A stretch of 63,430 bases of DNA, filler included, from Dirinaria sp. TL-2023a (taxonomy: Eukaryota), in the NCBI GenBank assembly GCA_051941275.1. It is 19 parts of 19 records of this genome, joined end to end, with 100 filler letters (N's around TTAATTAATTAA, not from the genome) between each part and the next. Parts side by side here need not be neighbours in the genome. Positions count along the whole stretch, not along the records: positions 33,631 to 36,870 come from JAVEBF010002089.1; 18 more parts are not named here. One strand, written 5' to 3'. Position numbers and translations under genes: made by a program. Under the pieces are notes generated by a model. That model ran no database searches, was not told where the DNA came from, and was given only the letters and a program-made list of their open reading frames with translations. Shown piece after piece: positions 1-63,430 of this stretch (its first letter is position 1; each line of letters begins with the position of its first letter).

Positions 1-1202
1 CAACCTCCAATGTTAATACGACATCTGTCATTATCGCTACCCGCTTCAATATATGAAAGGAAGTTACCTAAACACACGACTGACGATAACAGCCTTTTGA
101 CCAGTAGATCCCAGACAACGCGTGATCCTCATGGGGGTCAAAATTGGAAAGGAGCTTCTCGGTCTTTGACAGCCCGAGCGCCGGAGAATTTTTATTGGGT
201 GGGTCGGCTGACTTAGGGATTCATAGCGATCTAAGGTACCTTACCCATGTCTCAGACTTTCAGTATGATGAATTTCGGGTATACCCGCCCTGGGGGCCGT
301 ATCTCGAACACACTAGGGAGCTATGTGTAGCGAGGTTGTGCGGCGCAGCTTGTTGGTACCTGCCCATCCCATGTACCATCAATAGTAGTATCTATCATAC
401 TTTTTTTCAATTTTTCACGAAAGAATAAAAGTTAGTGCCACTGCCGCTACACTATCCTACGCTACTGACACACCACCTCCCCACACCAGGTTAAGCTTCT
501 CACATGGTAATGCATTGACAGGTGTGATGGGTCAGGTTAAAGTATAATCACTTCTCTACTTCGACGTCTTCCGAATTTTGAGGAAAACAGTTTAACGATG
601 TGACGATGGACTGATCCACCATGAAAGTGCCTCTGTCAAATAGGCAAATTGTTCAAGTCTAGGAATCTTAGTGAAAATATGAGAGAGGCATTGATAGATG
701 AAAATGAGTAGTGGGCAGGGGATGTATGGCAGCAGAGCAAGGTGGTGTGGCCACAGTGGACCCAGCATTCAATGATCAAAACGCGATCGAGTTGGGACCC
801 CACGTTATACGACCGGTAAAAAGTGGTCTTTGGTTTTTACAATACTATGCTTCGCTCACGCATCGCACTAATTAACATCCTTCATGGAAAGGTCGAACAG
901 CTCTGCAGTACCGGCTTCGATGCTATCCTAGCAAACATAATTTTCGCATTTCAAGGAGTAAACCAATAGTCCGGTCTCGCAGTGACTCTATTCCTGAGTC
1001 CTTCAGATAAATTAGATGGCATGCACGGTTCTTTCCAAGTCTTTAGTAAGTAATTAAGCTCGCACATATCTAATATTCATAGAAATCAAAGCCCGCACGC
1101 CACGCATGCATGCACGCATAAAGGCCCTCAAATCCACCTCTACCAGTAACAAGCTTCGGGAACAGTTGATTCTCTCGATGAGAAATTGGACCCGACACTC
1201 TC

Positions 1203-1943
1203 CTAGTACATTCTCCTTCTTCTACTATACGCACCCCCACGTAGGGCCCAACGCCCTGCTCTACCAGATGGTCTCATCCGTCGTTGTGCTGATCTCGCTT
1301 CATAGTTATCGAAGTCTTGTCTATCGTCGAAATGATCCCCTTCTCCTGCTTCGGCACTGCTAAGGTTATACCCATCTTCCTCGCCAGGAGGAGGAGGAGG
1401 TGGCGGTGGTGCTGCAGGTGCGGCCGCGGGTCCCGGTGCTCCATTAGCTCCGCCTCTCTGCTGCTCGTCTTCCCTGACCCATCCGAAAAATCTCATTTCT
1501 GCCTCCTGGTTCTGCCTCTTTCTGCTAAACTCTCGTCGGAAGTCAGACCTTGAATCCTCGTTGATGCGGCTCGGGTTCAGGTACTCGCGGCCGGTGCAGG
1601 GATCGCACTCCTTGATTGGGTACAGGTACTCGCCGCTGGAGCACTCGGGCTTCCACTCTATGATTTCCATGTTATCGAAATAGGAAGGTATAAACCCTGC
1701 CATTAACATCCAGTGGTCCGGGTCGTTGCGGAAGAGCGGGATTTTGCGGTCCAAAATCATCTGTCTGTTCCTGGAGCCCAAGCCAACGATCATGAGAGCA
1801 TTTAGCCGTTTTCTCTGTTTCCTGGTGTCACGCCAGTACCATTCGCTCCATCCGCGTCTTGATGGCGTTGCTTGCTGTCTGCCGTTGCGGTCGCTGTGGC
1901 GGTGCGGCCGATTGCTAGGTCCATCACGCGGGACGCCGTCCAT
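1203..1943 (-). CDS. Hypothetical 246-aa protein, Arg/Gly-rich with poly-Pro tract
   Basis: ATG-initiated, uninterrupted, GC-richer than its flanks; TATATA about 40 nt upstream (1981-1986). No family recognised. Confidence 0.45.
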   Translation of the reverse strand: MDGVPRDGPSNRPHRHSDRNGRQQATPSRRGWSEWYWRDTRKQRKRLNALMIVGLGSRNRQMILDRKIPLFRNDPDHWMLMAGFIPSYFDNMEIIEWKPECSSGEYLYPIKECDPCTGREYLNPSRINEDSRSDFRREFSRKRQNQEAEMRFFGWVREDEQQRGGANGAPGPAAAPAAPPPPPPPPGEEDGYNLSSAEAGEGDHFDDRQDFDNYEARSAQRRMRPSGRAGRWALRGGAYSRRRRMY

Positions 1944-3271
1944 GGTAGTTTTTTAGTAAGCTGTTCTCCTGAATTTGCGATATATAAGCCAAAGCAGGAT
2001 TTGCTGTGCTTGAGACCTGTGTGAACTTTTACTGAGACAAGAGGATTGTGAGCACACTCTTTGTACTTCTTGTTCTCAGTGCAGGAAGAGAACGAGGAGA
2101 GAAAGCAGGACAGCTTTTAAGTAACGGAGATGCTCTGGTGAATTGGAGGAGTATGAAAAGTAGAACCTTCTACTGGCTGACTCACAGTTGTACGAAAGAA
2201 GACACATGGAGCGGTACCACTTTTCATCAAGGAGTCTTGCCTTAGGTCTTCATTTAGGAAAACTCCGAAGACGACTAATTTTCGAGGTCTCACGGCGTAA
2301 TCCAGTTATGAACCCTCAGTACAAGGTCATACAGAGTATCCTTCCTTGACCTGACTATACTTATCTCCAATGAATGGTCAATGTACACTTGCAAGCAGCC
2401 GATATAAGGATGGAGGACATGATTCATACACGGTCAACCCAATCCATTGGACTGTCCCTATGAGCAAACCCATCAACAAGGAATGATGTTAAAGAAGGTA
2501 ATAATAGCGAGGTCACATTGTATCTACCCAGCATCGTCATCCACAAAAAAAAGAAGGGCAATGCAAAAACCCCTTTACGCAGTTTAAATCCTCGGATGAG
2601 TTGAACGAGCTTCAACGAAACACCCTCTAAGTCTTACCTGATTATCTATAAGTTACAAATTCAAGAAACTCCCCCTCCAAAAACTCGATGGGGCTTCAAA
2701 ACTAGCGGTATGAAAGACGGTGCATGATTTAGCAGATCCGAGATAATTTATCATCATGGCATAGCTTCTGCGTATCGGTTGTCTCTCGCTAGGAAGCTTC
2801 ATTGATAATCTCTCGGCACAACATAAGCAGGTGTACTTCGCTGAAGCTCACATATGAGTCGGTTCTTGGGTTCATGATTCTCTTGTTGACCATATTTCCT
2901 CTATCATGATACACTGAAGAAGAAACGCACATTTATTTGAAAAAGTTTGTGAATCTGCCAGGTAGTGATTGAAGCTCATCAGAACATTTCTACTACCAAT
3001 CACACGAATCAAACAGAAGCTCGTGCAGGGGAAACTTCAACCACGATTAGCTAATTTTCAGGAAAAATTGACTTCAATATTACAACCTCGAGCTGGAAGC
3101 AAAATTTTTCATGTGCCTCAACAAGAAAGTAACTACCACACATTAAATACAAAAAAGCGTGCCACGCATGTCTCAGTATCTCACTCACATCAAGCTCTTG
3201 AAAACAGTCGTATTCGAACTCAATAACAAAAGTCATTCTTGACGATAAATAAAAAACGAATGGCTATATAT

Positions 3272-3371
3272 NNNNNNNNNNNNNNNNNNNNNNNNNNNNN
3301 NNNNNNNNNNNNNNNTTAATTAATTAANNNNNNNNNNNNNNNNNNNNNNNNNNNNNNNNNNNNNNNNNNNN
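3272..3371. other. Artificial contig spacer (N44 + TTAATTAATTAA + N44), first of 18
   Basis: Same 100-bp spacer at 3272, 6642, 10011, 13378, 16745, 20110, 23471, 26825, 30179, 33531, 36871, 40208, 43545, 46879, 50211, 53532, 56835 and 60138. TTAATTAATTAA gives stops in all six frames. Contig lengths run in descending order from 3271 to 3193 bp. Confidence 0.99.
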
Positions 3372-3821
3372 TCCAAGAGATTAAAACTTCGTGGTGAAAA
3401 TTTACTACCAATACGTTGTGGCAGAAATGGAAATTCGGGGCAAGGAATTTCTGAAACCCTCACAGATCGGTACTGGTTTGTTTAGGCTCCATACGAGAGC
3501 AACAGCCCGCAAGTCGTCCTCGGCCGAGGAATACAACACTTCATAGAACCATTAAGTCTGCCATCAAAGGTCTCCGGCTCTCGTCAACTACAGGCTCCAC
3601 TGTTCGTCAGTCCGACGTATCAAGCTATGCGAGATTACATCGATGCCTCCAGTAGGCTTTCCATCATGCTCTGATAGCATCGGATCGATCTCGGAATACC
3701 TGCAAGGTTGGTTCGTGTCTGCTTTCTTAGTCAGCAGACCTGCAGATATTTCCTAGCCGCGTGAACCGATCCACCCTGATCATCGACACCTACTTTTTAT
3801 CTCCAAGGTCTGCAAGACAGC

Positions 3822-3842
3822 CGGATAATGCGGAGATAACGG
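3822..3842 (+). promoter_or_regulatory. Triple CGG-N6-CGG-N6-CGG direct repeat, candidate Zn2Cys6 factor site
   Basis: CGGATAATG CGGAGATAA CGG: CGG at 3822, 3831 and 3840, about 45 bp upstream of the TATA box of the MFS gene. Confidence 0.5.
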
Positions 3843-3884
3843 AGACTAGCAGGAGATCGAGGGGTCATTGCTGAGCTGCCTACC

Positions 3885-3890
3885 TATAAA
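3885..3890 (+). promoter_or_regulatory. TATA box of the MFS transporter gene
   Basis: TATAAA followed by a CT-rich tract, about 130 bp before the ATG at 4016. Confidence 0.55.
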
Positions 3891-4015
3891 TAATATGGCG
3901 GTCCCCCAATTCTCCTTTTCCCTTCCTAGTATCGTCACTGAGAGCCTTCCTACTCACTCCACCATATAAGTAGGCAAAAATATATTTGAAATATCTTCAC
4001 TCGCCCTCTGGAAAG

Positions 4016-5599
4016 ATGGCAACTCCGCAAGATGACGAGAAGCGTGGCCCAGAAACTCCAGCACCTCCAGGCCGGGTCACGCATTGGAGAATGGTCTTTG
4101 ACCCCGGTCACTGCACTCCCGCAGTCCAAGCTCATACATACGAGGGCGAGGGGACCAAAGATAACCCCTTCGTCGTCAGCTGGCTAGATCTCGACACCCG
4201 CAACCCCTACAATTGGCCAATTACAAAGAAGGCTCTTATAACATGCTGTATCTCTGCCTCCTCGCTCGCAGCCTCGCTGAGCTCCTCCGCATACACTGGC
4301 TCCACCGACCAAGTCGAGCAACATTTTCACGTGGGCACAGAAGTCGCAACACTCGGGCTTTCACTCTTCGTCCTCGGCTTCGCCGTTGGTCCCATCTTTT
4401 TTGCACCGTTGTCCGAACTTTACGGTCGCCAACCCGTTTTTATAAGCACTTACGGAACTCTTGCAATTTTTAATTCGGGTGCTGCAGGAGCTGGGAATAT
4501 TCAGACGTTGCTCGTCCTTCGCTTTTTTGCGGGAGTGTTTGGCTCATCACCGCTCACCAACGCTGGGGCCCAGATCGCAGACATGTACGGACCTAGACTT
4601 GTTGGACTCGCCATGAGTCTCTTTGTCGTGGCACCATTCATCGGACCAGCTTTGGGTCCAATCATTGGGGGATACATAGGAGAGACAGTCGGGTGGAGAT
4701 GGGTGGAAGGATTTTTGGCAGCTTTCACGGGAGCAATATGGCTGCTCGGTGTCATTTTCATCCCCGAGACCTATGCACCGGTTCTATTACGAAAACGAGC
4801 GCATAGACTTTCCAGTTCTTCGAACGGTAAAATTTTCCAAAGCAAGCTCGAGATTGAAAACGGCAGCACATCCGCGAAAGAAGTTTTCCGACGTTCTCTT
4901 GGTAGGCCTTGGCTCCTTTTGTTCATGGAGCCCATCGTCCTCTTCTTATCAATTTACATGGCCCTTATCTACGGCACGCTCTACATGTTCTTTGCAGCTT
5001 TCCCAATCGTATATCAAGAGAAACGTGGCTGGTCGGAGGGTCTTGGAGGGCTCGCATTCATAGGTGTAGGTCTTGGTATGGTCCTAGGCGTAGTCTATGC
5101 AGTACCCGAGAACTTTCGCTACCAAGCAGTCCTCGCGAGAGCCGCTGGCAGCCCTGTGCCGCCAGAGGAGAGATTGCGGCCTGCAATGGTAGGCACCCCT
5201 TGGATCCCTACCGCGCTGTTCTGGTTTGCCTGGACTAATTACCCAAACTTGCCTCCCTACGCGTCCATTGCGGCTGGGATCCCTTTTGGATTTGGCATGG
5301 TCATCGTATACCTATCAATCACGAATTACCTTGTCGGTAGCTACACCATTTTCAGCGCCTCCGCCCTTGCTGCGAACTCAGTACTGCGGTCACTCTTCGG
5401 ATTCGCCTTTCCTCTTTTCGCGGCACCCATGTATCGCAATCTAGGCATCCATTGGGCAAGCTGCATCCCAGCGTTCCTAGCATTAGTGTGCGTGCCGTTT
5501 CCTTTTGTTCTATTCAGATACGGATCCGTGATTCGCAAAAGATGCAAATATGCCGCTGAAGCAGAGCGGCTCAGGCTGATGGTGCATGAACGGCGTTGA
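4016..5599 (+). CDS. MFS drug:H+ antiporter, DHA1 family (Flr1/Tpo1/Mdr1-like), intronless
   Basis: Motifs DTRNPYNWP, LSLFVLGFAVGP..APLSELYGR, LRFFAGVFGS, GPALGPIIGG, PETYAPVLL, EPIV, PEERL, SALAANSVLRSLFGFAFPLF; about 12 hydrophobic segments. First ATG at 4016 (the ORF track starts at a TTG). Confidence 0.93.
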   Translation: MATPQDDEKRGPETPAPPGRVTHWRMVFDPGHCTPAVQAHTYEGEGTKDNPFVVSWLDLDTRNPYNWPITKKALITCCISASSLAASLSSSAYTGSTDQVEQHFHVGTEVATLGLSLFVLGFAVGPIFFAPLSELYGRQPVFISTYGTLAIFNSGAAGAGNIQTLLVLRFFAGVFGSSPLTNAGAQIADMYGPRLVGLAMSLFVVAPFIGPALGPIIGGYIGETVGWRWVEGFLAAFTGAIWLLGVIFIPETYAPVLLRKRAHRLSSSSNGKIFQSKLEIENGSTSAKEVFRRSLGRPWLLLFMEPIVLFLSIYMALIYGTLYMFFAAFPIVYQEKRGWSEGLGGLAFIGVGLGMVLGVVYAVPENFRYQAVLARAAGSPVPPEERLRPAMVGTPWIPTALFWFAWTNYPNLPPYASIAAGIPFGFGMVIVYLSITNYLVGSYTIFSASALAANSVLRSLFGFAFPLFAAPMYRNLGIHWASCIPAFLALVCVPFPFVLFRYGSVIRKRCKYAAEAERLRLMVHERR

Positions 5600-7958
5600 A
5601 AAGAGCCGTTCACATAGGTGAGTACTACGTCGGTTTCTCAGTCGATGGGGATTTCTTTCCGATATCGAGCTCTTACTTGACAGGCCATGACCACCATGTC
5701 TTACCACATTGCAGAGCGAAGCATAACTTATCATATGTACAATAGTATGACTCAGGATGTCATTCCAATCAAGGAGTCTCACTATCAAATGAAGCGAGGC
5801 AGACGGATCGAAACAGCTTCTTCATCTCAGATAATAGATGCCAGCTGAACATTCTGCCTTATTGCAGAGCGGCATTAGCTTCAATTGGTGATCGTGTGAG
5901 ATATACGCATCTCCGCTGAAATTTCTATTCTCGTGGTTAGAAGTTGGCGATGGACAAGGGCACGTACCCTACTCTACAATGTACTTCGTCGTTGAGTTGG
6001 GACTACTGGGACGCTTAAGCTTCCAACACGCCACCGGCTGCCCTTTTACACTAATGGATTGCAGTCTCTAGACTCCTGAACCACCTCCTGAGTCGTCTTT
6101 CTTCTACAGACAAAGAAGAGCCCAACACCTTTGGCCTACTAGGGATAGAGAAACCCCCGGTGCGGACATCTTGACTAGCTACGGGAATGAGTTCCTTGAC
6201 ACCGCGAAAAACCCCGCACGGCTTCTCAATCAAAAAATAGTCCTGGGTGCACCGTGATCTGCCCAGAAACCGAGCCTAGAGAGAATCAGTTCTTCCGCAG
6301 TTAGACAGTTAGACACTCTTGTCGTATCCCTATATTTTGCCTCTTACTTTCTAGCTTCTATACTTGATGACACCCCAGGTGGATATTGTTTGAATTTATG
6401 ACAAGAAAAGTCAAAACCGAAGCAGATTCGCGCCAACGAATACTGGGTACAGTTCAGCTGGATTGATTTGCAACGCCGCTGATTAAACTTTGGATTATCG
6501 AATTGAAAGAGTAAGGTAAATACTACTAAAGGTAGATTAGACGCCACGGAGAAGGTCTTACACTCATCCTGTCTTTGGAAACCTTGTTGCTCTGGTACTA
6601 CTTAATAGATCTGCAAGAATCTTGAAATCCTTCAGATACGGNNNNNNNNNNNNNNNNNNNNNNNNNNNNNNNNNNNNNNNNNNNNTTAATTAATTAANNN
6701 NNNNNNNNNNNNNNNNNNNNNNNNNNNNNNNNNNNNNNNNNGAGTGATTGCATCTAATTCCCTTGTTTGTTTGTTCCCCCCCCCCTTTCGCACGGAAAAA
6801 TTAAAAGAAAGTAAAAACGAAGAGAAGAAGGAGAAAGAAAAAAGAAGGAGAAGTAAAAAGACGTGATCACCGCCAGGCGAACTTTCTGTTCCATCAACTG
6901 AACGAAACAGGGAAACGCACAGAGTAACAAATTAAATTCCTTCCATTAACAGAAGATGCGTTTTTCGTTTTTCGATGAGAAAAGAACGAGTTTAAATATA
7001 TTTTCAAGTTCATTCAGCAGAATAGTGGAGATAATGAAGAAGGCCGGTTCCTTTTTTCACTCTTTTTTTTGTGTTTTTTTCTTTGGAGGGTGAGGGTTTC
7101 AAGGTTTTGTTGTGTTTTCGTTGGTTGAAAATGAAGGCCAGAGGGAATGGGAACGATGATCTAAGGAGAGGAGGGGCTATTTTTGGGGGAATAGGGAGGG
7201 GAAGGGGAAAGAGAGGATGGGAGCGGACAGCTTTGCTTTTTGATTTGTATTTTTGGGGGAAGGGGAAATAGATCGTGAGGGGTGGAGAAGGATTTCATTT
7301 CTTTGCTTTTTTTTTTTGTTGTGGAGGGATACCTTCTAGTTTGCACAGGGCATGAATGGTAAACTTGCAATTTGGTAACTCATAACCGCCTTTCTCCAAG
7401 TCAAGCAGGGTTAACTAACCGATTATGAGAGGGTCGCCTTCCTTTCTTCCTTTACCCTTTTTTTCTTCCTTATGGTCTATCCATCTCAAGCAAGGTTCCT
7501 CGATTATTACACCCTCGCCGACAAAGTCTCGATACTCGCAGCTCGATCTTCACCTGTAGAAGGCAACATACTTCTCTTCGACCTACGATAAGGGTCACTC
7601 CATGCATGAGGAATTTCCGGGAACGAACTTTAGTACAAGAATCCTAGACATTCTGGTTCGGCGTGCAATTGCTGGTCCTTCGACGCGAGAATTTTCATTG
7701 GACATAGGATGGTTGTTTGGTTCAGGAATTAGGACAATTATTATTCGAAAAATCTTTTACTGATCACGAGCGCGAGAAAGAACACTTTGCTTTATTCTCG
7801 AAATTTCGTCCTGTACAGGGCTTTCAACCTCATCCAATCGGAATCCATGACCCGTTTGCTGGAACAAGTGATCTCATCAGCTAGGTGAAGACCAAGGGAT
7901 AGAGGAAACAAGACTTCAAATAGGCGCAGAACCGTGTGGGCCCTAGAAGATAGATAGA

Positions 7959-9671
7959 CTAGTATGGAGGAATATTTGAAGGATCCCAAGGCCGATATTT
8001 TCGTTCCCGTTCGGAGAATGGCCTTTTCCCGTCTCGTTCGCTGTCGTAACTGGATCCCATGACCTCTTGTTCCATAATCGCCTCATACTCAGGAGACCAG
8101 CTCAAAAGGACATGAAGCTTTCGCAGCCCGCTTAAATGAGTTTTCAATGGTTTCAGTATTTCATTGTAGGCGGGTTTTGCCCAGTCGGGATTTCTGTCTT
8201 CGGGCTCCCAGTAGAAATGCAAGCTACCTGCATTGATGGTAAGGCAAACCTTTGAGACATCTAACAGATGACTGATGGTTTGTGCGAAGGCATTCCACGA
8301 TCTCGAAGCTTTGCTCCCTTGTTCCCTCATCAATGCTATCAGGCCGTGACCGAAAACAACCTCGATTGTCCTGAACCATGGATAGGCTTTGACCGGTAAT
8401 CGGTCTAGCCATTGGCGCTCGCCGTCGAAATCATCGACGGCATCGTCGGGGTTATCTGCCCCGAATATGAATCGATTCCTCGAGAAGTATACCTCAAATG
8501 CATCACTATAGAAGCGACGGTTGACTGAGAAGAGCTCCAGCGGTACTTTATAACAATCACATTTGGTCGAGAATGCCGCCGCTCTAAGCGACCAACAGCA
8601 ACATACGGCCAAAGCGTCGGAGCACTGGGTGCAACATTTACGTTCCGAATACTGGATTCGACCGTTTACGACAGATAGTCCACGTCTACTCCTATAGCGC
8701 TTCAATTCGTACACTAGATTGGTGTAGGAAAGGATCTTCAGGCGAATCTCTTTCGGCAAGTCATCGAATGAGCCATGAAGGCCTGTGACGGACTTTCGAT
8801 TATGTAAATGGAGCAAGCTCTTTTTCGCTATCGTTTTGAAGGCATCACGCTCCAGATAAGGATATCCAAAATGTATGGCGCAAGTCCTCAGAGTAGGCAG
8901 CGCTGCCAACGGCTCGACAATAGCTCGCGCAATGTTCTTATCATTGGTCGTGCAACTTATGCTGAGGTGGAGTTGAGAGGCAGAAATTCGGCTGTGAATG
9001 AGATTGCACACTTCTTTCCATTTGCGTATTAATTCTTCACTTGTGTTATTCTCGCGCTGCAATGTCTGCGGTGGCACCTCGCCCAGCAAGTAGTTGTGGG
9101 GTTGAATGGCTTGGTGTGAAGGGAAGATACGATCGTTGGGGGTATGCAGCATGTATCCAGAACTTCGGCATTGAAATCGTACATCTTCTATGGAAGGGTA
9201 CCAGTCAGGAGCTTCGCCCTCGTGCCAAAGCCCGTCCATTCTTTCTCCAGCAGTTAAGCCGATATGAATCGACTTCATCGAGCGCCAAGCGTGAGGACTT
9301 AACCGGAAGATCACCTCTAGATGACCTGGAGACTTCTTTGGAAAAGGGCTCACTGAGAATTTGTTACGTCCGTAGAGGAGTTGCTCAACCTCGTCGTGGA
9401 TTGCCTTGGATACGAGGAGTAGCTGCAGCGGCAGCGGGAGGCATAAGCAATCGAGCATTTCTGGATTTGGTACGTCATCCTCTTGTCGCTGTCTTTCATA
9501 GTACCTGCACGTATATGGTTCGCCTCTAATGCCGTTGGCTCTTAACGCTCTCCAGCCTTCTTTTGCAAGGTTTATGGGACATGGACGTGTTAGGTGGCTA
9601 AGTTGGTAGATTTCAATTCTGACATTTATTGGAAGGCTGAGGAACGATACGGGCGATTTGATCGACGCCAT
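7959..9671 (-). CDS. Fungal protein with two F-box-like modules and a Cys-rich insert (570 aa)
   Basis: FLSLPINVRIEIY ... LLLVSKAIHDEVEQLLYGRNKF, repeated as FDDLPKEIRLKILSY ... LFSVNRRFYSDAFEVYFSRNRF; CCTQCSDALAVCCC...CDC; uninterrupted ORF. Confidence 0.75.
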   Translation of the reverse strand: MASIKSPVSFLSLPINVRIEIYQLSHLTRPCPINLAKEGWRALRANGIRGEPYTCRYYERQRQEDDVPNPEMLDCLCLPLPLQLLLVSKAIHDEVEQLLYGRNKFSVSPFPKKSPGHLEVIFRLSPHAWRSMKSIHIGLTAGERMDGLWHEGEAPDWYPSIEDVRFQCRSSGYMLHTPNDRIFPSHQAIQPHNYLLGEVPPQTLQRENNTSEELIRKWKEVCNLIHSRISASQLHLSISCTTNDKNIARAIVEPLAALPTLRTCAIHFGYPYLERDAFKTIAKKSLLHLHNRKSVTGLHGSFDDLPKEIRLKILSYTNLVYELKRYRSRRGLSVVNGRIQYSERKCCTQCSDALAVCCCWSLRAAAFSTKCDCYKVPLELFSVNRRFYSDAFEVYFSRNRFIFGADNPDDAVDDFDGERQWLDRLPVKAYPWFRTIEVVFGHGLIALMREQGSKASRSWNAFAQTISHLLDVSKVCLTINAGSLHFYWEPEDRNPDWAKPAYNEILKPLKTHLSGLRKLHVLLSWSPEYEAIMEQEVMGSSYDSERDGKRPFSERERKYRPWDPSNIPPY

Positions 9672-10110
9672 TGAATATTTCTTCTCTGTGGAATGCTTTT
9701 TAGAAGAGGCTCGAGGTTCGAGGAATCTTGTAGTTTGGAATATGAATTTGGCTCAGAATCCCTCAAGTCTAAGAAGCGGCCGAGGATCTGCCGGCCGGTA
9801 CTCCAGGAACGTATGATAATGTAGACAAGAGAGACCTACGATTTATAACCATGGAGGGAAGTACATATGGCACCGCGCCTGATTCAGAGCAGCAACACGC
9901 CGATCGTAAGAACGAAACGCTAATTACCCATACCTTAATTTAATGCTACAGTCGTAAGCTAGCGTTCATGCTCCGTCCAATGTTGTTTTGAAAGCCTTGC
10001 CACCCTTGCCNNNNNNNNNNNNNNNNNNNNNNNNNNNNNNNNNNNNNNNNNNNNTTAATTAATTAANNNNNNNNNNNNNNNNNNNNNNNNNNNNNNNNNN
10101 NNNNNNNNNN

Positions 10111-10366
10111 TCCCATCACTGCCCGCCGAGAACAGCGTTGCTCCGTCGCTGCTGAACGCTAGGCACCGACAGCTACCTTTATGCCGCCGCGTCTTCCATG
10201 CTGTCGTGATGCATCCTTGACCTGTGGAGGGGCTGGCCGAGGGCGGGAGACGTTCGATTTGCACATGCCCTGTTGCGAGACCGAGAGCCAGGAGTGGGGA
10301 GGTGGGATGGGGAGCTTGCGCGAAGAGCTCGGATTGCAGAGGGAGCGTGCAGATTGTTTCGAACAT
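10111..10366 (-). CDS. JIP5: WD-repeat ribosome biogenesis protein Jip5/WDR55, N-terminal part truncated by contig end
   Basis: [21 protein letters not shown]...LGLATGHV...[27 protein letters not shown] matches the fungal Jip5 N-terminus; ATG at 10366. Confidence 0.88.
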
Positions 10367-11625
10367 GGGATCGGGCTGGTTGGAGAGGGGGAGGGGGTTT
10401 TGTGACTTAGGGCTTTTTTTTTTTGGGTTATCTAAGCGAGGTTTAAGGGTTTTTGTGGGGCTGGTCATGAAACAGTGAGGTGGGTTTTATACGACACATT
10501 CGAGACAGGACGTTCAAATTTCTGAGTTCTGTGGCATTAATGCTGATTGGATTTGTATTATGGACATAAATCAAATGAAGTCACCTTACTTGAGAATACA
10601 TGGTCGACAGGAGCCTCCCTCGCACTCCAGTGTTATCCTCCACTGAGCCTAGGAGCCATCTGCTAACACAAAGTTTCCCAGCAGCCATTTCGTCCTGCTG
10701 TAAGCGATAAGACCAAGAACCAGACGCCTCAGTATTCATGTAAGTTTCATGTTCTGCAGCTCTGCTACCCAAGGTCTAGACATAGGTATTTGAAGGTTTT
10801 CTTTTCGGCCAGTGCCTGGCAGTTGAAGAGAATAAAATCTCGGTCATGGTACTGTATGCCAGGTGTGTTCCATTTCAACTAGCAGTAGCACATTGCCATC
10901 GGAAGCAACAGTCATGCGATATAGCAATCGGCGAAGGTCGTTCGATCGTCGGAATCGTCCGCCTTAATCTCTTTCAATTTTCGTGCAAGGTTCGAGCTGA
11001 ATGGCTTCGTAAGCCCACGAAAACGTTCTCGAGTAAAGTTGACCCGAATTCTCAAACAAGAAGACCAGATTATCCGCGGAGAGACTGCTTCCGACAACGC
11101 AATGCAAGTGCAGCGCGGATGCTGCACCAGAAAGATCAGATATTTCGGCCATCATAGCTTTTTCAAGGTACATTGCTGAGGGTCGAAGTTAGCATACTGA
11201 TCCAAAAGGTACAGTTCGTGCCAAGCCAGTCTGCCTCGCAAAAATGGATAATTGCCATTTTGAAGTTCGCATCAATTGAAAGGTATCAAAGGACTACTTC
11301 GAAATATCTTGTTGGTCTCCTAGTTAATCGTACAATATTTTGGGATTCGAGGTATCTGCCAGTACATAGCATAGGATAGGCATTATTCGAGCTGAATCGA
11401 GACTTGCCGATGCTGGCCAACACAAGAGCGCAAGGCTGCTTTAAGTGGTTAGGGACTTGTCGGCTATCGGGCCTGCAAGCGTTCAGGCAACCAATGCAGA
11501 CTAAATGACGGGCTGCTTCAAGGCGAAATCCGGCCCAGGATTAACCATGGTGTGGCTTGAAGGCTTGATATGGGCTCGATGGGCTAGCTGAAGCTTTTAG
11601 AACCTTGCTGATCATTTCTTCGCTG

Positions 11626-11664
11626 GCGCGTCGGTAACGCGTCAAAAAAGCATATTAGACGCGT
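11626..11664. promoter_or_regulatory. Cluster of MCB-like (ACGCGT) cell-cycle boxes
   Basis: GCGCGT at 11626, ACGCGT at 11637 and 11659, and another ACGCGT at 11839. No intact target gene identified. Confidence 0.35.
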
Positions 11665-13477
11665 AAAGGGGGTTCCTCGTCTATCAATGCGTTCAACATC
11701 AAAATTTCCCGGCTTCCACTTCCAATTGCAACATCTTGTTGGTATCGACTACTGTTCGCAGCCATCGCAAGAATATGAGTCTTGTTCCCTTCTACTTATT
11801 TCAACTCGGTAGCATTGCAATCACCACTGAGCGAGGACACGCGTGGTGACGGATATGGCGGCTGCGGAAATCAGGAGAACCGTGCTCAAATTTCTGCCCC
11901 GCAATCTACGTGTCACTGTCTCGGACTGTTTTAACTCGCAGTACGCCAGCCGGCTGGATAGGTCTGGTTTCCGGCACAGGTTGGTGGCTTATTGAGATCC
12001 ACCTTTCAGTCAATGGCTGGCGAGTCAATCTCGGCCATGCTCAGCGATGACAGGATCGCTTGATCAGTGATAGTGATTACTTTTCCTTGTGCTCCACTGA
12101 GGCTCCAGTAGCTGCTTCACAGCACTGTATCAGTGTTGAATTGGTGCAATTGGCTCCCGAACCCTCGCTCAAGGCGGTTGTTGGATGTTCGAGCGAAGGA
12201 TCGTGCTCCGCCATGCAGTAACGATTCTCCGGGTTGCCCTATACCTCGAGTTTCATGCGCATGTCGGCGGGCTGCAAGTGCGGACACGATGACGTTGAAC
12301 ACTACTTCCGTGTCACCGCCTATTGAAGGGTACATGGTAGGATGAAAACGGCAGCATTGACGCAGCAAATATGTTGTACGAAGCATGAACAAACAGTGTG
12401 TCCGCTCCCTTGCTGTTATGCTATCTGCCATCGAAAGCCACTTGGAGCTACCTGCCCCAGTGGAAATGGCGTCAAATCTGTGAGATGCCGATTAGTCTGA
12501 ACGTTCAGTGGCTCGACAATAAGCAGATGCTTGGTGTATAGGAGGAAAGTTCCTCCAGCAAAGCATCGCTATGAAGTGACAGCGAAAGGGTCGGCGACGA
12601 TATTCCCATAGGTATTATGCGCTGACAGATATCTCAAACCCGCAAGGTCCGTGTTACTGCTGAGCTTGCCGAATTGGGCCTGTCCAGCGTATCGAGATGT
12701 ACAATGGGTGGCAGCGAATCTGCAGTCTTCTGCACAGGCAGGGAACGGGATCAGGGAGCGACACCGATTCCTGAGGATAGGGACCCAGGCTGCATGAAGC
12801 ATTTAGCGAGTCACGGCCGCAGCACGCAATTGAGAGACGGCCTTCATTTTACCAATGGAGGACGCGACCGATGATCATGTCGTAACAGGGCTGGGACGTG
12901 CAAAGGAGCAGGGTCGCGCATACGTAGCGCCCCTGCAGCCTGCGCATCAACCGTCTACCAATCCATGTTTGAACTGTAGTACCAGATCTGGCGAAACTAG
13001 CAAGATGAGTAGATGACATGGGATGCTGCTGATGGAAGAAACAATTTGAAGACGAAACCCATAGTACGCCTGAGACCAGTATGTACCTCCGTGACCCTTA
13101 GGTACTTTTACCTCCCTTTTACCTCCAGTGAATGGTGCAGGTGGAGGGAACAACACAGCAGCGGGTTGCGAAGCAGCGAAAGGCAGAAAACCGGTTTGGA
13201 GACTTGAGAGCCTATGGAAGGAATCGAAACGGGAAAACTTAACGAAAGTGAGAAACGCGAACCCAAGCGACCAACCAACGAGATGCCAAGGAGAGAGTCC
13301 GGATACAGGACAGTACAGTAAGTGTGTGTGGACAAGCGAAGGGTCGGGTTGCAGGGTGAACCTTGACTGGGGGTGCTNNNNNNNNNNNNNNNNNNNNNNN
13401 NNNNNNNNNNNNNNNNNNNNNTTAATTAATTAANNNNNNNNNNNNNNNNNNNNNNNNNNNNNNNNNNNNNNNNNNNN

Positions 13478-14933
13478 GCTCCACTCGATCGCCTCCCCGC
13501 CCTTGCCCACGACCGTCATCCCTTCGCCGTCGCCCCACCAGGCGAAATCGGCCACGCCGCCTTTCCCCTCGACCCGCGCTTCCGCGACCCACTGGCTCGT
13601 TTTCGCGTTCAGGATGTTGATCACGCCGCCGCCTTTCCGGGCTGTCCCCACGAGCCCGAGCCAGCGCCCGCACGGGCTGAGTTTGAAGCGCTCCATGCTG
13701 CGCTGCTGCGGCCCGGCGATGTGCGATATTCTCTCGATCTTGCCCGAGCTCAGGTCCCAGATGTGGAAGTAGCGCCGGCGCCCGGCGAAGAAGATTTTCG
13801 AGCCGCTCGTGGGCAGGAAGGTGGAGGTCGTGATTGGGGTGAGCCGGATGTGGAGGGATGTTAGGAGCGGGTTTGGGTGCGGTGGGTGGGGTGAGATGTG
13901 GTGCAGGTAGAGGGTCGATGAAGGGCCGGAGGAGAGGAGGAGCGGGTGGAAAGGGTGGAAGGTTAGGGATTCTATGGTTGACTAGGAGTTTGTTAGTAGG
14001 AGTGTATTTGTGGTGCGGAGAGGGCAAGAGAAAGGTTTACCGGTTGTGCTCCACCGACGTCTTTCGTCCTTTGCATGTCTATGACTTCTGGACGGAGTTT
14101 ACGTCGCTTGCTTGCGCGGTCCGAGTCGTTTTGGAGAAGTGAGCCAGCATTTTGCATGAGTTTTGCCAAGGGTGGAGCCGAGAGATCCTCGGTGTCGACC
14201 GACATGTCGCTTGCGGATCCGTCATCTTCTGAGCTTGCAGATTCGTTGGCCCCCTTCTCCCTCCGCCTCTTGTGCGATTTTTTCCGCCTTGGAGGAGGGT
14301 TCGCCCATTCGGGAGCCGGGTACAGTCGTTCGAATTGCTGCCGTAACCGCTTGATATATTCCCTGCCGGTGACCAGATCCTCCGCCTCCGTGCGCCGTAG
14401 TTTTCGCAGGCGAGTATTTGACGCTAAAGACACTACCATGCGCTCATCGTCACTATCGACCCACGCTGGTGCATTACCGTCCTCTTCTATGTCCTCATCG
14501 CCTCCTGAGGATTTGAGATGGGCGAGAGCTTTCGAGCGATCGGCAGATGGTGTCGTGTCGAGGAAAAACAGCTGAAAACCAATTAGCAGCGACTCTTTTT
14601 CTCAAGGACAATATCAGAAAGGCTTGCATCCGCATCATCGACCCCTTCCAGACCTTCAGTTTCCGCTCCTATTCCATCTTCTTCCAGCTCATCTTCTACA
14701 CTCTCTGGACTATACGCAGCTGTCTTCGAGCGGTGAGAGGCCAGTTCCTCCTGGAAACCCGCTGCGTCTCCGAATACAGCCTTCTCGAGCTCCAATTCAG
14801 TCGCATCTTTCTCCAAAGAATCATGGCTTTCGAAGCCGCTGTAGCTGTCGGAGAGCTCGTCTTGCGTCGGAGGTGTGGGCTGCTGGGCAGAACCTCTCGA
14901 TTGGCGGTTCTTACCCGATTTCGAAAGTGCCAT
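13478..14933 (-). CDS. UTP18: U3 snoRNA-associated protein 18 (WD40), 3' truncated; introns 14572-14627 (GC-AG) and 13982-14040
   Basis: ELELEKAVFGD, DDAD|LFFLD, AWVDSDDE, SLASNTRLRKLR, EYIKRLRQQFERLYPAPEWA, GRRRYFHIWDL, MERFKLSPCGR. Splicing at the stated introns (both with CTAAY branch points) joins the separate ORF pieces in frame. Confidence 0.92.
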
Positions 14934-15900
14934 GATACTCGATGAAGATACAATCGGGCCAAGGGGTCTTAAGGTAAGATTTACTAAGGTACTTCAGATC
15001 TTTCGGCAACTGCTTTCTCGGTTATCTAGGGCTGCTGGGGCCTATTTTGGTATAGCGGCCGAATTGGAAGCAATCCGGGTTGCCCTGAGACAACCCTCAG
15101 AGTCCTGCTCTCTGCCTTGCCAGTTCGATGATTATTGCATTCTACCTGCTACGAGCTTTGAGCTCTTGTGAAACTCATATTTAATCTATAATACTACATG
15201 CCTCTCGCTGCCATTTATAGAGAAGAATATGTTCTACAACAAGTTGATTTGCCTTATGGGCGTCTTCCTCATCTTGCATCAGGGGCCGTTGACTCGCTTA
15301 CAACATATAATTCAGTAGCAAATTCAGGAGAGCCCAAACAACCATTTAGAGTGCACTCTCGTCAATGCTTCAGCTTTCACATATGATCTCAATTTTACAC
15401 ACAGATCCATACTGCATTAGATCTCCTTTTTCATTTATCAGAATATCACCGTCCTAACATTTAAAGGAACAATATGTGCACTGATACGTTCATATAGATT
15501 CATTGATCACATATTAAAGCGAGGAGAATTATTTTCAAATGAGAGCATCAACCTTTGTGTATAGACAGAACCCAATTGGTATCGAAGAACTGATAGGCTA
15601 ATCAATCCCTCACCCACCCAAGAGGCGATGGCTAATTCTTCCTTCCCTTCGTGCCAAAAAAACAGATGTAAGTATACAATGCTTCAAGAAGAAACCACGT
15701 GTTTGAGAAGACAACAAAAGCAGACCCGTCGCCAAAGCCCATTGCTCTTCACAAGACTCCGTCGAGACGCCTTCTTTGACGCCCCGGACCAGACGCCTCC
15801 AACGCCCCATGAACACCGTGATGGAGTTTCAGGCGCGAGTAAAACTTAAAAGCCAGGTGGGATATGGTGAAGAGATGGCCCTTGGAGCAACAAAGACGAC

Positions 15901-16491
15901 TCAAGCTTTGGGTTTCCTGCCTCCCTTGCCATCGGTTCCTCGAATCTTTCGTGTGCCGGCACCCTGTTCGCCCACAAGCGTCAGTGTGATATTCCCATTT
16001 CTCCTCGAGACCGCAGCTAGAGCGCGACCAAACAGGAGCCAGTGGGAACATACCTTCTTGCCCGGCTTCCCCTGCACGATTCCCACAACCTTTTCAACCG
16101 CGCCCTCAATCTTATCCATGACCGTTGGCTCTTTCTTCTCCACCACCACCTTCTCCTTCTTCGGCGTTGCCTTCTTCTTCTCCACTCGCCCGCTGGCAAC
16201 CTTATCCTTCTTTGTCTCCGTCTTCTTAGCTCTGGGCTTCGAAGTGTTGGCTTTGGTTCCCGTAGTCTTCTTCTCAACCTTCTTCTCCGCCTTCACCACC
16301 TCTTTCTTAGCTTTCGCAGCAGCGGTTTTAGCCTTAGTCTTCGCTTCAGCGACGGCTTTCTTCGGCTTGGACGCAGTGGAGCCGCGGGCTTTGGGTTTGG
16401 TGACGCGTTTCTTGGGTGCGGGGCCGGCGGCGAGGAGAGGGTCGGGCTTGCGAGGAGCGGAATGACCCGTGGCTTTACGTGTCTCTACCAT
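15901..16491 (-). CDS. Small Lys/Ala-rich basic (histone H1 tail-like) protein; in-frame intron 15964-16053
   Basis: K/A/E-rich ORF. The GTATGT...CTGAC...CAG 90-nt intron, once removed, gives DKIEGAVEKVVGIVQGKPGKK|GAGTRKIRGTDGKG, a motif I recall from small ascomycete proteins. Confidence 0.75.
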   Translation of the reverse strand: MVETRKATGHSAPRKPDPLLAAGPAPKKRVTKPKARGSTASKPKKAVAEAKTKAKTAAAKAKKEVVKAEKKVEKKTTGTKANTSKPRAKKTETKKDKVASGRVEKKKATPKKEKVVVEKKEPTVMDKIEGAVEKVVGIVQGKPGKKVCSHWLLFGRALAAVSRRNGNITLTLVGEQGAGTRKIRGTDGKGGRKPKA

Positions 16492-17649
16492 AGTCGCGAC
16501 AAAGAAGAGAGCTTTGCGAAGTTATTAGCTGGTCCAGGAAACAAGAAGGGGAAAAAAGGCTCATGATACCAGCGCTCGAGTTGCCGGGGGTGGGGGGATA
16601 ATAAACAATAAGAATGCGCGCCAGCTAAATCGCCTCAAGGGAGATAAAAATCACGCTCAAGCAAAAGCAAAGTCAGATAAGAAAAAAATCAAAACAACTA
16701 AGAATCGCGATGCGAATCGAAGTTGTGTAGTAGGTGCGTACGATNNNNNNNNNNNNNNNNNNNNNNNNNNNNNNNNNNNNNNNNNNNNTTAATTAATTAA
16801 NNNNNNNNNNNNNNNNNNNNNNNNNNNNNNNNNNNNNNNNNNNNTCGCACTCCTTTAAGCCGCCCCAAATGCCCATCTCGTTCTTCATCAATTGAAGGTC
16901 TTAAAACGATTTCTCTCAAGCCCCTTATTAGTTTCTCCTTCCTCCCTTTTCAGCGTGTCCCTAACAAATCCATCATTGTCCTTGACGCATCGAATCCGTA
17001 TCTCAGGACTGCCCTAAAAAAGGTCTCGGCGGGAATTGTATGTCGAATCATAAATATGCCTTGTTACTGAGCCGCTGTTCTTTAAGGCTCCTTGCAGGGT
17101 GTAAGCGCACCGACTCGATATAGTAGGGGTGTCTGGAGATAATACTGTCCTCGATCGCAAGCGGCAATGGCGGAGGGAGATGAGACACTAATGAGGCCCG
17201 CGATCGAATGAGATTTTAGCAAGGCTGGGTAAACTTACTTAGCGGAAACGCCTCGATCCGGTCTAGCGTTCGCTTGCGGCTTTGCATTGAATAAAAGAAA
17301 GAATAAAAGAAAAGGGAAAGAAGGTTCAAAATCCATACGAGTCCATCTTCTTAAACACCAGTTATTAGGCCTTCATCCCAAATATGAATGTCGTTAGAGC
17401 AAGCGAAAAGTGAAAGTTCTCGAATCTAACTGCCATATATCAATCGTCTACTCTGCTTATTTCGTGTTTGCCGCCCGAATGCAAGAACGTCACAGAATGT
17501 CATACGCAACAATTCAACAGGAAACCCATTTAAATGAAGAAGGCAGATCAGCTGACGCGGTTGTATCAGAAAAGATTGCATTGATCATCCGCCGAAACGG
17601 GATATAAGCTGAGGAACAAGACTACTATCAATGCTAATTTGGCAGATCT

Positions 17650-20103
17650 CTGCCGGATAACTAGATACAACGCGCGCTGAAGCCGACGTATTTCTGAAGC
17701 AACGCTCCCTCCACAACGTCCACTGCAATGTCCTCGTCTCCGTGTTCTTATGAGGACTGAAGTATTGTTGCTAAGAGATCATGTTCCTCATGACCGACTG
17801 AGTCAATCAGATTAACGATGCCATTGCGTAGATTCCGATGTCGATGCTTGCGTCGAAGGTGAGGGACATTAGTACTTGAAAGATCCGATATTCGTCGACC
17901 TCGCAGAAAAGACTTTGCATTAGTAAATGACTGCATAAACTTGTATTAGTTAAGATCTTCTTGTGTGCTTTCGTTCTGATGTGGGGACTGACATAGTCAG
18001 ATTGCCTAAGAGTATGATATGCAGTGACGACTTCACTCTGGCCCTTTCATTTGAACAGTCTTACGCCTCTTTGATCAAGTGTCATGCCAGTCGTCTGCAA
18101 AGTACACAGAATTATCTGTTGACGATCGTGAAGAAGTTCTGAGATGACGATATAAAGCTCCGTTCGAGTGGCCGACGCGATAATATTGGGCTTACTCTGC
18201 ATCACAGTGCCCTTTTGGACGAAACTGTCACAGATTTTCTGTGTCTTGATGAGGACGCCGTGCTGATCACAGAGAGTGACGATTTGAGCAGCAGATGAGC
18301 GTGCCTTCTTGAACTTTGATTTCGAAAAAAAAGTTTCCCATTGCGATCTTTTCGTGAACAACAAAGGATGTTTTGCATCGTAAATTGAGCCTAAATCTCA
18401 TTTCGATAATTTAGAAAGGTAGTGAAATAGTCTAGCATGACTTACGAAAAACTAGAGGATTGGTGCACCCTTCAGTAGAAGTCATGTCAGTCAGACATTA
18501 GCACGGAGCCTTCCCGAAGCTCATTGCTCTAACAACTCCGAGGTGCAGGATGCTGATCCAACAGCAAGGCATCTGAGCGAATAAAGAAGGAACAAAAAAT
18601 AGACACGAAAACAAGATAAGTGTCTATTGAATCAGAAACGCTGAAGACACCAATCTCTCTTTGCCTTGTCTTCTAGCTTGTGAATCGCCTGAGCAGCTGT
18701 CGATATGACTGACCGACATGAACCAACCCGGGATTCAGAATTTACATTCGCGACTGCCAGCCTTGCTCATATAATCCGATGACAGCTTGACGCGAAATCG
18801 AAATTAAACTAATGAAGAACGACCTTGAAATGATAGCTCATTGGATACGAGATGCCTCTGCGGTCTAATCTAACACTGATTTTGTTGCATTACTGTGACT
18901 CATCTATGTCGTAAAACTTTAGATACCATGAAAGACCTCATACTCGTATGCTTGAGATTAGTGATATCAAGCATTGTGATTGTACCTACCTCTGCAGCAA
19001 ACATGCCGACAGGAAGAGGTCTAGAGAAGTGCTGCTGAAAGTTGCCCCATGACATTTCCAGCGACTCAATGTAGCTAAATCGGACCGCCACGTTACGTAC
19101 GATCAACCCCAGCTTGACGATCGTCACTCCTAAGCATCGATATCTCACCTGACTCCGCATGAAAAGTTGCATTTTATCGACCACAATACACTTAATTTAC
19201 AATGGAAATGGGTTCAATCAAGCATCTATCGCCAGCTCAGAACCATGAGATAACTGGGACCCAAAAAAGTCGCGTTCCTTGAAAGCAAATCGCTCATAAT
19301 ACACAACCAAATGACTTCACCGTTTAATGTACTTGAAAATTGCGATATGCACGTAGCGAAAGACAGCAGAATATGCCTCATGCATGCCTTGACTCACGTT
19401 TTTCTGTAACGTCAAAGCGTATGACAGATCACTCAGAAATACTGTGTCCGAGTGAAACACAAGTTCATTCGACCACGCAGAACTAGAAGTCTTCTCTTCT
19501 CACCCGCAAAATTAATAATCCTCGAATATCAACGGTGGGACTATTTTCACCATGAGCAAGCATATCTTATCCGTCCGACGCTGCGATCAAGAACGAACGA
19601 GAGACGTTCACTACACTTCCATACCGCGACGAGGTCTTCGAGGGAGTTTGCAAACTCAATCTCACCTCTTCCAATTCTGAGTTCCGAGGCTCAAAGTCTC
19701 GATAGGAATAATATGAGGTTCTTGTCCCTGAAGAATTCTCTTCTACACATAAATGATGGTTTGTTCCAGTGTCATCATTCGATTCTCGCAACGACATCTC
19801 ACCATTAGATTCCTTCAATCGTGGAGCGTGAAGCTGAGTCAGATCCATGACTAATGATGAATCTTCCTCTGATAAGCCTTCACACTCAGACGTCCGCATA
19901 TCCCCTGTGAAAATAGATTCCCTAGACTCAGAATCCTCGGAACGCGGTCGTTCAGTCATAGCTAATGCACGTATACAATTCGAATTGATCGATCGCAACG
20001 AGCTCGGAGCGATACGAGACAGATCTGCTATATTCTCAAAAAGCGGAGAAGCGATGTGATCTTGCGGCACGCCCACAGTTTGTTCGCTTGTGACAGACTT
20101 CAA
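17650..20103 (-). pseudogene. Decayed gene of unknown identity
   Basis: Collinear minus-strand ORF fragments (19567-20103, 18900-19184, 18047-18364, 17748-17936). One frame reads through about 19480-18990 with isolated TGA/TAA stops and ends at a GTAGGT donor. Confidence 0.35.
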
Positions 20104-21036
20104 TTGAACNNNNNNNNNNNNNNNNNNNNNNNNNNNNNNNNNNNNNNNNNNNNTTAATTAATTAANNNNNNNNNNNNNNNNNNNNNNNNNNNNNNNNNNN
20201 NNNNNNNNNGGGTGAGGATATAAAAGTCATACATTGGGGGGGTGGAACTTTACCATTTTGAATACCGGCCGATCTAGATAACTAATGTATGTAGCTAGCA
20301 TGTTTGTTGTTGTTGTTGTTCAATTGCATGCATGCATGTGCATGTACAAGGCGATCGATCAGCATGTTTTTTTTTTCTCCTCTCGAGGACGGCAGAAGAT
20401 AGATCAGATTTCAATCTGTAGGGGGAAAGAAAAAACTTGTAAATACAATACATATAACTCAAGTACATACATACATAAACCATGATTCCCACCTATGTAC
20501 ATTTTATCTACATACGCTTTACGTTCTGCAGAAACACGCCCCCCCTCCCCCCAAGAAAAAAAACTTTACTTAGTTTTCTTATTCATGGATGTTGGTGGAG
20601 GGGGGAGTAATAAGTGCAAAAGAAAAGAGAAAGGTCGGTACGAGTACGAGGATAATTGTAAGATCTCATCTTACCTACCTTATATATAGGGAGCACTTAT
20701 TTGTACCCGCGCTAGGAGAAACCTTCCACCGACACTAACCTGATAGGGTAAAAACAACTACACCTCACCCAAAATTTCTGTATAATCTAGATAACTTCCC
20801 AGGTATTTTCCCGAAAAAATACCTGGCTAAATTTTGACAAACAATTTGGTTGTTTCCTGGAAAATCTAGATAAAAATGCCTGCTAATTTCACCAAGCAAT
20901 CACCAAAGTCAACATTGACAAATCGTCATTGCATGTTTTTACCTAAGAAATCTATGCTTGTTGTCTCTGACTCTCATCGTCTTCGCTTCATTTTCTCGCT
21001 CTGCGTTTTCTTCGTCTTCTTGACTATGATCTCATC

Positions 21037-21162
21037 TGTCAAAGACCTTAACCTTGGTTAGATAGGTTTCCCAATGCAAAGGACTTGGTTTAGTTAGTCT
21101 TTTAGCCATGCCGGGACTTTTACCATTAGGAAACCTATCTAACCAAGGTTGGGTCTTTGACA
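21037..21162. mobile_element. 126-bp foldback/MITE-like element with ~40-bp terminal inverted repeats (TGTCA...TGACA)
   Basis: Left arm TGTCAAAGACCTTAACCTTGGTTAGATAGGTTTCCCAATG versus reverse complement of the right arm TGTCAAAGACCCAACCTTGGTTAGATAGGTTTCCTAATG. Confidence 0.6.
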
Positions 21163-23470
21163 TCGATAATGAGAGACTTATGACAGAAGACAGAAGATCG
21201 TCGCGTGTCGATGTTGTCAGATGATTCGATAAAAATTTTTTCGAAAACAGATCAGATTCTCATTCTCGAAATCATAAACAATGTCGCTCAATTGAAACAT
21301 TGAGTTCGCAACGACGGCGATGCTGTTTGAGATCTTATAAAGAAATATCGAGTGAAACGTGATATGACGTTGCGCTGTGTAAAAAAGTGAAGAAAGATGA
21401 AGAAAATGAGAGACGATGCAATGAATCAGATCATAAGAGCACAAAAAAGACTTCAGATTAATAAACAAGATTTTGAACAAGAAAGAGTCTTAAATTTAAA
21501 TCTTAACGATCAATTGCACGAGAAAAATGATATATTACAAGATCGTGATGTAAAAATATCGACATTGAAAAAGCAGTTGCTTGTTGTCAAGATTGTTGAT
21601 GCTGATGAAAATTCGATACTCATCAATAATCAACATCGACGTCGACGAAATCGTAACAGAAGCAGAAACCGATCGTTCATGTTCTCATCTGCACGTTCGA
21701 AAAAATCAACTAAGATGTCGAATCTCTCAGTGCTTATCGATAACATCGACTTTATCTACATCAATTGACGTCTGCAAATAACGGACAAACTTCGCATCAA
21801 TGCGAATCATTTCTCGAATGAAATCGATAAAACGATTTATATTTGTTTACGAGTAAACGACGATGTCGCGAATCACATTAACGTTTATCGACTCAGTAAC
21901 TCTGACTATTTTAGAATTTCTCAATAGATTATGACAACACTAAACAGCATTTACGAGAATTCTAACCGTCAGAAAAACGCGAGACAGAAGTTCAAGCATC
22001 TCAAAATGCAAACGGAGACGTTTTTTCATATCTTCTATGTCAAATTTCATCGCTGTGTCATCATTGTCGATATATCGCAGAACTATATGATGATAAAATT
22101 GAAGAAAAAAATTCTGCCGCGTATGCAGAAAATCATAATCGATAGTTCTTCTGCGGCAACAACACTGAATGAGCTGAGATTATATTTAACTCAATTGAAT
22201 AATCTTCAACGTCATTTAATAGCAAATCGGACAGACAATAAATCGAAAACGAGTGCAAATATATCGATTTCTAGCAGTGCAGTCACTTTAAGATCTTCAG
22301 CTCATGCAGTTATTCGTGACTCGACGTCTGTGATCACTATATCTAACTCACAGCGTTTTCGAGACAGCATCTCAGCACACAATGACAATCGAATCTACAT
22401 TTCGATCTCAAAAAATATCTCGAATCGTATCATCTGTCGAAAATATGATGAAGTCGATCACTATGTCAATGACTGCTCGCATCATCAGAAAACTCGTATT
22501 CATGAGATTGACGTCGACGATGACTTTACTAATCAACACTCGAAAAACGAGTAATCATCGACAGTGACGCTTCGAATGACGAAATAATCACATCAAGCAA
22601 TGTCTTTGATCAGAAATCTTACGATCGATTTTTTTTATTTGTCGATTGCTCTTTAACTCTATTAAAAAAAAGATATGATTTCAAGACATTAGTGAATATC
22701 GATTCACAGATGTACTTCGTTATAGACGAAGAAATAATCGAAAAGACATGCAGATTTTTAGATTTGCAATCTATATCTCTTTTCAGATCACGATCAGTCA
22801 GAAAATTTAATAAAATACTGAGCAAAAAATCTATAACGCATGTTATATATTTTTTTCTAACTGTTAACAATTATTCGAAACTCATTTGCTCTATACTTAT
22901 CACTTAATTGAGTACTTATAAAATTATATTGAGCAAGCTCTGAATAAATAAACATGATCTGAAACTGAATATAAAGAAGAATCAAATGATTTTTAAAAAA
23001 AGAAAATGCAGAAAATTAAATTGTCGATTTGAAAGAATTTGTCAAAGTTCAATTTCATAAAAAACAGTCACAATCCGATCTTCAGTATCTTCTACATCGA
23101 CGCCCGTCGAAGCATCTAAATTGACTAGCTCTTCGCGTTATACGATTTTAAAAAAATCACTCATCATAAACAAGATCAAGAAGATATCTGCGTTTATCTC
23201 GCTGATAGCAAATTCTTTCACGATAATTGCAAGCGTGTAAAAAAAAAAATCGATCGATATACAATTAGTTAATGCTGCCGCATTCATTATGCTCTCACAA
23301 AGAGAACTTCGCAATAAAAACGATTTTAAACTCTTTTCTCTTACTATGTCACAATTGAATCGAAAACTTCGTCGTCGATTCTATCAGTACAATAGCGCTA
23401 ATAATGACATCGCTGCATCGACAATATCATCAATGACTATGAAGAATATTATTAAGTTGATCCCCTCGAA
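21163..23470 (+). mobile_element. Degenerate Ty3/Gypsy LTR retrotransposon: gag (zinc knuckle) and protease region
   Basis: Gag-like LNSIYENSNRQKNARQKFKHLKM; degenerate CCHC knuckle CRKYDEVDHYVNDC; protease-like KTLVNIDSQ (from ALVDTGSQ) in the -1 frame; many TGA stops; CC/GG depleted. Confidence 0.85.
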
Positions 23471-24032
23471 NNNNNNNNNNNNNNNNNNNNNNNNNNNNNN
23501 NNNNNNNNNNNNNNTTAATTAATTAANNNNNNNNNNNNNNNNNNNNNNNNNNNNNNNNNNNNNNNNNNNNCCACATCCCCATTCCTCTCTCTCTTCGCAA
23601 TTTCCATTCTGACTTCTGTCCTTACCTGGCTGCTCATTCTTTCTTTGGAAACCCATTCTCTCTCTACTTTATATCCCTGCTGGTGGGGCCCCACCATTGC
23701 GGCAACGTTTATAAAATCCTAACCCACTGTTAATATTAACTTAATCCATCCATCGCCGCGTGTCCTCCTCCAGCGCCGTCCCAATGCTGTGAGACAATTC
23801 AGGAAATTCGAGCGACAATCCATTTCGAACCTGTGGCTTGTATACGCACCATGACGCCTTCCCGCGTCTGAGCCTCCCAATCTGCCCTTGCGAAACAACC
23901 GGATACTCTCTTCCAGCTGGCCTATTTCGGAGCTGTCGATCGCCTGCAATCTCGGCGGTGAGGCCGCGTGTGTGAAACAGGTCAAATTATAGACGTCTTA
24001 GTAAGAGCCGGTTGGCCGAGAACTATATCGAA

Positions 24033-26824
24033 ATGGCAGCTCCACAACCACAGCGACAGCATACGCAACCTCATCGACCGTCCGTAGGGCCCAATATACT
24101 GTCCAAGATGTTGCAGTTGGAGAAGCAGAGCAAGGTGTGCATGTCCCCATGTTCTTGATACGGGCCCAGTCGTAAACTATCAAGTCTCGGCGTATCCATC
24201 AAACCCACAACATCTGATGTTTGTCCACCTCTGGCAAAACATACCCACTGACAATCTGGTTCTTAGGAGCACCGCGTCTATGCAGCTACTGCCATGGGCA
24301 CCACCCACAGTAAATCGGCAGAGAAAGCCAACTCCTTTGGGAGTATGGGAGATGGCTTGCCTCTCAAGGCTCAGGGTGCAGCTTCACCACCCTCAGCATC
24401 ACCTGCCCAGGCCACTCCTCCTACACTTACACATCGCTCCAAAACCATGCCCATCTTGACACCTGATGCCAGAATGCCTCCAAAAGAGAAGGAGAAGCCG
24501 TCACTCACCATCGACCCTAGCAAGACTGTGGACAACGACGCGGATGCTAAAGCTTCGATTTGTGGATCTCCTGGTTGGTCTGACCACAAAGGAAAGGAAA
24601 AAAAGAAAGCGAAGAAAATAATGGAAGAAGAGAGGAAGAAGCAAGAGAGAGAGAAAAAGGAGGCGGAGAAGAAAGCGAAAAAGGAAGCCGAGAAACAGGA
24701 CGCCGCTGCAAAGAAAGCAGGCAAGCGCGAAGGACGTCTGAACAAAAGACCACCACCGGCTGCCATGGAAACACAACGGATGCCATCCGAGCTGAGGCGT
24801 CAGCAATCCGACTCGCGTCGTAACTCGATCATTTCCATGTTCTCTTCCGCTACTTCGTCCAATGAGAATTCCCGACGATCATCCAGGGACCTGAAGAGAC
24901 TGTCTGCTCTCTCAACTGGTTCAGGGGAAGAGCGCCGCTCTCGATCAACCCCTGGGACTAGCACAGAGGTTGATGACCGTCCTACCGTGATTGGAGCAGC
25001 ACCTCAACTTCCAGCACTGCCACGATTCGGTTGGCGTTCTCGCAGTGGATCCTCGGCCGGAAGCAAGTCCAATTCTTGGGGCAGCAGCGATGAAGCTTAC
25101 AACCGAAGCTTAATTGAATATGCATACCAGTTGAACCCGAGCTCGAACTCAGCATCATCAAGCCCGAAGCAGACGGCCTTCAATCAGAAACCGGCACTTC
25201 AACCACCAAGACCGCTTGGACGGAGCCATACCGACACTGCGCTGATCACAATTGGTCAGGACGAACCAGCAACCAATGAGGTACGTGTAGCAGAGCGGAA
25301 AGGGTCCGATGACAGTCATGGCAAACCAAAGAACAATAAACATGGAGCCCATCGCTCTGCAAAGGTCAATCACGCCGCCGAAGCTGCGGATGCAGCTGTC
25401 ACGAACAGTAGCGTCACTCATGGAAGTCGTCGAACCGGTAGTTCGGAGAGGGGTGCATTTGTTCATCCTTTACAAGGAAACCCAAGTCTTACGGAGCCTT
25501 CTGTTGACGGAAGCAGCTATGTTCATAAGCAGCGCATGTACCAGCAGCAGCGATCAATGGCGGGCTTCCAGGATGAGGAAGCGGTCAGAGACGCTACGCG
25601 TTCGATTGACCAAGAAGCAGAGGTGCCACGGGAGAAAGAGAACGGTTTTGTAGATGGCCAGAAAGCCGAACTTGTTCTTCAGGATTCTGAGGAGGTACCT
25701 CCTGTCCCTCGACTTCCACAAATTGCAGTGGACGTCAACGAGCCTGTGAAGCATCATCATGACTACCTCAGGAAACCCCGAGAAGGTGAATCAGTAGTCC
25801 TTTTCCATCCAGACAATATGCCGGAATCGAGGAAACATAGCTTTCTCGGCTTTCCTCGTCGGCCAAAACCGGTAAAGCAATCTTCTCAGACAACGAGCAG
25901 ATCTGAAAGTTCTACGGATAAGACGAATGTCGAGCCACGAACGTCCCCACGACTTGACAACCAGATGGCCGAAAAGTCTCCTGTCCGTGCATCGAAAGCA
26001 GAGCATTCTTCTGTGCATGTCTCCAAAGCAGAGCGTACCCCAGGCGAGCATATGCCAATTGAGGCTCCGGCCGGTCAAGCCCGTACTGGCCGCTCAAAAA
26101 CGTCACAGGTTCCGGCGGACAAGGAGCGTACTTCGACCCGCAAATCTTCGTCACCCAGCCAAGGCCGTTCGAAGCTTGCGAATGCTGTGGTTGACAAGGA
26201 GTCCCCGCCCAGGAAGACCGCCTCACCGACAAGACGAAAAGAGGCTTCACCAGGTCCAGCCTGGCCAAGCACAAAGCAGAATGGCGCTATTGACGGAACC
26301 CAGATGAAGGATGGATCCTTGTTACGGAGCCATTCGAGAACGCGCACGTCATCGTCGCAGCTACTGAACGAAAACGTATCGATGCCGCGCCCTTTGCCCA
26401 GATCGACGACTGCCCCTGTCCTGCCATCTTTCTCCATGGAGCCGTTCGACCTTGCTGATGACGAGTCGCCCCCCACTGTACCTCCAAAACCAGATCGCGC
26501 TCAATCTTCCCAGTACACCGAGACAAGCACCGTTCAGAAGCGAAGCTCCGCTTCTCCGACCAGCAACGACGCCTCCTCAGCCAACCAAAAGTTCCCCGAG
26601 GTCATCATCTCCACGGAGCAGCCGGACGGGGTGGTGCGCAAGACATCCCTGAAACGCCCACGCTCCAACCCCCAGCTGCAAATCACCGCCGCTCCCCCCG
26701 TGCCGAACCTCGATTTCCTCCCCCAACTCAAGCACCAGCCGCTCGTGAAACCGAAACCACGCTCTCACCTGCGCAACAGCGTCTTACACATGCCCCAGCA
26801 CCCCGGCAGCAGCACCACCACCAC
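24033..26824 (+). CDS. Large Ser/Pro/Lys-rich, probably disordered fungal protein, 3' truncated; intron 24135-24266
   Basis: ORF of about 840 aa. Upstream exon MAAPQPQ...LEKQSK splices in frame (GTGTGC...CTGAC...TAG) to EHRVYAATAMGTT. Contains ICGSPGWSD and a K/E coiled-coil stretch. Confidence 0.75.
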
Positions 26825-27451
26825 NNNNNNNNNNNNNNNNNNNNNNNNNNNNNNNNNNNNNNNNNNNNTTAATTAATTAANNNNNNNNNNNNNNNNNNNN
26901 NNNNNNNNNNNNNNNNNNNNNNNNCGATAGAGCAATGTAATCCGCAGGTACTAGATGGACCAAGAAAAGAAAAAAAAGACCATTTTTGGGATGACAATGA
27001 AATGACCGTTTCATAGTCGGGTTTGGGTTCATAGGAAAAGAAAGCTGAAGATATTGTAGCTGGAATCCTCGCTTGGTGTGCTTGATCCTCTCCTCCTTCT
27101 CGAATGTATATGTGTATAGGCTGATGATATGGGGGCTCCCAACGGGATGGAGAGCTAAATATGTGTCTAGAATAGAAAAGTACCTCGTACCTCGCAAGTA
27201 GTAATCTTCCGGTCACCGGTCCAGAGAAGGCATGTGACCTTTCAGACTTGTGGCTGATGAATTGCATCCTTTTTCCTGCTTACCTTCTTTGTTCCACGAG
27301 CCCCACAACAACGAGCGGACTTAAATGCCGCCTCCCAAGCACAGCGCCTTCGCTAGAAGCAACAATCCCCATCTCTATAAAGCAAGGACAGACGTACACT
27401 CACAAGACAACCAGGCTCCGTTGCCGAATCATCGTTTTTCGAGGGAACATG

Positions 27452-29408
27452 TTACATTTTCGCCATCGGTGCACCAACAAGCCCCGTCACAGTTGTTAGT
27501 CCCTTCTCAAAAGCCCCCTGGGCCATTATCGGGGCTGCGGGCGGGGTGAGTGGGGCTGAAGGCTTTGCGACACCATTGGTGCTCGCAACGCCATCATCGT
27601 TGGCCTCAATCGTAGGTTGCACCCCGTCACCTGCTACTTCGGAGATGCGCGTGGCTTGAACATCTGCGATCTCTGAGGAAGGGTTGGCGAGCTCTGCGTG
27701 CGCTGGAACAGGGGCAGGAGGCGGGGACGGGCGATGGACGCCGTTCGTGTGTGCTCCTGGAGGAGACTGTGAATTGGGAGGGCTGTGGGCATTGTTGTTC
27801 GTGACGGTAGTAGGGGAGTTCCCCTCACGCGTAGCACCAGCGACGTGACCATCCACAGGTGGCTCGTACGGATTCTGCTGGGGGTAGTCTTCATCCTCCG
27901 ACGATTCGGCCTCTCCGAGCAGCTCTTCGTCTGCGACTCCGGGCCCTTCGCGCTTGTATTCCCTTTTCTTGTTGCTCTTTTCAGTCCCGGCCGAGATGGA
28001 TCGTTCGCTGCCCATGTCGGAGTCGCCATTGTTGTGGCGCGAGGAGACGGGTTCGTAGTCTCGAAGCTCGTCTTCTTCGACCTCTTTCCAGCTGCATTTG
28101 GCATGCTTCTTCGTGCATCCCATGCATGCTGTCAAGTTTTTTAGGCAGTCCATGTGCAATCGTCTGCATCGATCACAAGGCGGTTGAATCCGATCACCAC
28201 GCTGCAGCTGCTCCATCCGCGACACCATCTCGGCTTTGTATGGCCCGGAGTCATCGAATCGGTCTGCGGCCGAAGGCTTCGTATAGGGAAGCAGCGAGGA
28301 AGGTGTATTTGGAATGGGAACTGGCGAGACGTTGCTGAGAGAAGCGTAGTCGGCCCCGTCATTGGCTGAGCCCGGTTTCGGTCTCGAGCGTGGGGCTTCT
28401 TGTGTGCTCGTGCGAGGACGTGAACCAGGGTTTGACGTGCGTCGCTCCTCTGAGGGCGCCGAGACAAGGCGTTCGCTCGTAGTGAAGAATTTGGAGAGCA
28501 GCTCTGTCCGGGTAGCAACCGAGGCGGTATGAGTGGAAACGCCATTCATTTCTGAAGGGCGCGCATTGACGGCAACAAAGCCTGAAGATGGAGAGACGGA
28601 GGCGCGGTCGCCATTTGCGGGAAACGAGGATTGGCGAGGGCTGGCGGAGTGGAGTTCGGCTTCACGCCGGGAGATGATGGCGTTCTTGCGGTTCTTGAGA
28701 CGGTGGTTGAGCTGGCGGGCGCGGGCTGACACTGTCGGAGAGTCAGACGGAAAGCTAGACACGTGGACGTGCCTTCATACCTTGATCGGCAAGATGCACT
28801 ACGTGACTTAGACTTTTTTCCAGGATCTCCAAGGTCCCTAACTCTTTCTCTTCGTCTTCCAGAATCGGCTGAGGCGGTATCAGTTTCTGGGGCATGCCGG
28901 AGGCTATGAGCTCATAGTCCTCCTCTGAGATCTCGACCCTGCTCTGCTTGGTGTAAAACTGGCACACGGGCACGCCGTCCCTGGTCTTTTCCAGATTGAA
29001 CTGCTCGGGCTTGTTCCGAGCAAAGTCCACGACGTCCAGCCAGCCGACGGTGGTCCCTTCTTTGCCGTGCGACTTCAGCACCTTGGGCGGCCCATCGAAC
29101 AACCGTTCAAATCTCTTGATCAAGATCGGGCCCAGTGGTCTCGCGCCCAGGTTGCCTGCCATGCTCTCGTGTCGGTGCAGTACTGCATCGTAATCGCCAA
29201 TGAGATTGAGCAGGGATGGCAGCGGATCCTCTGCAGCGATGAGTGGCAGTGTGTCGGTACATTGTCTGGTCAGATAATTGATCTGGAGATGGCTTGAATT
29301 GATTTTGGCCGACTTGTTCTGGGTTGAGGGATGGGAGGGAGAGATGCTCCGCTTTCTCTTGGTGGAGGGGTTTGCCATGTCAGGCAGAGCTGAGCTAGAC
29401 GGCTCCAT
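27452..29408 (-). CDS. Conserved fungal protein with internal Zn-Cys6-type domain (putative transcription factor); intron 28732-28780
   Basis: PCDRCRRLHMDCLKNLTACMGCTKKHAKCSW; NLS-like TKRKRS. The 49-nt GTATGA...CTGAC...CAG intron joins LADQ|VSARARQLNHRLK in frame. Confidence 0.85.
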
Positions 29409-29713
29409 GTATTCTGGGAAAGGAAGAGGTGGTGGGGGGATTTTATAATTGGACAGAGGACAAAGGAGAGGAGAGGAGAGTCAAGCCGGCGGGTTTGAGG
29501 TGGTTTAGAGAACAGACGGTCGGCGACCCGCCGGGAGATGCGGGACTAGCGGGATGAAGTGCGTATGGAGGGGCGGGAATAGAATGGCGGATTTAGCCTC
29601 GTACAAGCGAACTTGGAATTGACGGAAGGCATGTGTGTAGCATTCTTCATATTGCAGGAGGGGTCGTAAGGTAGTCACGAACAAGTTGGATGGAGAAGGT
29701 GGAGGGGAATTGA

Positions 29714-29790
29714 GGAAAGGAAAGGAAAGGAAGGAAGGAAGAAGGAAAAAGAAGAAGAAGAAGAAGAAGAAGAAGAAGGAGGAGAAGAAG
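29714..29790. repeat. (GGAAA)n/(GGAA)n/(AAG)n purine microsatellite
   Basis: Directly visible; lies upstream of the Zn-Cys6 gene (CT-rich on its coding strand). Confidence 0.9.
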
Positions 29791-30149
29791 AGGTGGCAGC
29801 AAGGGCCCAAGGGAAGCTGGTACGAGTACAATAAGTTAGTAGTAGCAGGACTAAGTCAAGTGAGGGAGGGTTGAAGAAGGGAATTCTGGTTCCGCCGCCG
29901 ACGAATCCGCCCCACGCCTTTTACTCTCTCACTACCTACTCTCACCCCCCTCCGCGGCACATGAAGTAATAATGAATTAATGAATTAATGACTTCAGCTG
30001 GAGTATAAAAAGTATTAATATAATTGGCGTGAGGTTCATAATCATCTTGCATGGGATGAGAGATATTATCTATCAACATTGATGTGATCGCCATAATAAT
30101 ATTATTGACCGGCAAACCACCAAATCCACACAGTCCCTACACTACAGTC

Positions 30150-30178
30150 CACACACACACACACACACACACACACAC
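30150..30178. repeat. (CA)n microsatellite at contig end
   Basis: Directly visible; the contig ends inside it. Confidence 0.95.
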
Positions 30179-30278
30179 NNNNNNNNNNNNNNNNNNNNNN
30201 NNNNNNNNNNNNNNNNNNNNNNTTAATTAATTAANNNNNNNNNNNNNNNNNNNNNNNNNNNNNNNNNNNNNNNNNNNN

Positions 30279-33200
30279 TTAATAAAGCTTGTTCGAAAGA
30301 TAGATTTACCTCAGAGAGAGACTTCATATAGATGACTTCCTTTAGAAATGACTCTGTGAAGGCGTTGTTGACGTTTACTTGATGACATTCGAGATCCTTC
30401 AATGCGACAAGAACTAGAAACAGACGTAAGATGTCGAATTTCACAGTTGACGCGAAAGTATCGATGTAATTCACTTCGAACATTTGAGAGAATTCTCTAG
30501 CGATCAGTCTAGCTTTGAGTTTATTCACAGTATCGTCGATATGCATTTTTGTCTTGAACACTCACTTGCTACTGACGATGTTGGCGTTCTTCGACGAGAC
30601 AACGACGTTTCAAGTTCCATTCGCTATCAATGCGATCAGCTCGGCCTGAATGACTTCGAGTCATAATTTGCCTCATATCGAATCATTGATCGCGTTCTCG
30701 TAGCTCTCTAATACTGAGATTACTAATCAGTCTGTGAAACGTCTGCTTGAATTATCAACTGTTGCTGTCAGAGCTCACTCGTTCTTTTCTTCGTTCTCTG
30801 AGTCTTGAGCTAGCAATGCGAGCATTGCTCTTGCGATTTTACTTCGATGTTCGTCTCGCATTTTCTCTTCAGTCACATCGTCACGTTTTCGCTTTGAAAT
30901 GACAACATGTAGAAACTGTTGAGCCCTTGACGGTGATGTGATTAAAGATGCCAGTTTGACTCGTGTTTCGACGGACGATTCCGCGGTGAGCTCGTTTTGT
31001 TCGACGTCGTTCTTCAGATCGGGGTTGTAATTCTGATCATTACTTGTGATCTTCATTGACTCGACGGAAATCTTCTCAATCTTCTCATTTGTCGAACTCA
31101 TTGCTTGAGATGTCGAACTAAATATGACTTCGAAAATTGCCTTTCGCGGTCTTTCAATCGATCTTCTATCAGGCAGAGTATTCAGTATCGCTTTGAGTAG
31201 ATTAAGTGACGCGCTCCCCCACTTCTCTTGTTCCGAAAACTTTACTCTATGATGCTTTATCATATCTTTTCTATCTGAAGCCCACATAAGATATTGTGAA
31301 GTGATGTTTTCGTCATATCTCATGAATACGCAAGGTCTTTCTCTGTTGACGAGCTTATCTGTTCTACTTCCGCTGAGCAAAGATCGAGTATCGACAGATG
31401 AATAGCATTTGCATCCCCATATTCTTATATGATTTATGCCTGATTTGACCTCTGTAAGAGCCTCTATTGAAGTGGTCAATCTACCGTCGATGACTGATTC
31501 TGTAGTCACTCGACTTCGTATGTAGACGTCCGCATGTCCGACTTCAGGCCAAAACTTCATAGACAGCTCAGCGTCTTGAATCATAGCTCGAATATTGTTC
31601 TTCGTGATTCGTATTCCTCGCTCGACTACTTCATTTTGCAATGAATTGTAAATAACGATGTATTGTGAGATAATTTCGATTGAATTGCATCATTTATCTA
31701 GAATGAACTTAAGTTCACGGGCGTTATCACTGCGTACTGTCATTAACTTTGTCTGATATTGCAATTCACTTTTCAACTTCCATTTACAAAGGACTTCCAC
31801 TGCATCCGAGCGTTGATGAAGTGATATAAATCAAGACTTTCGAGAGTAGTTATCTATAACCTCTAAGAAGTACTCGTAACCTGATCGTGAAATCGATAAA
31901 GGGCCGCAGATATCGATTGATATCAGAGCTAATGGTTGAGATTTTCTTTCTGTCAGATTACGATTTCGTCTATTGATCATTTTAGTGAGTGCACATGTTT
32001 CGCAAGACTTGTCTGTTTCATCGATGAGGATTTTTTGCATCGTGATAATCTTATGCAGATTTCTAAGCTTTGCGGAACCCATGTGAGCCATACGTCGATG
32101 CCAAAGAGTATATAAATCTCGCTTCTTCGGCGATAGTTCTTGAGGTTGAGATTTTCTTGATTCGGAGTCGATGCTAGTATCGGATGTTTCGAGATCTATC
32201 GTCAATGACTTATCTGACTCGATTGTTACGAGCAGAGCAAAAGTGATAGACGATGTCGGGATTGCTGTCAATGCAAACTCGTCTAATTCGAGTGTTATTT
32301 TGTCTACTACATAAACACCTCCTTGTGCTGATGCTCTAAGTACTTCGGTTCCGCTTCGAGTACTCATTCATAAAGAATCATCGTTGAAACTGTCTAATAA
32401 GCCTTTCTTTGTAAAACGTCGTACAGATAATAGATTGACCCCTAGGTCAGGAACGTGTAGAACCTTCATTAAGCGGCTTTCACCATTCTTGACCCTTATT
32501 GCGACTGTGTCACAATGATCTGAGTATAATCTCCCCCCTTCAATCTTAATCGTACGTCTCTTAATGAGTGTGAGAGATCCGCTAAAGAGTTGAAGTTGAT
32601 CAGTCATGTGAGACGAGACGCCGATATCTGCTACTCAATAGAAACGAGAGAATTTACTGACTATTTCTTTGAACAGGGCAGCGATTTCTTCGATATCTTC
32701 TTCGCTGTTGCAGTTGTCGAATGAGATGAAAACATCATCGCTGTTTGAGAACTTCTCCGCGTTGTATGCACGCTGTTTAGATTTCTTGAACTTATCTTTC
32801 TTGACGATCTCTTTATGTTTGTTATAGAACCTGAGGGCCTTTCGAATCAGTTTCAACTGATCGCAATTCATTGCCTTATATCCTTTTTCTTCACAAAGCA
32901 GACAAAATACGTCTTTGCGTCGAGATTTGTTGTCTTTGCGTGCGGATTTACGAAGGCTATCATCCGAGCTAGACGAGCGTCGCTGACGATTGAAGTTGCG
33001 ATAGTTGCCGCGGTCGTAACTTCGTTCACTGTTTCTATTGATGCGGTCGGCGTCTCGATTATTGTCTTTAGCTCACATTACCGTCTCATCTGCTTTGAGT
33101 TGAGCTTCTTTGTCCATTAGCTTTTGAAAGGATAACTCCACGTCGAGATCTTTTTGCGCGTCGATGGCATCCCTAATCACGCTGTATTCTGGTGGGAGGG

Positions 33201-33530
33201 ATTGAAGAAGAGTTTGAAGGCGACGCGCAGGAGTATTGAAGCTTGCCATATCTGGAGTGGTTGATGCCATTTCGCGAGTCAACTTGAACAAGTGTATGTA
33301 GGCTTCCTCAACCCCGACATCTGCGGATTTTTTGTAGTTGAAGAAATCCGCGATGTGTTGACGACCGATGGTGGGCAATCGCTCTGTATATTTGCTCTTC
33401 AATGCGATAAATATATCCTTTGACGAAGTTTTCTCGACAACGTATTCTTCGTCATCCTTACTGATGCAGTTTCTGATGTTAAACTTCGCCTTTGCATCGT
33501 CTTTATTTGCCTCAAAACCAGCGTCTGAGA
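30279..33530 (-). mobile_element. Degenerate Ty1/Copia LTR retrotransposon: gag, protease, integrase, start of RT
   Basis: LLQSLPPEYSVI gag; knuckle CLLCEEKGYKAMNC; protease *VADIGVSSHMTD; GAG-pre-integrase LWHRRMAH...CETC; integrase ISIDICGP; RT SK*VFKTK...KARLIAREFSQ...HQVNVNNAF. Order PR-IN-RT is diagnostic of Copia. Confidence 0.93.
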
Positions 33531-33630
33531 NNNNNNNNNNNNNNNNNNNNNNNNNNNNNNNNNNNNNNNNNNNNTTAATTAATTAANNNNNNNNNNNNNN
33601 NNNNNNNNNNNNNNNNNNNNNNNNNNNNNN

Positions 33631-34846
33631 GTTCGTGATCATCATGTGAAAATCCTTATGTGAAAGACTCGACATAAGAAGCAAGCTTTCTACTGCTTAT
33701 CACTCTCAAATCGACGATCAAACAAAACGCTTCAATCAAAATATCGAGAAACAGTTACGTTTATACTGCAATTACATGCAGAACAACTGAGTTGACTTTC
33801 TATCGATGACAGAATTCGTCGACAATAACGCAGTCGTCGTCGATATCGATATGACTCTCTTCTACGTCAATAAAGGTTTTCATTCTCGCGTGTTCTTCTT
33901 CTCTGACGATATCAAATACATCACTGCAAGAGATCGTCTACAAACGACGAATACGAAGAATATAACAGACATTATGAAAAACGTACTGAATCTGATGAGA
34001 GAAAACGCAGAGATCTCACAAGCGATCATGAAGAAACAAGCGAATAAGAGTAAAAAGAAGATATTTTATAACGTTGAGAACATGATATTTCTATCGAGCA
34101 AGAACATTGTCATCGATAGATTTTCAAGAAAAATCGAAGACAAGATGCTAGAATCTTTCTCGATAATCAAAGTCATAGAAATCTTTTATGAGCTTCAACT
34201 CTCTGACATCATGAGAATACACAATGTATTTCACTCAAGTCTGTTGCGCAAGAATGTCGAAAACTCTTTATCGAGTCAAATACAAGAACTCTTCGACAAA
34301 ATCGTCATCAACGAAGACGATGAATGAGAGCTGATCGACATAGTCAGCTCGCGCTGACATTATGAGAGACTACAATATCGTTGTCGATGAGTAGAAAAAA
34401 AGAGTAGAGATTTGACATGATACGATATCGATAATGACGAGTTCATGCATGCGAAGAACATCACTCAGAACTATCATCATCGATATCTCGACAGAGCGAA
34501 AGACGTAAACAATAACAAATCTTCGCAGAGACGTCATCGACGTCATGACTAAGACATACACGCGATGAGGACACCGTTTTTTGAGAGAGAGAGATAGTGT
34601 TACGAGTCTGACTCTCACTGTTGTTACTCGGATCATTTTCTACAAGATTTTTGTGTGTGATGTTGAGTTTTGACCTGATCGAGGTTAGCGCATCCGAAGT
34701 GATGATCGGTCCGGCCGATCAGGGTCCAACGCCCACACATCCATATTATGCCTGATTTCAGTTCATAGATTTCTTTTCTTCTTCATGCTTTGTGTATTTA
34801 GTTGATAGCACCTGCATAGATCATACATTCTGCACCGGTCCTGACA
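33631..34846 (+). mobile_element. Gypsy chromovirus A, 3' end: integrase, chromodomain, PPT and 3' LTR (34598-34846)
   Basis: [28 protein letters not shown], chromodomain E*ELIDIVSSR...QYRCR*; purine tract GAGAGAGAGAGATAG, then TGTTA...TGACA. Confidence 0.88.
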
Positions 34847-36819
34847 AATATCAGACACTGAAGTTTTCTTAAAAGATCACTTCAGAATCGCTCGACGAAA
34901 TGATTCATTGTATAAAGAAGTTCGTCGAGTCTTACGTCTCGATCATTCGAATTTTATCAAAGATTTCTCGCTAGCAGAATGCTCTTTAGTCGATGAGCAG
35001 ATACAGTATCGAGTCGAAAGAGTCATTTACGACGATGAAAATCACTGAAAAAATGATCGATTAATGATTTCACAAGATGAAGAGTTGCGATTTCGACTCA
35101 TTCGTTTGACTCATGATACTTCGAGCGCTGATCATTCAGACGCTGTCAAGATCTATGATATTCTCGCTCGAAATTATTGATGAATCGATATGACTCAAGA
35201 TATACGTCAATTCACTCGCAACTGTCGACATTGCTCTCGCATCAAAGTTTTCAGAAATAAGTACTTCGAAGCTCTTCGTTCTCTGTTCGTCTCTGAACGA
35301 CGTTGAGACGATATTTTAATGAACTTCGTTGTTGAGTTATCTTCGAGCAAGAACAATTGAGAAGTTAGCTGCGAAAACATGATGATTATTACTGATCGTC
35401 TTTCAAAAATGACTCACGTAGAGTCGATCACAGAACTCATTTCTCAAAACGTGATCAAGACGTATCATTTCATCGTATGAAAGCATCACGAATTACTCAA
35501 AATCATAATTACGAATCGTGATTCACAGTTCAAAAATCATTTCTGAGATGAGTTATGTCTTCGTCTAAATTCTAAAGCTCAATTGTTTATCGCATATCAT
35601 TCGAAAACGAATGATCAGACGAAACGTACTAACAGTATAGTAAAGCAATATCTTCGAGTCTTCTACGTTTATCTTCAAGACGACTGAGCGAGATGAACTC
35701 CCTCGATCGAATTTGTTATTAAAAATCATGTGTTCGAATCAACTGACTGCATTTCGTTCTTCGCAAACTCTGATTAACATTCAAACATGAGTTTTGAATC
35801 TTCTCGAAATCTTAAAGACTATGATTTTATCATCAGACAATTATTACTTCGTACTCGCGCTAATAATTATGCTGACAAAATGAACTCTATCAATCAAGAA
35901 CTTCAAGCACAGATGAGATGAGCTTAAGTATGACACGAACATTACGTCAATTTTTATCGAACACATGAACCTCGATATGTCGTTGAAGATAAGGTCTGAC
36001 TAAATACTAGAAACATGAGAACGAAGCGTCTCAGCAAGAAACTAGTCAACAAGAACGACGAATCTTTCGAAGTAATACAAATGATTAGCTCTCATGTTTA
36101 TCGTCTTCAACTTTCAGACAATTGAACGATTCATAACGTTTTTCATATCTCGCTTCTAAGAAGAATCGTCAACGACTCATTATCAGAACAATTATCTTCA
36201 AAATCACGCTCTGATCATACGAACAATAAAGGCAATGAGCACTGAGAATATAAGACTATTCATGCTTCGAAGATCAGACAAAATCATTAACACTTTCTGA
36301 TCGAATGAATTGACATCACTCAAATCTGAAAGCCAATAGAATATCTAGACTTCATCGAACTAATTGAGAAATTCTATCAAGCTCACTCGAGAGCATCAGA
36401 TAATGATTTCTGAGCATAGTACGATCGAGAAGACACTCTCGATCTAGATTAAATATCAAGCAAGATTCGACCTTCATCTCTTGTACTCGTCGCAAAACGT
36501 GAACTCGCAGAAGCTCGTCTTTTTCAAAAGAGGGAGATACTGTCACGATTTCATGATCGTTATCTAGAACGAATATCTCCGTGACAGTTCTTGACAGAAT
36601 TCGCTTATCGTTTCTGACGCATGTTATTCTTGATATTGAAAGTTCGAGTTCGTTTATTGGCAATTGCGATATCTGAGCTTAAGCGACACAGCTCAGAGGT
36701 TCTTAAACTCCCTTACTCTCTATAGATTGCTCCTTTTCTCTTTTCTTCTTCGTGGTTTGTCTTGTATAATAATCTTGATCTAAGTCAAGTAATCCTCGTC
36801 CAAGCTCGCTCTCGTGACA
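34847..36819 (+). mobile_element. Gypsy chromovirus B, 3' end: integrase HHCC and core, chromodomain, PPT and 3' LTR (36541-36819)
   Basis: THDTSSADH...NCRHC zinc domain, IITNRDSQF, AYHSKTNDQTKRTN, IHNVFHISLLR; PPT AAAAGAGGGAGA, then an LTR with a perfect 8-bp terminal inverted repeat TGTCACGA...TCGTGACA. Confidence 0.9.
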
Positions 36820-36970
36820 GCAAACGATATTGTTATTGAGATTTAAGATCGTCATAATTAGACTCTGTCTNNNNNNNNNNNNNNNNNNNNNNNNNNNNNN
36901 NNNNNNNNNNNNNNTTAATTAATTAANNNNNNNNNNNNNNNNNNNNNNNNNNNNNNNNNNNNNNNNNNNN

Positions 36971-37649
36971 CACCGGATAGCGAGGGGATCCTCAGCCGTG
37001 GCAGGAAAGTATGATGCATCCGCTGAGGATGAGGCAAGGCACGAAGTTCGAGGCTATTCCTAGCGTTGTGTCGGCAATCTCGAGCGTAGGCTCTGAGCTC
37101 GCTCTCTGAAAGTTGTGGCGGTGTGTTGTTTGCTTGTTGGACAATAGATGGCAACCTCTTAATTTCTGCAAAACTTGGCTCGTACTGCTCCTGGTTCACT
37201 ACGGGCAATTGACGCCCGACAGTGTCATTTAGCTCTACAGGAGCGAGATATACAGGCTCCGGCAAGGGACCCATCTCAATATCTATCTCTCTCGAACGAA
37301 ACCCGGCCAGCGGCGCAATCCTCGGCTGTGGAATTATCCGACTTGAATGACGCTGTGAGCTGTCAGCGACGACATAGAACCTGTCTGGTCTCGGCCACTG
37401 AGATCCTTCAGAGGACGTTCTTGACCTGATACTCTGATAATCGTCAGGTTTATTGATGGGAGGCATTCGATGATCGTACCTCACCCTATCTTCCATGCCT
37501 TGGATGCCATGAAAGTGCCCTATGGGATGCCAATTCCGTTCCTCGCGTGCCTTCTTGTAGCGATCAAAACCGTACCAAATGAGCAGAGCGAGAAGAATGA
37601 GGCCGATCGTCATACCTACGCTAGCCGGTTTGGAAATCCCAGACCCCAT
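36971..37649 (-). CDS. Single-pass membrane protein 1 (MGSGISK...), 3' truncated
   Basis: ATG at 37649; hydrophobic VGMTIGLILLALLIWYGF, then basic RYKKAREERNW and a Pro/Ser/Arg-rich tail; open to the contig end. Confidence 0.6.
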
Positions 37650-38319
37650 TTTGAGAGCAGTTGCGAATCCCAAGCTACCAGCGCTTGATCCAGAGAGGAA
37701 ACCTTGCGACTGGCTAGATCTTGTTGGGGCACCAAAATCTCGAATGGAGGGATGTCAAAGAAGCTGACGATCCATAAAGGATAATAGGCTTATTATATGG
37801 AACACAGCCAGTATTCATGCAGCGTTCACAATGCCATTATGCTCTCAAAGAACATCCGGTACCAGCACTCATCACTCGAGATTTCTTTGTTGTAGAGTAA
37901 CCACCGGTCTTTTTCATGATAGGAAGGATACTCACATCACTTGCGTTGCAAGTGTTGGCATATGCACAGCTGCGAACATAACTCTTGTCTGAGAAAGTGC
38001 CCAAGATAGTTTCTCGGGGATCCAAAGTTGGGATGGAATCCGATTTGAGTCGTCTATGGGGCTTTTTTCCTGAATCAATTGCTCAGTTTGCATTCCTAGC
38101 CTCATGAAGAAGAATAAGTTGTTGCTCTGACATAAACACACTATCTCATTGCGTCACATCGCTACAAAATTTTATTCGATCGAGGATCTATATTCCAACG
38201 TTATGAAACTATCCAAAAAAAAATCGCTCACTTGGAAGTTTATGCCTTCCTCCCCTTTCCTTTCAGGTATAGTCACCCAACTTTCGTTATCCTCCATCTC
38301 TCGATCTTGTCAGCGATTC

Positions 38320-39216
38320 TCACGCTCCTTTGGGATAAGTTGAGTTCTCTTCACCCAAAATGCGTCGCATCTCCCGAGTACGAGTCGGTGGTGGCTCCGG
38401 AAATAAGCGCCAAGAGCTGTTTCGTACTGGCAAAGGAGTTGGGACGGCTGGAATCATTGATGCTGGATCTGAATGATCCGAACCCGTCTCTGCGCCTGCT
38501 TCCACGTCGTCACTGATCGCGAATGGAGGAATGAAAATCTGAGGCAGTGGTGCGCGCCGCCTCCGCTGCTGAATGCTCAGCCCGGAACCTTCAGTACGAA
38601 CACGCTTAGTCGTATTCCCTGCTGTGTTTGGAGTCATCCGCCGATAACGGCGTACTCCATCAGGTGGTAATAAAGGCAGCGGCTTGTTCCGATCGGCAGG
38701 TGTTAGAGATGATGGCTCAATCCGTGCGTTTGGAGGCATAGGCCAAGGTTCTATTGGGTCTTGACTTAGAGTACCCGCTCGTGCATCATCCGAGCCAACA
38801 TGTATTCCGTCACTGGCTTGAATGTGCGCGCTTCTGGGCCTTCGTGGCGGAGAATCCATGCACGAGCCTCTCCTCTGCAAATCGTGGTCAATCTGCTCAA
38901 CAGGGTGCTGAAGCCAATCTGGCTTTGCTCGAGACTGGTGGAAAAGCTCCATTTTCCGATTTCTTCCAATCCACATCGAGGCATTTGAGTGGAGGCTTGC
39001 GGGCCGCCATCTTGTTTGCACGCCGCGCGATTTCCGGATCGCATCACCAACATAATGCATTCCTTCGAAGTCATCGATATCTCGAAAGTTACGTTCTTCT
39101 CTTCGATGGGCGAGGAACTTCGAAAGCCAGATACAGCAAGGTAATGTGAGAAGGAGGAATAAGGTAGCTCCGATCACGATCCCAGCAATAGATACCTTAG
39201 AGAGATAAGAGCCCAT
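38320..39216 (-). CDS. Single-pass membrane protein 2 (MGSYLSK...), probable paralog of protein 1
   Basis: ATG at 39216; TM VSIAGIVIGATLFLLLTLPCCIWL, then HRREERNF and a Pro/Arg-rich tail; 298 aa uninterrupted. Confidence 0.6.
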   Translation of the reverse strand: MGSYLSKVSIAGIVIGATLFLLLTLPCCIWLSKFLAHRREERNFRDIDDFEGMHYVGDAIRKSRGVQTRWRPASLHSNASMWIGRNRKMELFHQSRAKPDWLQHPVEQIDHDLQRRGSCMDSPPRRPRSAHIQASDGIHVGSDDARAGTLSQDPIEPWPMPPNARIEPSSLTPADRNKPLPLLPPDGVRRYRRMTPNTAGNTTKRVRTEGSGLSIQQRRRRAPLPQIFIPPFAISDDVEAGAETGSDHSDPASMIPAVPTPLPVRNSSWRLFPEPPPTRTREMRRILGEENSTYPKGA

Positions 39217-39639
39217 CTCTCCCACTGTGGTATGATGATGAGCGACCAGCGCTCTCTATATTTTTGATATTTTCTTTTGAAAGGATGCCGCTTACGGTGC
39301 GAAAAGAAGGGAAAATGGAGAATGCCTGAGGATGGCTGACGACTTTAGACGTCACAATAAGGCATTATATGCTGAATTCATTGATGGCATCCGAAGCCAG
39401 CCACAAAACCATTGTCTGTTGAAAGGAAAGGAATTCGGATTTTCTTTGTCTCTTCGAGAAAGTCTCGACTATGAGCTCAAGCCCGGGATTGCAGTCGGTA
39501 GTGGTAGCTGTTAGTTAAAATCGTCTTTTGGCGTAATTCCATCAGATATTTTGGTTCTTCTTGCTCCGCCAAAGTCTTTACCAATTTTCTGAGCTATGTC
39601 GCAACCGTTGGTCCACCACAGAGTCTTCGTCCTACGTGA

Positions 39640-39837
39640 TTAGACCTCTCCACTGCTGCGTCTGGATTTCTCGCTCTCAACATCTTCTTCCTTATTATGG
39701 CCAAACGCCTCCCGCCACTCGGCAATAACCCATGAACAGCTTCCAAGCCAGCAGCACACGACCAGCGCTACGGCGACGAGGAGAAGGAGAACTAGTAACG
39801 TAATGATGATACCGATTGTTTTCTTCGAGGCGCCCAT
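39640..39837 (-). CDS. 65-aa single-pass membrane microprotein (MGASKK...)
   Basis: ATG at 39837; TM TIGIIITLLVLLLLVAVALVVCCWLG; charged tail ending DVESEKSRRSSGEV. Confidence 0.45.
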   Translation of the reverse strand: MGASKKTIGIIITLLVLLLLVAVALVVCCWLGSCSWVIAEWREAFGHNKEEDVESEKSRRSSGEV

Positions 39838-40307
39838 GATAACCAGAAAGTGTAATTGCAGCAGAAGTGTTCCGATCGAGGCAAGTATTACTGTTATTAT
39901 GGTTGATGGACGAATTGGAAGAGAGATTTGGGATTTTGTCGAATAGAAAGAAACAAAGGCTGCATAAAGATTGATGGAGCGAGAAAGAGAATAGACAAAG
40001 GGATTATATATCATTCAAGGATGCGTAAATGCAGGTTAATCTTCAATCTTTTCTTTGTAAGAGCCAGCCATCCAAATGAATGGCATGCTAGGAACATGGA
40101 ATTCCCGAAGTTGCTTACCGAGTAGCCCAGACATGGTATAAAATTCTTTTGTCTTTCATTGATGAAACGCAAGTTTCTACGATCCATCCACAATCCTTCT
40201 TGCTTGCNNNNNNNNNNNNNNNNNNNNNNNNNNNNNNNNNNNNNNNNNNNNTTAATTAATTAANNNNNNNNNNNNNNNNNNNNNNNNNNNNNNNNNNNNN
40301 NNNNNNN

Positions 40308-40475
40308 ACCAGGTTCTCAGCAGTCAGCGGATACTAATACTGCCCAAGCTAGTGGTTCGAAAGCCAGTCCATCACAGGCCGCTCAGACTGCACCAGGTTC
40401 TCAGCAATCAGCGGATACTAATACTGCCCAAGCTAGTTCATCGAAGGCAAGTCAGTCACAGGCCGCTCAGACTAC
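40308..40475 (+). repeat. 84-bp coding tandem repeat in MSB2 (PGSQQSADTNTAQASxSKASxSQAAQT)
   Basis: Two copies visible; the contig begins inside the array. Confidence 0.85.
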
Positions 40476-43410
40476 GCCGAACCCAGCGCAATCTCCACCA
40501 GATAGCTTGCAGACAAGCACTGAGCAGTCGAGTACACCGAAGCCGATTATACCCATACCGATACCCTCAAACTCCAACGGAGTTGGGATAAGTGCGGGTA
40601 TCAGCGCTGGCAACAGCGGGCTTGGGGCAGGTATCAGTGTTGGAAATAGCGCAGGACAGTCCGGAACCCAACAACCCGTGAAGACGACTTTGGGCCAAGG
40701 GAAGCCAACCACTGCTGCAGCTGCAAGTACAGGTCAGCCAGGAAGGCCCGACTCTGTCATCCCCGTGGGATCTGGAAAACCAACGACTGGTGCCCAGAGC
40801 ACTAAGCCTGGACCGATTGGTACTTTGGTTGGCGCATCAAGCAGTGTCGTGAATTCGGGACCGCCGCCGAGCAAACCGTCGTCCCAAACGCAGCAGGCCC
40901 CGGGTGCTGGCAGTACTTCTGGCAGAGGAGGTATCATTCCTATATCAAGGACGCCGAAACCCTCGGCTGTTATTTCGGTACCAGTCACAATTTTGGGATC
41001 TGACACCACGTTCACGACTGCTTCCCCTGTAACCATTGGAGTTGGAGCTGGAGCCTCTACTTTTGCGCAGCCCTCGAACACCAAGAATCCTCCTGCTGGA
41101 GCTTCTAGTGCCGCGCACGCTTCGAACTCCGAGGGGCTACCGCCCGTTGTGCCAGTCACGATATCGAAATCGAACTCACTGTTTGTCACTCAACTGCCAG
41201 TCGTCACCCCAACAGCCATTGCATCCAACAGTGCCCCTGTCCTCCCGCCAGCTGCCTCCAACTCCCAGGCTGTCATATCACTGCCCGTTGTGGTCTCACA
41301 ACCTGATACGACGTTCACTGCCAAACTTCCGATCACCAATCCAGCAGCGGCATTATCAACTGCTGCGGCGGCCGTGTCCAGTGGGGTTGCACCTGTCTTG
41401 TCCTTGCCAATCACAATTTCCGACTCGGGCACGACGTTCGTCACGAATGTTCCTATCAGCAATCCTGGTGGTGCTATCTCGACTGTACTTGGTGCTGTGA
41501 CCAGCAATGTGGTCCCTGTTCCCTCAAAGCCTGGTGCTGTGACCAGCAATGCGGTCCCTATTCCCTCAGTGCCTGTTACGATTTCAAATGGCGACACAGT
41601 ATTTACCAGCAACGTGCCGATCAACTCTCTGAAGCCTGCCTCCAGCGGTAATGTCATATCTCCCGTACCGATCAATACTCAGAAGCCTGCCTCCTCCAGC
41701 GGTAATGTGGTTTCCCCTGTGGTCATACCTATTCCGAGCAAGAGTCTCGGCGGTGCAATTACTTCTTCAATCAAGCCTGGTTCCACTGCACGACCGGCGA
41801 ACCCCTCAACGTTGGTTGGCGCTTCCGCCGTTGTGACGCCTGGCAGCCCCAAGTCTACACAGGGACAAGAGAGCGGGATCGTCAATACTCCGTTACCAGG
41901 CAGCCAAACCACGGCTCGTGGCCCAGCAGCTGCCACTACTGTAGCTCCAGGCGTGAGCGGTGCTCCAACAGGCGGCATTGTACCTGAACCTCATACAAGC
42001 GGCACTGTAAACGGCGTTACACCCAGCGGATCGGAGCCAAGTAACATTCCTGTGACAGACAGTCAACCCGGTGCTTCTCAAAGTAGTGTTGCGACACAAC
42101 CCGAGATCACCGAGCCAAAAAGTGGTAGTCCTGACGTTCCTACGGACAGTTCGGCTGCGAAAGCTACTGGCACCGCGGTTACTGACACGAACCCAGAGAA
42201 CTCTGCGTCTGCGGCAACCGCGAATCAGGGCTCTGTTTCTAGCCAGCCGGGAGCAGTTGGAGGAACAACACATTCAGAACCGGGGGCTGCATCTGCGACA
42301 GGGCAACCATCAGCAAGCCCTGCTGCAGCTCAACATACCACCCAGGGCGTACAGCCTGCACCTTCGTCAGTCGTTACGGCCAATGTTGCATCTCAGTCCA
42401 AAGACTACGGCAACAAGGGGCCAGGTCCAACTAGCCTCTCGCCTACGGCTACGGACTCATTCACAGCGCAAGCCGTTCCCTCGAGCATCATAGTCCAACC
42501 TTCAAGAACATCTGCCGCCTCCCAGAGCCAGGACTTCACCGCAACAGGCATCCCATCAAGCCTTCCCCACGTCATCACACCTCCAGGCGGCGCTCCAGAC
42601 CAACCTCCCAATACGACGCTCGTCCAAATTGGTTTCTTGTACCCGCTCAACTACCCCTTTGTGCTCGCCAACACCCTTTCCCAGAAGCAAATCTTCAAGT
42701 ACGTGCCTCCTGGTATTGCCTACGGCCTCGGCATCGATGACGTCAATGTTACCATGCAAACGCTCCGGGCCTACGACACCACCGCCAACCTGCACTACAT
42801 CACAACTCTCGCCCTAGCCTACGTCCCCTCGGGAATGGTCGACAAGCTTTCTCTCGATCTGCATACCCCTGCTATGCCCATCTACCACAATCCCGACCCG
42901 AGCGTAAAAACCCTCTTCAGCATGGTGAACCCTGCCCTACCCATCCGCGCCGACGACACCGGATCCGCAGCAACCAGTGGTGCCGCCAGCGGCCCGTCAT
43001 CCACCGCATCCGGCTATATCCAGCCTGGTGCCCCTATCGGTGGAGGCATGGGCAACGACATGCCCGTGCGGCCTTCATCCGTTGGTATCGGCGTCGGCGT
43101 GGTCTGCGGTGCCGCAGCGTATGGAGCAGCAATGTTCTTCGTTGCCCGGAGATACAAGAATCGCCGACAGTCGCATCAGCGCTCTCCTTCGCTCCTGTCG
43201 AGTCCGGTCATGAGTGGCACTAACCCGGACGTTGCGGCCGCAAGCGTACCTTTCATGAGCGGCGCTCGGGGCGATGGCGGGCGTTCGACGAGTCCAATGG
43301 ACGGGTACGGGTACGGGCGGAATTCGAGAGGGAGCGGCAGAAGTGGCAGCACGGGACGACAGCAAATCAGCGCGCCGGTCATGGCGGAGAACTCGCTTGG
43401 TTGGAATTGA
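40309..43410 (+). CDS. MSB2: Signalling mucin Msb2 (Hkr1/Msb2 family), 5' truncated
   Basis: Ser/Thr/Pro-rich ectodomain; HMH domain TLVQIGFLYPLNYPFV...QIFKYVP...TTLALAYVP; TM VGIGVGVVCGAAAYGAAMFFVARRYK; diagnostic C-terminus QISAPVMAENSLGWN. Frame is open from the contig start. Confidence 0.95.
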   Translation, partial: PGSQQSADTNTAQASGSKASPSQAAQTAPGSQQSADTNTAQASSSKASQSQAAQTTPNPAQSPPDSLQTSTEQSSTPKPIIPIPIPSNSNGVGISAGISAGNSGLGAGISVGNSAGQSGTQQPVKTTLGQGKPTTAAAASTGQPGRPDSVIPVGSGKPTTGAQSTKPGPIGTLVGASSSVVNSGPPPSKPSSQTQQAPGAGSTSGRGGIIPISRTPKPSAVISVPVTILGSDTTFTTASPVTIGVGAGASTFAQPSNTKNPPAGASSAAHASNSEGLPPVVPVTISKSNSLFVTQLPVVTPTAIASNSAPVLPPAASNSQAVISLPVVVSQPDTTFTAKLPITNPAAALSTAAAAVSSGVAPVLSLPITISDSGTTFVTNVPISNPGGAISTVLGAVTSNVVPVPSKPGAVTSNAVPIPSVPVTISNGDTVFTSNVPINSLKPASSGNVISPVPINTQKPASSSGNVVSPVVIPIPSKSLGGAITSSIKPGSTARPANPSTLVGASAVVTPGSPKSTQGQESGIVNTPLPGSQTTARGPAAATTVAPGVSGAPTGGIVPEPHTSGTVNGVTPSGSEPSNIPVTDSQPGASQSSVATQPEITEPKSGSPDVPTDSSAAKATGTAVTDTNPENSASAATANQGSVSSQPGAVGGTTHSEPGAASATGQPSASPAAAQHTTQGVQPAPSSVVTANVASQSKDYGNKGPGPTSLSPTATDSFTAQAVPSSIIVQPSRTSAASQSQDFTATGIPSSLPHVITPPGGAPDQPPNTTLVQIGFLYPLNYPFVLANTLSQKQIFKYVPPGIAYGLGIDDVNVTMQTLRAYDTTANLHYITTLALAYVPSGMVDKLSLDLHTPAMPIYHNPDPSVKTLFSMVNPALPIRADDTGSAATSGAASGPSSTASGYIQPGAPIGGGMGNDMPVRPSSVGIGVGVVCGAAAYGAAMFFVARRYKNRRQSHQRSPSLLSSPVMSGTNPDVAAASVPFMSGARGDGGRSTSPMDGYGYGRNSRGSGRSGSTGRQQISAPVMAENSLGWN

Positions 43411-43516
43411 TGTGATGATAAAGAAAAAGAAGGGATACCGTAATTAACAACAGAAAAAGGGAAGAGAGAGAGGGAAAACTTTTTTGTATATTATGAGCGA
43501 ACCTGGGTTTCACATT

Positions 43517-43544
43517 TTATTATTATTATTATTATTATTATTAT
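43517..43544. repeat. (TTA)n microsatellite at contig end
   Basis: Directly visible. Confidence 0.95.
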
Positions 43545-43644
43545 NNNNNNNNNNNNNNNNNNNNNNNNNNNNNNNNNNNNNNNNNNNNTTAATTAATTAA
43601 NNNNNNNNNNNNNNNNNNNNNNNNNNNNNNNNNNNNNNNNNNNN

Positions 43645-46600
43645 AACGGACTAACCCCCGAGTCAAGAATTATTCATGGCTGAGCACTCGAGATTCTTTA
43701 CTAATTACAGGAATCTACTTTTTAATGCTTTCTTGAAACTTAAGAAAATATTCGACTGAGGAATCAGCATCATCGCAGATGATCGGCAAGAGCTTTAAGA
43801 CTATAAGATTACTGAATTTGCACCTGATGAGCGTTTCTTCACTGAGTTTTCGAATTCAAGAACGTCTTTCGTCTCGGGAGAACTCAAAGTCAAAGTCTCA
43901 ATCATTCACTTAAAGAAAAGGTTCAATGATGTGAACTGAAGACAGGCTCTCGCAACCCTCGATCCATGGCTTTCAGAGCTGTTGAATAGTCGCTCTAGAG
44001 ACAACCATCACGGCGTGAGTGGTTAGGCTATGAGTGGAACAACCAAAGGACTTACATGAGGAGTAGAAGATTAAAGTTCTGAAACTCGGCAAGTATATTG
44101 ACTTCACGATATTATGGAAGAGTGCGGACTCGAATCAGGGCAAGCGTTCCTGTAGTCGCTGGGGTCTCTGAATTCAAAAGCGCAGTTCTGCCTCGACAGA
44201 ATATTCTAGGGATTTTTACTATAACAGAATTATAGTATCCCATACACCAAAATTCTCGCTTCCCTTACTGGTTTTTACTACACATTTCATAAGCATGTGC
44301 CTTTTTAGTCCTTTTTCTTTTTTCACACATGGAGAACGGAGCCATCGCGGCTCTGCCTTCAGGTCTCGCAGTGTTAGCCGTGGACAATGACTTTTCTTAT
44401 AGCATCGGAATGCTTCAGCTGCATCTCATCATAAAACCAACGGACATATTCTGCAAAATAGAAATCTGGGAAAACAGAGCAAAAATGTCGAATAAGCACC
44501 CCTAGGTGGGTCTTTCCTAGGAAATGGAACTCAATCAGACCACCGTCAAAGCTCGTATCTTTAGACGAAAGACTAAAACAGGCGGCACGAGACTTAGAAT
44601 TCACCAGATAGATACCAAAGTGGAAAGAACAGAAAACAGAATCAAAGATACAATATTTCTCTGTCTGTATAATCATGATTATACTATGTATGCAAAGATC
44701 TGTTGTACCCAGGTTTTCAGTCAAATCAGGATTAAGACCGCTCGCAGAGCTAAGTTGAGAGTAAAAACAGACGCTGCGCATTCTTCTTGCCAGTCCAATC
44801 CAAAAGATGAAACATTGTGGCAAGCAGCAATATTCTAAACCTAACGAAAAGATCAGAAGAACAGCAGCAGCTAGACACCAGTACCACCGCCACAATCACC
44901 TTCATAACGATCTCTCCCACATCCACTCATACAATGGTACGGAGATGCTATCTATGTAACGAGAAGGTGGATATTCAAAAATGATAGTTTCACGCGCTGT
45001 CAGTCTTTCGACTGACCTTGGAGCATTTTTTAAGCTTCTTTTCTATTCTGAATCTGATCGATATCATATAACTAACTCGGCGCGGAGAAGAGCCTCTTTA
45101 AGAAGGAGACCTTCTATGCTCCAACGCGGTCTATTATCACTCCTGCGTCCTCTCTCTCTCTTATTTCGTTCTCTCGTTGAAGAACATCCTACACATCTCT
45201 TGCTATTGGTTCTATGAAAGCGGAGCTGTGCTCGTTGAAATTCAGAACTTGTTTGATCATGGTTCTGCTCATGATCGCTTCGGACGGAAGTCTGAGATCA
45301 TTACAACGTTGAAACCGATCATCATGCCGTGGATTTGCCAAGCGTCTAGCAAACACGCCATCATAGGTGATAATGTACAGCTCAGCTTGGCTTGGAAAAA
45401 ATTTCTGGTAGGCATTGAGTCAGATCGAATAGACGTCGCCTCGAGACGAAATTTATCCTGCCATGTCAAGTACTTTCACTCATCTCACTTCATCACTGCT
45501 CAGTCTGCTCTTTATTACAAAAAAAAAAAAAACAATCTCTTTACAGTGTTTTTTCATTCAGTACAGACATTGATCGCAATGATCGAGTTATCAAAAAATT
45601 CAAAATCACCTCCAACTTCTTTACAAAAAATGCATTTAGTTGCATCAAAATTTTTGATCAAGTCTATAACATGGACACAATTTTGGCTGCTACAAATGCT
45701 CAATGATCTCATCATGATCTCTTCGCGCGTTTAACAATGCTAAATGTCGTTTTTCTCATTTGATCAGCTCATAAGTTAACTGGCCAATAGCAGAAAGTCA
45801 TTCGATTACTTGAATACTACGCATGATAGCTTAAGCCATCTGATTTCGAGTAATTTAACTTCATTGACTCCCTTTTAATGCGCAGTCATGAATCACATCT
45901 ATTTGAGCATTCGCCCATCGAAGCAAACGAAATACCGTTTGAGAGTGTTAGAGTATCTCAAACCATTGGAGACGAACAGCTCTGATCTTAATACGCTTAA
46001 TAATTTTTATACAATAAGAGAATGACCTCAATTAACCTATATCGGTTCCCGACCCTGCCCCCAATGACGCCAGGTAGTTCCATTCGCTCCGCACTGCTCG
46101 GTTACTATCGGTAGGACCATGCTCAAGCTTTGTGAGAATCGAAGACCCTGTTCGGTCCAAATAACGATGCGAGGCAGTAGTCGATGCGGAATCGATACGG
46201 GACTGAGTACATTGAGTCGGATAAATGAGCAAAGCTAGAGCGTTTCTACTCGGCAGTGGACAGAAGAGAGAATTGCAAGGATTTGCCGTTTGATCATGAA
46301 ATTCTACCTAGAGGGCCAAAGACGGTTTTTAGCGACTGAGATATCTGATCGTCCATCATTAATGCACGGCAGCTTACTCAAATTATTCGCACAAATGAAA
46401 TTTAATAATTGATATCGTGATTTTGGCGACGCTGAGAAGGAAAGATTGTTCCATATATTTGACTCTGCTTTAAATCAATGTAAGCTGGATTCTAACTTTT
46501 GAATAATTGATGCTCAATTAATAATTGCTGGCTGAAAAGATGATGATATCGTGATCCATATGAAAGCTACTGCTGATTTGACTATAGTCCTTTTCGACTC

Positions 46601-46878
46601 GGATGACGAAGCCTCACGGAATCTGTGTTTGAGAATAATCAGACATAATTATTTCTTTTATAAGTCCAGCTCATTTGAAAAGTCAAGCATTTCGTCGAAA
46701 CTAAGACTTGCACCGCTTCAAAAATTTTCGAACATCTCAGAGACTCGACTTTTTCGATTTGAACGCTGTCCAATCTTCTTTTCTCGTTGTTCAATCCAAA
46801 ATATTATGAACATGAAACGCGTGATTGATTCATCTTTATATTTATAATACATAAAATCCTCGTCGAGCGACTAGCAAT
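43645..46878. other. AT-rich degenerate region with ORF relics, unassigned
   Basis: Stop-interrupted frames and patches of CC/GG depletion (for example 45480-45780 and 46540-46870); no domain recognised. Confidence 0.3.
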
Positions 46879-46978
46879 NNNNNNNNNNNNNNNNNNNNNN
46901 NNNNNNNNNNNNNNNNNNNNNNTTAATTAATTAANNNNNNNNNNNNNNNNNNNNNNNNNNNNNNNNNNNNNNNNNNNN

Positions 46979-49900
46979 CTCGCTGTCGGCTGGGACGCCA
47001 AAGTGGGAAGTCGACGATGAAAAGACCTTGACGATCGAAGATGCCGAAGTCAGTTTCTTCGTTGGCTGCGTCGGTAAGAACGCGGGAAAAGACGACACAG
47101 CGGCAAAGGCAATTCAGAAATCAGTTGGGTGGTATGGTGGTTTGAGTGTGAAAGGTACTTTTACCTTCCGGGAGGACCTCAAAATCGTCGTCTGCCTACA
47201 GATTGTGAGAAAGCCCGGCGGTGGGTGGGGCTACATTGTCATTGGCCAAGCTGAGTCCGATTTGAGCCTCCACGACCTGGTTGACTTCTGCCCCAAGGAT
47301 GGGGATCTAGATTTCAGTCTTAAGAAAGTTTGGCTTGTGGCTTCCAACATTGACGTTGATCCCACAATGTTACCTCCGGACGCACAACAATTCCCAGTAA
47401 AAAAAGGTGAGTTCTCGAAGGAATCCTTTGTGAGAATTGCAGCATAGCCCACTCCATCCCATACTTGACGAGTCGGTTGTCCGTTGCCGAACCTAACGTT
47501 TGTGGTCACGTCATCTTAACCTTGCAATCAGACACTGATTCAAGACTGCGGGCAGTACTTGGATCTCGCGCTGACATGAAGTTTAGGTATCTTCCTTTGC
47601 ACCTATCTTGATACTGTGCCACTTATCGACGGCAAGAGTAACCTTGTCAAAAAAGGAGACCCTAAAGATCAGGCGTATCTCTATCTCGGTCTTCAGTCAG
47701 GTGCTCTTCCGTCAGTAGCGATTTATCTGCCAAAGACAATGTCTGTGGAGCTTGGTCCACGCGTAAAAGTAGGAGACTTCTACTGTCGACTCTCTGCAGG
47801 GACATCAGGCCCTAAGATCGAATTCATTGGCCATGTTGTGGTGACCATGGAAGCTCATCGAGAACTCGACTTCGAACTGCTTCTGGAAGGAGACCCTGTT
47901 GGCGGCAAGCTTGCAATGGTCATGGATGGCATCATTGAAAATCCGTTCGGCCTGAGCAAGAGAATCGTGCTAGGAGCTAAGGGAGATGGCCAGAAACTTG
48001 GATTCCAAGTCGGTGTGATCTGGGCCCAGCTTGCAGCCACTGGAATGCCGGCAGGATTGGGCCTTTCAGGCACGCTCTGTATCGATTACCAAACGCCAAA
48101 GCAAAAGACGTACGGTATGACCGTTAATTTGAGCGAAAATCCTTTGGACTTTATCATCGTTGTCAATGCGACATCTCTGGCCTATAATGACCTTATCGAT
48201 ATCGCCTCTGCTCTGATATCAAAGCCAATTCCCGCTGGAGACGTATCAGGAGCATCATTCAGGAGTCTGGAAATCTATGCAAGCCTTGGCGGCTCTTTCG
48301 GATCGCAGACTTATCCACCTGGGTTTCGAATGCGAGGTATTATGAGCATGAATGGCAAGGACGCGTTCTTCAGCTGCGATATCTCAACATCCGGTCTGAA
48401 AATACTAGGCTGCATTCCATCTTTCGAAATTGGATGCCTGAAATTGACTGGCGAGAAAGATCTGCCGGTATTGACCGACTGGCCTGTAGCTATGCAGCAA
48501 ATCACGGATGACAAGGTATCGAAGGGTGATCCAGAGATGACTGCGTTAGTGGCATCCCAACGCTATCAGGGCAAATATGCGCTATTGGATCTACAGGTCA
48601 CGCTGGCCAAGCAGTCTTTCCTCTTGAACGGAAAAATCGAGATCTTTGGACTCACAGCATATGCGGATATCGAATGTCAATACAAGCCGGAGCCCAAATT
48701 TTCCTTCGACTTCTTCCTGAATTGGAACGATCTCATCAAGCTAAAGCTTCATGCAAAGATGCTTGACAATAAATATCTTGATCGACCCCGTGATGCAGAC
48801 TTTGAGATTTCAGCGACCTTTGAGCAAACAATTATTCGCCAAATCGTGGACACACTCAGTGCCGTGATGAAAAGGACTTCTGAGACACTCAGCAAAGGCG
48901 TGGGCAAAGTCAAAGCGGAAATCCAGGCGCTTGAGGATAAGAAACGTGCGGCGCTCGAAGCTTTAATCGAGAAACTTAGAGTGGCGGAAAATGACTTAGC
49001 TGAGGAGAAGGCGGTCATTGAGCGACAGATCGAGGCGAACAAGCAACGTACATTGGATCGAGGCCGGAAACTCGAAGAGGCAAAGGCAGCTACTGAAGCA
49101 AGGAAACAGCAGCGAAAGCATGAGGCGGACGAGAGACGGGAGGTCAGACGACGAGAAGCGAGGGAGCGAAAAAATCAGAGGGAGGCCGAGGAAAACGCTC
49201 GAGTAGCGCAAATTGCACGCGAGAGGCAAGAAAAGGAAGGCCAGAAGTCTCAACAGCAGCGGAACATGATCAGCGCTTTTGGTGGCATCACACCAGATGA
49301 GATCCTTCGAGATGCTCGCCGAGATCTTGAAAATGTGAAAAGTAAGTAATACGACCTTTTTCTCTGACGAACGTCAAAAACCTTGTCAGTTCCCATCTGC
49401 TTTCTCTGACGAGCCGATGGAATGCTTGTGGGTCTTCCACGAGATCCAAATTAGTGATTCTCTGTTGGATTGGAATAAATTGACCGAAGCGCATGATTCT
49501 TGTTTATCTTCGTATCCCAACTTGATATTAATTCGCAATGCTAACGAACAACAGGAGAAAGGGACTACTGGGATATCCGTGTGGACGAAATCAACGGCTT
49601 CTTACATCCGTAAGCCCTCAGCTCCTTCACTTCAATCATAGTCAATTCCACTGATGGTATCCAGCGTCGATGAAAGCGAAGCCCGAGCAAAGTTAACCGT
49701 CCTCGTCATCTACGTCGCAACAGCCGAGACTGCGCTTGACCTCCTATATGGACTCGTCAATTCTCCCGAGTTCCATGCCGCGACGAGCTTTCTGGACGAT
49801 CTAGAGCGTGGCCTTGAAGACCTCTCAAGACAGCTTGAAGAAAGTTACCACGCGGCCGAAAAGACAGTTCAAGGCTTTGCCGATGATCTGAACAATACTC

Positions 49901-50210
49901 TAGACGATCTCAATCACGAATTTGATTCGGCCATGATCGAAATGCAAGATGTCGTGGACCAAGCTTCGCGAGAACTCGGTAATTTTGTCGACGAGCAGCG
50001 CGCAGCCCTGAGTGATCTCACGTCCCAGCTGGAGTCTCTCCTTAACAGCGCAAAAGCCGCGTTAGTCAAGAGACTCAAGCAAGAGCTCGAAGATCTCAAG
50101 AATGACGACACTCTCCTGATCGCCGCACGGAAGACCCTTGATGGCTTTGATAGACTGCAGCAAGGCGCTTTCGATACACTTGACGGGTTGATGAAGGAGG
50201 CCGTGGGAAA
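46979..50210 (+). CDS. Large uncharacterised beta-strand-rich plus coiled-coil protein, open at both ends; introns 47407-47586, 49342-49554, 49610-49664
   Basis: Canonical GT-AG introns with CTRAY branch points join ORFs 47028, 47616, a 55-nt micro-exon (RERDYWDIRVDEINGFLHP) and 49654 in one frame. Amphipathic beta strands (IENPFGLSK, GLGLSGTLCI, TYPPGFRMRG) precede a long E/K/R/A/L heptad region. Confidence 0.8.
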
Positions 50211-50311
50211 NNNNNNNNNNNNNNNNNNNNNNNNNNNNNNNNNNNNNNNNNNNNTTAATTAATTAANNNNNNNNNNNNNNNNNNNNNNNNNNNNNNNNNN
50301 NNNNNNNNNNA

Positions 50312-50697
50312 CCACTTGCTAGCGCAAAAAGGCTACAGAAGGAGGCTTACAGAGCATGGCTGGCTGGTCTGACTTTCAATGCCATTGCTGGCTTCTATAC
50401 GCTCTGGCAGCTTCGCCGGAGAGAGCAAAATACTGACAAAAGCGACGGGGAAGGTGTTGTTGAAAGCAAGAAGCTTGCTAGGTAATGCGACGAGCGCTCT
50501 TGTTGCGTCGTTTAGGCTAACCCGAAATGTTTAGAGAGCGGGCGGCGACCAATGTGCAGCTCTTATCTGACCTCTGCGACCTTACAATACCGATATCTGT
50601 ACTGGGTTATCTAGACCTCGACGACGGTCTAGTCGGTCTTGCGGGCACGGCCAGCAGCTTGATCGGTGTTTGGACAACTTGGAAGAAGACCGCTTGA
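50312..50697 (+). CDS. PEX11: Peroxisomal biogenesis factor 11, C-terminal part; intron 50482-50534 (absent from ORF track)
   Basis: Spliced translation AKRLQKEAYRAWLAGLTFNAIAGFYTLWQL...DGEGVVESKKLAR|ERAATNVQLLSDLCDLTIP...LDDGLVGLAGTASSLIGVWTTWKKTA*. Confidence 0.93.
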
Positions 50698-51253
50698 CAT
50701 TACGCAAGAACGAGCGTTCCATTGTAAGCGTCCGATATCGATCTATGACACCAGTATCGTACGGTGTCACGATTCCGCTGGAGACTATGATACGCACGAC
50801 TGATTCGAAGGACCTATGAGCAGTCCAATAGGTGCAAGGTGAGGAATTCAGGCTCTTTCGGGATGTTCACGGCGCTGAGCTGTTAGCTCGGGAGAAGATT
50901 CTTTGATCATGAATTTCAGATATGTAATTCAGCTATTTGAAAAGGGAAGTTTTTTTGGGATGTAGCCGCGACTGCACAAACGTGCCCATCCATCTCTCCT
51001 CTTGGCCTGGTTGTGTCTGAATTTGGCGTATCACATGCCAATGCCAAGTCGAGCTTATTACAAACTGCTTCCTTTCCCTCCATAGGATCTGCTCCATGGG
51101 GATTCCTTGCTTCTTTCAGGCTGTAACAAGTTCCGCTATGTAGATGCACAGTACATCTTCGAGCATAGCCTCCTTTGCTGGTCTCGCCCAATCCCCTCGT
51201 GTAAGCATTATCCGCACAAGCCTGCACATCGTCGTAGGTTTGCGTCGTCGAGA

Positions 51254-53531
51254 ATGGACGCCCAGATGGATCTCGAATCGCTTTTCCAAGCGGTCACGAC
51301 CTGTGGGAGAGCCAAGCCACCAGTGCTAGTTCATGAGTCTGCTCAAGTAGGAACTAAGGTGCCTCCCATTGAGGCGGACAATGTCACACGGAATCCGTGC
51401 CAGGCAGCGAATGGCCGGGTAGACGCCGCGGCTCCGTCCATAGATCCGATGCAAGACATTGTCGCCGAGCGATGCCCCGTTGTGACCTTAGAAGCTGCTA
51501 CCCAGCAATTTTCTTGCAAGAAATTCACTCGGCCACAATCGGCTCATGGAAATCTCTCCGAAGGCTTTATCTTCGAGAAGGCACAGCCAATGAATGCCAA
51601 CATGACCCGTAGTTTCGGCTCGACCGCCATTATCGACTTAAAGCCTGCTTCAGGTCACGGTGTTGTTGCTAGCGACAAAAGAATAAGGGCGACTGTGTCT
51701 GGGCCAACCGAAGGCCCTGCTGCTGAGATTGCCCGCCCCTCAGAGTTATGCCAGCCCCCCTGCAGTCCAGATCAGTCGAAAGAGAAAGAGAAAGAGCCGA
51801 GCCATCAGCCACAGACGAATCAGGCCCTAGGCTGCTCTCGAGACTGTCCGCAGCAAGAGACTGAAGATACGCAACCTGTATCTGTGTCTTCGTCACCGCG
51901 AGAAGCTACAGAGCAGATTATGGACCTGGACAAGGATCCTAAACAAAATGCATTACCGCCCGAAAAAAATTCTATACAGACTGCCACTGATAAGGAGACC
52001 GTGTCCGTTCGAACACCGACTGGGTCGGAACCTCACCATGACATGCGCCGCCCCATGAGGCCGTCTAAGCCAATCACCCCCATAGCCCCTCGGCCTCGAT
52101 TGGGTGCCAAACGAAAGGTGTCAAAATCCCAACACAAGGTATCCAAACCCTCAACTAGCACCATCGACGTGCCAAATGGTATCCAAAATTCGCAGTCGTC
52201 CCTTGCGGACGAAGAACTATTAGCTGTGTTGCTATCGCGATATAGAACCGACAAGCAGACCAGAGACCAAGAACGCGCTGCACATGTCACTGAGGTGCAG
52301 GATCTTAAAGATATCGGTAATTCAATCTGGGAACAGTTGCAAGCGTCACTTGCAAGAGAGCAATTGCAGTGTGACGAACTGTCGCGGCTTCGAAGCAATC
52401 AGCCAAAACTCCTCGAAAAGTTCAAGAATCTAAGCAAGTACGTGGAAGGTTTGAATCGAGACCATCATGCTTTAAGAGACAAGGCCCGAACGATTCAGGA
52501 TGAGCAAGCCAAGCTTCAGCAAGAAAAGGGATGCCTCTTCGCAGATGTTCATGGCATTCGCCAGCATTCTCAAGCTGCGCTTGTAGATTGCAAATCAGCA
52601 TTGAAAGAAGCCCAGCATGAGCTACATGTGCAGCGTCACACAATTACAACTCAGCAGGCCCAGATGCAAGAGAGCGCGCGCTCACTTTCGCTTGAGCGTG
52701 ACAGAAATGATCTGATACTGGCTGAAATTCAGAAGATTGGCATCGGTCATCAGAACTCCGCAGAAGCATCCGCAGCTCAAGGTAACCATTTCATTGCCAA
52801 GCTGGACAGCACTCTCAGCATGCTGGAAGATCTACGACAAAATGAGGGGTCCGCCTCCTATGAGGAGCTTAAAGCAATCATGTGCCAATGTACCGCTACG
52901 GTCAACATGCTACGGGACCCGGGGAATGTGACTACTGAAGATATTCGGCTTCTTGAGACATCTATCAGGGCATCAGCCGACGGGTAGGTTTTCCTATGTA
53001 TCGGATTCCAATCACAAAACGCTAATCAAGGCAAGTATTACCGACGCCGTGCAATCTTGTCGAGATGAGGTCCATTCCCTCAACATAGATCCTCAAGACT
53101 TGGTCAATAAGGTCAAGAAGGACTTCCAGCTATTGCGTGAAAACATCAAATCGGAGCAATCCTTGAGTGGCCAAATCAAGGAGCATTGCATGTCGAAGGC
53201 TGTCCTGGAGGAAAGAGTCAAGACATCCGACGCTGCGTTGCTAGAAGCTCGTCAAAGAATTGCCACCGCGCAAGATATGGAAGCTTCCCTAAAGCAGAAA
53301 GTCAATGCTCTGGAGATGGAGGCCGTCACTCTTCGCAAGCAGCCGCGTGACTCCCCAGAGACCCTGAATCGGCTTCGAGATATAGACATGCAGAACAAAG
53401 CCATCCAACAAGAGATACAGGGATTACATGAAACAAATACCGAGGCATCGAAGCTGCTACAAGCCAAGTTTGAAGATTACTCCCACGTCCAGCTACAACT
53501 GGAAGTGGTGAATAGTCAATTGGGAGAAGAG
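51254..53531 (+). CDS. Long coiled-coil protein with disordered N-terminus, 3' truncated; intron 52984-53035
   Basis: MDAQMDLESLF start; S/P/T-rich head, then more than 400 aa of heptad-rich sequence (EELLAVLLSRYR, LSKYVEGLNRDHHALR). The GTAGGT...GCTAAT...AAG intron joins the two ORFs. Confidence 0.75.
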
Positions 53532-54011
53532 NNNNNNNNNNNNNNNNNNNNNNNNNNNNNNNNNNNNNNNNNNNNTTAATTAATTAANNNNNNNNNNNNN
53601 NNNNNNNNNNNNNNNNNNNNNNNNNNNNNNNACAATTTTACTTACCAGTCTCACCATAGCTGGGACATTCTATTGGCAGCAGAAAGAAAAGCCAATGAGG
53701 CATCCAAGACAGCGTGTAGATGCGTAGGAGACCACATCTCTAAAACCCCTCGCTGTCGTTCGTCTCAGCGCGCTAGCATATGTCCATTTTCAAGTACGGC
53801 AATCATTGCAAGAAAAGAAATGACGGTTTGGATGAATTGCAAGGTTCGCACTACGAAATCTGGCGCCATCGGAGACTATCTCGAATCTCTCGTGAGCCGA
53901 GGATGTAGAAAGGCTTCACTTCAAAAGATTAATAGCGACTTCCGCTATCTGGGTTGTAGTCTCTGCTACGGCAATTGCCACCTCGAAACAATTGCTGTTT
54001 TGCGAAGAAGC

Positions 54012-56193
54012 CTATGCTCGACGGCTTTCCATCGGTTGTTCGTGGCCTCTTGCTAGTACGCCTAATGTCTTGCTCTCTTTGTTTGAATACTGTACTTCTG
54101 GAATGAGGTAGAATGTCGCCACCGCCCCTGTCAACATTACGACCCCGAATCTACATACTATTAGCATCACAACCAAGATACAGACTCTTTCGATAGCTTT
54201 AATGTACCCTAGAAGAACCTTTCCGAGGTTAATACTAGGTTTGCCTTCTTGACAGCTCCTGATTGCGTTGAATCGAATGTCTTTAAGCGCGAGTTAAGCG
54301 ACGATGGAACCGAGCTTGCCGGATGCAGCCGAAATGCCAATGCAAGAACATCGATACCTTGTTGGGAATAACTCGGCGGGGAACTCGAAAGCATTTCTGT
54401 CAGCCTAATATCGATCTCATACACCAAGCAATTTTAGCAGCCCTCACCATAAAGGTCAACGCATTGGGACCTTCAATTAATATTAGCTAGACTTCGCAAG
54501 GGGGGGACTAGTAACAATATTTACCTAAATTGAACAAAGCTTGACAGAAAGCATAGACTATGACTACCACGAACCAGGCGCCGCCATAATGATACATGAT
54601 CTCATGCAATAAGATCGATCCCACCACAAAGAAGAGCAGCCCAAGTCCGACAAATGCACCACACTGAAGCCATCTCCGGCTGATATGGTCGACCAGCCAA
54701 ATAAGCGCGAGTGAACCCATGATGGCACCAATGGATACGATCAACCAGAAAGCAAACTCGTTGTCTTCGAATAAGGACACGGGATTATCTGAGATCGTAG
54801 GTTCCGAGTTCCAAACATTATCTGCCAGAGCATTCAGGGTCGTGTTGTTGGGTTGACATCCTTTGTAGAGTCCGGTGACGATTTGTGGACTGTTAAGTCC
54901 GAGGCCGAAGAAAGCAAAGTCGAGCAAGAACCACGTCCCAGCGGTACCCAAAAGCGTTGTCCAGTTGCGCCGATACCATTTGTCGCCTCTCCTGAAAAAG
55001 TAATCCATAAAGTCGTTCAGAGATGGCTCCGGGGGCAGTAAATCCTCGTCCTTCGATAATTCTCCGAATTCAGGGTCTCCCTCGTGAGTCATGGCCTCAA
55101 CAGCATGACTTCCCTTAGAAGGATTTCTCTCCACATCGTAAATGTAGCGTGGTGTCTCCGGGATAGTCGCACGGAGAGCCATGGCGAAGGCGGCTGGAAT
55201 CGCGGCTACGCCAAAAATCAGACGCCAAGATGTATCGAGTGACATTTTGCCCCCTCGCAAGGCTGCATAGGCGACGATTGCGGCGACGCACTGACCAAAT
55301 GATTGCATGCTGAATACGGTCGCAAGCATTCGCGCTCTATTCTTGCATGGTGCCCACCTTAAAGGTCAGTCTTATCGACGAGACTACAATCTGCAGAGAG
55401 CCAAGGATCTAGGACTCACTCGCTTGTTATAGCAGCCGTCAAAGGGTACTCTGCACCTATTCCAAATCCCAGAACGAATCTGAAAAAGATCAACCAAGCC
55501 GTGATTCGCATCGAAGATGAGCTTAATCCTGGCGTATTCGGGGTCGCGATAGGGCCTGAAAGCGAGACAGGCTCTGAGGTCGAACTTGTCTCTATGGCGC
55601 CTTGTGACGCCATAGATATGCATAGAGAGGCCACACTGATACCCAGGAGCTCATAGCCGTAAACTTTCTTGCGGCCAATCCAGTCTGCGAGAATACCGAG
55701 AGAGATCTGGCCAACAACGGCGCCTGCCAGCGTGGCACTGTTGATCCCTGTCTCGTGATCCGAATGTCTGTCCCCAGACCAGTATAAGTAACCCAGGATT
55801 GGCAAAGCGAAGTTATCTGCAAATAGTTTGTCAAGCTGGTGAGCGTGGATCTTGCAGGGAGGAGGTGGACTGTACAAGATACCCGTCTACAAAGAATCCT
55901 GCACCCGCCACCCACACGACCAACTTTTGAAAAGGGCCTGCATCGAGTTTCTGGATATCGAGTTTGCGTCTCAGGGCCGGGTCCTAATGGCAGCGGTGTC
56001 AGCGCAAGCGCTGAGTATGAGTGGACTCTGCAAAGCTCACATGCTCATGAGCGTGCTGGTCGTCATTCGCGCGATCGTTCCAGATATTATACCGGTAGAT
56101 TCTATACCAATGGGCCTTTGGTGCAGACCCAGCGTTGGATTGACTCTCTCCATGGTTTGAATACGATTTCGAAAAGGTCCCCCGTGCACTCAT
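54012..56193 (-). pseudogene. PHO84: PHO84-like inorganic phosphate:H+ symporter (MFS, PHS family) with premature stop
   Basis: [110 protein letters not shown] at 54294-54296 where Gln is conserved. Confidence 0.8.
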
Positions 56194-57458
56194 GAATGAC
56201 GAAATCAGGATCTCAGACGATTGGAACGCTGGAAATGAAGCTGGAGAGTGGGGATGGTTAAGGAGAAGAGCCTGGCGGCGTCATATCGAAGTAGAATCAT
56301 CATATGAGAATAACTTAACGATGCCGTGCCTGATCATGGCTTACTAGTGAGGCTCGCCCGGGAAGGGAGTAACCGTGGGTGGCCGACCAGGAGTCGATCT
56401 TAGTAGATGGCACATCCCACCCAGAAGTGAACCTTAGATGGGTTAAATCGACATGTCTGAAGTTGGCTTCTACTGGACGAACTCACCTGTGCCTATCGCG
56501 AAGTCCCTGCGTAAGCCAACCACCAATTGATGCGCCCTCTTTACCCACGTTCAGTAAAGCAAAGTTCCCATTGGCGCCTAGGAAAGGTAGAATTTCCATG
56601 AACGCCCGGTTTGTGTGCAGCCTACCTACAGGGTGGCGCAGGTGGTCGACTGAATCAGCCCAGTCTTCCCATCATTCAAAGTCCTGGGCAATGCAAAGCC
56701 ATTGATCCATGGAGGGCTCCCTCAAAATTTCAGCAATAGAGCTGGCGATAGACGCGTAGGATCCAAAAATCGTCTCGACAGCCACGTTCACAGAGCTTTC
56801 CGATTAGAGATGGTTTCAGATCACTGTTGTAAGANNNNNNNNNNNNNNNNNNNNNNNNNNNNNNNNNNNNNNNNNNNNTTAATTAATTAANNNNNNNNNN
56901 NNNNNNNNNNNNNNNNNNNNNNNNNNNNNNNNNNACACCTCTCTGTTCCTAAAATCTAAATATGTGTGTGCCTCGGAGGCGGCTATCTCGTTTATTTCTC
57001 ATCCCCCTTATTTTTTTTGTTTTTTTTGGTGGAGAAAAAAGGGGAGATTATAAAACCACCTCATATACTATATATACTAGATGCTCTTATCAACCCATAA
57101 CCATAACAACCTCACTGAAATTGAAAGTCGAAAATTATAAAATTCAAAAAAATTCCCAGGGACCAAGGATATAGTAGAGAGAAGGGGGAAGGGGGAAAGA
57201 TGAATTCACGCTCAAGGAAGAAGAAATAAATTGACTCCACAGATATATAGATTCCGGAACAGGTTTGGGTTTCTTTTTCTTTCTGTTTGTTTATATAAGA
57301 GGGTAGTTAAGGTATGTAGGTTAGGTAGGTAGGTGTGAAATGTCATTTTCTATCCAAACCTTCTTTCTTTCCAATTCATAGAAAAGAGAGAGAGATAGAC
57401 AGATAGACAAGCCTTCCGAAGACCCAAAAAACACACACACACACATCCCTCTGCCCTA

Positions 57459-59384
57459 TCACCCCCAAATCGCCTCCCTACCTCTAGCCCCGCCTCCCGC
57501 GTCACCAGCATGGCCCCCCTCAGGAGTCGTGAGGACATATCTCCAACTCTCGACGCCATCTACAAACAGCCGAAACCTCAGGACCCCCTGCCCAGCACCA
57601 CCACCGTGACCGTCCCTGCTCGCGCCTTCCACATCCACAACGCCGAACTTACTATTCCCGTCGGGGACATATTTCAGACACACCTCTCCTTCTCCCTCGC
57701 GCTCGCTGTAGGTTCTGACAGGCAGATAGAACATGCTCAGAGGGCTGGTGCTGAACTCGTGCACCTTGGTGGAGCCGTTGTCGTGGGGCGAGGGGAACGC
57801 CGTGGCTGCGAACTCGTGCCGGTCGCCGCTCAGGATGACGATACCCGCGCCGGCGGGAGCGGACCACATCGCTTCGAGGATGAGCTGGCGCTCGTGCAGG
57901 TACGCGGCCCAGGTGTCCGAGGAGCCGAAGCGCCAGTTCCGAGTGAACGGGATGGAGCTGATGACGAATTTCCATTTTACGCCCGCAGGCGCGGGGGTGC
58001 GCAGGAAGGTGAGAAGGGAAGAGAGTTGGGCTGCGCCGAGCATGGTTTTTTGCGGGGAGGAAGCGGGGTGTGTGAAGGAGGGGGAGCGATAGCGGCGCGT
58101 GTCTAGGAGGAAGAAGGTGGCCGGGCCATGGGTGAAGGTGAAGTAGGACGCGTTTGGAGGGGGGGGGGGTGGGTTGATGGAAGTGTGGTAGATGTGCCAG
58201 GGGTCGACGGCGGCGGGGTACGGGGCTGTCGTGTTGCCGTCCCAGTCGTTGGCGATTTCATGGTCGTCGAGCACGTGCAGCCAGGGCAGTTCTGTGGAAA
58301 CGGAGGCCCAGTCCGGCGAGGCGTATACTTGGCGGTATTCCCGGCGGTAGGTTTCGCGGTCGTAGCCCAGGCGGCGCGGGACGTCAATGTAGATGAAGTC
58401 GCCCAGGAAGAGCATGAACGAGGCGCGCAAAGAGGGGAGCTGCTTGGCGAGATGTTTGAAACCGGGGATGGAAAGTGGGTGGGCTAGCGGATTGTAGGGG
58501 AAGCGCGGCTTGATGCAGCTTGATGTCAGGAACGTCATCTTCTCGGTACCCGGCCATGTCTCGCCAGAAGGGGGAGCGGTGGTGAAGAAGCCGGTATGGT
58601 TGTTCGAGACGGCGTATTGGTATCGGCTTGAGGGACGTAACTTAGCGATGCTCAAGGTGTATGTGAAATCCGTGTCGTCCGAGAGCCAGTACACGTGGCC
58701 GGCGCTTTTCCAGGAATTGTCTACCCGGGGCGCAAATTCAGTCTGAACGCCTCTGTACGATATGTATAGGGGCAATTGGGCAGTATTGGGCTCGCGAACT
58801 AGGATCCTTGCGCTTGTATCGGACACGAAGCCCACCCGTGCGAAGGCCAGGTCATGACTTGGATGTAGATACGGCGCCCGGTATATCGTGTCGGCGGTGA
58901 GGATAGCGGCTACCACGTTCAGGAAGATGGTCGTTGCCGTCCAGAATGGCGAAGAGGGGCTGGGAAGTCCCGAAAGCAATGTCCATGCGATCTGTGGATC
59001 TGCTCCTCTTGGACCGGTGCTGCGCACCTCATCCTTGTTGGAAGTTGCATTCAAAGTTTCCAAGCTCTTCGGGCTTCTTAACCTGGTGGCTGGAACCTCG
59101 TCGGAAGATGCGTCCGCTGATCCGGCATCTTTGGTGCTATTTTGAGTTCGCAACGAGACCGGATGGGACTGAAGATACGAGTGAATTGCGATGAGATACG
59201 CAACTAAGGAAGCCAGCACGACAGGTGGAGCATGATGTCCGGGAATCTGAAGTCAGATCGTCAGCTCGCTGTCGCTCGTGCCTCGGATCAGGGGCGTGTC
59301 AAATACCCATCGGAGGAAGACGTACGCAGCTGTCCGGAGAATCGTGCTCGAAAGTACGATGATGATGGCGGACGGGGAAGCCAT
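57459..59384 (-). CDS. PhoD-family alkaline phosphatase/phosphodiesterase with N-terminal membrane anchors; intron 59247-59306
   Basis: FLGDFIYID, DDHEIANDW, LLDTRRYR, TMLGAAQ, SSIPF, DTWAAYLHER, ILSGDRHE; exon 1 MASPSAIII...YVFLRW|IPGHH. Confidence 0.92.
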
Positions 59385-60734
59385 CTCGTTACTTACTGAC
59401 TTGCGTCAGACTTTCGCGATGGTCAATTACTCGACGGCATTTCGGTGCGTGCGCTGCTTGTCCACTGTCCAGAAAAGGAATGGCGATGGGGAAGTGGTGC
59501 AGAATGAACAAGTGAGCAAAACCCTATCGTTCATTCTATTTGGTTTTGCTTGACGTAGGCCCCTACCACGAATCTGTACTACTACCTTACAGGGCCTGAA
59601 GCTACAGTACAGTAGCGCTCGTACCTTAGGTAAGGTAAGGTACCGAGGTTACCTACATTATTAAGGTAGCTACCTTACTGGAAGTACTGCTAGTACCTAA
59701 GGTAGCCCTATGAGGCGGGAACACGCACCAAAGGATTCCCGAGGTGGGTTTTCTCCTTCTCGGTGGCTGCCGCCCATCGAAGCCTTACCTAAGGTACTAC
59801 TACTGTAGTCCAACATCTCCAACCCAGCAAAAAGCAATACTGTATCTCACTGTAGTACTAGTATCTGGTGAGATCTCACTACTACGGTATCCTTACAAAT
59901 CCTTCCCATGGCCTTGGGGCGAGGTGGTGCGAAGGGGTGCCAAGCATGGAGTGGTAGGGAGGATGGCCAGCAAATCGCAGTCCAGCAGGAGCCACCACTA
60001 AGGCACAAATAGGCACAAATAAGCACGAGTAGCACTTGCTCCAGTTCCCAATGGTGAAGTGGCATGGCTGACTGCATTATTCCTGCATTATTCCTGCATG
60101 CACATTGCGCTCCCGCACCCTCCTCCCCCCCTCCCCCNNNNNNNNNNNNNNNNNNNNNNNNNNNNNNNNNNNNNNNNNNNNTTAATTAATTAANNNNNNN
60201 NNNNNNNNNNNNNNNNNNNNNNNNNNNNNNNNNNNNNTTTTACCTTTCATGGCTGACGACCATCAGGGTCTCTCAAATTGGCGATAATGCTCAAAATCTT
60301 GACCGCCGTTTCGAAGAAGTCTTTGACGAGTAATCTTGACACATTATTAGGTAATCGACCCGAAGATTGCACTGCTAATCGGATTTTACGAAATTAAAGT
60401 ATAATCGCGGGAAGAAGACTGCGCAACTTTCCGCCTCCGTAGTGAATGGGCCAGTGTACTATGATTGTGCACAAAGCGTGATGGCCAGAGGGAGAGCGTT
60501 GTGGCTTGACTCGCATTCATCAAAGCTATCCATCGTTCAATGTTTCCGAAAGTCCAACTGCCGACGCATCTAAATTCTTTCAGTGACATATCATGTCCTT
60601 TTATCTTAAACCTTTTAGCAGTCTTCCTTTGAAGAGTTAGACCTTGCCCACAATTGAATTGGCCGAAATTTTGCGGCTGCAAAATTATGTCTCTTTCAAA
60701 GCAACAGTAAACATGAGCAGTGAACGAGAAGTAG

Positions 60735-62639
60735 CTACATACAATACATCGACACCAGGCATGCGCCAATACAATACGCTATCTTAGCAATTACAAGCCA
60801 CTGCGAAGGTCGGACACGCACTTGATCTTTCGCATGTCGTGTTGGTTGTGCCAGCTGAGTTGCAGGATCATGTTCAACGAGGCTTTTCCGAGTCAATGGC
60901 TCAGGCGGTTGGAATGCGTAAGATAACGGTATCCAGCAATCTGTGATGTAGGTCGACCACATTAGGAAAACCGGAGGCCAGGCTGCGCGCACAAAGAGGT
61001 GTTTCACAGCACTCCAGATGTTTACGGCCTCGGATGCTGCATTCGCCGAAGATACAACGCCTCCAATTATCGATGCGATTATTATCACATGCAGGATGAA
61101 TCCATCATCCCACAGAGCTACCTTGAGCCGGCGAGCAAAGGTCTTCGCTGTACGGAGGTCGGTCAAGCCACTGGGAGTAAATAACGGCACGCCGCCACCT
61201 GTGAGGATTGATAGCGCAAAGCGAACAATGGTCCAAAATTGATATGGCACTAGCCACGCATTGGACACACCCAGCAAACTGAGGTGGTAGTTCGCCGCTT
61301 TCGTCGCCAGGAAATCGTACGAGAAAATGGAAAGAAATTTAATCAAGAACAGGAGCGACAATCTTCGCAACTGGGTTTCGGTCGAGTACACCACCAGCGG
61401 CGCACCGATAAAAATTGCAACTGGCAATAGCACGATATCCATCATGGTGATGATGATTGACATCGCATATGCAACACTCATGAAGAGCGCACCATACAAC
61501 TGTTCCGGGGTCATACTCTGCGCTTGCGGGCTCCACAGGACTGCAGCAGTTGAGATGATGCCAGCACATGTTCGCTTCTGCTGCTTGAGATGTGAGGTGA
61601 TCGTGTTTGGTACAAGTCCCCATTGCACGTCCTCGGGAACGTACACGATCTTCCATCCGGCCGCAGTCAAGTAAGTAGACGTCATGATATCTTCGTTGAT
61701 GGACTCTTCAGGAACGCCTCCAATACCATCCAAGGCATCCCGACGAAGTACAAAACCGGTACCGCAGCACCAGGCAGCGTTTGTGGCATTCTTCAACGGT
61801 TCCATTACTTCGAATAGGATGTCCATCGTTTGTCCAAGTGGATCGCCATCGGGTATATTGTAATGACGCTGCGGCGGGTTGACTAGAGCGACCTTGGGCT
61901 CAGCCAGAATATGCGGCACCAGAGCTCGTAGCCAGTGCCGACTGGGCATCATGTCAACATCGAGTACAGCGACTAATTCGGAAGCACCACCTGAGAGAGC
62001 GGAACTGTATTTCAGACCGTAGTTCAGGTTCCCAGCCTTGGTATGGGTCTTGGGTTTTGTTCCCCTCGTCGTATAGTATACATTCTGTGTCTGAGACCCA
62101 AGCTTCTCGATCTCCGCCTTAATTTTGGCGGAAACACTGTCGTCTAGAACAATAACACGATATCTGTCTATTGGGTAATCCAGGGCGGTTGCCGCTCGGA
62201 CCGTGTCCATCAGCACATCGACTTCTTCTCCACAATAGGTAATGAAAACATCGACGGTTGGACACTCGTCGCCAACAAGACGTAGTAAAGGTTGCCGCTT
62301 TTCCTTCCCCATAGCCGAGAGAGCTAGGAGATGCGGTGTACCTGGCGGTACTGTAAAAGGGTCAGACAAGCCCGGAAAGACATACAAGCTGGATCGGAAG
62401 AACTCACTTGCATGGCCAAGCTGTATGGCAAACGAAAGCCACGCCGCTTTGAGAGCTGTGCCCGTCAAACCTCCGGCTTGCGCATCTAATATGCACTTCA
62501 ACGAGTACCCGAAGTATACCCAGCTGGACAGCATGGAGGCAAGTGCAGCTTTCGGAATGCGCTTCATATATTGCATCTGCTCAAGTGCTCTCTGTTTTTC
62601 GTATGGGTCGTCCAAAGGACGGACATTTGCTGCAGCCAT
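60735..62639 (-). CDS. Processive GT2 glycosyltransferase, cellulose-synthase-like (CelA/Tft1 type); in-frame intron 62351-62407
   Basis: VDVFITYCGEE, VIVLDDS, HTKAGNLNYGL, VLDVDMMP, PQRHYN, CCGTGFVLRRDALDGIGG, SINED, QQKRT; multiple C-terminal TM helices. Confidence 0.9.
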   Translation of the reverse strand: MAAANVRPLDDPYEKQRALEQMQYMKRIPKAALASMLSSWVYFGYSLKCILDAQAGGLTGTALKAAWLSFAIQLGHASEFFRSSLYVFPGLSDPFTVPPGTPHLLALSAMGKEKRQPLLRLVGDECPTVDVFITYCGEEVDVLMDTVRAATALDYPIDRYRVIVLDDSVSAKIKAEIEKLGSQTQNVYYTTRGTKPKTHTKAGNLNYGLKYSSALSGGASELVAVLDVDMMPSRHWLRALVPHILAEPKVALVNPPQRHYNIPDGDPLGQTMDILFEVMEPLKNATNAAWCCGTGFVLRRDALDGIGGVPEESINEDIMTSTYLTAAGWKIVYVPEDVQWGLVPNTITSHLKQQKRTCAGIISTAAVLWSPQAQSMTPEQLYGALFMSVAYAMSIIITMMDIVLLPVAIFIGAPLVVYSTETQLRRLSLLFLIKFLSIFSYDFLATKAANYHLSLLGVSNAWLVPYQFWTIVRFALSILTGGGVPLFTPSGLTDLRTAKTFARRLKVALWDDGFILHVIIIASIIGGVVSSANAASEAVNIWSAVKHLFVRAAWPPVFLMWSTYITDCWIPLSYAFQPPEPLTRKSLVEHDPATQLAQPTRHAKDQVRVRPSQWLVIAKIAYCIGACLVSMYCM

Positions 62640-63430
62640 CCTGAGAGTCGAACCTTCGAGCGTCAAGGTTCTGCTTCGATGTGCTGGCGTTGGTGTAAGA
62701 GCTGTTAGATCCTGCTTGCTGTAGGTAGAGCTTCTTCAGAGCCAGCTGCCACGCTTGGCTGCGAAGAAAATCACGACGACAGTAGATGCTGGCGAGATCG
62801 AAAGTCGACAGAGTCGAACGTGAAAACCAGCCTTACTCGTAAGGTTAAATGGAGGTAAGGCGAACGATCGAATTTGGCATTGTCGTACAAATACTTTATG
62901 TTGCTCGCCTTCTCGCAATGGCTACGATATCCTTTTCGAGACAATTCGGAGCCATCAGCCTTCTCGATTAGGTTCTCGCCGACGAAAGACCAATCAGCGT
63001 CAGACCCGGCATTAGACCCGGCGGTTAAAACGATCGGGGTTCTGAAATCACCCGAAACTCTAAGGCAGATAGGGTTTAGCCGCCGCTGCTTGGCACGTGC
63101 CTTACATTAGCGTCTCGATCCGCCTTCGATGAGACATAAAAGTATCGCCTGGCCCTGATAAAATCTACCTACGGTAAGGACCTCAGGTGCGGTCATGAGA
63201 GTGTTGTCATCCCAATCGATAGAAAGTACAAGGATCGGCAGTGATGTATTTCAGAACAATGTCCTCCATATCAGGGTCGCATTCCTGGGTAGATCTAGCC
63301 AGGAGTCGTAGAAGTGAGAAACAAGAATCCCATCATGGATTACGATCATAAGTGTAGGTACCCGCAGAAGCAGCGTAGGAGGAATTCATTCATTGCTTGG
63401 ACAATACGCGACAGAGTGTTATGGTCAGTC

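Follow-up and report, generated by a model that had tools for sequence, protein, structure and literature searches.

Among the closest described relatives of the pattern reported here is RIP, the context preference of which has been determined by crosses. In Neurospora crassa the order is CpA>CpT>CpG>CpC, and in Trichoderma reesei CpA and CpG are used about equally and CpT is preferred over CpC (PMC5496416). RIP can proceed by Rid-dependent and by Dim2-dependent routes, and a kingdom-wide survey of 2025 describes a common CpA preference among RIP-like defences (PMC12543289). In the transposons of Pucciniomycotina, which are basidiomycetes, a TpCpG hypermutation with TCG as its target has been reported (Horns et al. 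2012, PMC3318451). Among lichen fungi, RIP has been reported in Cladonia rangiformis (PMC12542154), Xanthoria (bioRxiv 10.1101/2025.11.25.690456) and Endocarpon pusillum (PMC3897900), where it was called from G+C (10-20% in Cladonia), from RIPper or from CpA-based indices. All these sources are cited from excerpts; in the excerpts from the Cladonia, Xanthoria and Endocarpon reports no mention of a context other than CpA was found, the term 'CpC' occurring 0 times in each.

The DNA considered here is a stretch of 63,430 nucleotides, filler included, from Dirinaria sp. TL-2023a (GCA_051941275.1), composed of 19 parts of 19 records joined end to end and referred to below as the window. Judging by the flanking genes, the host is a lecanoromycete (lichen-forming) fungus. 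A first-pass annotation of the window had proposed that its transposons were hypermutated at CpC and not in the classical CpA context of RIP. The features on which the comparison is based are the following.

21163..23470, plus strand: relic of a repeat of no assigned class, likewise depleted in CC/GG
30279..33528, minus strand: Copia fragment with gag, beta-barrel, pre-integrase, integrase, SH3 and the start of RVT_2 (six Pfam families)
33632..34552, plus strand: Gypsy/Ty3 fragment A, comprising the C-terminal portion of an integrase, from the S-AYH-Q-D-QT motif onwards, with an SH3-like domain and a tail resembling a chromodomain
34591..34870, no strand assigned: island without mutation between Gypsy fragments A and B, 280 bp, with normal CC+GG
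34878..36539, plus strand: Gypsy/Ty3 fragment B, comprising an integrase with H2C2 zinc domain and catalytic core, an SH3-like domain and a tail resembling a chromodomain

The region 33631-36540 reads as two unrelated Ty3/Gypsy pol 3' fragments. Fragment B matches Integrase_H2C2 (PF17921) at 7.1e-10 and SH3_Tf2-1 (PF24626) at 7.3e-13, so that the H2C2 zinc domain and the Tf2-type SH3 domain at the 3' end of pol, by which Ty3/Gypsy is recognized, are both present; the SH3_Tf2-1 (PF24626) match of fragment A (E 6.7e-07, 29.8 bits) lies just under the cut-off of 30. The two fragments belong to different families, with 86 of 296 aligned residues identical, and Gypsy relatives are numerous in public protein collections (10912 at E<=0.001). 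For the relic at 21163-23470 no credible Pfam family was found, the part from 21400 to 23469 giving just a sub-threshold match to UPF0738; a gag-like frame containing what is left of a zinc knuckle was read there by eye only. Two regions with a mild CC/GG deficit, 16845-20109 and 43645-46878, matched no Pfam family, and neither a tRNA scan nor Rfam gave a match in the island or its surroundings.

The composition of 33631-36540 is strongly skewed. CC and GG occur together 32 times, against a mean of 203.1 expected from 500 mononucleotide shuffles (sd 11.5, z -14.9), the lowest of which contained 169. Expressed as observed/expected ratios, CC (0.17) and GG (0.14) are depleted, TC (1.75) and GA (1.72) are enriched, CT (1.08) and AG (1.07) show no enrichment, and CA (1.09), TG (1.00) and CG (1.63) show no depletion; TA stands at 0.58. 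Nineteen of the 32 remaining CC+GG sit in the 280-bp island, which departs little from its expectation (19 versus 24.1, z -1.4). The zone of fragment A (33631-34590) holds 4 versus 67.8 expected, and the zone on the fragment B side of the island 9 versus 111.2, CpC being mutated to saturation in both. Within the window, the longest stretches without any CC or GG measure 860 bp (34840-35700), 846 bp (22229-23075) and 694 bp (33875-34569). In gene blocks of this window CC (0.97-1.01) and GG (0.93-1.00) are normal, and within the window the loss is confined to transposon fragments, genes and island alongside being normal. The mutated relics have a G+C of 34-39%. In the mutated zones of 33001-37000 the classical RIP indices are negative, TpA/ApT being 0.51-0.66 and (CpA+TpG)/(ApC+GpT) 1.11-1.25, whereas a CpA-targeting RIP gives a high value of the former and a low value of the latter.

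These results bear on several statements of the first-pass annotation. Its central observation, that CC and GG are nearly absent while CA/TG and CG remain common, is reproduced (32 versus 203 CC+GG). It had ascribed the loss to Gypsy coding regions, which is right for 33631-36540 according to Pfam and wrong for 30279-33528, a minus-strand Copia. It had also extended the same bias to two other regions: the relic at 21163-23470 carries it clearly (CC 0.14, GG 0.09; CC+GG 15 versus 130.9 expected), and the Copia fragment is partly mutated (CC 0.54, GG 0.37). Its expectation that CpA/TpA indices would largely overlook the signature agrees with the values above; the usual RIP tests miss the footprint because its target is the context least used by classical RIP.

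The direction of change was fixed by comparison with unmutated relatives, eight unmutated homologs being used for the Copia codon table. The frame of fragment A (33632-34561) is interrupted by 6 TGA and 1 TAA, and that of fragment B by 17 TGA, 4 TAA and 1 TAG, with no TGG left in either; the 11 in-frame stops of the Copia fragment are all TGA, and 6 TGG remain. Conserved Trp positions in the Gypsy fragments are TGA in 10/10 cases (A 4/4, B 6/6) and never TAG, and when the Copia fragment is included, the 23 conserved Trp columns comprise 17 TGA, 5 TGG and no TAG. Conserved Gly has become GAN in 15 of 17 positions (A 4/5; B 11/12, plus 1 AGC). Conserved Pro in the two Gypsy fragments is TCN in 20 of 39 positions, with 4 CCN left; those of fragment B (n=25) comprise 15 TCN, 2 CTC, 1 TTC and 4 CCN. 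The loss of Pro as well as Gly codons, like that of CC as well as GG, places the mutation on both strands, as in RIP, and the product dinucleotides agree with the 5' C as target, TC and GA being enriched and CT and AG unchanged. Codons with C in other contexts are largely retained: CAY is kept in 13/14 conserved His positions and a stop replaces conserved Gln in 0/10 (both fragments), and CGN is kept in 9/11 conserved Arg positions of fragment B. A TAA at a Gln-majority column (35925, n=1) fits another context, as does His>Tyr in 1/14 (Gypsy) and 2/10 (Copia) positions.

The Copia fragment is about half mutated at CpC, and changed and kept sites can be compared within it. Second-position C before C was changed in 16 cases and kept in 9, the corresponding figures being 4 changed versus 25 kept before A, 0 versus 23 before T and 0 versus 13 before G. 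The -1 base had little effect on CpC mutation (9/16, 11/19, 9/17 and 18/27). The coding strand is mutated at 25/32 sites and the other strand at 22/47 (Fisher p 0.0096), and the mutation load rises towards the RT end. Compared with the protein P0001, changes of the C>T/G>A type number 170 forward and 43 reverse.

Further evidence comes from pairs of proteins in public assemblies (ENA and Logan, several sources), which possibly belong to species other than this one and were compared at the protein level only. Some relatives are intact and have a normal content of Gly (4.8-5.9%) and Pro (4.1-5.9%); beside them stand copies free of both residues. Such Gly/Pro-free, Trp-keeping 'proteins' make up 14/150 Gypsy representatives and, among the 33 Copia relatives found, 5 of the 13 closest; their 'Trp' would stem from TGA translated with a code in which TGA is Trp. 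Between the intact P0004 and the mutated P0012 (1344 residues aligned), 286 of 287 differences are C>T/G>A changes and none runs in reverse, which is the one-directional, transition-only change of RIP. Pro was lost at 68/69 positions and Gly at 68/68, and the CpA sentinels changed in 0/88 cases (His>Tyr 0/40, Cys>Tyr 0/17, Met>Ile 0/31). In three pairs, the first G of the codon following Met (ATG) changed in 7/7, 8/8 and 6/6 cases, versus 7/70, 3/91 and 3/72 after pyrimidine-ending codons. The sister copies P0340 and P0341 show 207 differences over 1294 residues, and by reading of the pair list all their residue pairs are reachable by transitions alone, in both directions. CpG-type or CpT-type secondary changes also occur in public copies. 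A look-up of P0012 in the ESM Atlas returned generic Copia clusters only, and a close unmutated relative of Gypsy B was not found, its three closest long relatives (45-46% identity) being themselves Gly/Pro-poor.

The residue changes first quoted for the Gypsy regions (Trp TGG>TGA, Gly, Pro and others) are present as described, and the 12-residue peptide given there as an example is encoded by TCT ACT GCT TAT CAC TCT CAA ATC GAC GAT CAA ACA. The proposal that the 5' C of CC is converted to T on both strands is likewise upheld by the Trp codons (TGA, not TAG), by Pro being mostly TCN and by Gly being mostly GAN. The minor CpA component that had been added to it is at most weak. Intact relatives are not equally poor in CC/GG, to judge from their Gly and Pro contents, and changes at CpA, far from dominating, are near zero in the protein pairs.

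Within the window, a blastn self-comparison gave no match between the transposon fragments, and a purine/pyrimidine-collapsed 28-mer comparison, which would see copies differing by transitions only, gave no repeat. No sequencing runs containing 30279-36870 were found. A metagenome scan with the Copia protein yielded 2 loci (26-28% identity), neither of them short of CC/GG, and a scan of viral contigs yielded no relatives. The prokaryote genome scan produced a single Copia contig, mis-binned (L003), in which CC/GG is normal and CpG stands at 0.04; this CpG loss is a different process.

We consider it probable that a RIP-like, element-specific C-to-T process with a preference for CpC inactivated these LTR retrotransposon relics. 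Direct support comes from the signature itself, its direction, its CpC context, its presence on both strands, its sharply bordered restriction to single elements and the finding that intact relatives exist. Such a process would change a cytosine that precedes a C to thymine, would hit the two strands of a single copy and would continue in repeated rounds until CpC is exhausted. Each event would turn CC into TC, which would no longer be a substrate, and the process would therefore be self-limiting: TC and GA would accumulate, and G+C would halt near 35% without collapsing. Pro (CCN), Gly (GGN) and Trp (TGG) codons all hold the target, so Trp would become TGA, Pro would become Ser, Leu or Phe, and Gly would become Asp or Glu. 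The strand bias and gradient of the Copia fragment fit what a few discrete rounds would give. By analogy with RIP, the trigger may be duplication and the action may take place before meiosis; the candidate enzyme is a RID/DIM-2-type cytosine methyltransferase homologue, the 3'-neighbour preference of which would have shifted to C. The targeting is element-specific: saturated Gypsy A adjoins the least mutated Copia end, the 280-bp island between the two saturated fragments has escaped mutation, and on either side the genes have a normal composition.

Other origins of the pattern have to be weighed against this RIP-like process. In methylation-linked decay, a DIM-2-type methyltransferase would mark heterochromatic transposons, preferentially at CpC, and the 5-methylcytosine would deaminate over time, mitotically or meiotically, with no homology sensing. 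The limitation of the changes to transposon relics and to C>T would suit such decay, as would the Dim2-dependent route described beside the Rid route in the excerpted survey (PMC12543289). We nevertheless regard decay as unlikely. Adjacent relics (Gypsy A and the Copia) differ sharply in load and the island between the two saturated Gypsy fragments is intact, so that element-by-element targeting fits better than a regional chromatin state, and saturation in copies that are otherwise identical (286/287) points to fast bursts, not to slow decay. It is less likely still that a cytidine deaminase, AID/APOBEC-like or of another family, edited transposon DNA or reverse-transcription intermediates. 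Deamination of C to U yields the same transition, and CC is a known context of APOBEC3G. That enzyme, however, deaminates the 3' C, and on minus-strand cDNA only, which turns plus-strand TGG into TAG; here the 5' C is changed, conserved Trp columns contain TAG in 0/23 and TGA in 17/23 cases, and plus-strand C>T is equally saturated. Editing of cDNA is one-stranded (plus-strand G>A), whereas both strands are saturated here, as seen in Pro (68/69) and Gly (68/68) losses and in the CC and GG ratios alike. The specificity resides in the 3' neighbour, which is typical of cytosine methyltransferases, and the -1 base matters little.

That no mutation process acted at all, the families being natively CC/GG-poor or the pattern being due to a sequencing or assembly artefact or to UV damage, is hardly credible, and nothing beyond bare composition speaks for it. 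All three were rejected: Trp has turned into stops and Gly and Pro are replaced at positions conserved in relatives, intact relatives have normal Gly and Pro, and the same pattern appears in proteins of ENA and Logan assemblies from several sources. UV damage, moreover, should have depleted TC as well, whereas TC is enriched 1.75-fold, and should have affected the flanking genes too.

The RIP target is taken as essentially CpA across fungi, and a near-exclusive CpC defence departs from that. A full-text literature search, outside the scope of which the main ascomycete context survey (Clutterbuck 2011, Fungal Genet Biol) lies, found no description of CpC-dominant RIP. We see an even chance that some lecanoromycetes possess a defence enzyme with the inverse of the RIP preference, with CpC far above CpG and CpT and with CpA near zero, be it a re-specified RID homologue or another enzyme. 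It would disable proteins through the loss of all Pro, Gly and Trp codons at moderate G+C, its hosts would score as RIP-poor in index-based surveys, and its TGA-only relics would be deposited as Gly/Pro-free 'proteins' under TGA=Trp calling. Such a defence would offer a natural specificity variant for identifying the determinant of target context in the RIP enzyme. Surveys that depend on TpA/CpA indices or look for very low G+C would under-call some lineages, and relics that are not AT-rich raise the question of whether, and by what means, they are recognised as heterochromatin. The defence would also account for a class of spurious open reading frames in public protein collections that lack Gly and Pro and look TGA-recoded.

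In short, the locus shares features with each of the systems considered. With APOBEC3G editing it has in common the CC context and the inactivation of retroelements by Trp-to-stop changes, and it differs in the choice of the 5' C, in the involvement of both strands and in TGG>TGA. As far as the excerpts describe them, the TpCpG-mutated transposons of Pucciniomycotina resemble it in RIP-like, context-specific C>T change in repeats at a non-CpA target, inferred from sequence alone. Here, however, the target is the dinucleotide CC and flanking bases have little effect; CpG is not lost, given a CG ratio of 1.63 and the retained Arg codons. The RIP reports from lichen fungi, again in their excerpted form, agree with the present case in their lecanoromycete or lichen hosts, in retrotransposon relics of lowered G+C and in sharp borders to gene space, whereas here G+C is 34-39% and CpC alone is lost. 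With the RIP of Neurospora crassa and other Pezizomycotina several features are shared: only C:G>T:A changes occur, on both strands, transposon copies are saturated up to sharp borders and neighbouring genes spared, each sister copy is mutated on its own, and the host is a pezizomycotine ascomycete. Unlike Neurospora-type RIP, the process has left no TpA enrichment and no AT-rich isochore, with standard indices negative, and compared with N. crassa and T. reesei its context is inverted, CpC standing far above the others and CpA at about zero.

Across 33631-36540, G+C is 0.34-0.39, compared with ~0.5 in the flanks, and CC and GG are severely depleted (observed/expected 0.17 and 0.14, respectively). 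The product dinucleotides are raised (TC 1.75, GA 1.72), and the remaining ratios are CA 1.09, TG 1.00, TA 0.58, CG 1.63, CT 1.08 and AG 1.07; by comparison, CC is 0.97-1.01 and GG 0.93-1.00 in four gene blocks from this window. The window carries regular paired 44-N masks and is otherwise clean. The CC+GG count is 32 against 203.1 expected (500 shuffles; sd 11.5, lowest 169), and 19 of these 32 fall inside a normal 280-bp island, 34591-34870 (24.1 expected), with 4 vs 67.8 and 9 vs 111.2 expected in the zones on either side. CC/GG-free stretches extend over 860 bp (34840-35700), 846 bp (22229-23075) and 694 bp (33875-34569). Classical RIP indices are negative in the mutated region (TpA/ApT 0.51-0.66; (CpA+TpG)/(ApC+GpT) 1.11-1.25). 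The RIPCAL CpC index, (CpC+GpG)/(TpC+GpA), is 0.02-0.05 in mutated zones and 0.82-0.94 in genes.

The elements were identified by a Pfam scan of frames translated straight through, with X placed at stops:

30279-33528, - strand: Copia fragment with gag, beta-barrel, pre-integrase, rve, SH3 and the start of RVT_2
33632-34561, + strand: Gypsy A, a Ty3/Gypsy pol 3' end whose SH3_Tf2-1 domain scores slightly below cut-off
34878-36539, + strand: Gypsy B, a second Gypsy integrase with an H2C2 zinc domain and SH3_Tf2-1
21163-23470: CC/GG-poor relic, no matching Pfam family
Flanking ORFs, including an MFS transporter, a PhoD-like phosphatase and a GT2 glycosyltransferase

By its Pfam domains, 30279-33528 is a Copia element and not a Gypsy one. 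Gypsy A and B share 86 of 296 aligned residues and are therefore different families. All mutated elements in the window are fragments, and neither DNA-level nor transition-collapsed comparison found a second copy of any of them within it. Among the best 120 PhoD relatives listed, all organism-named ones are lichen-forming lecanoromycetes at 56-70% identity (Xanthomendoza, Letrouitia, Teloschistes, Xanthoria, Usnea, Letharia, Lecanora and others). These matches place the host in the Lecanoromycetes.

Several further observations concern the surroundings. Two long intact ORFs flanking the transposon cluster, 24294-26876 (860 aa) and 40507-43410 (967 aa), have normal CC/GG and no Pfam family; a purine/pyrimidine-level comparison shows short direct repeats at the start of the latter and just upstream of it (40308-40484), and inside it (41487-41569). 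An imperfect palindrome (21009-21197; 69.7% identical to its reverse complement over 198 aligned bases) sits at the left-hand border of the 21163-23470 CC/GG-free zone. The island 34591-34870, without match in tRNA and Rfam scans, shows that the process has abrupt boundaries. A mild CC/GG deficit (observed/expected 0.55-0.71) at 18001-20000 and 45001-46000, where no frame matches a Pfam family, may mark older or partly mutated relics.

Direction and context can be read from codons at conserved columns. For Gypsy B, a profile-free search gave 150 representative relatives, 131 of them with Gly+Pro >8.5%; the first 40 of these 131 with a BLASTP match >330 residues served as the unmutated reference. 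For Copia, 8 unmutated homologues were used.

Codons found at conserved columns (number of columns in brackets)
Gypsy B, Trp (6): TGA 6
Gypsy B, Pro (25): TCN 15, CTC 2, TTC 1, CCN 4, other 3
Gypsy B, Gly (12): GAN 11, AGC 1
Gypsy B, Gln (5): stop in none
Gypsy B, His (9): CAY 8
Gypsy B, Arg (11): CGN 9
Copia, Trp (13): TGA 7, TGG 5, other 1
Copia, Pro (33): TCN 18, CTC 5, CCN 7
Copia, Gly (37): GAN 14, GGN 20

Gypsy A agrees, with TGA at 4/4 conserved Trp and GAN at 4/5 conserved Gly columns. In-frame stops number 6 TGA and 1 TAA in Gypsy A, 17 TGA, 4 TAA and 1 TAG in Gypsy B, and 11 in Copia, all TGA; Trp-majority columns hold most TGA stops, and one TAA (35925) lies on a Gln-majority column. 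Because the changes are TGG>TGA, CCN>TCN and GGN>GAN, the target is the 5' C of CC. The half-mutated Copia resolves the context further: a second-position C was changed in 16 cases and kept in 9 when followed by C, and the corresponding counts are 4 and 25 before A, 0 and 23 before T, and 0 and 13 before G. The -1 and +2 bases have little influence. In this element the coding strand is mutated at 25/32 sites vs 22/47 on the other strand (p 0.0096), and the load rises towards the RT end.

Proteins in public collections extend the pattern. Of 33 Copia relatives found, the nearest 13 include five (P0005, P0006, P0009, P0012 and P0013) with Gly 0-0.8% and Pro 0-0.8% but normal Trp; in the remaining eight, Gly makes up 4.8-5.9% and Pro 4.1-5.9%. 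Gly+Pro is <3% in 14 of the 150 Gypsy representatives, and the three nearest long relatives of Gypsy B are likewise Gly/Pro-poor. Since loss of every GGN codon cannot leave TGG, proteins that keep Trp without Gly and Pro would, judging from the proteins, be hypermutated copies carrying no stops but TGA, ORF-called under a TGA=Trp code. Such entries are a likely source of spurious public proteins and false stop-codon-recoding signals. P0034, P0036, P0038, P0041, P0063, P0345 and others are also long, with ~0% Gly and Pro and normal Trp.

Intact P0004 and mutated P0012 differ at 287 of 1344 aligned residues; 286 differences are accounted for by C>T or G>A changes inside the codon, with none in reverse. 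Hypermutation aside, the two are practically identical. Pro is gone at 68/69 and Gly at 68/68 positions, and the CpA sentinels are unchanged (His>Tyr 0/40, Cys>Tyr 0/17, Met>Ile 0/31). The cleanest context test is the cross-codon sentinel, in which the first G of a codon is scored by the known last base of the preceding codon. After Met (ATG) it changed in 7/7 (P0004>P0012), 8/8 (P0001>P0005) and 6/6 (P0001>P0013) cases, and after a pyrimidine-ending codon in 7/70, 3/91 and 3/72. Secondary contexts vary by copy, being CpG-type in P0012 (Thr>Met 5, Arg>Cys 4, Arg>His 3) and CpT-type in P0005 and P0013 (Leu>Phe 11 and 30, Ser>Asn 7 and 11, Arg>Lys 12 and 13). The sister copies P0340 and P0341 are mismatched at 207/1294 residues; read by eye, transitions alone can produce every pair, and the changes go both ways, the outcome expected had each copy mutated independently. 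A Copia-like contig in a Hyphomicrobiaceae-labelled MAG (L003:1-4862), a eukaryotic contamination, has normal CC/GG with observed/expected ratios of 0.04 for CpG, 1.42 for CA and 1.45 for TG; its decay is CpG-directed, a different process.

The hypermutation is C>T only, at C before C, on both strands, and it reaches saturation. The first-pass annotation had read the region as CpC hypermutation, and this signature is real, strong and was correctly interpreted. The CpA-type outcome TGG>TAG occurs at 0/23 conserved Trp columns of Gypsy A, Gypsy B and Copia together. APOBEC3G-type editing of one-stranded cDNA is excluded, as the strands are symmetric and TGA, not TAG, is found. The process also acts element by element, because saturated Gypsy A adjoins the least mutated end of Copia, and the island between two saturated fragments and the genes are untouched. 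Regional methylation decay is a possible explanation but fits these contrasts less well. For the element-directed process, duplication would be the trigger, with premeiotic timing, and the enzyme would be of the RID/DIM-2 methyltransferase type, preferred over a deaminase because specificity sits in the 3' neighbour.

Parts of this picture have precedents. RIPCAL already defined a CpC>TpC class and index, in a paper that reports CpA dominance (PMC2621366). The target in Pucciniomycotina is TpCpG (PMC3318451), a survey from 2025 that spans 1,239 fungi describes CpA preference as common to RIP-like defences (PMC12543289), and lichen-fungus papers call RIP by G+C content or CpA indices, with CpC unmentioned in their passages on it (PMC12542154, 10.1101/2025.11.25.690456, PMC3897900). 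In two sooty-blotch fungi CpC and CpG fall alongside CpA, but the product is TpA (PMC5737583). A full-text literature search of main texts found no description of CpC-dominant RIP, and on sequence grounds the hypermutation seen here would be a RIP-like variant for which we found no earlier description. In its C>T-only changes, action on both strands, saturation and element specificity it matches RIP, apart from context: the measured preference in N. crassa is CpA>CpT>CpG>CpC and T. reesei also ranks CpC last (PMC5496416), whereas in this window that last-ranked context is the target.
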